Source of the DNA: Nageia nagi
Lineage: Eukaryota > Plantae > Pinophyta
Direction: 5' to 3'
Assembly (NCBI GenBank): GCA_050084985.1
Contig: JBITNC010000001.1
Coordinates: 15,934,001 to 15,998,000 of the forward strand
DNA length: 64,000 bases
Under the pieces are notes generated by a model. The model saw only the letters and a program-made list of their open reading frames with translations. It was not told the origin of the DNA and did no database searches. The position numbers and the translations under genes are program-made. This document shows positions 1 through 64,000 of this stretch, piece after piece; positions within the stretch are counted from its first letter, which is position 1, and the number at the start of each line of letters is the position of its first letter.

Positions 1-3000
1 CCATTAGGTAGCTCAGCAAGGTTATAATGGATAAAAGGTTCCTCATCCATCCATATGCAATTTACGATCCCATCCTTAAGATATTTTACACAACCATGCA
101 ATGTGGAAGGGATGCACTCCATCTCTCTAATCCATGGCCTACCAAGTAGGAAGTTATATTATTTCTCTCCATCTATTGCCTGAAAAACATGCATGAATGG
201 TCTTGGATCCCACTAAGATAGGCAAAATAACACTACCCAATGTGTTGCATAATTGATTGATGAAAGCTCATAAAATGAGTGTGGGAGCCTTAAGATGCAA
301 CAAAGGTAGGCTAAGATTTTCAAATGTTGATGAAGAAACAACATTGATTTATAATATTTTAGATCTCATATTGAAATAATGGAATGAATGGCTCTACATT
401 CACTTGCACACTTCCACTAAAGTTAATGAAAGCATTGGGATTTGAGACATCCAACTCTATAGTTCATAATATCTTATCCAAAGCCTCTCTATGTTGATGA
501 GAATTTTTGATAAGGTACCATATAAAGAATTTTATGGGGGTAAGTTTTAGTTTCTATTCCAGGTCACTCTATAACTTCTCCTTAACACCCCATTATGTTG
601 GAGGATGAGGAGGAGGAGGAATATGATTTGGCATATTAATATCCACCCCCATATCCTTGTGAGTTTATCATTGGTATAACCCTTTGTATATGTACTGGTT
701 AGCCTTGGTGGTAGCATTAACCATACCTACAAAGTGCATCTAAGCCTCTGCCTATTTCTCTTGCCTAACCTATTATTGTTGTGTCCCATAGTTATAAGGT
801 ACATTTTGAGTAGGCTGATTGTAATGCCTAGTGGTACCAACTTGGTTCATACTCTGTTGAGGCAACACATTTTGATATACTTGTAAATTGGTGTTAGAAT
901 CCAAAGAGGTACCATTAAGCACTAACTTCCTTGAATTTATGAAGATATAAATGTTCTTACATTCATAGATGCAATAGTTGGTACTATGGCTTTCTACCCT
1001 ATGGAAATCACATAACTCATCATCTTTATACCATGGTTTGGTGTCCCAAGAAGGATCCCACTACACTTATGATAATATCAATATTTAGCATCATTGAGTT
1101 TTATGAATATCTTGGACAAAGGTTCATCCAAAGGCTCAAACTTCTTTTAGGGCCTATAATTTTACCCCTATGTTCGATTCTAATTTCTACCCTATGCTTG
1201 ATTTTGGTTGTAAGGTTGACTTGGTACATTCATTTGGTTATCCTGTTGAACATTTTGCACTGGAGGTGGTGTTGGTGCTTGGAGCATCAACTTATTGACT
1301 TGGGAGTTGCCTCCATTCATAGCACTAATCTTGTTATATCCATAACCATGGTTAGCATTTTTATTTTTTACCACCTTAATCTTACCATTATGAATTATTA
1401 CCTCCTTAATAACCTTTGCTTGGGAAATTTCTTTCTCAAAGATCCTATGTTATTGTTTTTGTAGATATGTAGAGATTTTCCTGATGCAACTTTTACTAAA
1501 TAGTCTCACCAATTCCTCTTATAGAAAATAGAAGTTCATATCTATAATTAAATAACACCACCTAACAACATAGTAAAAAATGGATTCTTGATCAAATTGA
1601 GCCAACTTTATCAAATCCATAATGGAAGCCCTCTTCTTGATATTGATAGAGAAATGTTCTAGAAAGAGGTTTGCAAGTTGCTCAAACGAATACAATCTAT
1701 GTTTTGGAAGTGAATTGTACAAATTCATATCTTGTCCCCTAAGAGTCATAGGAAAAGTTCTTAATAAAAGAGCATTATCATTCACAATCAAATAACAAGC
1801 ATATTTGAAGTGCCTCAAATGCTCTTTTGGATACTTTTTACTTTTGAACTTGTCTATTTTGGGCATCTCAAACTTCTTGGGGTAAGTGCTCATGGGAATA
1901 CAAGGATTTATAGGCTCATTACATATCTCCCCATAGCTCACTTTAGAAAATCTTGGATTAGTTGCTTTTGCCTCTAACTCTTTCAACCTTCTCATAATTT
2001 AGCTTTCATCATGCACATTAGGTACTCCAAAAGGTGAATTTGGTCCAACATGGGGTAGATTTGATCCACCATAAGATTGATTTGGATGATTTAAAAAACT
2101 CATTTGCCTATCTAATGTATGTGCATTGGGGTTATAGAATGCACCTTGTTAAGACCCTAAGATGATCCTTGTGTGTTGTGTTGAAGATATTTTTGTTTAT
2201 ATACTTGTTGATCTTGGGGCTGAAATTGAATATTAGCACCATGACTTTGTTGCATATGTTGACCACTATTCTATTACATACCATAACCTTGCCCTTGTTG
2301 TGTACCATGTGAAATAGTCTGATTTTTACTTGCATGTGAATCAGCCACCTATGTTTTGGTACATAATATTTTACATGTGCCCAACCAATTGTTGCATCTC
2401 CTTTATCAATATATTTAAGGAACCTTTTGGGTATTATGTTGGTTGGAATTTTGGGTGGAGTTATGAGCTCCATAAAGGTTTTGCATGTTAGAATTGGAAG
2501 TATTTTGGAATGAAATATTTTAGAATTGAGCTATATCTTGGTTTAACCCACTTTGGGTATTGTGGAATGGAGGAGTTTGAAAGTGACTCATACCTTAATT
2601 TGATCCACTTTGGGTATTTGGTTGGTTTTGTACAAAAGGTTGACCAAGGCCATCCCAATCATCAAGATTAGCTTGGTTTGATTGATAAACATGGGGTATT
2701 TGATCTTGTGGATTAATGCTCCAAGACACTTACTTTTGTGGGATTTGAAAATTATTTGCATTAGTGTTTTGGACATTTGATGAGTTTTGGAAGGTAAGTT
2801 TTTGGGAATAATTGGCTTGGTTGGAGTTCATTTACCTTTGAAAAGGAGGAGGTGTGTTGTTTTGAACAACATTTTGAAAGTTGCATATTATATTTTGAAA
2901 ATATTATTGTTGTTTAACTTTAGGTTAGGGTTGAGGTTGAGGTTGTGGGATGATGCATTTTTCTTGGGATAACCTTTGGTTAAATATTTCTTTTCCTTGT

Positions 3001-3640
3001 TTGATATTCTTTTGAAAATTAAGCAAATAAATATTTGGTTGTAGGTTCTCCACAACCGAAGGTTCTTTGTATGGTTTAGGTATTTTAAATGTGGTATCTT
3101 GGTTGGTAGATAGTTTTCATTCTTGAGGTGGAGACCAACCTTGGCCATCATTTTATGCAATGGGTATTTTAGGTGGATTAAGATCACTCTATGAGATGGC
3201 TGGTTGAGAGATTTTTTTTGAATATTATCCATCATACATTGGTACCAATTTCTTTCATTAGGATATTTTTTATTAATTTTTGGAGAGGATAAAGATGTAC
3301 CAATAGAAGCTTGTGGTACACTCCCAGTCATGATGGCACTATTGTACTTATCATACCAAACCAAAATATCTCTTAGCACTCCATATGATTATGGAGAAGC
3401 TTGTGTTATGGGACCATCTAAGTTGTGAACTTCCTCCATCACTCTTGCCATTTGTTTGGGTGTAAGACATTGAAAGGTCTATAGTGCCTTGTGGAACCCA
3501 ATGGACTATTTATCCACACTATTTGCTGGCTCATCTTTTACCTCACTTTCCTCTTTTTATTTCTTTTTAACCCTTTCTTCCACCATTCCCACAAGATAAT
3601 CCTCATACCAAGTTGGATATTTAGATAGATTAGGCTCCAT
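1..3640 (-). pseudogene. Decayed Gypsy gag-protease
   Basis: ORF 1519-1995 has a Retrotrans_gag pattern (KFEMPKIDKF..PKEHLRHF..LLLRTFPMTLRG..SFEQLANLFLEHF). Zinc-knuckle-like CDFHRVESH at ~985-1015. Protease-associated YNFLLGRPW and [12 protein letters not shown] at ~80-165. Many stops and frameshifts; the start is approximate. Confidence 0.85.
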
Positions 3641-5423
3641 TATAACAAACTACAATGTAGAACTTTTACAACTATGAGTACAATAGAAGTGAAAGTGCAA
3701 ACATGAATGAAACAAACAACAAATAAAGAGCTTTTGATATTTTCAAAAAACTTATTCTTGTTTAGTTTGGTGAAAGTTTAATACAAACACTTAAGATGAT
3801 ATGCAAGCACTATAACAAGATAGCAATGATTTGAGATAGCAATTTTTATTTATTTGCTCTAGTTTTTTCTTTGTTCAATTAAACACTTATCTTTTTAGTT
3901 TTGATAGATTTTAATGCAAATTTTTCATTTTGACACAACCTTGTCTAAGTTTCCCTAGATACAATGATTCTAGTCAAGCATTTACCAAGGAAAAGGCTCG
4001 ATATTTTAGGTGTGTAGATCATTTTGCAAGGGTGCACAAGTACCTCTATAGGAAGCTATCTTGAATAAAGGTGGGCTCCCACTTCAATTTTCATATCCAA
4101 GTATTAGTTAGTCCATGATAATAATTTCCATGTACCCTATTAACTCCTTATGATTATGATGGAATTTAGTACAAAAATAAAATATGAGATGCAATTAACT
4201 TGAAGTGCAAACTACTCCCTCAACAATAGTGGCAATCCCTTCCCAAGTATGCTTTTTTTGATAAACTTTTTCTTTTCAAATTGAATGAAGCAAACCAATG
4301 ATTTTATATGCAATCAACAAAGAGAAAACCAATTACCAATAAAAAAGTAAAATCCTATTTCAAGATATAAATTTTAAGTCCAAAGTGAATTTCTTGTGTA
4401 TGCAATAATACCCCCCATGGATGAATGCAATTTTTTGCTATTACACAACTCAAAGAAAGGCAAGCATAGGATGCACCAAGCAATGAAATGGTATAAAAAG
4501 GAATTCAAATTCTTACCTAGATAAGAATGTTTCCTCCTTCTCTAGGTGTAAAACCAAGTAGGTTACAATTCCCTCCCAGAATAAGAGATATTTAAACAAA
4601 CTAAATCCAATCACCAAGGTAACTAAGCAAAAATGAAAACAACAATGGATGCACACCCTATCATGGGTGTAAACACATTCCCTACAATGTTACACTACTA
4701 TGTTTGGCTATGATAATCCAAAAAACCATACCTTTTTAAAAAAAAATTATTAAAAACTTGAAAAAATAAAGTTCATTAGTCCAAGGTGTAGTTGGAATCG
4801 CGTCTTGACTGAGTTTTGACTAAGAAAAATAGGCCTTTATTTCTAGACATAGTCTGAACTACATCTCATCTATTTTTTTCTTAGTAAAAAAAGCCTTTGT
4901 TTAGGGGTATAGTATTCTCAATTTAGTTTGAAGGCTCAAAATGGGTTACTTTTGGGCATAATACACCTAGATTCTAAGCATGATGTGCCTAGGGTTTTGG
5001 GACTTAGGTGCAGTATGCCTAATCCTAGGCATGATGCACCTAGCTACTAGTATCTAGGGTGTAGTGTGCCTAATGCTAAGCATAGTGTACCTAGGTTGGA
5101 GTGTATTCTAAGCTCTAAAATTATTCTGAAATCTTTCTTCAACTTCTTTCCTCTATTTCTAAGCATGGTGCAACTATTTCTAGGAATGATTTGACTATGA
5201 CTAGGCAAAAATGGAATATCAGAGCCCCAAATCTCATATCCAATCTTCTTCTCTCCTTAGGATTTCCTATCAAAATCTCATACAAATTTGGTCATAAATT
5301 GGATATTCTTTACTTATTTTCCCCACTTAGGAGGGTGAAAAACAAGAAACATAAAAAATGATCAAAACTTAAAAATTGAAGGAAACAAGTGAGGAAAATA
5401 CCAAATTCGAAGGTTGTAGCTAG

Positions 5424-5440
5424 TCACATTTGATTTACCA
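5424..5440 (-). promoter_or_regulatory. Primer-binding site, degenerate tRNA-Trp type
   Basis: Minus strand reads TGGTAAATCAAATGTGA 5 nt after the LTR end, versus the plant tRNA-Trp complement TGGTGAACCCGACGTGA recalled from memory. Differences are mostly transitions. Confidence 0.6.
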
Positions 5441-5445
5441 TTTAA

Positions 5446-6598
5446 TGTACACTAAAATTAATGTTATATATGGCTTAACTAGCATAAATAAGTTAAATGC
5501 ACATAAAAACCTCAAAATACATAACTCTACTTTATTTAATGAACATTAGTTAGCAATTTTGATAAAGGTATGTTTAGATCTTTGAATATTAAGCTGAAAC
5601 TTTGCAAGAACCTTAAGAAACCCTAAATACATCTAGATGGAAAAGGGGACCTCCAAACCTAGGCCCTTTGAGGTACCTAGGTGAGCATAAAGTGAGTCTC
5701 CTTACTTCAAATGGCATGTGAGTTCCCAAGCCCTCTATTAATTAAGAACAAACAAATTATGTATACCTATTGTGCAAATACTTTAGTCTATGTGCTCTTT
5801 GTACAAATTCAATGGTTGATGCAAACTATGGATGTAATATTTACATGTTTTGATGGCTAAATTTGAGATCTAAAACATTAAAACCTTGAAATCCTTAAAA
5901 TTTTTTAAAATGCAAAGATCCTTGAATCAATAAGATTTAGGATACCGATAAGATCTAATGAATGTTCACACTATATGTTTAAGCTATTATGGATTTAGAC
6001 AAAAATTATAATAGTGGAAATGCAATATATCATGAATTTACCCTAAACATCATATTATATGCACACAAGTTGGTGGAGGATACAAGAGGTAGGTCTTCTC
6101 AAGCTTCTCCATGGTTGTATTGTGTTCAAACCCTACAAAAACCTTGAATACATGCAATACATACAATTATACAACAATTCAACCATAGAAATTACATGGA
6201 GATATCACCTCATGAATGTGAACTCAAGCTTTGAAGAACTTGATGGATATTTGTGGTGAAAACCTTGAATCTTTAAAAAACTTATCTCAAACCCTAGCAT
6301 TGATCTTGGAGCAACAATGTGAGAGCAAAAATCATAAGAGAGTATGTGAGCAAATTAATTATGACCCATTTTCTAATTTTTCATTGAGTTATATACCTCT
6401 TGAGTGAATTTAAGTTATTTGAGCTAGATACCCACTTTTGCTCATATTTGTGTTTTAAGTCACTTTTTTTCCTAATTTAGTCTTTAAAGGAGTTTTACTT
6501 TGTATAATAAAAATTAAGAATAATCAAACAATGAATTATAATATTTCCATATCATATAAATATCTCTACTCGAAAAGTGTTATTTTTCAGTGTCTACA
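5446..6598 (-). repeat. 5' LTR (~1.15 kb) of the Gypsy element
   Basis: TGTACAC...GTGTCTACA termini; colinear over its full length with the solo LTR at 46844-48007. Confidence 0.85.
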
Positions 6599-7908
6599 CC
6601 AAGCATAGCCAATTTTGACCTTATTATTGAGAAAAGAAGTATCTTTATGCCAAGCCCAATCCTTCCATCATGGTTGTTTAGATTTCATAACAATTTTGTT
6701 TCATTTATCAAAGTAATGTTTTTCAATCATAGTATCATATGTGGATCTATCCACACCATTGAAATGAATAGTGTGTCTAAAAATATTCCACAAGATCCGA
6801 TATCATGTTTGTCTTGAGAAAAAAATTTTAATTATCATAATTCTACATTTGAAGAATTTTTGAACATGAACCCATTGGACTTGTGTCAAAGCATTTCCTT
6901 GAAATTTAATGATTGTGTACCACCATATATTGAGAGAATTGATGGAAATTTCATTACAAAAATTGGAACCTTTCCATTGAATCCATGACCAAAGTTGTTA
7001 TTGGGATTTCAACATACTCTTTACCACAAATGAACTAAGGATTTTAACATCCATATGTACAAACAGAAAGAGAAAAATATCCATTCCCAACCATTATCTA
7101 TAGTTTAGGGGAAGATAAGAAGAGATGAAGTTTTGAATGAGTATTGTCCATTCCTCAACACCTTAGATTGCTCAAACCATCCATTTAGCAATAAAGTTAT
7201 GCCTTATTGTTTATAGTCTATCATGCCCCTCCCATCCCAATATTTGGGAAGGAAACATGTTTCATATGCTACCCAATGAAATCCTTTCCTTTTAGAGGAA
7301 TTAGACTATATGAATCTCTTAGAAAATATTTCAATTTCTAATAGCATGCCTTTGAAGGGACCCAATAAGAAGAGTAGTAGCATGTGTGGAAGTAGTAACT
7401 TTTGAGAAAATTTAGAATTTTCTAGATAGTGAAAGTTTTTTGGAGTTATAATACTAATTGATACAAACCAATATCTTTAGTGTAAAATGTATTGAGTGAG
7501 AATACAATTGAAGCATTCTGGAAGAGCATCCTTATAGAATGAATGAAATTTTGACCAAACCTAAGAGACTCCAATATGGAGAGAATAAAAACCCACTAAA
7601 TTATATCATATGCTTTCAAAGTCCAATATGGTAAAAAGGGAAGGTTGTTTAGACATTGATACCATTCCATACCCTACCAAAATGCTATGATATTATCCTA
7701 AATGTACCTATTCTATTTGAACCTAATATTTGTTGATATGATAATTAATGATAATAGAGGTAGAACCTATAAAGCTAAAGCTTTGAACATGATTTTGTAG
7801 CTTACATTCAATAGATTAATCAACCTCTAGTGGTGATGATATCATAATATCCCTATTTTGGGATAAATTTGATATTACCTCTATTGATAAAAGTTCTAAG
7901 TGAGCCAA

Positions 7909-8176
7909 TATATAAATATTCAAGATAGACTTGATGCCTATTAGAACCCATAAAATCTTAACAAGGTTTGTAAAATTTGTAGGGGAAGCCATGAAGTCTA
8001 GGTGCCTTAGCATCTACCATTTGAGATAGAGCATCAACCAAGTATGTAAATCTTCAAGATAGACTTGAAGCATATTAAAACCCATAAAATCCCAACAAGG
8101 TTTGTAAAATTAATAGGGGAAGCCATGAAGTATAGGTGCCTTAGCATCTACTATTTGAGATAAATAATCAATCAAG
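7909..8176. repeat. Tandem duplication (2 x ~134 bp) within the LINE RT
   Basis: Unit tatataaatattcaagatagacttg...gcatcaaccaag is repeated at once as tatgtaaatcttcaagatagacttg...aatcaatcaag. The sister LINE has a single unit at ~61826-61962. Confidence 0.85.
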
Positions 8177-8778
8177 TCTTAGACCAAAAGGAGCTTATCA
8201 TAATCTTCTCATTGAGAGGGAGATAAACAAATGGGGATAACATATTTATAATGTTGAAGATTCTATCCCTTTTAGGTGTGTAAGGTTGGGCAAAAAAACA
8301 TAAGTGTAGTGTCTATAAAAATCTTAGGTAAATTATTAAGCCTTACTCCCTTATCCATAATGAATTGAAATTATGTGGATTTGATAGGTGGGGGAATTTT
8401 TTGGAAGAATTCCTTGGAGATTCTATCTCTAATTTTTAAACAAAAAATATTGGCTTTTAATTGAGCTCCTTTAGCATCATACATTTATTCAAGCTTGATT
8501 TAATTTAGATTTGAGATACTTGAGCTTGTATGGATAAACTAAAAGGATTTGCTTTGAATCAAATAGAAGCTTTGGCTAATTCATCTCTTAAAATAAATTT
8601 GGAGTGATGATGAAAATTAGATAGCTTCTTTTCCATACTACATAGAAGAGTAGTAATGCAATAGATAACATCATTCCATCATTTTATCTAGCTGAACTCC
8701 CCTTTGGGTCTATGGAAAATATTTAAAACATGATGGATGTGACAAACCATGGATTCATGTTTGAAAAAATATATGTTC

Positions 8779-9431
8779 TGTTAAAAATGGGACTATAGCC
8801 AGCCAGCCAACCAGCCAGACCCTGTCAGAATTGGCCAACCAGCCAGACCCTATCAGAACCAGCCAATTGACCAACCAACTGGCCAAAATAGAGAGCATTT
8901 CTTTTCTCATTTGACACCAAATTTTAGTTGCCAAGAAGCCATGACACTTGGATATGAGTTACTGAAGGGTTGGGGGTAACCTCATGACCTTCTAGATCCA
9001 GCTTGGGTTTATGTTGGGTTTGTTTGTATTTATAAATAAGAGGCTTGAGTTAGGCATATAGATTGAAGTTTGGAAGTAGTTTTAGCAGCAGTTGTGAGTT
9101 GATTGTAATTGTAGTTTGGTGGCTTATGTAGATAGCCTGAAAGAGAGAGATTGTAGTGAGGCTTTGTTGTAGCTCCAAAGTGAAGGTTGTAGCAAGGTTG
9201 TGCTACTGGTTTGTTGCTTGGAGGACTTGGAAGAATGTTATGCAAAAGGGTTGAAAGCTTCTCCATGGATGTAGCCTACATTGGGTGAACCATGTTATCT
9301 CTTGTGTCTCTCATTGTGTGATTGATGTTCATAGTTGTTTGATTTCAAATATGCTTGAATGTTGTTTTTTTTGCCAAGGAGTAGGAGAATTATTGATGCT
9401 CTTGTTTATATGAAATTATTGAATCCTAACA
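8779..9431 (+). mobile_element. Solo LTR (653 bp, Copia-like) inserted in the LINE
   Basis: TGTTA...TAACA termini; perfect 5-bp TSD TGTTC (8774-8778, 9432-9436); LTR motif GATGTAGCC..GGGTGAACCA; short CCAG repeats at the 5' end. Confidence 0.9.
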
Positions 9432-12010
9432 TGTTCAAGAAGAATTTAAATTTTTAATGTCATTAATGCAAAGCAAAAAATTTGATAGTGAATATTATAG
9501 ACAAGTGGTCAAAAGACATCATTATAGGGATGAATTCAATGTATGGAGCATATAGAAGAAACCAAATAAATAAAAATTCATGTTTCTCCAACAACATGAA
9601 TCTATCCAAATGTTTAAATAATCTTGCATGGACAACTTGGAAGCTCAACTATGTATACATGAGCTCGTTATAAAATTGGTTAACTATGAAATAAGTGTTG
9701 GGGTTAGAAAACCCTAGCTTATTTTTGATAAAAAAAAACCAATCTTCTCATTCTTCAATGGCCCATATATTTGGAATAGTACTAAATTTTCAAAGATCTT
9801 TTCTAGTATATTAAAATCCCTGCACATAAACCATATTGCAAGTGGAAGTGATAGAGCACACCAATGCTAGAGGACACTTTTTTCCTATGCTTCATTATAA
9901 GCATATATATTAATAACCCTAAAATAAATTCTTCTTATTTTAAGTAAAATAAAAACTACATTATGTAAGGTGTTAGTTCCCCAAGTGAAAATGTTGCCTT
10001 TCCATTTTTAGTTATCATAATGATAACTCCTCCATAACTGTGGGGGTGATTGGTAGTATACATATGGATATCAGCCCAAAGGAGGGAACATGCATATTTC
10101 AAAGTGAAATAAAAATATTTCACTTCTTGTAAACAAATATAATCTCATCATCCATAAAGGTGAAAATAAGTATCAAACTCATCATGGACCATAAACCTTT
10201 GGATTGGGTTTGTCAGTCCTCTTACATTTTAGGAGAGAAATATCATCCAGATGAGTTTAGGATCATACCTCCACTAGTATAATTAGAAAGGATAAAAAGC
10301 TTGTGAAAATAATTACTCATAAAACTTTCCAAAGTTCTATAAGAGAAATTTATATGTATTTTCTTATTATCTTAGACATATTTGATGACTGTGAGGAGGG
10401 AAACATGATTATTGTCATGTTCCTTAGAGTTGAGACCCTTCTATCACTTACAATAGTTGAATAAATAAAGAGATAGGAGGGATATTTTCATCATAATGAA
10501 ACTCAACTATCACTTTAAATGTAAGGGAAGAAGGTTGAGCTAGAGTGGGTGTGGGAGTCTACATTTGCAAGGCTATCGTAAGAGTCATTGCTTTAGCATA
10601 TGTCATTGTAGATTGTCCAGTAGTTATAGCCTTACCACCTTTGATTTTTTTGGGTAAACTTAGTCCATTCTCCTTGGCCTATAGCAATAGGGGTTAGCAT
10701 GGTGTGATCTTGAATTGGGGCTATTGAATCCTTGGCCTTGAATTTATCCATAATTAGAGGGACATGATTGATTTTGCAAGTAGCCAATTAGCATTTATAA
10801 TAGGTATTGGAAAGGTTTAAATATAATAACATCTTTTGAATTAAGATGGTACCTACTTGGATATTAATATACTCTTTTAGATTTTTGGTGAGGTCCACCT
10901 TGACACACATTCTATGATTTAGTTGAGCCACATAGAAATGGGTCAATTCATCATAAATAAAGTTTTCTATAAGAGATATGAGACTCTTTGTAAAATGCCA
11001 CACCACTAAAGGGAGGCTTGGGAATTAAACCTAAACAAAAATGATAAGGAAAACATCATTGGAAATCATAAAATCCCAAATATATGGTTCAAAAACAAGG
11101 AAAGTGTTATGAACATACAAGGGCCTTTACTTAAGATCTATTAAACTTTTTCACATGGAAATGGAAGAAACCTTTGGTAACACTTTGCACATGGTAGACC
11201 TAGATGCCATAAGGCTACCAATATTGCTCAATCCAATTCTTCAAGGTAGAATATGAAGGGATACAACATAAGAAATATCCTATAAGAGTATGAATCTCAA
11301 TCCATGCACATGCTTGATTAAATTCATGCAATAGAATGATAATATTAGGAGAGGAATTACCTTGTGGAATTCCTTGGGGACTAATCTCCTCAGGTGCTTC
11401 ATAGGTGATGCCATTTTTCACACCACTAACTTTAGATGAAGTTGTAGAGTGGGATGATTACAATACTGGATGATTAGAAAATCCCATACATTCTCCAAAA
11501 ATGATGGTTTAAAATTAACTATAAAATCTTAAAAACATATGCAATTCTCTCTCGAATCTCTCTAAAAACTTTAAATTTTACTAACTTATTCAAGAAAAAT
11601 GCTCTACATGATTTCATCATAATTAATTAAAAATAATTAAAAGCATCTATCCTTTTTTCTATACTCTATACTATAATATCAACTTCATAGATAAATATAA
11701 AAGTATAGCCCCAAAACTATAATATTATTTCAATATGGTTGTGCAATAGTGAGGCAATAAAATCTACAATATTACTTCCATATGGGTGTGCTATGCTTTG
11801 GGAGAAAGCTACGATAGCTTAGAGGAGACTCCATTCAATATTAGTGATCTAAAAACCTTTTCATTAAAAGCATAATCTAAATAAAAAATAGAGGAGCATG
11901 TTTGTGATACCATTTTCACACCATAGGCTTCAACCAAGCACACTAGAGACGCTACAAATAAGCACAAATTTGCCAAGTCAAATAGACATGACCTATAAGA
12001 AATATGGCTA

Positions 12011-13290
12011 TGTAACAAACCTTAAGGAGAAAATAAAATCATCTAAGCAAAGGTGTGACAGGAGGGAGCTTATCCAATAACTTGCTACTCACAAATGAAT
12101 TCAAGTCTCCAACATGCCATAGAAGATAGTCCAAACATGAATTCACATGAAGAACAATAACAAATAATATATTAACATTAGAATTGAAACAAGTAATTCT
12201 AAAAGGAAAATGACCTCAAAACATAGTCTCAAGAGTTTAGAATGGAATTGGGTAGTGTATACAGTCAAGGGAAATCATTCCAATAAGATAAATTACAAAA
12301 ATCTAAGTAAAATACCCATACCAAAATTTAAATAAATCCCAAATACAACCCAAAATAGATTGAGCATCATGAAACTATTCCCAAATTCTAAAAATAAAAA
12401 AACCTATGCTAAGAAACAAATGTCATCCAAGAACTCGCATCTCTTTTCTTGTGAATTCTAGAAGCATCATAAAGGATAATGGAACAAATCGGTATTAACT
12501 ATATGTTAAACATAATAACTGATCCTCTAATCTACATTTTCTTGATACATAAAATGAGGTTCTGAAATATGGAAGGGAGAGATGAACCCATATGATAGCT
12601 TCTTGAACCAATATCATTCCTCACAAAATCTACATGCTCCTCTTTCCTTCCTCTCCTAATCTCACAAATTTCTATCCTTTGGGCATGTTTGTAAAAATTA
12701 TTTGAGCAATACTTTCCTTCTATTCCTTGACATCTCCTACTATTTTAATCCCTCAAACTTCTAAATTCTTTTTGTGCATGGCAAGAGGAGTGAGTTTGTA
12801 TCTTGTATGTATGAAAGATATTCAAAAAGGTAATTATAATTAATTAAAATCATAGTAAGAAAATTACCTTTCTCTTTCAATGTACCATTTTGTAGTTAGG
12901 ATTTGCCATACCATCATGAAATAGCATCATACATAGTTTATTCTCTATAATTCAAACTATTTTAATATATTGAAATAGTATGGTGACCAAGTTTTAAGTC
13001 TTATAATATTCCACAATTTAATTTTAGTTTTTAGTCAAGGTCTTGAAGATTGGGGTTGTTACATCTTGTCCCTCAAGGATAAAATAGTATCCTCAATGTT
13101 TCTTAGTTTTTACTAAAAACTGATAGGGAAATTATCATCTCATTAGAGATTCATCTTACCAAGTAGTAAAATCCTCAAAATAGTGATCCCATTGAACCCT
13201 AAATTGGTTCACTTCATGATTTTGTAAGGCATTGATTTGAAACTCTAATATTTGCACTGATTCTACTTCCACTGTTGTGGGGTACTTCAT
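12011..13290 (-). mobile_element. Chromovirus (Tekay/Del-like) 3' end: chromodomain remnant, PPT and 3' LTR (12011-13063)
   Basis: Minus strand QFRVQWDHYFEDFTTW*D (chromodomain) at ~13155-13207; purine tract GAGGGACAAGA followed by TGTAACAACCCC; 8-bp inverted termini TGTAACAA/TTGTTACA. Confidence 0.65.
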
Positions 13291-13499
13291 CTACAATGTG
13301 TCAAAATTCTATACACAACTAAAATCTCTCTTAAAGACCCTAAGAGGGCAATTTTAAACCACAACTATGGTAATTTTAAGTTTCCTTCATAGTGATAAAT
13401 AATGATAATTTTTAAGGTAATTTTTAACGACCCTTGTATATTGTTAACATTTTAATGATACTTTCATATAAACAAGGCCCAAAAGTCACCCTAAAATAA

Positions 13500-14597
13500 T
13501 ATTTTTGGTGTAAGGTGTGAAATATCAACCTCTTCTTTTTCATCTTCACTTGATGAGATATCTTATTTATAAAAGAATTCATTGATATTCTTTGATCTAC
13601 ATTCTAAGCATACCTTCTAGTCCTCCTTCTCACAAATGAGAGCTTTATGAAGTCTTCCAAAATCTCTAATTCACTAAAGGACATCCATATTTATAAAATA
13701 ATAGGTTTCCATGTTAATTTCCATAATTTATTATCATTTTTTCTCTTCATGATAACTTGATTTCTCTAGTTCATTATAAGGAACAATGATGATCTCATCT
13801 CTAATACATAATCTAAATGGTTGTTCATCTTCTTAAATAGTATGAACTATATCCTCATATTCAAATTTTACATACCTATGAAGAGTGGAAGGAAATACTT
13901 CCATTATGTGGATCTATGATCTTCCAAGACTAATTTTATATGGTAGGTTCCCTTTCATTACAAAGAATTTTGAGTCAACAATCTTATGCCCTAGTTGAAA
14001 GGGTAGGTTTACAACTCTCATATACTATTTTACATATTGTTGAAGCTCATGATATTTATTGTAATGTTTGCAATTTTTGAAAGCCCCTTATCTTGAAAGC
14101 ACCTCAAGAAATATGGAGAACAATATTTAACATTGAATTTGTATCCATAAGATCTCTTTTAAAAGGAAGTCCAAAACATCATCACATAAACATATAAAGC
14201 AAGGGTTTTCTCTTTTGTATCCTTTGATGGTAGCTCATTATCATCAAACTTGATCATATTCACTTATCTAAAATAATCTAATATATTTCCAAAAATACTT
14301 GTTTCCAAGTTAATGTTAACAAGTTGAGTTTTTAAAGCATCAAATAAAGAAAGCCTATGCTTTTCTAAAATCATTAATAAATCATATAAAATTATTTTTA
14401 CATATGTTTGTTTTAATTATTCAATAATATTATAAGATATAAAAGTAAGAGAAGAAGATAATACCCTATTTATTTGATCTATAATAATATTAACAACACA
14501 TTTCTTCTAACTTTTCATGGAATATGCATAATCACCATCATGAATGGTTATATTTATTGTTGCAATTAAATTACTTGCATCATTTACTATTGTTGTA
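13500..14597 (-). pseudogene. Old Gypsy gag/protease fragment, left part of a host element that continues at 34009
   Basis: Minus strand PSTLHRYVKFEYEDIVHTI*EDEQPF (~13815-13895) and LYDLLMILEKHR (~14355-14395), matching motifs at 80-530. Confidence 0.6.
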
Positions 14598-16204
14598 TGT
14601 CATGGCCCACCTCATGGGACCATAGTATTGAGACACTTATGACTATATGTGGATGAATGTCTTATGAATAAGCTTGGTAGATGTTTGATAATTATGATTT
14701 TCATATGAGATTTTGCTTATCATGTCTAGAATCTACAATCATGTATACAATATAAATGTATGTACATGTACTACTTTAGCTTTTTGTTTTGCAGGGTATA
14801 GGTTTATGCAAGTGATCATCTTTCATGATGAACATGAACTTCATGCTCAAATAACTAAATGTGGAGGTAAAATTATACAATTTTCTTACTTGCATTTCTC
14901 ATCTTTTCATTTCATAAATGTTATTCTTGCATCAAGAGGTCTCCACCATTTTCTAGAAATAGATCATCAAAAAATATTGCATGATATGGAGCATTTTTAA
15001 TATTTAAATCATCATTTGTACATTTTTCATTTAAATATACCCTCACATTAAATTAATAGAACCTTTGATGCAGTGTGTGTATCTTTAATTAGAAATTAAT
15101 TATTATCAAGTTTATAAAATAATTATATTATGTAAGCTTTGTATATGACCTCGTATACACCCATTACTATGTTTTAATAATAATAATAAAAGGAAGGCAT
15201 TAATAAGATAATAAAAATAAATGGTGGGTAATATTAAGGTTTGCATATAATAAAAAAAGTATATTAATAAGACTTAATGGGTACTATAAAACTTGCACTC
15301 ATATTTAAATTAAGGGGGCTTGATGTTAGTGTAAAGATATTAAAAAAGGAAAAAATAATTAATGAGCATGATTAAATAAATTAATCAAAAAAATAACATG
15401 CCAAGTATTCATGGTGTTGGGTTTAAATTTGGCAACCTCCATAACACATTTTAATGAGTAAAGGGAATGTTGGGCAGCCATAACATATCACATAAAATAT
15501 TTGCAAATTGCAGAATGTTGCCCATGGAAAGAAAAGGCACATGTTATCTTTTAGAGTTGGTTTCTCCTTACACATCATACCTTAAGGAATATTTTCCATT
15601 TGAAATTTGTGAGATTTTGGATGTATTAGGTGGTGTTTTGGCTTCCTTTAATGGCAAAATCTGATCATGATCAAAGAATAAAAGCTTCAAATTGGAAGAA
15701 AGGGAAAATAATTCTCCTTGCATTTACTTTGAGCAAAGATTCATAATTGGAGATATTAAATTTCAAGATGCTTGTTCCAAGGTTTTACATAGTACAATTT
15801 AGGAGTGCATTACCTATCCAAGGAGGAGAGCAAAGAGAGAGAAAAATAAGGGTAGAGATATCCATAAGGAAATATGGGCCATCAAATTGTTGGATTCAAT
15901 CAATAAGTTGGGAGAGCTAGGGTACCAAGTAGTTTTACATCTTCCTATTTGGGTATGGAATAGAAGAAAGATGTAAGAGAAAAGAAGTTGAATTATATTT
16001 TATGAATTTTATTTATTATATAAAAATTGGGGAAATTTAGACAAAAGTTAAGAAGAAGGTTGTAGGAATTCATGAGTAGTATCTCAAATTTTTAACCAAA
16101 TTTATGGCCAAATAAGTCTCATTCTAAAATTTATTTATCTCTTTCTTCATGTAGGATTCTATTTTTTATATAGCGTTTATTGGGTCACTCATCCTATTGA
16201 TTTT

Positions 16205-19200
16205 TATTGGAAACTTAGCTCATTGTTTGAGGTTAAAGACTAAGTTTCCTAATTTTCTAGCTCTCTATTCATATGTGCAATGCACCTAGAAACCTTACAC
16301 TAGATGTAGTACACCTAGAAGCCTTTACAATAGGTGTGGTACACCTCAAACACTAGGCACAAGGCATATAGGATCAGATGCAATTCACCTCACTCCTTTG
16401 TACTAGGTGTAATGCACCTAAAAATAGAGCCTAATGGGCTATTAATAGCATATGCAAGACTGTGATTTTTCATCTCCTAGTTTAGACTAGTTGTTGCTAT
16501 TTTGTGTGCTAGTTTCACCTAGTTATATTTTAGCATGATAGGGTAAATTTCAGAATGTTTTAGTTTTCTTTTAGATTGGATTGTAAGAAGTTGTGATCAT
16601 GCAACTTGAGTTTATATTTAACATATCCATTTCTGGGTTTATCCAAAACCTATATATGTAATGATTTCATTTTTCAAATCAATGAAAGTAAAATAATTCT
16701 CATTATGGTATCAAAGCTTTAGGAAGATCTATTTGGTTAGAGTTAGTGGATGCAATTGCAAGAATATATTAAATTCTTATAATAGACCATGATCCATTAT
16801 TTTTTATTATGTTGAACAATATGGATACGAATAACAATAATCTACCCATATCAGAGTTCCATGGAGAGGATTATTTGTATTGGTCTATAAATATGAAGAT
16901 ATTACTCATTAGAAAGGGGATATGGCATATATTTAAGGATGATATAGTGATTTGGTTGACTAGAACACTCTCTAGACTAATGATAAGACTACTAAGAAGG
17001 AGGCTCAGAAGAAGAACTCCCTTTCACTCTATCATCTATATGTTGCCTTAAATAAGAGCATATTCCTAGGATTGCTTCATGCACTTATACCCAATATACA
17101 TGGAAAACACTCAAGGAGAGCTATCAAGGTAAAACCAAGTGAAACAAGTGAGGTTGCCAACCCTCAAGAGAGATTTTTAGAATATCAAGATGCAAACTAG
17201 TGAGATGGTGGGAGATTATTGTGTGAGACTCAAAGAATATATGGATAAGATGGAGACCCTTGGAGAAGAGATTTTGAATATGGATATAGCGAATAAAGTG
17301 TTGAGAAAACTTATTTCCAAGTGGAACCATGTATCAATCATAATTGAAGAGTCCAAAGATATATCAACTCTTACTTATGATCAACTCATAGTATCCTTAA
17401 TATCCCATGAAGAAAGACTCCAAGATTCTACAAAATTGCTAAGGTTTTTACAACAAAGTAAGCTAAAGCTACCAATGCATAAGTTAGAGGCCAAGGGAGA
17501 GGCCAATCATTTTCAAGAGAAAGAGGAAGAGGAAGGAGAGGAGTTTCTCAAGGAAGAGGTAGAGGTGGCTCAAATGGAGGGGGAGACAAGAACAATAAAT
17601 AAATTACTACTGTAATAAATTTGTGCACTATGAGAGGAGTGTAGAGAAAAGGTTACCCAAGAAGGAGTAAGTGCATCCCATTATGGAGATGAGAATGGGA
17701 CCTCACTAAAACTTAGATTCTAGATACTGGTACCTCTAATCACATAACCAAAAAAGAAGATTTGCTTGCTTGATCGGATAACTCTGTTCAAGTCCAAGAT
17801 AAATATTAGAGATGAAAATACATTGACCATGAAATGCATGGGAACTATGGAGGTAAACACCAAATAGGGCACCAAGAAGTTAAATAGCATCTACTACACT
17901 TCTAATCTCAAACATAATTTTCTAAGTTTGGGACAAATTATGGAGATGAACTATAAGCTTATTTTTGAATATGGAAAGTGTGTGATCTATGATAAGAATA
18001 ATGGTCATAGGCTAGTCACTACATTCCCAATCATAAAGAATAGATAATTTTCTCTCAAATTCAAAGGAGATTATTCCCAACTAGAAAATGTAGATATTGA
18101 GAACAAGAATTGGCTTTTGCATATGAGATATGACCATATAAGCTACCCAAGTTTGAAATTATTGACATCTCAAATGGTCCATGGGCTGCATAATTTTGAA
18201 GAAGAGAATATTATATGTGAGGATGTGCTTTGGGAAAGCACTTGTGTTTGAAGTTTATAATAGGCCAAGCATGGAGAGTTTCCTATCCCTTCCAATTGGT
18301 GCATTTTGATATTTTTGGCCCCATGCAAATACAAAGTATTGGTAATAATTCCTACTTCATTACTTTCATAGATGATTGCACAAGGATATGTTGGATTTAT
18401 TTCTAAATTCCAATGATTAGGATTTTGAATGTTTTAAAGACTTTAAAACCCATGTGGAAAAGTAGCAAAGTGAATGTGTTGTGAAGTTTTAAAGGAATTA
18501 TAGATGAGGAGAGTTTTTCTCCAATGAATTCCTTAATTTTTACAAAGATTGTGGAATAAATATGCAACTCACAACTTCCTATTCTCCATAATAAAATGGT
18601 GTAGTGGGGAGGAAGAATCAAACCATAGTGGATATGGAAAGGAGCTTGTTACAAAGAAAAAGTTTAAGCAATATGTACTATGGTAATGTAGTAAAGATTG
18701 TAATATACATCTTGAATAGTATTCCAAATTCAAGCTTGTATGACATCACACCTTATGAGGCATGGTATGGAAAAAAGCCTAATGTTAAGCATTTTAGAGT
18801 TTTTGTTTGTCTTACTTATGCTCACATTCTTGATGAAAATAGGATAAAGTTAAATCCCAAGCATCAATCATGTATGTTTCTTGGTTATTGTGAGAAAATA
18901 AAGGGATATAGATTGTATAATCCAAAAACATATAAGGTTGTCCTATCTAGAGATGAATTTTTGATGAAGGGAGTGAATGGGATCATCAAAAACTAATTAT
19001 TGATGATGGATCCAATAGAGATAACACCTCTAAAGTGCACCTTATTGATCATACCCAAAAGAAAGCTCTTCCATTCCAAGTCCTCCCAAGGTAGAAGAAG
19101 CAAAGAAAGGTAAAATAATACTTCAAGCACATCTATCCAATCAAATGTTGGATCAAAATTTCTCAAGGAGATTCATAAGGAGCTAAGCAAGTGAACTTGA

Positions 19201-21324
19201 TCAATTTATAAAAAGGTTTTAAAATTTGAATATGTATTATGATAAGGATGATCATGAGCCCAAAGGTGATGTAGTTAACTATGCACTATTAACTAGTATA
19301 TAAATTGAACCATCTAACTATGATCAAGCTTGCACTAATGATTTGTGGTTGAAGGCTATGAAGGAAGAGATTTATTCCATCAAAAAGAATGATACTTTGG
19401 AGCTTGTGGAGCTTCATAAATGAAAGAAATATCTTGGGTATAAATGATTCTATAAGACCAAATACAATGTAGATGGGAGTATTTAAGGACACAAAGCAAG
19501 GCTTGTGGCTAAGGGCTTCACCCAATGGTATGTCATAGACTATGAAGAAACCTTGCCACCTATAGATTAGTTTTTTCCTTGTCTACCCAAAAAGGTTGGC
19601 AAGTGAATCATATGGATGTAAAAAGCATATTCCTAATGGTTATTTGGATGAAGAGGTATATGTGCAACAACCTCAAGGATTTGAAGTAAAAGAGAGTTCA
19701 CATGTTGTGTACAAGTTAAACAAGGCCTTGTATAGCCTCAAGAAAGCTCCAAGAGCTTGGTATGCAAGGGTTTATGGTTAGTTCCATAAATATATTTTCA
19801 TAAGAAGAAAGAGTGAGTCTACTCTCTATGTCATGAAGAAAGGTAAAGATATTGTACTTGTGTATTTGTATGTGGATGATATTATCTATATGGATAGTTG
19901 TGCATAATTGAATGATGATTTCAAGGCCTCTATGATGCAAGAATTTGATATAAAGGATCTAGGACTAATGCAATACACTCTTGGTATGGAGGTAACTTAA
20001 GGCATTGATGAGATATTCATTTATAAATCCAAATATGCTCATGATATGTTGAAGTATGGTATGGATGAATGGCAACCACTATCAACTTCAATATCTCATG
20101 GCAAGATATTATGTGAAGATGATGGAACACCAAATCTTGATATGATTACATTTATAAGCTTAGTTGGGAGCTTGATGTTTCTCACCAATACTAGGCTTGA
20201 TATTTCCCATTATGTCTCACTTGTGTCAAGGTACATGATTGATCCTACTGAAGATCACATGAAGGAAACTAAGAGAATTATGAGGCATGTCAAAGGTATA
20301 TTAGATTTTGGCATATACTAATACAAGCATGATAAGATAAAATGTTAGGGATATAATGACTCTGATTGGAGAAGTAAATTGGATGATAGAAAATCTCTAG
20401 ATAATATTCTAGTCTTAGTTTAGGATTCATCTCATGGAGTTCAAAGAAGCAAACCATTATTTCTCTTTCATCTATAGGGGCTAAGTATATTATGATCACA
20501 AGTGCTAGTTCTTAAGCATTATGGTTGAGGAAAGTTTTGGAGGAACTTAATAAGATACAAAGTGATCCTATTGATGTTTTTGTGAAAACCAAAGTACCAT
20601 CCAATTGGCATATAATGCAGTACACCATAATAAATCTAAGCATTTTGATATGAAATATCACTTCATATGGGATATGGTGGAGAAGGACATCATGAAGCTA
20701 ATACATTGCAATACCATGGATAACATTGCATATATCTTCACCAAAGGAGTTGTTAAAACTTTATTTTTAAGCTGAGGAGCCTAGTTACTAAGTCCCCTCA
20801 GTGTCAAGTGGGAGAATATTAGAAACTTATCTCATTTCCAAGGTTTAGGATTGAGTTTCCCGCTCTCTATTCATAGGTGCAGTGTGCCTAGCAGCCTTTG
20901 TACTAGATGCAATATAACTATAATCCTTTGCACTAGGCACAATGTACCTCACTCCAAACATAGTGTGCCTAAGACATCAGGTGTAGTGCACCTAGAATCA
21001 TATGCAATGTACCTCACTACTTTGTACCATATTTAGTGCATGTAAAATTAGAGCTTGATGGGCTATTATTAGCATGTGTGAGACTACAATTTTTTGTCTC
21101 CTAGTTTAGATTAGTTGTTGCTATTTTGGATGCTAGTTTTGCCCAATTATCTTTTACCATGATAGTGTAAATTTAGAATATTTTAGTTTTCTTTTGGATT
21201 GGATTGTAACAAATTGTGATTGCAACTTTATCTTATACTTAACAAAGTCTATTTCTAGGTTTATCTAAAACCTATATATGTAATGATTTCATTTTTCAAA
21301 TCAATGAAAGTAGAATACTTCCCA
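16205..21324 (+). mobile_element. Full-length decayed Ty1/Copia (5.1 kb; LTRs 16205-16702 and 20817-21324)
   Basis: ~500 bp LTRs; PBS TGGTATCAAAGC at 16706; PPT CAAGTGGGAGAA. TSD ATTTT/ATTTA, with the empty site ATTTC visible at ~30390 in the sister LTR. Confidence 0.92.
16809..20790 (+). pseudogene. Copia gag-pol (gag, zinc knuckle, protease, integrase, RT, RNase H), disrupted
   Basis: LPISEFHGEDYLYWS; IEESKDISTLTYDQLIVSLISHEER; ILDTGTSNH; TPYEAWYGKKPNVKHFRVF; LNKALYSLKKAPRAWY; LYVDDI; VGSLMFLTNTRLDI; ISWSSKKQ. Confidence 0.92.
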
Positions 21325-24300
21325 ATTTACTCTTTACTTTAATTGTATTTTGGCATTCAAAAATCATGTAATAACAAAGTTAGAAATTAGAAATCCTGAG
21401 GGTTGTGTTCATGTTTGACAAACTAATATATTATGTTGCATTTTTATTTTTTAATATCTTGAGAGAACTCCTCTTCATATTACATTATTTTATTCATTTG
21501 AAATCAAGTATTAACTGAATGAAATATTATTCTAATAAAGGGAGAAATAGATAGTGATAATAATTCTTCCACACACCCCTTCACGAGTTTTAATCCTATG
21601 TATTAAGAAGCATTTATCATATCATTGTATCCTCAATTTGAAGAGGATATCATCATACAATTCACTATTCCTTTTTGTATGATGTATTGGTTATTACCAT
21701 GTTATCTTTGGAAGCATTATGCATATGATATATTTTGTATTATATACAGTAATAAAAGTTATCACTGATATAAGAAACACATTATAGATTGCATTATGGC
21801 CTCAAGAAGAAGGTCATTTTATAAATATTTATATTCTAGTATGCATTCAGTATACTATTTTTGTATACTACATGTTGAATTTATTATATCATTATTACAA
21901 CCTCCATTATGATTTCAATACATTACTATTATAGAATACATCTTGGTTTTAATACCATATTGTTATAAACTAAATTGCACTATTTTTACAAGTTGCATTT
22001 TAGTTTTTTATACTCAACTAGCTGCAAAGAAACTATGTATCTAATAAATTTGGATAAGTTTTCAATTGATAACTTGGTCATATTAATTGCATCAAAAAAA
22101 TGGCTAATGTTTTAGACTATAAAAATATCATTACATTTGCTATCATATTTTCAATTATTGTTATCATATTTTACTTATATGATTATGGTAGCATAACATA
22201 CAAATGCCATTTTGGAATATGGTATATATAGTTGCATGCTAATAAGTTGATTGCCATATTGCATAGTACCTCATTAGATATATATTTGCTTGGTGGTGCT
22301 AAAAGGTAAAGTGGATAGCTGAAATTATGCATGGATTATGTGTGTATATCATGAAGTTTTAGATAATACTACATCATTAATAGAATAGTGTTCATATTTC
22401 TTTAAATAAAATTATATTCCAATAGTCCAATAAAGGGATGGGAGAAAAAGGTAGATGACTATTCTAATTCATTTCATGACTAGATAATTCTAGTACTATT
22501 ATTTGAATGATAAAAAAACTTGTCATAAAACTTATAATCACTATACATTTGCTATGAATTTAGATCATCATTTGGCCTGAAGTAAGGTGGTTGAGATCAT
22601 GTATTTTGAGGAAGGTAATGATTGCATGTGAGAATGTTGTATTTGCATGAAGAGTGATCTCCAACAAGCTCTAGGGGGGTTAGTGTCAAAACAAAGAAAC
22701 CATACACTACCCCATTGGTTGGGAGACAACCATGTTGTCAAGGTGGAATGAGCTCTCTCAACCATTAAGCCCTCCTTGTTATATGGTAACTTAATTTGAT
22801 ATAAATCTTAAAATTAATTGATTGCAATGAAGATAGATCCTTGCATAATTTTATTATACTAACATTGAAATAATTATAGTATACACAATTGAATTATGGA
22901 CCCTTTAGTTGATGGAATCATGTAAGAATATGTTTTAGTTATTCAGATAAAAATAGTTATGTATGCTTACATGGGAAACCAATTTCAATATAAATGGGTA
23001 TGCAAGTTTGAGAATTGTTATGTTATGCCTCTTGTTGATATTTTTATGAATGATTACTTCAAATAAGGAAGTGGGATTCCAAGAAATGAATGAGTATCAT
23101 AAATTTGGATACATAGTGCAAATTTTGTGATAGCCCTAATTAATTACCTATTTATTTATGAGGCTATGTTATACTACCTTTTGGGTTTGCATATTATGTA
23201 TGAGTAGCATAATTTTGGATGCATAATACAAACTTTGTTAGCCTTGATTTATCACTTGCTTATATATGAGGCTATGTTTGCTAGGTTTGTAAACACCTGA
23301 TAGCAATAATCAGAAGAAGAGAACTACATAATATTATTTGTTATGATAAGATATTTATTTAGATTGTTAGTATTTTCATAAATGTGCAAATCTATCATGC
23401 TTCTGAGTTACATAATACCTAACATATAGAATGGGATAATATATGATTTATTATTTAATTACATAGATGCATTGTCTTATTAATTCCAAGGAATGGATAG
23501 AATCAAGTATTTGCATATGAGATGAAAGACTTTTTAATAAAATATATGGTTGATAATTAAGAGACAATTATAAATATTAAAAAATGATTTAACTCCTTCC
23601 TTCAATAGTTGTACATTTTAGATTATGGAGTTATCAAATAAAAGAATGTTTGTTTGGGATTAAACATAAGAAAAAAATATATTAGTAACTTTCAAATGTG
23701 AAGTACCACTTCCCTATACTTTGTGCCTACATTGTAAATTAGAAGAAAAAGGGGTAACACAAAATACATTGCTAGGAACAATTCAACTTTAAAACATATA
23801 TTCAAGTGAGAGCATAGGTAAAACCCTAAAATATAAGGTAAAGGTTGAGATTTATATATCTCCTCTTTCAGATAAAGGAATTTGGAGATTCTTTAAGGAT
23901 TTCCACAACCTTAGGTTTGTCTAAAACTAGGAATTACATCTATAGGTATAATCACAATTAATCAGGGAAGCATGCTTGAATTATACTTAAGGAAAAAACA
24001 CTCTAAAATTATAATGGACATAAGTGTGAGTGGTATATCCCTAAGAACTTATGGTGGATATAATTACAGGGAGTTAAGTCCCATAGGTGCTATGGTGTTC
24101 ATAGGGATGGTTAAGGTTTTTTGGAAGTCATTGATTAATGGTGAAAACTCTTGCAGTTCATGTCAACTCCATTGTATGGGAAATGGTTTAGATGTTATTA
24201 TTGTGTGAAATACAATTCATGGAATATATATTCTAATGTATTAGCTTTTGTTTGTAGCAATAAGATAGGAATGCATACATTGTAATCATTCTTAATATTC

Positions 24301-24341
24301 AAAAAAATAATTGGTCTTAGCTATAACATGGATGTAAAATT

Positions 24342-24354
24342 TGGTATCAGATCC
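24342..24354 (+). promoter_or_regulatory. PBS (initiator tRNA-Met)
   Basis: TGGTATCAGATCC directly after the LTR end. Confidence 0.8.
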
Positions 24355-25299
24355 TAGTTCAAACACTAGGGTCTAAAAACTTGGATAAATCTAAAATAAT
24401 GTTTTGTAGAGAGAAATCAAGGTTCATTTTAAGATACCTACCTAAAAAGTAACTTGGAAAATTTTGAGTGAATTAGATTCATAGTTGAGACAATTTTAAT
24501 ATAATATACAAAAATACAATAGTGAATTTGAAGTTGGAGAAAATGCAATATAGATTTTTTTGGAGCATTTTAAAAATTCATTTTTTTATGGTAGCAAACT
24601 TTTACTAGGTGTAGGGGTGGAAGCAAAATGTTTTTGGGTGTAGGGTCAGTAGCAGGTTGCTATTAGGTAGTAGTAGGTTGATTTCATAATGCTATCATAC
24701 ATTGTAATATAGCCCACTACCTCCATCGTGCATGACAAGTCATGGTACCACATGTAAATTATCTATAAATAAGGAATAAGTGACCCATTTTTTCATTCTA
24801 TCATTTTGTCCACCTATCCATAGCTATCTTTTTCTACAACTTTAGTCAAATATTATCTCTAGCCTATAGTAGGATGCCACATGGTCTACATTTTCAATAA
24901 ATAAGATATAGGTGGCACTTTTATATTATTTTATCCTGTTATAGTTATCATTTTCTTTGTTTTTTCCTACAATATTTTACTTTTATCCATAATTTTTAAC
25001 TTTTTACCAACATGTTTAACACTCCTACAAGATCTCATCCCTCATCATCTACCAACCATTGATTTTCATAAAGAAATTTATCATGCCCTAGTATTTTATC
25101 TTTTTTTACCCTACAATGTTACTTAGATTAGGTGGACCAAATAAGGTTTGTAGGCCTTATTTTTATGTCTTAATTTGAAATACTAGAAAAATGGTGATGT
25201 ATGACGTAGATTACACCCCTTACTATGCTGTTCATAGAGTAGCAAAATGAGGAAGAACCTCAAAGGGTAATATTTTTTGCCAAGAATGAAAAGGTACAT

Positions 25300-26425
25300 T
25301 ATTGAGTATGTCACAAAATGATTAAAATGTTAGAAGGTAAATGCTAACATATGTATCTAGAAGGTCAGATATACCTGCATGATGTAACCAACCAAAAATT
25401 GCTAGTTGTTAGCATGGATTTTATTATGGCTTACCAAAACCCAAATATCATCATGAGGACATATTCATAGTTATTTATAAATTTACCAAAGTTACACATT
25501 TCATGCCTATAAATATCACAAATGATGCCTACATGGTAGCCAATAGGTTTGTAAAAGAGGTATTTAATCTTCATGGATTTCTACAAACTATCATTTCCAA
25601 TAGAGACTCTAATATCACTTTTGAATTATGTAAATCCTTGTACGAAGCAATATGAACAAAATTGAACTTTGGTATAACCTATCATCCCCAAACTAGATGT
25701 CAAACTAAAAGGATTAACCAAGTATTAGAAGACATGTTGCACATGTGTTGTATGGACCAACAAACTTGATGGGAAGGTTATATATACTTAGTGGAATTCA
25801 CCTACAACAATGAGTATCATTATTCATTAGGTATGGTATCTTTTGAAGTCCTTTATGGTAGAAGATGCAAGATTCCAATATATTAGGATAACCTAGAGGA
25901 TAGATTCACTATTGGTCCAAAACTACTTATTGAAATGGAATCATAATTGGCTAAAATTTGAAAAAGGCTCAAAGAATCTATCAATAGGAAGAAGAGTTAT
26001 GTAAAGCTAAAATGGACTCCAAGAGATTTCAATTTTAATTATATGATTTTTCTATGAGTAAAATTAGGAAATAGTTCAATAAAATCATCCAAACTTATGG
26101 CAAGATTTGTTGGACCCTTCAAAATCCTGTAAAGGGTTAACCTTGTTGCATATTCAAACTATCACCCAATTTTTCCAAAATCCATAATTTTTTTCATGTA
26201 TTACTACTTAAGAAATATGTTATTGATCCAACTCATATTTATAGATTATGGATCCTACGGTGATCAAGATGAAACCAATACTAGTTTTGGAAACTTGGAC
26301 TGAAAAGCTACAAAAAAGAAATATTGAAAAATGTTTAGTACAATGGGATATGTACATTGATGAAAATTCTAGTTAGGAAGACTTAAAAATTATGAAAGAA
26401 TAATTTCCTTTTTTGTTTGAATAAG
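25300..26425 (+). pseudogene. Chromovirus integrase and chromodomain remnant (gag, PR, RT and RH absent)
   Basis: VSMDFI; FNLHGFLQTIISNRD; YHPQTRCQTKRINQVLEDML; LVEFTYNNEYH; RFVGPFKIL; CLVQWDMYIDENSS*ED. Confidence 0.85.
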
Positions 26426-27961
26426 TTATTAGAAACACACAGGAATGTGCTTGGTCCTAGTGGGGGTGGATGTCATGGCCCACCTCATGGGACCATAATC
26501 TTGAGACACCTATGACTATATGTGGATGAATGTCTTATGAATAAGCTTGGTATATGTTTGACAATGATGATTTTATTATGAGATTTTTCATATCATGTTT
26601 AGACTCTACAATCATGTATACAAATTAAGTGTATATATAAGTATTGGTTAAGGTTTTGTTTTGCATGTTATAGGTTCATGTGAGTGATCACCTTTTGAGA
26701 TAAACATGCACTTCATGCTCGAATGACCAAATGGGGTGGTAAAATTGTATCATGTTTCTTACTTGGATTTCTCATATTTTCATCTCATAAACATTACTCT
26801 TGCTTCAAGAGGTACCATTTCTAGCATTTACTAGAAATAGATAATCAATAAACATTGCATGATATAGAGCATTTTTAATATTTTAATATTTAAATCATAT
26901 TTGTGCATTTGCATACACCCTTGCACTAAAATAATAGAACATCCGATATGACGTGCATATATTGAATTAGAAATTAATTATTAGAGAAATAAAAAAAAGC
27001 ATATAAAACCATTCAAAGAAGTAAAAATAAGTTTACAAAATAATTATATTATGTAAGCTTCGTATATGACCTCATATACACCCATTAACATGTTTTAATA
27101 ATAAAAATAATAATAAAAGGAAGGCACTAATAATATAATTAAAATAAATGATAGGTAATATTGAGGTTTGAATACAATAAAAAATATATTAATAATATAC
27201 TTAATATGTATTATAGAATTTGCACATAATTTAAATTAAGGGGACTTGATGTTATTGTAATAGTGATTAATCAAATACTTAAAGAAATATATTAAAAAAA
27301 AAAGAAAAAATAATTAACAACCATGATTAAAGAAATTATTTGGCAAAATAACATGCCAAGTATTTGTGGTGTTGGGTTTAAATTTGCCAACCTCCATAGC
27401 ACATTTTAATAAGTAAAGGGAATGTTGGGTGGCTTTAGCATATCACATTAAACATTAAAAAATTGGAGAATATTTCACATGGAAAGAAAGGGCACATGTT
27501 ATCCTTTAAAGTAAGTTCCTCCTCACACATCATGAATTAAAGAATTTTTTCCATTCGAATGTTGGGAAATTTTGGATGTATTAGGTTGTGTTCTAGCTTC
27601 CTTTAATGGTAAAATCTAATTCAAAGTAAAGAATAAAAGATCCATATTAGAAGAAAGAGGAGAAAAGTCTCCTTGCATTTACTTTTAGCAGATATTTGGA
27701 TTTGGAGACATTAAATTTAGATATTCTTGTTCTAGAGTTTGGCATAGTGTAAATTTAGGAGTGCATTGCTTGTCCAAGGAGGATAGCAGAGAAAGAGAGA
27801 GAGAAAATAGGGGTAGATATATATAGAAGGAAATTTGGGGCATCAAATTATTGGATTCAATTAGTAAAGTTGGGAGAGCTATAGTACCAGGTAGTTTCAC
27901 CTCCTTCTATCTGGATATGGAATAGAAGAAATATGTAAGAAATAGGAAATTAGATTGTATT

Positions 27962-30189
27962 TGTAAGTCCCACTCTTAGGTTTGCAAATCCAAGTTCTAC
28001 TAACTCCAAAATTCAGGTATTACATTAATACAACACTCATAAATAGAGGAAAAAGTGGCTTATCACTTCACCTTCCTCAAGAGACTCTTTAATTTCCTAA
28101 AGACTCTACAACTTCATCTTACTATCACCTTTGGAATTCCTCTAACACACAAATCCAAAAATACATAAATATAAAATACTTTCTCACACCTACACACTTA
28201 TAACACCTAAATATAATTATTTACATTCAACCTTAATACCAAAGGAATAGGTTTCCAAAATGCCCCCTTAATCCAATAGGGATTAAGAAAGAAATAAAAA
28301 GATGTGCTTTAAGATGTGTAGAACATTCTTCAATAATGAAAAAATAAACAATCTCTTCAAAAGTTCCACCTCAAGGATTAATCCCAAGTCTCCCCCTATA
28401 ATTTGAAGGGGTCAATTACAACCTAAGTACTCATAAGTTTCACTATTATAATCTATAAAAATGGCATGAGCAGAATTAGAATCATTTTCATAATAGGTCA
28501 CCTTGTCTTTATCTTTATTATGCTCCCTTTTTTCTTTAATCTTTTCCTATGGTGCTTAACAATTTTTGGCATTATGACATTTTTGCTCACAACGATCACA
28601 AAAAGAAATTATTTTCTTATTTTGATTTTATGTATTCCCCTTTTCTTTCTTCTTTGCTTTTCCTTTTGAGCTACTTTCATCTTTTGGAGAATCTTGAGAA
28701 TAATTCTTCCACCTTTGACCAATACAAAGAGTTGCACTATCCAACTTCTTTCCAAAAGCCTTTTCATGTTCAACAATTTTTGTAACCAACAGATCAAATG
28801 TAAGAGACTTAAAATTACCACTTGCTTGAAGTGATTCAAGATAGTTGGAATAAATAGGATAGAGATATTTTATGTAGATTGTGAGAGAAATATCAACTTT
28901 GACACCTGAAGCATCAAGATCATGCATAATAGCTTTTATTTTAGAAGCAAGAGCCATGGGATCACCATGTTTCAACTCAAGGTTGAAGAGCTTAAATTGA
29001 AGTTGGATAAATTCCAGCTCAGAGTGAGTATCTTACAAGGCCTTCAATATATTTAAAGATTTTCATGCATCACCTACAATAGACTTGATATGGTAGCTAA
29101 TTTCATCACTTGCTGAAGAAGAAATCAAGGCATAAGCTTTCTTATTCTTTACATCCTTTGCATACATTAGATTAATAGGAGGATTGTAACCATCACAAAC
29201 ACCATCCCAAAAATCATTAAAAATGAGAATGTTTGTAATTTTTCTATGCCATTCTTCCCAATTCTCCTTTTTGATCAAAATAACTCCAACAATAGAAATA
29301 AGGGAATGCATTTTTGTGAAGAAATATATGCCTTCTAGAAGAACCACTTTGCACAACCAAACCTAGCAAATGCAAAGAGATACTTAGCCATAATAGATAA
29401 GATCAGCAAGAATACACAACCAAGTAATTAAATGCAACCATAAAATAACTTATGCCTCTTTAATAACAATAATACACATTTTTCCTAAAACTTCTTCATA
29501 GATTCGGCATGAAACAACCAACTCTAATGCATGGAAAGAAGGGTAGATCTACAACTTAGGTTGAGATGGCATTGCTATTAAAACACTATCCATAAAAATA
29601 ACCCAATATCTACCACCAAAAAAACACATACAAAAGGAAGAAGAATAGTAGTTTTATCCATGAAGAAAAACATTTAAAAATCCCATGAACAACAAAAGAA
29701 ACAAATAGTAGCAACCTCTAAAAACTTGAATGTAAGAATTTAATAGAAATGGGTATCCAAAAGTTTTCACATAACTGAAAATGGATAACCATACTAAACA
29801 TTATTCACAAAATAGAAGATTGAATTCTACTTGGATTTGCAAGAAGAAACTCACATGGGAAGCCAAAAATGCACCAAGCTCTTATACGACTGTAAGGCCC
29901 ACTCTTAGGTTTGCAAATCCAAATTCTATTAACTCCAAAATTCATGTATTACATCAATAAAACATTCATAAATAAAGGAAAAAGTGGCTTATCACTTCAC
30001 GTCCTCAAGAGACTCTTTAATTGCCTAAAGACTCTACAACTTCATCTTACTATGACCTTTGGAATTCCTCCAACACACTAATTTGAAAATACATAAATAT
30101 AAAATATTTTCTCACACCTACACACTTATAACACCTAAAATCTAATTATTTACATTCAACTTTAATCCCTAAGGATTAGGTTTCCAACA
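27962..30189 (-). mobile_element. Gag-only Copia derivative (TR-GAG-like, 2.2 kb; LTRs 27962-28260 and 29891-30189)
   Basis: ~300 bp direct repeats TGTAAG..TTTCCAACA; degenerate Met-PBS at ~29877-29890; PPT GGATTAAGGGGGCA. Copia gag ORFs 28628-28975 and 29063-29356 (ENWEEWHRKI..DFWDGV..KAYALISSS). Absent from the sister LTR; TSD not evident. Confidence 0.85.
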
Positions 30190-31354
30190 CTATGCATTTT
30201 ATTTATTCTATAAAAATTAGGGAAATATAGCCAAAAGTTAAGAAGAAGGTTGTAGGAATTTGTGGGTAGTCTCTCAATTTGTTGGACAAATTTATGGCCA
30301 AGTAAGTCTCATTCTAAAATTTCTTTCTTTATGCCTTGATGTAGGGTTCTATTTTTTATATGGCCTTTGTTGGCTCACTCGGCCTGTTGATTTCCTCTTT
30401 ACTTTAATTTTATTTTGGCTTTCAAAAATCATGTAATAACAAAGTTACAAATTAGTTGGCCTAAGGTTGTGTTCATGTTTGACAAACTAATATCTTCTAT
30501 TTTTGCATTCTTATTTTTTAATGTCTTGAGAGAACTCCTCTCCATATTACATTATTTTCTACATTTGAAATCAAGTATTAACATAGGTAGAATACATGGA
30601 AAATCCTCTTTGCATTATATTCACTTCCTATGAATGAAATATTATATTAACAAAGAGAGAAATAGATGGTGATAATACTTCTTCCACACCACCCCTTCAC
30701 AGGTTTCAATCCTATGTATTAATAATCACTTATCATTGCATCATTCATTCAAAGGGGATATCATCATACAATTCACTTTCCCTCTTTGCAGGAGGTATTG
30801 GTGATTACCCTATTATATTTGGAAGCATTATGCATTTGATATATTTTGCATTATAGATAGTAATAAAGGTTGTTACTAATAGAATAAACACGTCCATATA
30901 GACTGCATTATGGCCTTAAGAGAATGTCATTTTATAAATATCTATATTCTAATATGCATTTAGTATACTGATGTTGTAGACTACATGTTAAATTCATTAT
31001 ATCATTATTACAACTTGCATTTTGATTTCAGTGTAGTACTATAATAAACTATATCTTGTTTTCAATAGTTAGCTATTATAAATTGAACTCCATTATTGTT
31101 ACAAGTTACATTTTGGTTTTTATACTCAACTAAATCCAAAGAAACTATGTATATGATAAATCTGAATAAGTTTTCATTTGATACCTTGGTCATGCTAATT
31201 GGATTTCATTGCATTAGATAAATGGTTGTTGTTTTAGAATATAAAGATATCACTACATATGTTTTCATACATGCAATTATTGTTATCCTATTTTACTCCT
31301 ATAATTATGATAACATAACATACAAATAGCATTCTAACATACAGTATATATAGT

Positions 31355-31954
31355 TGTTAAAACTAATAATGTTATTTAGGGTATTGTATTAATTAATATA
31401 CTTTAGCATATTAAGTATCACCTAATGTTTCTTATTAAGTGATAATAAGGTTCATGCATAGTGGGTAGAATAGTGTTATCCACTCAACATAAAACATTAT
31501 CTAGTGGATGGAATAGTGTCTTCACTAACAATTGAATGTGATTTTATATTAGTAACTCAAGGTTAACTAACCATTTAAGGTTAGGTTAGTTTACTACCTA
31601 AGGATAGTTTTGAGTACTATAAAAGGATCTCATGTTATTAAGAAATGTAATGAAGATTAGAATGAGAAATATGGTTGTAAAGATGTTAGTATAGATCTTA
31701 GTTAGTAAGGTCTTAAGCATGCAAGCTATGCTTGATGCTATGGAGAGACATGGTTGAGATCCATGAGTGTACATATTGTTTGAGAGTATAGATAAAAGGA
31801 GACCTTAAAGTGGAGTACTCTCATAGAGAGGAACCACTATATATCTTGTGTCACTTGTGTGATTGGTTTCTTGAGTTCTTAGTTTAGAATGATTGGTATA
31901 TTTGATGGAGGTCCTACAAGTGTTCTTGGGTTATGGAATCCTCCAATTCCATCA
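31355..31954 (+). mobile_element. Solo LTR (600 bp)
   Basis: TGTT..ATCA termini; perfect TSD ATAGT (31350-31354, 31955-31959); empty site at ~22228 in the sister LTR. Strand tentative. Confidence 0.88.
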
Positions 31955-34008
31955 ATAGTTACATACTAATACATTGGTTTTCATACTACATAGTAACACA
32001 TTAGATATATATTTTCTTGGTGGTGCTAAGAGGTAAAGTGGTTTACTAAAACTATGCATGGATTGTATGTTTATATCATAAAGTTTTAGATAACACTACA
32101 TCATTAGTATAACAATATTCATATTTCTCTAAATAAAATTATATTTTAGTAGTCCAATAAATGGATGGGATATAAAATTAAATGAATAGTCTAATTAATT
32201 TCATGATTGGATAATTCTAGTTCTATTATTTGAATGATAAATAAATTTTTCATAAAACTTATAATCATTGTACCATCACTAGGAATTTGCATCATCATTT
32301 AGCCTCAAGCGAGGTGATTGATATCATGTAGTTCAGGGAAGGGAATGATTGCATGTGTGAATGTTGTATGTGCATGGAGACCAATCTCCAATAAACCCAT
32401 AGGGGGGTAGTGTTAAAATAAAGAAACCATACACTACCCTGTTGGTCAGGAGACAACCAAGTTGTCAAGGTGGAAGAGTTCATTCAACCATTAAGCCCTC
32501 CTTATTAGATGGTAATTTAATTTGATATAAATCTAAAAATTATTTATTACAATGAATATGGATCATTCATCATTTTATTGTAATAATATTGAAATAATTA
32601 CATTATACACAGTTGAATCATGGACCCTTTAGTTGATGGAACCATGGAAGAATATGTTTTAGTTATTCAAAGAAATGTAGTTACCTACACTTACGTAGGA
32701 AACTAGTTTCAGTATTAATGGATGTACAAGTTTGAGAATTATTATGATCTACCCGTTGCTTATATTTTTATGGATGATTACTTTGAACAAGGAATTGGGA
32801 TTCTAGGAAATGGATGAGTAGCATAAATATGGATACATAATGCAATTTTTTATAGCCTTGTTTAATTACTTATTTATCTACAAGGCTATGTATTACTACC
32901 TTTTGGATTTGCATATCACATATGAGTAGCATAATTTTGGATACATAGTGCAAATGTTTTTAGCCTTAATTTATTACTTTCTTATGTATGAGGCCATGTT
33001 GTGCTAGATTTGTAAAAACCTGATAGCAATTATTAGAATAAGATAACTACAAAATATTATCTATTATGATAAGATCTTTAATATATATTGTTAGTGTTTT
33101 AAGAATTGTATAAATCTATCTTGCTTATGAGTTTCATAATACCTAACACACATTTAATTACATAGATTCATTCTCTTATTAATCCCAAATAATGGATAAA
33201 ATTAGGTATTTGCATATGATATGAAAGACTTTTTAATAAAATATATGGTTGATAATTAAGAGACAATTATAATGATCATAAAATGATTTAACTTCTTCCT
33301 TTGATAGTTGTACATTTTATATTATGGAGTTATTTATTGAAAGCATGTTTGTTTTGGATTAAGCATAAATAAAAAAGTATATATTAGGAACTTTCAAATG
33401 TGAAGTACTACTTTTCTATACTCTGGACCTACATGGTAAATTAGAAGAAAAAGGGGTAACTCAAAATACGTTACTAGGAATAATTTAACTTAAAAATATA
33501 TATTCAATTGAGACCATAGGAAAAACCCTAAAATACAAGGTAGAGGTTGATATTTATGTATCTCCCCTTTTGGATAAAGAAATTTGGAGATTATTTAAGG
33601 ATTTCGAGAACCTTAGATTTTGTCTAAAACTAAGCATTACATCTATAGTTATAGTCAATACTAATCAGGGAAGCATGCTTGGATTATACTTAAGATAGCA
33701 ACACTCTCAACTTATGGTTGACATAAGTGTGAGTGGTATATCCCTAAGAACTTATGGTAGACATATATATAGGAAGGTAATTCTTGTAGGGCCTATGACA
33801 TTCATAGGTATGGACAATGTTTCTTGGAAGTCATTGAAAAATGGAAGAAACTCTTACAGTTCAATGCTATTATTGTGTGAATTATAATTTATGGAATATG
33901 GATTCTAATGTATTAATTATTTTCTACATAAACAAGATAGGAATGCATACACTGTAATCATGCTTACCATTAAAAAAAAATGGTCTTGGTTATAAGATAT
34001 ATGTAACA

Positions 34009-34800
34009 CTGGATTTGAAACTTCTCCATCAACCTCATGATAATCACAATATGATTAAGGCTTATAGCAATGAGGTTTCTCCTCATCATACTTATATTAG
34101 CTTTATTTTATACACTAAATTGGCCATATTTCAAGGTGTAATGATCCTCTAAAAAATATCTTGAATTTTATTTTCCAATATATCCTTATATAGTTTAATT
34201 TTCTTACTCCCATTTATATAATGATTTTAAGATATATATTGTTAGAATAAATAATACATTAGATATTATATACATTAATTATCTAGTATAACATAGATAT
34301 TTAAATAAATACTTTAGTACTATTACTAATGTTAAATCAATATTTAAGATTTGTGGTAGTTTAATAATATGTTATTCTATGAGAATGTAACTCTTGAGAT
34401 GCTTTGTATTTAAACCATATTTCTCATTAATGAATATTACTTTCAACTCTCATATATTTATGATATAGATATCTTTTATTAGTTTAAGCATTTCATACAT
34501 CCCTCCAAAGTTATCTTCTACCTCTTAAATTAAGATACAAAATTAACAATTAAAGTATTAATAAATAGTTCCAAATTCATTCCATAGCCCATAAAAGGCA
34601 GGATACCTAAGCATAATTCCTCACTCTATGTTCATAAATTTCTTAAATGATGTTAATCATAAATAGGTAAGTTTTTACTATTATTCAGATGAATAAACAT
34701 ATTATTTTGTTCTTGGTATCACTCCACCTTAATGTTCCATAGAAACATGAATAAGTAACATAATTCAAAAGTTCATAGTAAGTTACTATTTTTTACTATA
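34009..34800 (-). pseudogene. Continuation of the old Gypsy gag (host of the long-LTR element)
   Basis: Minus strand SYCDYHEVDG at ~34025-34055 resembles CDFHRVESH at ~1000; highly decayed. Confidence 0.45.
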
Positions 34801-37287
34801 GAGATTATTTCTTGATTTTTATCCTCTATTTATTAAATAATTATGATCATCAAGAAAAATAATAATTAATACACATACTTACAAACTAGAAGTTCCACAC
34901 AAGTTTTTATGTGGAAAACCCCATGTGGGAAAAAAACCACAAACAAAGAGATAAATCTTATATTACATCATTAATAATTTTACATCTTCATATATACCAT
35001 GTACATGATAAAAATATATTTTCTTTAAATTTTTTAGGTTGACTTACATATGAATTTATATCATTAAATATTCTACAATAGTATTGAGAACTAGAATATT
35101 AGTTTCATTGATTAAAAATGAATCTTTACATGCATATATAGGATATGGATAATCCTATATATAGACTCAACTAAAAATAGAATTAAGTTGGATAAACTCA
35201 ACTTGTTACATCCAATCCAAAAAGTTAACTATAATAAAAGTGTATATCCTAAGAAAAATTGTAATAATATAGAAGACATCATTCATGCAACTCATAGGCT
35301 CAAAAAAGCTAATCTAAGACTCAAAATAGAAAAAATGAACATACCAAATATATACATGAAAGATTTACTTTTTTGGAAGTCAAGTTTGCAAAATTATCCC
35401 CCTTGATGCTAAGGGGAATCACTAAGAGGATCCTCAACTTCAAAAACTAAGATTTAACAACTCCTTTGGTGAAGATAACTGTAATGTTATATAGGTGTTG
35501 TAATGCCTCAATTTTATGATGTCCTTCTCCACCATATCTCATATGAATTGATACTTCATGTTGAAATGTTTGGATATATTATGGTGGAATGGATTATATG
35601 CCAATTGGATGACACTTTGATTATAAAAAATAATATTGTACAATCACTTTGTTTCTCATTAAGTTCCTTAAGAACTTTCCTCAACCATAATGCTTGAGCA
35701 CTTGCACTTGTGATTGCAATATACTCTACCTCTGTAGATGAAAGTGCAATACTAGTTTTCTTCTTTGACTTCCATGAAATGAGTTCTAAACCAAGGCTAA
35801 AATATTTTCCAAATATGGATTTTCTATCATATAAGCTACTCCCCCAATCAGAGTCACTATATCCATAAAGTATTATCTCATCATTCCTATAGTATTGTAT
35901 GCCAAAATATTATGTGCCTTTGATATAGCTCATAATCCTCTTGGTTTCTTTCATGTGTTCTTCAGTAGGATCATTCATGTACCTTGATACAAGTGAGATA
36001 TCATGGGCAATATTAGGCCTAGTATTGGTGAGAAACATTAAGATCCTACCTAATTAAGCTTCTATATGTGGTTACTTCAACTTTTGGTGTTCTATCATAT
36101 TTACATAATAGTTGCACATAAGCTATAGCAATTGGTACTAATTTGCATTCATCCATACTATATGTTTCAACATATCATGTGCATATTTGGATAGATAAAT
36201 TAAGATATTATCATTACCTTGAGAAACTTCCATACCAAAGAAGTAGTGCATCAATCCTATATCATTGATTTTAAATTCTTGCATCATAGAGGTTTTAAAA
36301 TCATCATTTATTTATGTACAACTACCCATGTAGATTAGATCATCCACATAAAAAACACAAGTAAGATGCATTTACTCTTCTTGATAATGTAGAGAGTGCA
36401 CTCACTCTTGCTCCTTGTGAAACCATATTTATGGAAGTACCCATCAATCCTTTTATACCAAGCTCTTGGAGCACTACTACATTTAACCAATTTTGCATCA
36501 TGCTATGTGTCAATCTATAGTGTATTTGTTTTTGAAATAACCATAAAAATTATGATGTTCAAATTGATGCTAAGGGTATTATCAACATAAACATCACTTT
36601 GTGTATCAACCTATATACGACTTTGCATTCAATACAATGTGAACGTACATATGTAGAAGATCAAAATCCCTCCATAAACATCTTTCTATGCATCCTATGT
36701 TGATGTTAGAAGAATCCAATAATTAGTGTTCATAATGTCTTGGTATGCACCAACTACAAATATTTAAAGCATCTCATCAACTGTTAATAACATATTTTTA
36801 ATGTGTTAAATTATAAATGTTTAAAGCATCAATAATAAACATTTTAGATTGTCAATCATAGATACTTAAATCATCACATTATAGACATTTAAAGCATCAA
36901 GTAGAACATCATTTAAAAATGAATCCTTTAATATGCATCTCTTGAAACATTTTTAGATGTGTCATATAAAGCTTTAAATTGTTGTAATAATTTTTTAATA
37001 CATTACATTTTAATATTAATTTAGTTTTATTTTTTTAATATAATATAATATAATTAATTATAATCAAATAAATTAAATTAGAATGAACTAAAAAAATAAA
37101 TATAATTTAAAAAATAATAAATTTAAAACTTAAAACACATTAAAAATAAATATAACATTCATAAATACATTCACAAGGTTTTTCAATTGTCATAAAAGAG
37201 TAATCAAATGATAGTATATACAATTTCAATCAAAAAAACATTATTTGTAGAATGTCTCATAAATAGCACCACATTTATCCTAATACC

Positions 37288-38859
37288 CTAAATCCTTTGC
37301 TTACTATCACCATGCCTAAACTCATCATCATCAAAATCTAATTTCTCATCATCATTGAAATCTATGTTGAGAATTAGCTAATCCTCTAGCTAACTCTCCT
37401 AACCCTGATCTTGACCCTTCGGCTGACCCTCCTAACCTTGGAAAGAATAATTAAATAAATATTAGTAAATAAGAAAAAATTAAAAATTTTATGCATAAAT
37501 ATCAAATAATATAATTAATTAATAAAAATTATGTAAAATATTACTTATAGTCTCAACTGTTATCTTCAATTGTAGTGCTTGAAAATAATGTTGAAGGGCA
37601 TATTTTACTTCATCTCTTAAAGGATTTCTACCATATTTGGTGAACTACAAAAAAAAAATATTTAATTAAATAATATTTTAAATATTTGACTATTTATTAT
37701 AAATAAATAATTAAATATACTTACAAATTTGGATTCAATCCCTACTTTTTCCAATTTGGCTAACTTATATGTATAACTAATGGAGGATGTCATATATCAA
37801 GCATGCGTAACTTTTTCATACCGTGATGGTTTAGATGTAGATTCTTTACATGCTTCCTCCTCCACTTTCTTCGCAAAGCTCTTCTACACTTTTTTTTCAA
37901 TATCATCAAGCCTAATTCCTTTATGCTTTTTTTAATAAGTTTTATTTATCTTCTGACCTTGTCCCTCCTCTAATTCAAATTCTTTCCCATCTATTTCAAT
38001 GCCCAATCTACACAACATCCTTCATCAAATTCTTTTTTAATGATATCTATCACTATTTGTTTTCCTAAAAAATACACAAATTTTTAAAAATTAAGTTAAA
38101 AATCTAAGTAAAAAGTACTATTAATAATAATATATAAAAAAATGTATATGATTATAACACTTTATTTTCTCAACTCATGATCTAATATGAGATCAAACTG
38201 ATGGAATGTGCATTTTTGGAGAATATCATAAAACATATCTTGAAGAATATTTGACAATATTAGTAAATTAATATATCCAAAAATAAATATATAAATATAT
38301 ATTTTTTAAAATCAATTTGTACCCTTCTTATTGTTAACAACTACACCCTTTTCATCCATTTTTATTTCAATATTATTATTGCCTTTGCACATTAGAAATT
38401 CAACTTATTGATTGACCTTTGACTCTATATCTACAATTATAATACTTACATTATCCTTATTGAATGTAATATTTATAAGAATTAATTAATAGAAGGTTAT
38501 TTCAATTATTTTTCTAAAATTAATAAATTAAAAAATACTACCACCCTCTGGTGATGATCTCGTTGATGATGATGTGGCAACATTGATAGAAAACCCAATC
38601 AAAGTCCCAATGCCCTTTTTTGTTAATTTCCCTTTCCAATTCACACCTATCCATCCATTTTATGGCCATTTTAGACAATGTGTCCACTGCCTAAGTTTGT
38701 AAACAAGATAAAGAAATAAATTTATTTTTTCTTCTAAAATGAATATTATTAAATAAAATATAATCAAATCATATTAATACATATAAATACTTACTTAACC
38801 CTTCTTGCTTGGTATTGTCTTTGGATTTTTTTGCTTCTTTTATCTCCATCATCGACCAT
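37288..38859 (-). pseudogene. Multi-exon CACTA accessory gene, putatively TnpA/Ptta-like
   Basis: About 7 exons bounded by GT/AG-like sites within very AT-rich introns: MVDDGDKRSKKIQKT; AVDTLSKMAIKWMDRCELEREINKKGHWDFDW; IDIIKKEFDEGCCVDWALK*MGKNLN; DDIEKKV*KSFAKKVEE..KPSRYEKVTHA; acidic tail. The family assignment is inferred. Confidence 0.55.
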
Positions 38860-39404
38860 GATAATCACTAAATAAAGATAATTAAAAAAATAATATTAGT
38901 ATAATAAAAAAATGAATATGTAAATTATAATAAAATTTAAAATTTATATTAAAATTATGGTTAATTTTTATTTATCAAAATCAAGCGTAAAACTTTTAAA
39001 CTTTAGACCCTAAGATCCTAAATATTAATGTAAGATTATAAGACATGGAATATTGTAATGTTTTTGCCAAATGTTGAGATGATATACATGCAACTCGTCA
39101 ATTAACAATTTATAGATTTTTCAAAAAGAAAATAGTGGGAAAGGTTGTTATTTTGGATGGTGGTTATTGTTGGTAGGAAGATAGAATAAGACTCATGTTG
39201 GTAAGAAGATTTAGTATTTGGTACATAAATTTCTAATGAAGGTCTTTATATTTTGAAATTTAGATTTAAAATATAGTTTCTTTTACATCTACATGTTAGA
39301 AATTATGAAAGAGTTTTGATGGACTCTCTTCTCAATTTGAGTATTGAGTTGTTTGGTTATAATAGATGTAGAGTATTATAGTATTGTAGGATAGAGTATA
39401 AAGT

Positions 39405-40460
39405 CCTAATCCTAAATGTTTCAAACCCCTAACCCTTAAGCCCTAATTGTAACCCTTAAAACCTAACCCCTAGCCCTTAAATCTTAACTATAACCATTAA
39501 CCCTTAACCCTTAATCCCTAACCCCACACCCTAACTTTAACCCCTTACCTAAACCCCTAACCCCTAATGCTTATAAAATTAAAATGATAAATTATAATAT
39601 ATAAAATTTAATGTTTATGAAATTTATATTATTTTAAAAATAAAAAATTTATTAAATTATTATAAAATTTATATATTATTTTAAAATAAAAAATGTATAT
39701 TATTTAAAAAATTATAACCCTGAAATTTATAACCATAACCCCAAACCCTAACCCTAACCCTAACCCAAACCCTTAACCTTTAAACCCTAATTGTAACCCT
39801 TAACTTTGAAAACCTAACCCCTAAACCCTAACCTTTAACTCAAACCTCTAACCCTTAAACCTTAACCCCTAACCCCTAATCTAAACCCATAACCTTTAAT
39901 TCTTACCCCTAACCATAACCCTAACTATAACCCTTAAATCGTAACCATAACCATAACTCTAACCATAACCCTAAACCCTAATCCTTAAACCCTAAACCCT
40001 AACTATAACTCTAATATTTAACCCCTAATCCTTAATGCTTACCTTGAATCCTAACCATAATACTAACCATAACCCAAATTTTATAACCATAACCCTAATT
40101 CATAAACCCCTTAAACTTCTAAACTTTTAAACCCCTAAACATAATCTCTAACCCTAATTATAACCCCTAATGCTTAATCCCTAACTAACGACCCTTAACC
40201 TTAAACCTACCCTACCTAACCAAAACCTTAACCATAATTTGTAATGCTTAATTCCTAACTAACCCTTAACCCTAAACTTAACATAACCCTTCAACCCTAA
40301 ATATTAACCTTTAGCTCCAAACTTAACCCCTAAAACCTAAACATTAACCCTTAACCTCACACCCTAATCATAAAACCCCAAATCCTAATCCCTAACCCTA
40401 AACACTAACCTCAAACCTTAAGACATTAACTTTAAACCTTAAGATCCTAAACTCTAAATG
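39405..40460 (+). repeat. Degenerate telomere-like array (mixed CCCTAA / CCCTAAA) with an AT-only spacer at ~39570-39715
   Basis: For example ccaaaccctaaccctaaccctaacccaaacccttaacc. Confidence 0.9.
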
Positions 40461-42596
40461 TTATCTTGTTACTATGTTAATGTTAAGTTAAATGTTTAAA
40501 ACTTAAGTTATATGTTTAACATTAATTTAAAAATTAACTCTAAAATTTTTAAATAATTAACAATTGATATTAAATTTTAAAACTTTAAATAATTAATAAT
40601 TTATATTAAATTCTTAAATAAAATAAATATTAATTTTTATTTTAACCTTAAACATTATAAAATATAAACTAAAATAATGAGTAGTTAAAAATTATAAATT
40701 AATTAGTGAGTTGTTATTTATAAATAATGGAGATGTGGTAATTTTGAAGAAACAAAAGAAAAGAGGATATTGCTATTGGATTTTTTGGTGTATTTTTATA
40801 TAGTTTTCAAAATTGAATGATTTTATGGTTTAATATTTCAAACTTTCTCTAATTTCAAGTTAAATTGAAACCCTAGGTCATTTATACTTCAAAATTTGTA
40901 AAATTGCACAGTTAAATTGAAATCTTAGTTTGTAAAATTATTTAAACCCTAGTTTGTAAATTTGTTTCATTTTTCAAACCTTAGTTTTTTTCAAATGTTA
41001 GATTTAATTTTTTGAATTTCAACAAAACTAAGAATCTAGGGTTTAGGATTTTCCTTATGGAATAGGGTTTAGGGTTTTCCTTTGGTATATTTTTATTTTG
41101 AAATAAAAATTTCTAATTCTAAGCAAAAACATTTCATTTCTATAAAAGGATTTTAAATATTTAATGCAAATTTGAATTTCAAAGTTAAAATTTGAATCTA
41201 GAGTTCTTACCTCTAAATCTTACTATGAATCTATCAAAAATTAGTTAGATTTTATAAAATTTAATGTTATATCCTTCTCTCTTGCTAAAATATTGTTATT
41301 CTTTATCTCCTTCCTCTGACACAAACGAAAATGATGTTTTGTGGGGTATGTGGGGCATGTCCCTTTTGTTTTATCCCTTAGTTGGGGTTTGATGTATTAC
41401 TTGACATATTGAATGTGTTAAACAATGTGTCAATCCATTATTCAACCAATGCATCAACCCTAATATATTTTAACAAAAAAATATAATTAAATTAAATTAG
41501 TAAAAAATTAAATATTAAATAGTATTAAAAATACTTAAAAAATTAAATTAAATAGTTAAAAAAATGAAATAGGAAATTAAATTAAATTAATAAAAAAATT
41601 AAATGGTAAAAAATTAAATTATAAAATAACATGATTTAATATATTTAATAAATATATAATTTTTTAAATTAAATAACCTATTTTTTATATTTAAAAAATG
41701 TAATTAGTTATGTTTTTTATTTAGATAATATTTTTTATATTTAAAAAATATTAAATTATTTATATTTTTTGTTTAAATAATATGTTATACTTAGATATAA
41801 ATGAATTGTAACGATTTTATCATATTAGCTTAGATTGTATACATGTGTGATTTATTTTGTAAATGCATATGCATTTACCTTTAAAATTAACATCAATGAG
41901 TTGGAAGTCATGACCAACCATTGATTCTATTATTCTTGAGTTCCCAACACCATATTTTTTTAGTCATAGAGCCAGCTACACTTGTATTTGATCACCAAGG
42001 TAGTCATATGTTAGAATAGGAGTCATTACTTTCCATCGAATGATTATAAATAAGGGAGATGAGAGTTTATTTAGGCAACATTAATGGACTAGGTAGTCCA
42101 TTTGCTACATTATGAGGGTAGATACTCTTAGCAAGTCCAATGACATTCCCTATGCCCCATTGCACTTCGAGGATACTTTTAGTCACCAAGTTGATACTTA
42201 ACCCTAGGAAGCCTTTTATCCACCATATTGATCTTGAAGCCCATGTCGGTTAGACAAGGGTTAGATTATTGATAGTGGAGGTAGAGTTGTAATGACCACT
42301 TCTATATAATATTATGTGACTCATTGGCAAGATATGGTAAACCTAGCTAATAGTTTTATCATTCTAACTTACTTTAACACTTGACTAGTATACATTCTAT
42401 GAAAATTAAAAACTTTAAAAAAAATCTTCACACCACTCACATTAATAAGATTTAATCAATTTGTGAAATTGTAAAAAAAATGACCACATCCCATTACATG
42501 ATAAAGTAATTAGGTATATAGGTTGTTTGATGCACATTTGTAAAGTTATAAAAAAGATAACCACATCATATTACATTTCCTTAATTCAACTTTTTT

Positions 42597-43397
42597 ACCT
42601 GAATCCTAAACCCCTAAATCTTAAACCCCTAAACCCTAAACCTCTAAATTGTAAACCCTATACCCTAAAACTTAAACCGTATACCCTATACCCTAAATTC
42701 TATATCATAAACCCTATATCTTAAATTTTAAACCCTAAACTCTAAATCTTATATCCTATACCCAAAACCCTAAACATTAAACCATAAACCTTAAACCTTG
42801 AATCATAAACCCTAACCCCAAAATCCTAAACCTTTAACCCTAAATATTAAACCCTAAACCTTAAACCCTATATCTTATACCATATACCATTACCCTAAAT
42901 CCTAAATCAAAAATCATAAACCCTAACCCAAAAATCCTAAACCTTTAATCCTAAATATTAAACCCTAACCCCAAAACCCTAAACATTAAATCATATACCC
43001 TAAACCTTAAATCCTAAATCATAAATCCTAACCCCAAAATCTTGAACCTTTAACCCTAATAGTACACCTTATATCCTAAACCCTAACCCTAAAACCATAA
43101 ACCTTTAACCCTAAATATTAAACCCAAAACACTATATCCTAAACCCTAAACTCTAAATCATAAACCCTAATTCCATAATTCTAAACCTTAAACCCTAAAT
43201 GTTAAATCCTAAACCCTAAACCCTATAACTTAAACCCTATATCCTACAACTTAAACCCTATACCCTACAACTTAAACCATATACCCTAAATCATAAACCC
43301 TAACCCCAAAACCCTAAACCTTTAATCCTAAACATTAAACCTTAAATCCTAAATATTTAACCCTAAACCTTATATCCAAAACCTTTAACCCTAAACT
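42597..43397 (+). repeat. Degenerate plant telomere-like array (mainly CCCTAAA) with higher-order units
   Basis: For example aaccctaaaccttaaaccctata; recurring tcataaaccctaaccccaaaatcctaaacctttaaccctaaatattaa. Confidence 0.9.
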
Positions 43398-43492
43398 ATT
43401 ATTTTTTATTTTATTGATTAATGTTGAAGTATGTAAGTGACTTCATTATCAATATTATCATTGGCTTGGTGATCAATATGTGGAGGGTTATA

Positions 43493-45010
43493 ATGATTGA
43501 TGTTTCATCAAATGATGATCCTATACCATCATTAATTCATGAGAGGAGGATAGATATTTCATCATCAGATGATGAAGACCAGATTGATGAATATTATACA
43601 ACACCAAAAATTCATCTTAAGAGAACATATATATCATAGAATGAAAATGAGGTATATATCATGAATCAATAGTCAATTTTTATTAGATATGTAGCAATGT
43701 AAGATCAATTAAATTATCATGTTGATGATATTATATGCAATATTTAACTAGTTAATATTATGGCTAATGTTATTAGATTGTCTCCCATATTCATATTCAA
43801 AGGATGATGATGATCGTGAGGTAATTAATTAGCATGAATGACTATTTAATTTTATTTTCAAATTATTCATGAATAATTATCTTATCTATATTGATGTTTA
43901 TATTAGGCTTAATGAAAACTCTTATTAACCATAATTAAGTCTTCAATTGGAAGAGATAAAGTATCCATAGAGTTGTACACAACAAGATGTGCATTTCCAT
44001 AAATTGAACCAATGGATGATAATGTGATATAATGATTTAGTGATGTTATTACTCTTTATTATAGGGTATTTGTTGTATGTGGGTGTTCAATATGTAAGGA
44101 TTGGAAAAAGAATAGAAGGGAAGATGTATAAATACATTATTATGATGTTGATGTACCAAATATAGAGGGAGCATTACTTCCTACAGTTAGGAAAGATCTC
44201 ATTGGTCCAGTTGAACCTACTAGATGTGTTAAACATCTAAAAGAGAATGTTTCATTTAAAATACAAAAATATGTAGATTCATCGGATGAAGATAGAGCAA
44301 AACTATGTACAATAATAAGAAATGAAGGATGATTTCACCTATTGCTACCAAATGTTGAGCCACTTGAGCTACCATATGAGAGTGTTGGTGATTTGCATTT
44401 ATAACCTAATTATGTGCATTTATATAAGTCTACCTATGAATGTAAGGCACATGGTACATGGTCAATCGAAAAATATTTTCCAAAAGGTTATGAACAGTTC
44501 ACTTGTTGTGCTAATTCATAAATGATCAAACCTTCTAATCTACATAATGTAGGCATGGGTTGTTTATATTACCAAATGTGTGAGTTCATCCATATAGTGA
44601 AAAAGAACCATTGATGCCATTTTATGGGATAGGTTACAATATAACATATTAGAGGATATTAGCATATATTATTCAGTATGGCTAAATATGGTATGAGTGG
44701 AAATCAACATCAAAAAAAAAAGATTTAGGATGTTTGTACATTGATGGCCAACCAAAGACACATGGAACATTGCATGATATATAAACAGATCCAAAGGCAC
44801 CAAAAGTCTAGCAAATTGTATTTTTATAGAATATGCAAATGATATTTTGACTTTATGCCTAGAAAAATGAGAACTTTTGTAGGTGTATATCCTATTGTAA
44901 CTCTTTCCCCTAGTGATGAGATCTTAGTACACTACAATATCAATAAATTTATTCTAACACATAAGAGATGTATGGATTTAGAAGATCCAAATGTATTTAT
45001 TAAACTATGA
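43493..45010 (+). pseudogene. CACTA-borne SET-domain gene: acidic 5' exons plus a long exon (44065-45010) with CxCxxC and SET
   Basis: Manual translation: VFVVCGCSICKDWKKNRREDV*IHY ... MIKPSNLHNVGMG/LFILP..EPLMPFYG..KYGMS..LYIDGQPKTHG/NIA*YINRSKGTKSLANCIF..FVGVYPIVTLSPSDEILVHYN. SET motifs I-IV occur in order. Confidence 0.75.
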
Positions 45011-46843
45011 CAAAAACATCAAAATAATGGATATTATAGTAGAAATTGAATAATATTATAGTAGGAATGTAGTTATGACTCTCTATGTTACTTGCTAGTT
45101 TTTTGAAGAACCTCAATGGAGGTTACTTGTTGAAGAACCTGACTATTGGAATTGCTACTAAATTTTTACTTAAACTCATGTACTTGTTAAAATAATTAAC
45201 AAATACTTATTGGATATTGCAAATAATGATGTAATGGACATGCATTGATTTTCCCTCAGCATTATGATATATGAATAGAAATATAATTTATTGATGTATT
45301 ATAATAATAATTTTTTAATCATACACTTGTTATAACTTGTTTACATATTAAATTAAAATATTATATTTTATAATTATATTAATTATTTGTAATAAATAAT
45401 TTCACAGGCACATCATACTACAACAAATACATAAGATAAGTCAAATACAATATCATATATGTCAATCCTACATCAAAAAAATATTCATTGGAAAAAAGGA
45501 AGCAACAAAAAAACTTATTAAGGATGCATATGTAGAATTCATGAAAAACCCAAATCCAAAGCTCTTGTTCATATAGTCATGAATTTAGATAGTGATAATG
45601 ATGAAAGATAATATAATGCTCATGATCAATAGCAAAGTGTAATGCATGGTTTATTAAAATCAATCTATACACATGAAAATGATGATATATACATGACTAA
45701 TAGTCCTCATACACATGATGATGTAAAAGAAGGTAATTTTGAAAATGATAGCATATATATTATTGTCAAAACACCTTTATATAAAGAAGCATGTATTTCC
45801 AAGTTGGAAGTGATCCTACTTCTCATGAATATAAAAGCCAAAAATGGATGGTGAGATACAAGTGTCAATGATCTTTTGAACATATTTTTTTATTTTACAA
45901 TTTTTTAATTTCTATAAATTTATAGGATATTTTTTTCATTATTTATTATTTGTATAATAATTCTATTTATTGTTTGTATTATAGGTTACTAAATGAAAAG
46001 TTGCTTCTAAGTGATGATGTCATCCCTTCTTCATGTAGAAAGGTAAAAAACAATTTGAAGGATGTAGAGGTATCATTTGTTTCATACCATGCTTATATTA
46101 ATGATTTCATATTATATAGAGGACCATATGAAAAATTGATTATATGTCCAATGTTTGGTGTAAATAGATATCATTTAGTAACTACAGGGAATAATGTTCC
46201 TCAAAAAAAATTTCACCATCTTCCACTTATCCATAGATTCATTATAATGTATAAGTTCACTTGCACAATATATAGATTGGCATACAAAAAATATAAGTGA
46301 AGATTTTGTATTACTATTCCTAAATATTCTAGAGTAATGAAACATATAGAAAATATGTGGCTTGATAAATTTCGAGATGAACCTAGGAGTATTAGTTTTG
46401 GGTTTAGAAATTGATGGTATAAATCCACATTCCATACAATCATATAATTATTCAGTATGGCTATTTTTATAATTAATTATAACATATCTCCATGGATTTC
46501 CCTAAAAAAGAATATTTGTTGTTAACTCTCTTAGTTCTTGGACCACATAAGGTAAAAAATATAGATGTCTTCTTTGAACCATTAATTAATGAATTGATGC
46601 AATTATGGAATGAAATTTAGAATATGATTGATATAAGTAGACCAATACAACAAACATAATTCACATTACATGGCATACTATGTTGGACTATACATGATCA
46701 TCCAGATCTTAGTGTTTATTCAGGTATTTATATATAATCTTGATTACATTTTCATGTATAATAAAATAATATCTTGTAAATATTTAATTTTCTTTTACTA
46801 GATGGTAATATGTTCTATAATAAAAATGTATTGCAAACCTTTG

Positions 46844-48007
46844 TGTATGTCAAAATTTGTGCTATATGTGTCTCAACAAGAATAAACTAGTTAAATTCAC
46901 ACACAAATCTTCACTTGCATAACCATGCTTTACTAAATATGCATTCACTAAAAACTTAGGTAAAGATAGATTCAAATCTTGAAATATGGAACTCAAAACT
47001 TGCAATAATATAAAGAAACCCTAAATGCATCTAATGGGAAGAGTAGCCTCCTAACCTAAGCCCTTTAAGGTACCTAGGAGAGCTTGGAGTGACTTTCTTC
47101 ACTCCAAAAAGCATGTGAGCTCCTAATCCCTCAATTCATTGAGAACATAAGAAATTTGTATGCCTATTATGCAAATGATTAGGTCTATGTGTTCCTAATA
47201 CAAATTAAATGGTAGATTCAAACAATGAGTGCAATCTTTACATGTATCAATGACAAAATGCAAGATCTAAACCTTTAAACTTTCAAAAACTTCAAATGAT
47301 GCAAACATAAATATCTTTAAATATCCTTGAATCAAAGCGATTCAAGGATACCCACAAGATCCTATGAGTCTTAACAAGGTGTATTTATGATACTATGGAT
47401 TCAAATAATAAATCTAGTGGTGGAAATGCGAGTTATCATGAATTTAGCCTATACATCATACTACATGCAAATAATTTGTGCTGGATACAATAGTTAGGTA
47501 GATCCAAGCTCCTCCAATGGTTGAATGAGCTCCAAATCCTACAAAAACCTTGAGCATACAAGTATATTTGCAATTTGAAGTGAGTTTTGTAAAAATAATA
47601 CTACCACAAGTATGGTAGCATGAAGATCCTTAACTTGTGATGATGAAAGATCCTTCAAAAGCATGTAACCCTTGAGAAATTCTTCAAACCCTTTCGCAAT
47701 CTTGGAGCAATAATTGTGAGAGAAAAAATCATAAGTGGGCATAGGAGTAAATGAGTCAATAATTGATTAGAGTTTTAGAATTATAATTTTCCATTGATTT
47801 ATATACCTCCTTTGTAACTTAAGTGAATATAGCTAGTTACCCACTTTTGCAACCTTTTATATTAAAGTCACCTTTTGCTCTAATTTGGACTTTTGAGTAG
47901 TTTGATTTTGCATAATAAACATTAAGGTTAAATAAATAATGCATTACAACATGTCAATGTTATAAAAACACATCTACTTGAAAAAGTGTTATTTTTTAGT
48001 GTCTATA
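46844..48007 (-). mobile_element. Solo LTR of the Gypsy family seen at 5446-6598
   Basis: Perfect TSD CTTTG (46839-46843, 48008-48012); full-length similarity to 5446-6598; inserted at the start of a Tnp2 exon. Confidence 0.92.
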
Positions 48008-49509
48008 CTTTGTACAAAAGGATATCATGCTTATCGATGGTGTGCATAAAATCCCACAATAAGATATTCAAAACACTTGCAGAATATGGAATACCTTGGC
48101 CATAGAAAATATTTATCATTGGACCATGAGTTTTGAAATATGAAATCATAATTTAATGGTAATACGGATCACACCCTAACTCTCAATTATGCATCTCCTA
48201 TTGATTGGTTGGAAAAGTACCAAGAAAGTGAATAAATATATTGGAAAAGAGCCTTTGACGAAGGTATTGCTGAAGACAGAGGATGTTGTTGTTCACAAAT
48301 ATTACTTACCCTAAGATGAAATTAACAAAATATTATATCAATATATTTTTTTTATTTGAAAAAATACATGTTTGTAATATATCAATTTCATTATTTTATC
48401 AATTAAATGATTAATTTTACATATATTTTCAGGTATGAATAGACTATCAATATTTTGTAAATTGGATTACTAGAAGGACTTGTTAGTGATACATTTATTG
48501 GATCATATGCATATTATAAAGAATGTTGCATCTTCTTATATCTATATACAACAAAGAATCATACATCATTCAAGTGATATATAACTTAAAGGCCAACAAA
48601 ACAAAGTGTGCCCTTTGGGTAACTAAAAATTCAAATGGAACAACAAATGTAGCTACTCCAGCCTCATGGATTATGACTAAAGATGAAGTGAACATTCTAC
48701 AAAATCTTATTAAAACCATTAAAACACCAATAGGATATGCATCATCTCTAAGAAAACCATTCACTATTGATGAAAAAATGACAAGATTAAATTATCATGA
48801 TTATCACAATGTGTTAAAGGTATTCTTGTATTATATGTACATCAAAATCCTTATATATTTGTATTAATATATATTTTATTCATCTATATATTTATTAATA
48901 TTATTTTTTTACAAATTATTTTTCCACTTACAATTCATGAATGTGTGAGTTTACCTTCTTATCTAAGATATGCAGTTGGTCAACTATCATTATTTATAAG
49001 GTATTTCATGTTATTTATGATACTACTCAATAAGAAAATATAGTGTGTTTATTGTTATTTTCTAGTTTTTTATACATGTTGACATATGATGATTTTAATT
49101 ATATTTTCATAAATAGATGGTTAACTTCAAAGGAAATACATATGAATGAAATCCCTAGATGAAATAGAGAAATTGTTGAAATTATTTGTAAATTTGAAAA
49201 AGAAATTTATGTTGCTTTTATGGACATTCAAGTGCACCTATTGATCCACCTAGTAGATGATACTAAAATAGTAGGTGTTATAAGTACTAGAAGCATTTTT
49301 TTTGTGGAGAGATTTTTAAAAGTACTAAAAGAATTTATTAGACAAAAATCAAGACTAGAAGGATCTATGTGTGAAGGATACATTGTACTAAAGTCTTTTT
49401 TTATGTAAATTTCTATCTTAAATTCATGATTCATCCCCAATGATATGGTTTCAAGTAGATAAATACATAAATAAATTAGAAGGGAAGGTTTTAGAAACAA
49501 ATGAGAGAC

Positions 49510-51866
49510 TCAATGGAGGGGATAGGGTATGGAAGAAAATAATATAGTACAATGGAAGAAGTGATAACAAATTGGATAAAAATGATATGTATCTGAGCTG
49601 AAAAACACGTGAGAAATGTATTACAAGCCCATTATCATTGATAATTATAGAAGCAACGTAATAGTAGAATTTTTTAACAAAAGGAAAGTGAAGCATGAAT
49701 AGTCTTAAAATTAATATATGTAAGGGATAAGGAGAACATAGGGGATAACATATTAAAAAATAAAAATGTAAAGCCTATTTAAAAGTTGAATGCCATATAA
49801 ACCATGCCTCAAATTTTGATGAGGGAGGGATTAAAAGTTGTAATAAAAGTTTAGGTCATTAATATGATGGAGAGAAGTGCAACATGTAACCTAACTTAAC
49901 ACAAACTAGATGATGAGGCAACATACAAGAATGAATGAAGATTTATGGGGATTAGCATCTAATGGATTAGGAATTATCAAGGGTGGTACTTACAGAGGAT
50001 AGGAAGAAAACCAACATTACATCATAAGTGGCGATGGGTGGAAGCCACAATCCTCAATTTGGAAAGTTCCATAGTAGTTTTATGGGATAGTAGATAATTA
50101 TTTTAGCCTGATTTGGAAGAATGAGAGGTGAATTGGTGAAAATAGAGCCAAAAAATATAGAGCTAGTAAGGAAGAATGCTACAGTTTAGAATATTTTATG
50201 TGAAAGGGGCCTAAGGGATTTTATGGAAGCCTACAAAGGCTTTGATTTGAGCCTCTCATTAGAAGTAGCCAAAAAATGGGCAAATTATCATTGTAAGATT
50301 AATTCAGTCACCCATGATTTTAGTTGTAAGGCAATGATAAAAGTAATCCACATGTTAAATCAAGGAGAGAAAATTAAAAGGGAGTCTAAGTTGAGAAAAT
50401 TGGAGGAGATCTTTAAGTTTAGAAAGCAAGTGGAGGACTTTGTGAAGTTGGGACCAAGATTTGAGAGGAAAAGCCTACCAAATCCCTAGGATGAAGTTGT
50501 GAGGGCTATAATGCATTATGTAACACTTGAGGGGCATCATAAAGTGGTATATACTTACCACTTTAGGATTTTGGACCATTTCAAAATTAAAGGGGAAAGG
50601 TCAAATTTCCTTTCTTTATTTGCCATTCATTGGAGGTATCTATTAATAGATGCAAAGGTAAGATAAATGTTATCCCATTGCATCAATCTATTATCAAGTT
50701 GTTGTATGATGTGGCTAGGTATAAATAGCCTTAGAGAAGCTTGAGAAGGGGAATGGAGTTGCATGCAAACATAAGCTCTCGAAGGATAAATAATGGTAAT
50801 ACTAAGGCTATGTCAAAAAAGGAGGAGGATAATGTAGGTAAAGAAAATGAGTTTGAACCCCTTGAAGTAATGAACGATGAGGAAGTTGTTGATCTTTTTT
50901 TGGGGATAAGGAGAGATGGGGTGTCAAGAGAAGAAGAATGAGAACCTCTAGTTCAAAAGCTAAGGTGGTGGAAGAAAATTGGGGAGGGATGGCTATAAGA
51001 ATAAGGTACCAGAAAACTATAATGGCTAAATAAGATAGTAAAAAGGTGGAGAGTAATATAGGAAAAATAATGTAGAGGAGAGTGCTGAACATAATGGAAC
51101 CTCTAGTAATTCAAGCTTGCCAATAATAACAAAGGAGGAAATGCAAGCTCTCACATAAGCAACAACAACCAAAAAGGTGTAGAGAAGGGTGAGGACTCAA
51201 AGAGTGGAGGTGAATGAATCATTCAAAATGGTGTGCATTATAGTTTTAGGAAAGAGAGGGGTGAAAGCCATCCTAATCTTGATGCTAAAATCTAAAGCCA
51301 TGCATAATAAAATACTACTCAAAGCAATCACAAAGAAAGGAGAGCATAGCAAGCATTATGAGATGGTGTAGCTAGAAATTCCTCTTGCATTCCTCATAGA
51401 GGGAAATTCATACATGGAGATCTACAAGAAAAACTTCTCTAACTTGGCCTTTAGATTCAAAATGGACAATGATATGATCCTCATCTGACTTGGTGTTGGT
51501 TTCATTTAGGAAGTCGTGATTTGTTGTGTTTCTTGCTATGTCTTTGTGGTAATAGGTGAAAGGTGATGTCTTTAATTTTAGGTGGGTATAAATGATTTTT
51601 TGGTTATTTATGCCTATTTTTTTAGACCCTTATCTGATTTGGTAAGTGGTACACCATAGGCTATGTATTTTGTAAGTTTATGAAAGGTAAGAGGAGAGTG
51701 CATGCTTCACTTTGATGGAAAGGGACATTTTTTTGCAAGTACGATTTGTAATTATAGTCTCTAGTTGATATTATATATTCCTACTTTGAGAGGCTAGTTG
51801 ATGTAAAGATGCTAGGAGCTTGATAATCCCTCTTTGTTATTAATATAATTTACCATTAATAAAAAA
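49510..51866 (+). mobile_element. 5'-truncated non-LTR (LINE-type) retroposed insert, 2.36 kb
   Basis: 17-bp TSD AGAAA[C/T]AAATGAGAGAC (49493-49509, 51867-51883); ends in ATTAATAAAAAAA; Tnp2 sequence resumes afterwards. Confidence 0.8.
50121..51370 (+). pseudogene. Extra ORF of the retroposed insert (plant transposon protein / Transposase_32-like, tentative) with a charged low-complexity tail
   Basis: MRGELVKIEP..GLRDFMEAYKGFDLSLSLEVAKKW..SLPNP*DEVVRAIMHYVTLEGHHKVVYTYHFRILDHF/..FPFFICHSL..PLHQSIIKLLY. The end is approximate. Confidence 0.55.
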
Positions 51867-53414
51867 AGAAATAAATGAGAGACCATATTCTTTTAATTAA
51901 GGTACTAACTAAATTTTAGATAATAGTAATTTATATAAGTAATATGTAGTTGTAATTTTGATTTAATCTAATCAATAGTTACTAACGAGTATATTTTATG
52001 TCATCATGAAATTACATATCATGACATGTATGAATTTGTAAACCATTTTATCATGATGAATATGGAATGTTGTAAAGAATGGATTGAATTGTATGATAGT
52101 AAAAGAAGTGCAATTCTAGCACAATGTGTCTTGTTTCATAGTGAAATTACAAGGAGTAAACCTCTACCTACACATCTAAGAGATGAAAAATGGTCAAAAG
52201 AGTATCCAAGGTCATGGATAAAATAAATAATTGAAGAGAAATTAGTTAAAGGTGCAGAAGAAAAGACCTATAAAGATGCTTTAAATATGGCTGACAAATG
52301 TAATTATGAGATAATTATTCATTTATTCATATGCATCTAAGTTTAAATATTTTTATAATATAGTTATAATTAATATAAATATAATGATTGCACTAATAAC
52401 ATTTATATGTAAGTGTGTGTAGGCATTATCTTTCTCTGCAATGTGGGCATATGGTCAACAGTTCAAAAATGAAAAAAAAAATATGAATAAACTGATATTT
52501 GATTGTGGATTCATGGTTGATTTCGACCAAGCAAGTCATGCAAGTACAAAAGATACAAACTTGATAGAAGAAAAAATACAATATGTTAGACAAATTCAAG
52601 AAATCTTACAATTGAATTTTAGATCATTCAAGTTTTTAGTATTTAAATGTAAAAGGGTCAAATGATTTGTAAATATATTAACAATTTTGCAATATATTCC
52701 TAGTGGTTTTTTATGCAATTGAATCCACATGATATTTACCTCAAGAAAAAGAGCCTTATATTTTACCACAATATTGCAATCAAATATTTTTATTTCCATA
52801 TGTATTGGATGAAAATATGTAGTTTGTAATTGATTGTGATCCTAGAGGGAAACATGTTATACATCTTATTGATGAAGACAATAATGATGATTAAAATATT
52901 ATATTTGATGAATTAAGCATTATATATTTTAATTGCAATATTTTTATAGCTATTATGTAATTTGTAGATTACATTTTCATTTTAAATATTTACAAAGATA
53001 AACCATTGAAAATTAACATATGATCTAAAAAATCTCTTGTTAACATATAATTTGTTATGGTATATTATGTTATATTGTTCTAATAATTAAGCTCATCTTT
53101 GCCATAAATTACCGCTTAGACTTTCCAAAATTATATGTCTATATCTCCCTGATGATTTGATCTTTAATGATGATATGGATGTCATACATATAAATAGATG
53201 GGGCAATCTATCATAGGATTTGCCTTGGAAATCATAACCACTAACCCTACAACCAAAACCAAAATTGCCTCCATCATCACCACTTTGCCTCCTTGTCCCT
53301 ATTATGTAGAGAATCCAACACCATGTCAAGATATAGGCTCTTCTATATTAGAATAAAAAGCAAAAAATATGCAATCTAGATATGCAAATCATGAAGAAAA
53401 CCCATAATTATGCA

Positions 53415-53650
53415 CAATACAACATCAAATAAAACATCACATGAAACATCAACTTAAACATCACATAAAATGTCAACTTTAGAGTAAAAAGTCGCATAAA
53501 ATATCAAAGAAAAGTTGCATAAAATATCATCAAATGAATTTGACATGGTTTGATGCAAACATTCCATATGATGATGTAATATATGTTATGGCATCATAAA
53601 ACTAATTTTTGATGCATATTTCAATGTAAAATGGCTAAAATGTAGTAGTG
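53415..53650. repeat. CACTA right subterminal repeats and TIR
   Basis: Repeated AAACATCAC/AAATGTC/GTCGCATAAAA units; similar units at ~36580-36960. Confidence 0.7.
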
Positions 53651-54692
53651 GAGCTTGCTTGAGACCATACAAGGCCTTCTTTAAATTATACATAAGATTT
53701 TCCTTACCTTTTACCTCAAAGCCTTTGGGTTGTGCAACATAGACCTATTCATACAAATATACATTGAGAAATGCACTTTTAACATCCATATGATTCACTT
53801 GCTAACCTTTGTGTGCAGCTAAGGAAAGGTCCAATTTGATTATATCTTACCTTGCTACAAGGGCAAAGGTTTCTTCATAATCTATACCATACCATTGGGT
53901 GAAGCCCTTAGCCATAGGCCTTGCCTTGTGTCTTTCAATGCTCCAATTAGCATTGTATTTGGTATTATATACCCATTTGAAATAAACATAGTTTTTGCCT
54001 TTGGGAAGCTCCATTAGCTCCCTAGTAATTTTTTCTTCCATTGCCTTCAACCAAAAATCATTAGTGCAATCTTGATCATAGTTATATGGTTCAATTTCTA
54101 CACTAGTTATCAATGCATAATTAACTACACAATCTTTGGGTTCATGATCATCCTCATCACCATACATTTTCAAATTTTCAAACCTCTTTATGACTTGATC
54201 AAGTTCACTTTCTTGGCTCCTAGTGAATCTCCTTGAGAAATTTTGATCCAACATTTGATTGTATGGATGGGCTTGAAGTGTTATTTTACCTTTCTTTGGT
54301 ACACTTGAAATGTCTTCTTCCATGGGAGTGAATGAAGGACTTGGAGTGTAATAACTTGGTTTATTGTTATGATCAATATACTGCACTTTAGAGGAGTTAT
54401 CACCATTGGATCCATCATCAACATAGAGTGTTTTATGACCCTAGGCTTCCCCTTCATAGATAATTACATATCTCAACAATACAACCTTATGTATTTTGAA
54501 TTACACAATCTATATACCTTGGTTTTCTTACAATAACCAAGAAAAATACATGCTTAACTCTTAGAGTCTAATTTTCTCCTATTTTCATTAAGAATGTTAG
54601 CATAAGAAAGATAACCAAAAACTCTAAAATGCTTTGCATTAGGATTTTTATCATACCATGCCTCATAAGGTGTGATGCCTTCCAATCTTGGA

Positions 54693-56708
54693 TGATATAG
54701 ATTTCCTACAAGAGACCAAAACATATCTCCAAAATTGATTCACAACACACAAGTAAATCAATGGAAGAATAAAATTCAAATTAAGAAATCTTTATTCTTT
54801 TGAATCTACACTCCTCCCTCAAAAGGATTACAATAATATTTTATAAAGCATCTCTTTCTTTCTTTTTTAATTTTAAAATCATAAAATATAGCTTAGATGA
54901 GACCCAAAATGGAGCCATGCATCCATTACTCAATACATGCAATTATTCTAAAAATAGAACTTAAAGATAGAACTAAAAGTAAAAGTGAAATTTAAACTAT
55001 ACAAAAAATGTTTTAGGCTTCAAAATTATCTCCCATGGGAGATGTTACAATCTTGTATATATTTAAATTCTACATGATTTTTTTTTAAAGGGTTTGAAAT
55101 GATACTTGTATCAAAATTTATGTCCTTTGGAAGTTGGGGTATTAATCTGCTGCATAAAGAAAGTGTAACTCGATATTGTAGGTGCATCATTCTCCTTTGG
55201 TTGAAAATAACTCAGCCCCTAAGTTTTGATAATCTTAGAAATTGAAAATACCCAAAAAGCCCTTCATTTTAAATATTCTTCTTTTCCAATTGGTCTTTGT
55301 ACTCTTCTCTCTACATCTTGGATTCTGGAATCCACTTATGATCCTCCTCCTTTGTTGAGCTTCTATCTTTCTCCATCTTTGCCATCCTTTGGAAAAATTA
55401 TTTATCTATTCCCATGAAATAAAATTATCCCAAAACTATGTTTAACTCTCATATTCCTCATCAAAAGCTTGTTGGTCAAAAAACTCATCATACTTTTGAG
55501 CATCATAATGATTATCCATGTGCTCCACTGCTAGTTTTAGAAGAAACTATATTTCTTCTTCTTCCTTGGCCTCCATTTCTAAATCAAATAACTCCAACAC
55601 CTTAACTAAAATGACATTTTCATATCTTGATTTAGTCTCCAATATCTCTTTAAAAAATTTATCCATCTCTATGGCTTCTTCTATTAGCTCCATAACTACA
55701 GAAGATAATTCTATAGCTTTAATTGAATTAACAACCTCATATTTGATTTTAGCTTGCATGATATTCTCTGAGATCTTGTTTGTTTGTTGTATATATTCAA
55801 TGCCTTATTCCTACTTAGGCATACTCCTAATCACCAACTCAAAACTCTCAGCTACAACCATATGCTTCTCTGCAACTATATAATGGTAAGGGTTCTCAAA
55901 ACCCTTTTCTTTTTCAACCAAGATTAACTCTATTAATCTCAAATTCCTCTCTCTCCATGGGAATTTTATCTTCTTCATACTCATAATACAAGGTGTCAAC
56001 CAAGCTCTTCTTTGACTCTCATTAGCCTTAAGGTAACTAGCCTTGGAGCACAAAAGTTTTGCCTCCTCCATGAGATGTCTGCATTCAAACTTTATACTCC
56101 TCAGAGTATCTTTTGATTGCAATTGTTCATGTTGCTTCTTTATTTGCTTCCCTTCCATGGTGATCCAAATCTAATCTTCTATCCAACAAGATCAACTAAC
56201 TCTGATACCAGATGATGTAGATTCCTGCAAGAGACCAAAATAGATCTCCAAATTGATTCACAACACACAAGTAAATCAATGGAATAATAAAATTCAAATT
56301 AAGAAATATTTATTCTTCTAAATCTACACTCCTCTTTCAAAAGGATTACAATAAGCTTTTATAAAGCATCTCTTTATTTTCTCTAATTTTAAAAAAGCCT
56401 AAAGTATAGCTTAGATGAAGCCCAAAATGGAGCAATGCATCCATTACTCAGTACATGCAATTATTCTGAAAATAGAACTTAAAGATAGAACTAAAAGTAA
56501 AAGCAAAATTTGGGATGTATGAAAAATGTTTTAGACTTTGAAATTATCTCCCATGGGAGATGTTACAATCTTGTAGATTTTTAAATTCTACACAATTTAA
56601 AATAAAAAGGGCTTAACATGATATTTGTATCAAAATTTATGCCCTTTCGAAGTTGGGATATTAATCTACTGCATAAAGAAAGTGTAACTTAGTATTGCAG
56701 GTGCATCA
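54693..56708 (-). mobile_element. TRIM/LARD-like non-autonomous LTR element (2016 bp; LTRs 54693-55189 and 56213-56708)
   Basis: TGAT..ATCA LTRs of ~497 bp; perfect TSD TTGGA; PBS TGGTATCAGAGTT; purine tract CCAAAGGAGAA. Confidence 0.92.
55400..56158 (-). pseudogene. Uncharacterised helical/coiled-coil-like ORF filling the TRIM interior
   Basis: ORFs 55811-56158 and 55547-55759 are in the same frame, separated only by stops. Rich in E/K/I/L; no gag or pol motifs recognised. Confidence 0.55.
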
Positions 56709-59700
56709 TTGGAATCCTATTTAAGATGTAGATTATTTTCCTCACTAAATTAGCCTAGTACATATTAGTTAACTACTTTCTTTGTAGCATGTACCTTGCC
56801 ATTTTTCCTCTTCTCCATACCATTTTGTTGTGGAGTATAGGTAGTTGTGAGTTACCTCTTTATTCCATAATCTTTACAATATTGGAGGAATTCATTGGAG
56901 CAAAACTCTCCTCCTCTATTAGTCCTTAAACATTTAACAAGACATTCAATTTGTTTTTCCACATGGGCTTTAAACTCCTTAAAACATTAAAAGGCCTCAT
57001 CTTTGGATGTTAGCAAATAACTCCAATACTTCCTTGTGTAATTATCTATGAAAGTGAGAAAGTAGGAGTTCTTACCCAAGCTTTATGTTTGCATGGGTAC
57101 ACAAATATCATAGTGCACCAATTGGATGGGATAAGAAGCTCTCCAATCTTAGCCTTTTGGAAACTTCATTCATGAGTGCTTTCCCAAAGCACATCCTTCA
57201 CACACATTATCTTATTCAATCTTGGGCATCCCATTGGCCATTTGTTGAGATGTCAACAATATCAAACTTTGGTAACTTAAATGTCCATATCTCGTATGCC
57301 AAAACCAATTCTTATTCTCAACTGCTACATTTTCTAGTTGGCACAATCTCCTCTAAATTTGAGTGGAAACAATATATTTTTGGTCATTAGGACCATTGTG
57401 AACAACCTATGAACATTATTCTTATCATATATTAAGAAATTTCCATCTTCAAATACAAGTTTATAGTTCCTTTCCATTATTTATCACACACTTAGCAAAT
57501 TATGTTTGATATTAAGAATGTAGTAGATCTTATGTATCTTCCTAGTGCCCCCTTTGGTGCTAAAGTCCATGGCTCCCATGACTTTAACATTCAGTGCATT
57601 ATCATATCTTATCTTTATATTAGACTTGAAAGAGTTTTCCATTTAAGTCAAATAACTCCCCTTTACCAGTCATGTGATTATAGGCACTAGTATCTAGAAT
57701 CTAATTTTCATTGAGATTCTAATTAGTCTTCCCATAAGAAAAAAAAATTGAGGATCCATTCTCATATCCATAATGGGTTTCACTTCCACCTTCTTGAGAA
57801 ACCTTTGTTCTACACTCCCTCTCATAGTGTCCAAATTTATTACAATAGTAGCATTGTTTGTTTTGCTTATCTTCCCCTCTAATTGAACCATCTCTACCTC
57901 TTCCTCTTCCTTAGGAAAATCCTCTCCTTCCTCTTCCTCTTCCTCTTGAAGATGATGGATCTATCCCTTAGACTATTCCTTGTGCATTAGTAGCTTCAAC
58001 CTTCTCTATTGCAATGGCCTTTTCTTCATTAACATCTACATATGATGGTGTGGAATCTTTAAGTCTCTCTTCATGGGACATCAAGGATCTCATGAGTTAA
58101 TCATAAGTAAGAGTTGAAAGATCTTTTGACTCTTAAATTATGATTACCACATGGTTTCACTTGGGAGGAAGTGTCCTCAACACTTTCTTCACCATAACCT
58201 CATTTAGAATCTCCTCTCTAAGGTTCTTCATCTTGTCCACAAATGCTTTGACTCTCACATAGTAATCTCCCATAATCTCATCACCTTGCATCTTGAGATT
58301 CTCAAAATCTCTCTTGAGGGTTTACAACCTCACTTTCTTTACTTGAATCTACCTTGATATCCATATTTGAGTGATAAGCTTGCAAATTATAAAGTGCAAA
58401 GGAGTTCTTCTTCTGAGCCTCCTTCTTAGTAGTCTTATCATTAGGTTGGAGAGTGTTCCAGTTTTTTGGATCATTGTATCCTTCCTCAACAATATCCCAT
58501 ATCCTTCATTTTGATATACAAGTACTCATAATCTTCTCCATGGAACTCTAAGATGGGTAAAGTATTGTTGTTTGCAACCATTTTACAATGCTCAACACAA
58601 CAAAAAAACTTGGGCCTTACTCAACCTTTGCAAGAGTTTCTCTAAAGTCTTGCAACCACCCATAAGCTATTGTCTAACACATTAAAATTCAAACCTTGCT
58701 ATAATACCACAATGATACATAAAATATTACTTTCACTTATTAAAAATGAAATCTTTACATACATATATAGGATTTGGAAAATCCTATATATAGACTCAAC
58801 TAAAAATATACTCAAGTTAGATAAACTCAGCTTGTTATAATCCAATCCAAAAAGCTAACTAGAATAGAAGTTTGGATCCTAAAGAAAATTATCCTAATAT
58901 AGATGACATCACCCATGCAACTCATAGAATCAAAAAAGCTAATCTAAGACTCAAAATTAAAAAAAGTGAACTGTTAAATATGGACGTGCATCCTCTACTT
59001 TTAGGGAAACCAAGTTTCCAACAAGTGCAATACTAAACCCTTTTGGGACAACCATTTGACAAAGATATTCTATAATGCAACATGATTGATGTAAAATATT
59101 TCCAAGCCTTCTAAATTGACATAATCAATTATTCATTACCACTTAGTACCTTTTCCAAGATTAATGTTTTCCTTCATTATTTGGCATGACAGGTTTAAAT
59201 GTCATGCCTATGTTTTTCTTCTACCATAATAATTTCTATTAGAATATCTACATATATTATATACCAACATTATATTATAAGAATCCCTTAATGGAAATTT
59301 AACCTCAGATTCTTAATATTGAATGCCCTCTAAATCTGAAATGAGCAATAGAAATTTAAAAGCTTGCCTTTCTAAACATAAGTGCATGATCTTCTATTTT
59401 ATTGAACTATATTTATGTCTTAAGCTATAATCAAATATCACATTATTAAAAGAATTTTTATATACTTCATAAATAAAAATAACCTTTTATTTCATTAATC
59501 AAACATAACATTAATCTATACAAATCAAAGGTATATTTTCATATCTCAACATTACACATAACCACATAATTCATAAATCAAATATCCTTACCCATTTAGA
59601 CTAAAAGTGTCCTTATATTGAAACTAAATGTCCTTATATTCCATAACTTAAAATATTATCTACTAAATGAAACAAAGTATTCTTACATACTCATTAAATC

Positions 59701-60654
59701 AAATGCCAATTTTTTCATATATCAATTTTTTTTTCTTTATTAAATTGAACATATCCTTATTTTTGCAAAGCAAAAGTACTCTTTCATGCTTCATTAAACT
59801 AAATGTCCATAAATATCATAATTCCCTAGATCCTTTTATCTCAAAAATTAAACATATTTGTATCTATGTAAACTAAAACCACTCTTACTACCATATGAAA
59901 TGTATCAATTCTAATACTAAAATTCTCAACCAACCTTTTAAAATATAATATCTAGTTTATAATAATCTCAAATTATACTATCATGAATAAAATTTACCTC
60001 CTTGGAGAAACATAAATGAAGTATTCCCCCGTAGCATATAAAGAGAATGATTTTAATAACTTTTTTTTTTCAAGAAAATACAACTTTAAGTATTATTAAT
60101 TGAAAAAGATTTTACAACAAAAAAGTGGCAGTGGACTAAATCAGACATTAGTTGGTTTCACACTAGCCCTAATCATGAGTTAGGAATCCAAAAATAGAAC
60201 AATAGTAATGTGAAATAAAATACTAAAAAATGGGCCCCAAGACACATATCGATACCACCCATATGCATTTAGAGAGGGTCATGGGGGGATCTCTCGTTAT
60301 AATCCACCATGTGCTCCCAATTATTATATGTAAAAATGCATATGTCTCATTCATCATTAGCATGGGAATGTCAAGATATTATGGTTGATTCCCACCTTAA
60401 GTAGTATGTTGTACAAGAGAGGGTGGGCATGACCATTCATTATGAGCATGCACCAAATTATTGCATGGAGCATTTCAACCAAGCATTCCTCTAGATGGTA
60501 CCAATAGCATGTTTGCCTTGCTTGATTAGTAGGATGTACTGACACCAACATCATCTAACCTTTTTGGGACCGATGGAAACTGAGTTCGATGGTGATTATT
60601 TGGTTGTGAGTGAACACTCAATGAAAGGAAATGGAATGAACGAGACTGGTCTAG

Positions 60655-60746
60655 AGCTACTGATAAACAACAAATCATTTCCCTAATATTTTTATGATGA
60701 GTGGTCTAGAGCTACTGATAAAGCACAAATCATTGCCCTAATATTC
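60655..60746. repeat. Short direct duplication (~45 bp units, starting near 60646 and 60702)
   Basis: tggtctagagctactgataaacaacaaatcatttccctaatatt versus tggtctagagctactgataaagcacaaatcattgccctaatatt. Confidence 0.75.
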
Positions 60747-60959
60747 CAAACGGGACTATAGGTGTTGAAACTCCGTAGCCACTTTTTTTTCTTGGTTGCA
60801 AATCTATAACCACACATCATAAAATATTTTCAATTTATCAACAAGTGAGAAATCCAAATATGGAACTACTTGCTTGAATAAAATTTTATTTCTAGCTTTA
60901 GATATATGAAAGAGAAAGCCTATTTTTAAAATTTGCCACACTTATAATAAAGGTAAATT

Positions 60960-62225
60960 GAGGATAAAAGAGTCCCCAAGTAAAGAATGTTACTAGGGGA
61001 AGAGAGTTGACATGAATGGGGTAAAAAAGGAGTCAATCCACTCCCAAGAAACCCTTACCCATTTGTAGAGCCAAAAAATATGTGCAGTAGTATTTGAGTC
61101 ATCACAAAAAGGACATATCATGTTAGGATTTCCCTAGTGATGAAACCTAGATCCTAGAGGGATACTCTGATATAAAAGGATCCATGTAAAAAAAAAGCTT
61201 TATGTAAGAGGCCTAGGCTGAAATAAATATGAATTTCCATGTGGAGTAGGAAGATACCAAATCCCATTTGACATTGAGTTGAGGAACAATGGTGAATGTT
61301 GGGGAAAGCCAAGCACAACCAATTTCAACCTTATAATTGATCAAAGGAATATAATTGTTGAGTGAGAAATCCTTATCTTACCAACCAATGAAAACCAATA
61401 GCTTCAATGTGAAAGTTGTTGAGTAAGAATACAATTGAAGAATCCTAGAAGAGCATTTATAGAATGAATGAAATGTTGACCAAATCCAACATGGAGAGAA
61501 TAAAAAACCACTAAATTCTATCATATTTTTCAAACTCCAATTTTATGAAAAGGCAAGGTTGGTTAGACATTTGATCCCATTCCATACCCTCCCAAACTAC
61601 TAAGACATTGTACATAATGTACCTATTTTGTGTGAACCCAATCTAGTCTGGAATGAAAATTAATGATAATAGAGGTCAAAGTCGTAAAGCTAAAGCTTTG
61701 GCTATGATTTTGTAACTTACATTCAATAGAGTAATCGGCCTTAAGTGACCTGATGATCTCATAATGTCCTTATTTTGGGATATATTTGATATTACTTATA
61801 TTGATGAAAGTTCTAAGTCAACCGATATGTAAAGCTTCAAATTATACTTGGTATAGATCATAGCCCTTAAAATCTCGAACAAAGTGTTGTAAAATTCATA
61901 ATGGAAACCATGAAGTCCAACTGCCTTGGCATATACCATTTGAGATAGAGCATCAACCAAGTCTTGGACTGAGAGGAGCTTGTCATAATACACTCATTGA
62001 GAGGGAGAGAAATAAATGGGGATGACATCTTTATAGTGTTGAAGAGATTGCTCCCTTTCATGCATGTAAGGTTGGGAAACAAAAACTTGAGTGTAGTGTA
62101 TGGTGAAAGCAACAACAATCTTATGTAAAATATCAACCCTTACTTCCTCATCCATAATGGATTAGAATTGTGTGGATTTCCTAGGTGGGCAAAGCTTTTA
62201 GAAGAATTCCTTGGAGACTCTAGTT
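60960..62225 (-). mobile_element. L1 LINE ORF2 fragment, same family as 6599-11570
   Basis: LSVQDLVDALSQMVYAKAVGLHGFHYEFY; colinear with ~7500-8420; zf-RVT-like WILLYQSI and CPFCDDSNTTAHIFW at ~61065-61190. Confidence 0.8.
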
Positions 62226-62429
62226 ATTGATTATTGCTCCATTGTTTCTTCTATGCTTCATGGCTATTTAGTTGAACCCAAAATTGATATTGGGGATATT
62301 AGTTAGCTCTTATGATTGAGATAATGTGTTTATGCCTCTATTATGTATATCAACTTTTAAGAGCATGGATTAATCTTACCAAGGTTATTGTCAATGTTTG
62401 AGCTGAACTAGATTCAATGTTTATGTAGT

Positions 62430-64000
62430 CAATCTATTGAGATTCTACACTTTGCTCAAATCTATACGTACCAATGCAAACATACAAGGGGAAAATTCAT
62501 ATTTGTATAAGACACAACAAGACATCAAGTAGAGTTAATCATGCTTCAAAATTCTGCAAATTCCAAAAAAAGGGAATCATATTAAACTTTACATCGCATA
62601 ACGATAGCCATTTTGAGATATCTATGCAGAAATTGAGAATAAAACTCAAGATATGTATACATGTGGGGATTCGTAACAAGAGTACAAAGAAATAATCTTA
62701 ATCGTCCAAATGTAACAAATTAGGAGAAGGATGACAACAATGTCCAAGGAATTAAATGACCTTGTATGAAGCATTATCAACTTAGGAACTTTAAAAACAA
62801 GAAGAGAACACTAACGTTAGACACACTAACTAACCTAGCAATCTTAACATAGGTATACTCTAACACCCACCCCCCCCTTAAGTGATGCTAGGAGGGAGTG
62901 TGGAAAATACCCAAAAAATAGAAAAGTGGTAAGTTCCACAAATATGAGTCATGACAACAAGGCCTTATAAGGTACTCATATACAATAGCTACCAAAAAAG
63001 TTGTACAACTATGCTAAAGATGATGGAAAACCACATGGGAAAAAACCATCTGTTAGTAGAGGAAAGAAGGTGGATAAATTTTGTCATCCCAAGCAAGATA
63101 TAAGAAATCATGATCATTGAATCAAGTATAGAGATGCTATAGAGATTGATGACAATGAATAACCACAAATCAAGAAATGCAAAACCTCCAAATAAGTTAG
63201 GATCAAAGAGCTACAAATATGCATAAGTGAGCTAAACAACAGTACTCGATCAACAACAACAAAGAGAGTCCCTCAACATGAAATTAGGGCATGAATTTTT
63301 CTTTGAAGAGTTCATCGATGATGCAGATTACACACTAAAAGGTACCAACTACTTATAACAAGGATCCATGAATAAGGTTGCTTCAACAAGAAATTCCTAC
63401 AAGCAAATACTAAAGTACATAAAAAACTCGACCATCAAAATCTTCACAATGAAGACCAAATAGCAAGTGCCAAGGAAGAGTGCCATGAGATTGTATATGT
63501 TAGATCCAATCCTAGAGGACCTCAAAAAAGCCATGAAACTAAGTTATTTATACTGGTGTTGATAATGCTCACTATAATACTAAAGACATCACAAAGCCTC
63601 CAATGGAGATAAAACTCCAAAAGTGAACTAGATCTAGCCACTAGTAGATCCGATACAGAAAGCTTCAAAGAAAGATTGAAGAGATCAACCAAGGAAGCAT
63701 TAAAAAAGATGTAGATGATAATCCACCCTTAATGTGATGAGGAGAGATGATAAGTCAAAGAGTCTATATAACAAGATCCAACATGAGGCAACACGAGATG
63801 ATGTAATAGGAAGTATTGAAGGATCCCCCATAATGAACTGCAATACGATGGGTTGATAACAAGGTCCAAAATAGAATGGATAATATATCAACAACCAAGG
63901 GTATAATAGACAAGGTTATACAACAACCACTATCAAAAAAGGCTTATAAAGAGCAATCTGAGAATGAGGATCTTCAAAACCATCAAGTCAACATCGAAGA
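62430..64000 (-). mobile_element. 3' end of an LTR retrotransposon (3' LTR ending at 62865, PPT, long 3' non-coding region)
   Basis: Minus strand CACTTAAGGGGGGGGTGGG followed at once by TGTTAGAG. The far LTR boundary is uncertain. Confidence 0.6.

Follow-up and report, generated by a model that had tools for sequence, protein, structure and literature searches.

The window, by which we mean the whole stretch of 64,000 nucleotides that was analysed, contains a CACTA (EnSpm) element in which the decayed gene of a putative SET-like protein lies about 1.4 kb 5′ of a Tnp2-type transposase gene and on the same strand. The features and their positions in the window are as follows.

36472-53650, forward strand: whole CACTA (EnSpm) element of 17.2 kb, sitting in a Ty1/copia reverse-transcriptase gene.
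36472-36499, forward strand: 5′ terminal inverted repeat (TIR), with the target site duplication (TSD) GAG at 36469-36471.
39424-40354: second degenerate telomere-like (CCCTAAA)n array, within the element and 5′ of the SET-like gene.
42607-43396, forward strand: degenerate telomere-like (CCCTAAA)n array found with Tandem Repeats Finder, within the element and 5′ of the SET-like gene.
43418-43636, forward strand: conserved acidic open frame (DDPIPSLI.ERRIDISSSDDEDQ), stop-free in the window and in locus L003.
44012-45049, forward strand: SET-like accessory pseudogene (about 345 codons; 5 deletions that shift the frame, 10 premature stops).
44078-44137, forward strand: N-terminal Cys/His motif, CGCSIC and then ..IHYY, read from the sequence.
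44522-44733, forward strand: N-terminal half of the SET-like domain (MIKPSN..VGMGLF, PFYG), with three frameshifts inside.
44734-44941, forward strand: C-terminal half of the SET-like domain (YIDG..NIA.YIN(R)S..ANC..DEILVHYN), for which there is statistical support.
45400-49405, forward strand: decayed Tnp2-type transposase gene, with PF02992 at 46483-46617 and DUF4218 (PF13960) at 49163-49405.
53623-53650, reverse strand: 3′ terminal inverted repeat, with the TSD GAG at 53651-53653.

A search of the window for CACTA...TAGTG pairs yielded one good candidate, 36472-53650, the termini of which (CACTACTACATTT) agree at 23 of 28 bases and are flanked at both ends by GAG. The sequences adjoining these ends are the two halves of the copia reverse-transcriptase gene (KALYGLKQAPRAWY), and a second, inverted copy of copia at 19600-19900 is unbroken at the junction, with CTC/GAG present once only. 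Because a paralogous empty site exists in this second copy, at 19746-19751, the boundaries of the element and the 3-bp duplication are confirmed, and an earlier note on this DNA, which had described a CACTA bounded by TIRs and a TSD, proved correct in this respect. Pfam analysis of the window recognised PF02992 (E 1e-8) and PF13960 (E 1.5e-20), both downstream of the SET-like gene and on its strand, in agreement with the location just 5′ of Tnp2 that had been proposed for this gene. In the telomere-like array at 42607-43396, a pattern search gave 21 matches versus 0.05 expected; this array also occurs in contig L004. The window as a whole is AT-rich (30% G+C). Between the array and the SET-like gene, the acidic frame runs without stops over 73 amino acids in the window and over 81 amino acids in L003 (positions 454-696). 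Pfam gave no match for this frame, and it may represent an upstream exon of the SET-like gene.

The SET-like pseudogene is present once in the window. Each of the motifs on which the earlier note had based its proposal of a SET-domain gene was found again at its position and in its frame. CGCSIC occupies 44078-44095. The frame of VFVVCGCSICKDWKK, which starts at 44066, is 152 codons long, reaches 44521 and is interrupted by four in-frame stops; MIKPSNLHNVGMG begins at 44522, and PFYG follows in the next frame at 44617-44628. In a three-frame translation of 43900-45100, YIDGQPKTHG and then NIA*YINRSKGTKSLANC are found at about 44737-44818, and SDEILVHY is located at 44912-44935. The extent of 44065-45010 that had been assigned to the gene had to be revised, the open reading frame running in fact from the ATG at 44012, which is kept in all four copies that span this site (the window and three loci), to the stop at 45047-45049, which is common to all six copies. 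Over this distance of about 1 kb the frame is continuous and no intron is required, and two further loci, L001 and L003, hold it for about 1035 bp, which supports the continuous coding stretch that the earlier note had described. The reading frame is more than a product of chance, because independent copies share it and two of them do so over about 1035 bp without a frameshift. The Cys/His motif varies between copies: it reads CGCSRCKGW..EIHYY in P0002 and L003, and it contains CGFS in L001 and P0004.

A DNA alignment of the window copy to five other copies allowed us to place the damage in the gene. Frameshifting deletions are located after 44559 (1 bp), 44665 (2 bp), 44704 (1 bp), 44765 (1 bp) and 44843 (1 bp), which makes exactly five where about five had been estimated beforehand. 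The deletion after 44843 also appears as an extra A in some DNA-run contigs. The ten premature stops had been ascribed mostly to C>T changes, but this is possible as a C>T-type transition for only two of them; the stops are mostly G>T (GAA>TAA, GGA>TGA), and in five the first position of a GAA or GGA codon has become T (G>T or A>T). With five frameshifts and ten premature stops the window copy is dead, as had been stated. The TGA at 44330 is common to all four copies that span this site, and the TAA at 44303 is common to L001, L003 and L004 and also terminates five database fragments. We considered an intron between 44303 and 44350 as the cause of this TAA/TGA pair and rejected it, there being no GT..AG pair that removes both stops. 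Because the stops are shared among copies and such a pair is absent, the master copy of this CACTA subfamily probably already had a broken SET-like gene, in which case its copies would have been mobilised without needing this gene in cis.

The same gene was found at five loci in JGI metagenome contigs, with 77-84% DNA identity to positions 43400-46830 of the window. L001 and L003 span the whole gene and keep it in one frame; L002, L003 and L005 are collinear with the window across the end of the SET-like gene and into the adjoining downstream sequence, and L005 reaches a 120-aa piece of Tnp2 (PF02992, E 1e-31) in the same gene order as in the window. Contigs with at least 80% identity were retrieved from three DNA runs (4858, 27290 and 22476 contigs, respectively), and they fill all 30 bins of 43400-49399, in the SET-like part as well as in the Tnp2 part. 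Because of these collinear copies and this contig coverage, the SET-like gene is a standing part of an abundant CACTA family and not a one-off capture, which is what the earlier note had supposed in calling it an integral gene of the element.

Protein searches were carried out with separate stop-free pieces of the window copy and with naturally stop-free homologues, and they turned up about 20 ORF fragments of the gene in contigs of ENA, JGI and Logan. In the representative-library search the 66-aa N-terminal piece matched neither an intact nor a named protein, its matches being ORF fragments (40-120 aa) on short contigs of these three sources. The C-terminal piece matched P0010, and a 177-aa stop-free version of the whole SET-like part is available in P0013. 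A tblastn search against plasmids gave nothing useful.

In Pfam, SET (PF00856) was the top family for two members, P0024 (E 0.0075, 17.1 bits) and P0015 (E 0.017, 16 bits), both matches covering model positions 47-105 and both lying below the gathering threshold of 22.4 bits. P0024 is a divergent relative, and relatives that are about 40-45% identical keep IHGNI.G.INN.K..NC and DE(I/L)L..YN. Pfam gave no match for nine stop-free pieces of the window copy, and no SET match for the 147-aa L003:1590-2030, for the 177-aa P0013 or for 16 of the 18 alignment members. No SET chain emerged when the PDB was searched by sequence and by profile, the only matches (ribosomal protein L21 and BlaR1) being at chance level, and an NCBIfam scan gave nothing useful. 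Two AlphaFold2 models had pLDDT values of 29 and 39 and were unusable. An ESM Atlas feature search with L003:1590-2030 returned SET clusters in all 30 matches listed (score 0.93), and the same type of search with P0013 returned no SET (score 0.82).

On inspection, the N-terminal half was seen to contain (A/V)G(I/M)GLF and P(F/I)(Y/F/C)G in collinear order. In the motif that corresponds to NHS the Asn is conserved, but the His is absent in every member (INNS, INSS, INNF and INNI, with INRS in the window). The view that NRS in the window is a decayed NHS can thus be abandoned, since the family reads NNS, NSS, NNF or NNI even in relatives that are about 40-45% identical. The motif with the catalytic Tyr, which aligns with EELT.DY of SET, reads DEILVHY in the window copy; most relatives have DE(I/L)L(V/M/L)(H/D)Y. 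A few variants of this motif were also seen, for example DKLWIHY and DDILVHY.

For profile-profile comparisons with hhalign, SET reference loci were fetched with the short degenerate pattern RF(I/L/V)NHSCxPN. The viral set comprised nine loci (L006-L014), which were aligned as A8 and seven of which were checked by Pfam, all with a match (E 2e-20 to 4e-6); a second SET profile was made from 80 bacterial and archaeal loci (L025-L104), retrieved by SET motif. The family alignment A7 scored 37.5 against the viral profile (probability 76%, P 2.3e-5). Shuffling of the ragged A7 alignment was an unfair control, the end gaps becoming internal and causing a heavy tail in which 7 of 200 shuffles reach the score, and it was replaced by a dense block of 7 rows by 90 columns from the C-terminal half. 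This dense block scored 35.0 against the viral profile (83%, P 9e-6), a score reached by none of 300 shuffles (11.6 ± 2.5, maximum 22.7), and 35.9 against the 80 prokaryotic loci (80%, P 1.4e-5), again with none of 300 shuffles reaching it (12.4 ± 2.5, maximum 27.3). The register of the alignment, with IDG..NI.GYINNSKG..ANC against iDg..n.aRFINHS-C.PNc and DEILVHY against GEELT.DY, is the one expected for motifs III and IV. The main family alone scores 30.0 and the pair P0023/P0024 alone scores 33.6. The signal depends on the SET set that is used, being obtained with one subgroup and with the pooled profiles; with a subgroup of three sequences the score was 14.6, which is non-significant, though the register was the same. 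The N-terminal half alone is non-significant, its score being reached by 3 of 200 and 51 of 200 shuffles. The best local match of this half placed AGIGLF on the SET GxGxFA motif each time. For the C-terminal half the hhalign probabilities are near 80%, the usual mark being 95%. The SET identity that the earlier note had proposed is thus supported in part: motifs III and IV of the C-terminal half are SET-like with P of about 1e-5 and 0 of 300 shuffles at the observed score, the N-terminal half is non-significant, and Pfam stays below threshold. We judge it likely that the family has a true, very divergent SET fold, and the SET call for the end of the gene is best described as probable, not proven.

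The N-terminal region was examined with Pfam at E-values up to 10 (L001:131-529, window:44036-44128 and window:44132-44329), and neither PF13963 nor any other family was found in these pieces. The resemblance of CGCSxC..H to the transposase-associated domain, to which the earlier note had drawn attention, is therefore not borne out by Pfam.

Pairwise dN/dS values (Nei-Gojobori) among the six DNA copies, which are terminal and dead, ranged from 0.7 to 2.3 and clustered around 1, for either half of the gene; these copies have been in neutral drift since their divergence. The dN/dS check that the earlier note had suggested could thus be carried out among six such copies, and there it gave a value of about 1 and did not support purifying selection. 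In RNA run X6 no contig was found on the SET-like gene, which gives no verdict on expression. Further back, the retention of the SET motifs in relatives with about 40-45% identity hints at past constraint. Because the motifs are kept at this identity, and because the domain is too far from Pfam SET for a recent host copy, the SET-like gene is probably old and may once have been constrained. The divergence of the domain also speaks against a canonical host SET gene that was copied recently, in line with what had been suggested.

Taken together, we consider it reasonably probable that 44012-45049 preserves, as a dead copy, an accessory gene of this CACTA family, which encoded a protein with a Cys motif and a SET-like domain that would have served active ancestors as a transposon-encoded factor. 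The predicted product of about 345 aa would combine an N-terminal C-x-C-x2-C..H region with a C-terminal, highly divergent SET-like (SET/PR-type) domain, in which GxG, YxG, IN.S..NC and DEILVHY follow each other in SET order and the His of NHS is absent. In active ancestors, this protein may have functioned as a transposon-encoded factor resembling lysine methyltransferases. It could have methylated histones or another protein at the element, or it could have been a non-catalytic binding module of the SET/PR type, and in either role it may have aided expression or transposition of the element, by analogy with other transposon-borne SET genes. The copies of the present subfamily would have moved without a working version in cis, the gene having probably been broken already in their master. 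A further-reaching version of this scenario, which we regard as quite improbable, is that a land-plant CACTA lineage evolved or acquired a cryptic SET/PR-type lysine methyltransferase as a working accessory gene, with intact, expressed copies in the genus, and that this enzyme would be a counterpart of the VANDAL anti-silencing protein or would mark chromatin for insertion. The role of chromatin writer or anti-silencing factor that the earlier note had raised found no support in the analysis.

The gene might instead be a passenger, an ancient CACTA master having acquired, as useless cargo, part of a host gene of the SET family or a retrocopy of it, in the manner of Pack-CACTA transduplication. 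The dN/dS of about 1 in all pairs of DNA copies would fit such cargo, as would the shared premature stops, which imply that a master with a broken gene was still amplified to high copy number. However, cargo is difficult to reconcile with a compact and continuous gene that has a fixed place beside Tnp2, with the existence of a stop-free version of 177 aa (P0013), and with SET motifs that are still kept in relatives at about 40-45% identity. Moreover, the database searches, limited as they are by length and shared words, brought up no host-like annotated protein, and a canonical host SET captured in recent times would be expected to lie far closer to Pfam SET than this domain does. A passenger origin thus appears rather unlikely to us. 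The opposite objection is that the protein is real and specific to this CACTA family but has another fold, for instance that of a DNA-binding, TnpA-like factor, and that the SET motifs arose by chance. Indeed, nothing reaches the Pfam threshold, the PDB searches contain no SET chain, AlphaFold confidence is very low (pLDDT 29 and 39), the Atlas result was not repeated with P0013, the N-terminal half is non-significant and NHS is absent. We nevertheless think that another fold is quite unlikely, as SET had been named ahead of any test and then headed the Pfam results of two members, with the same register in both, and as the scores against two independent SET profiles are 9 standard deviations above the shuffles. 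In addition, the 30 Atlas matches listed for a third sequence were all SET, and the motifs are collinear with the SET order.

A last alternative concerns the transcript rather than the fold. PF13963, the transposase-associated domain, usually sits at the start of the transposase, and Pfam found none at the start of the downstream Tnp2 frame. Since the Tnp2 frame is without a PF13963 of its own, the SET-like ORF could be the 5′ part of the transposase transcript, forming one or more 5′ exons of a Tnp2 (TnpD-like) mRNA and giving either a fusion of Cys motif, SET and transposase or an alternative splice form. The arrangement of the locus would allow this: the two reading frames are on the same strand, only about 350-600 bp of AT-rich spacer separate the SET-like ORF from the first ORFs in the Tnp2 frame, and CxCxxC..H occurs upstream, where PF13963 usually sits. 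In En/Spm, TnpA and TnpD are both made from one transcript. The stop at 45047, which is kept in six of six copies, however speaks against a fusion, and no splice or RNA evidence for it was found (RNA run X6 having no contig on the gene); nor does Pfam recognise PF13963 in the N-terminal region. We regard a joint transcript of this type as very unlikely, and prefer to view 44012-45049 as a separate accessory gene of the CACTA family.

Compared to canonical plant CACTA elements such as En/Spm, which encode Tnp2/TnpD and TnpA, the present element has the same CACTA termini, 3-bp TSD, PF02992 and DUF4218; it differs in the additional SET-like ORF 5′ of Tnp2 and in the internal telomere-like arrays. 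The predicted domain resembles the small stand-alone SETs of viruses, bacteria and archaea in being a bare domain without pre- and post-SET Cys clusters and in the order GxG..YxG..(R/G)(F/Y)IN.S..N..E(E/I)L..Y. It differs from these in having NNSKG..(A)NC, with 4 inserted residues, in place of NHSCxPN, in a 12-residue insertion before motif IV (both insertions as seen in the hhalign alignment), and in an identity of only about 10-20%.

Transposon-borne SET genes are already known as a kind. HarbingerS transposons, as well as Phytophthora families of MuDR, possess a gene for a SET histone lysine methyltransferase (Kojima & Jurka 2014, via PMC12730594). These are likewise cut-and-paste DNA transposon families in which a SET-type gene is a regular accessory beside the transposase, but they belong to the Harbinger and MuDR superfamilies and not to CACTA/EnSpm, and their hosts, as far as cited, differ too, the MuDR families being from an oomycete. 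Their genes are described there as SET histone methyltransferases, whereas the present gene is sub-threshold and has no NHS His, the comparison being one of descriptions only. Helitrons capture SET, and Plavaka elements of red algae, which belong to the EnSpm superfamily, carry PAG2, a combination of SET and DNA methylase (bioRxiv 10.1101/2025.02.11.637652). Plavaka and the present element thus share their superfamily, the possession of a SET-containing accessory gene and a highly amplified family. Plavaka is, however, a distant lineage with another type of transposase and three accessory genes, and the SET and DNA methylase of PAG2 are recognised by InterPro; in the present element, a cryptic SET is paired with a short Cys/His region, and the transposase belongs to the land-plant Tnp2/DUF4218 type. 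The VANC proteins of VANDAL (MuDR) transposons in Arabidopsis are anti-silencing proteins (PMC5735166, via PMC12730594). VANC too is the product of an accessory gene of a plant DNA transposon that is thought to act on the chromatin state of its own element; it does not belong to the SET proteins, and there is experimental proof of its activity, whereas the present gene is known from sequence alone.

A full-text literature search brought up no land-plant CACTA described as carrying a SET-like gene. To our knowledge, transposons that bring their own chromatin enzymes are rare. Such enzymes bear on the question of how mobile DNA evades or exploits host silencing. The value of the present case is limited by the facts that all copies examined are dead, that the SET call applies to half a domain and that the catalytic signature is incomplete. 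In the literature found, such cases have been described from Harbinger, oomycete MuDR, Helitron captures and red-algal Plavaka. With a SET-like gene in a Tnp2-type family, ordinary plant-type CACTA elements would join this list, and a very divergent SET lineage would become available for study.

Two Ty1/copia copies lie in the window in mutually inverted orientation, and they share 76-90% identity across several kb:

16800-20770, first Ty1/copia copy
35440-36471 and 53651-58590, second Ty1/copia copy, in two parts, opposite in orientation to the first

The second copy is interrupted by the insertion of the CACTA element, and the first copy therefore provides a ready-made control for the empty site.

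On the 5' side of the SET-like gene, the CACTA element contains degenerate telomere-like arrays of the plant type:

39424-40354, (CCCTAAA)n array
42607-43396, (CCCTAAA)n array

The second of these arrays is also found in L004, one of the JGI metagenome contigs carrying the same SET-like gene. In L004:1-1845, the 3' half of this gene, together with the beginning of the Tnp2 region, is joined to a copy of the 5' half of the gene in inverted orientation. The contig derives either from a rearranged element or from a chimeric assembly. The BLAST alignments of four such contigs (L002-L005) to the window break at 45190-45360, and some 135-170 bp of window sequence that separate the SET-like gene from the Tnp2 frame lack a BLAST match in these contigs.

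The middle of the SET-like gene is overlapped by a second reading frame:

44322-44525, + strand, 67-aa ORF starting with ATG, in the +1 frame

The same +1 frame is nearly open in the metagenome loci L001 and L003. Since the related database ORF fragments P0005 and P0017 are read in the other frame, we take the 67-aa ORF to be a by-product.

In X6, a possible RNA run, a 525-nt contig matched in part, with 23 mismatches and 15 gaps, the conserved acidic ORF that precedes the SET-like gene (window positions 43498-43694); outside the match its sequence is unrelated. This hints at a transcribed relative of the acidic-ORF segment only.
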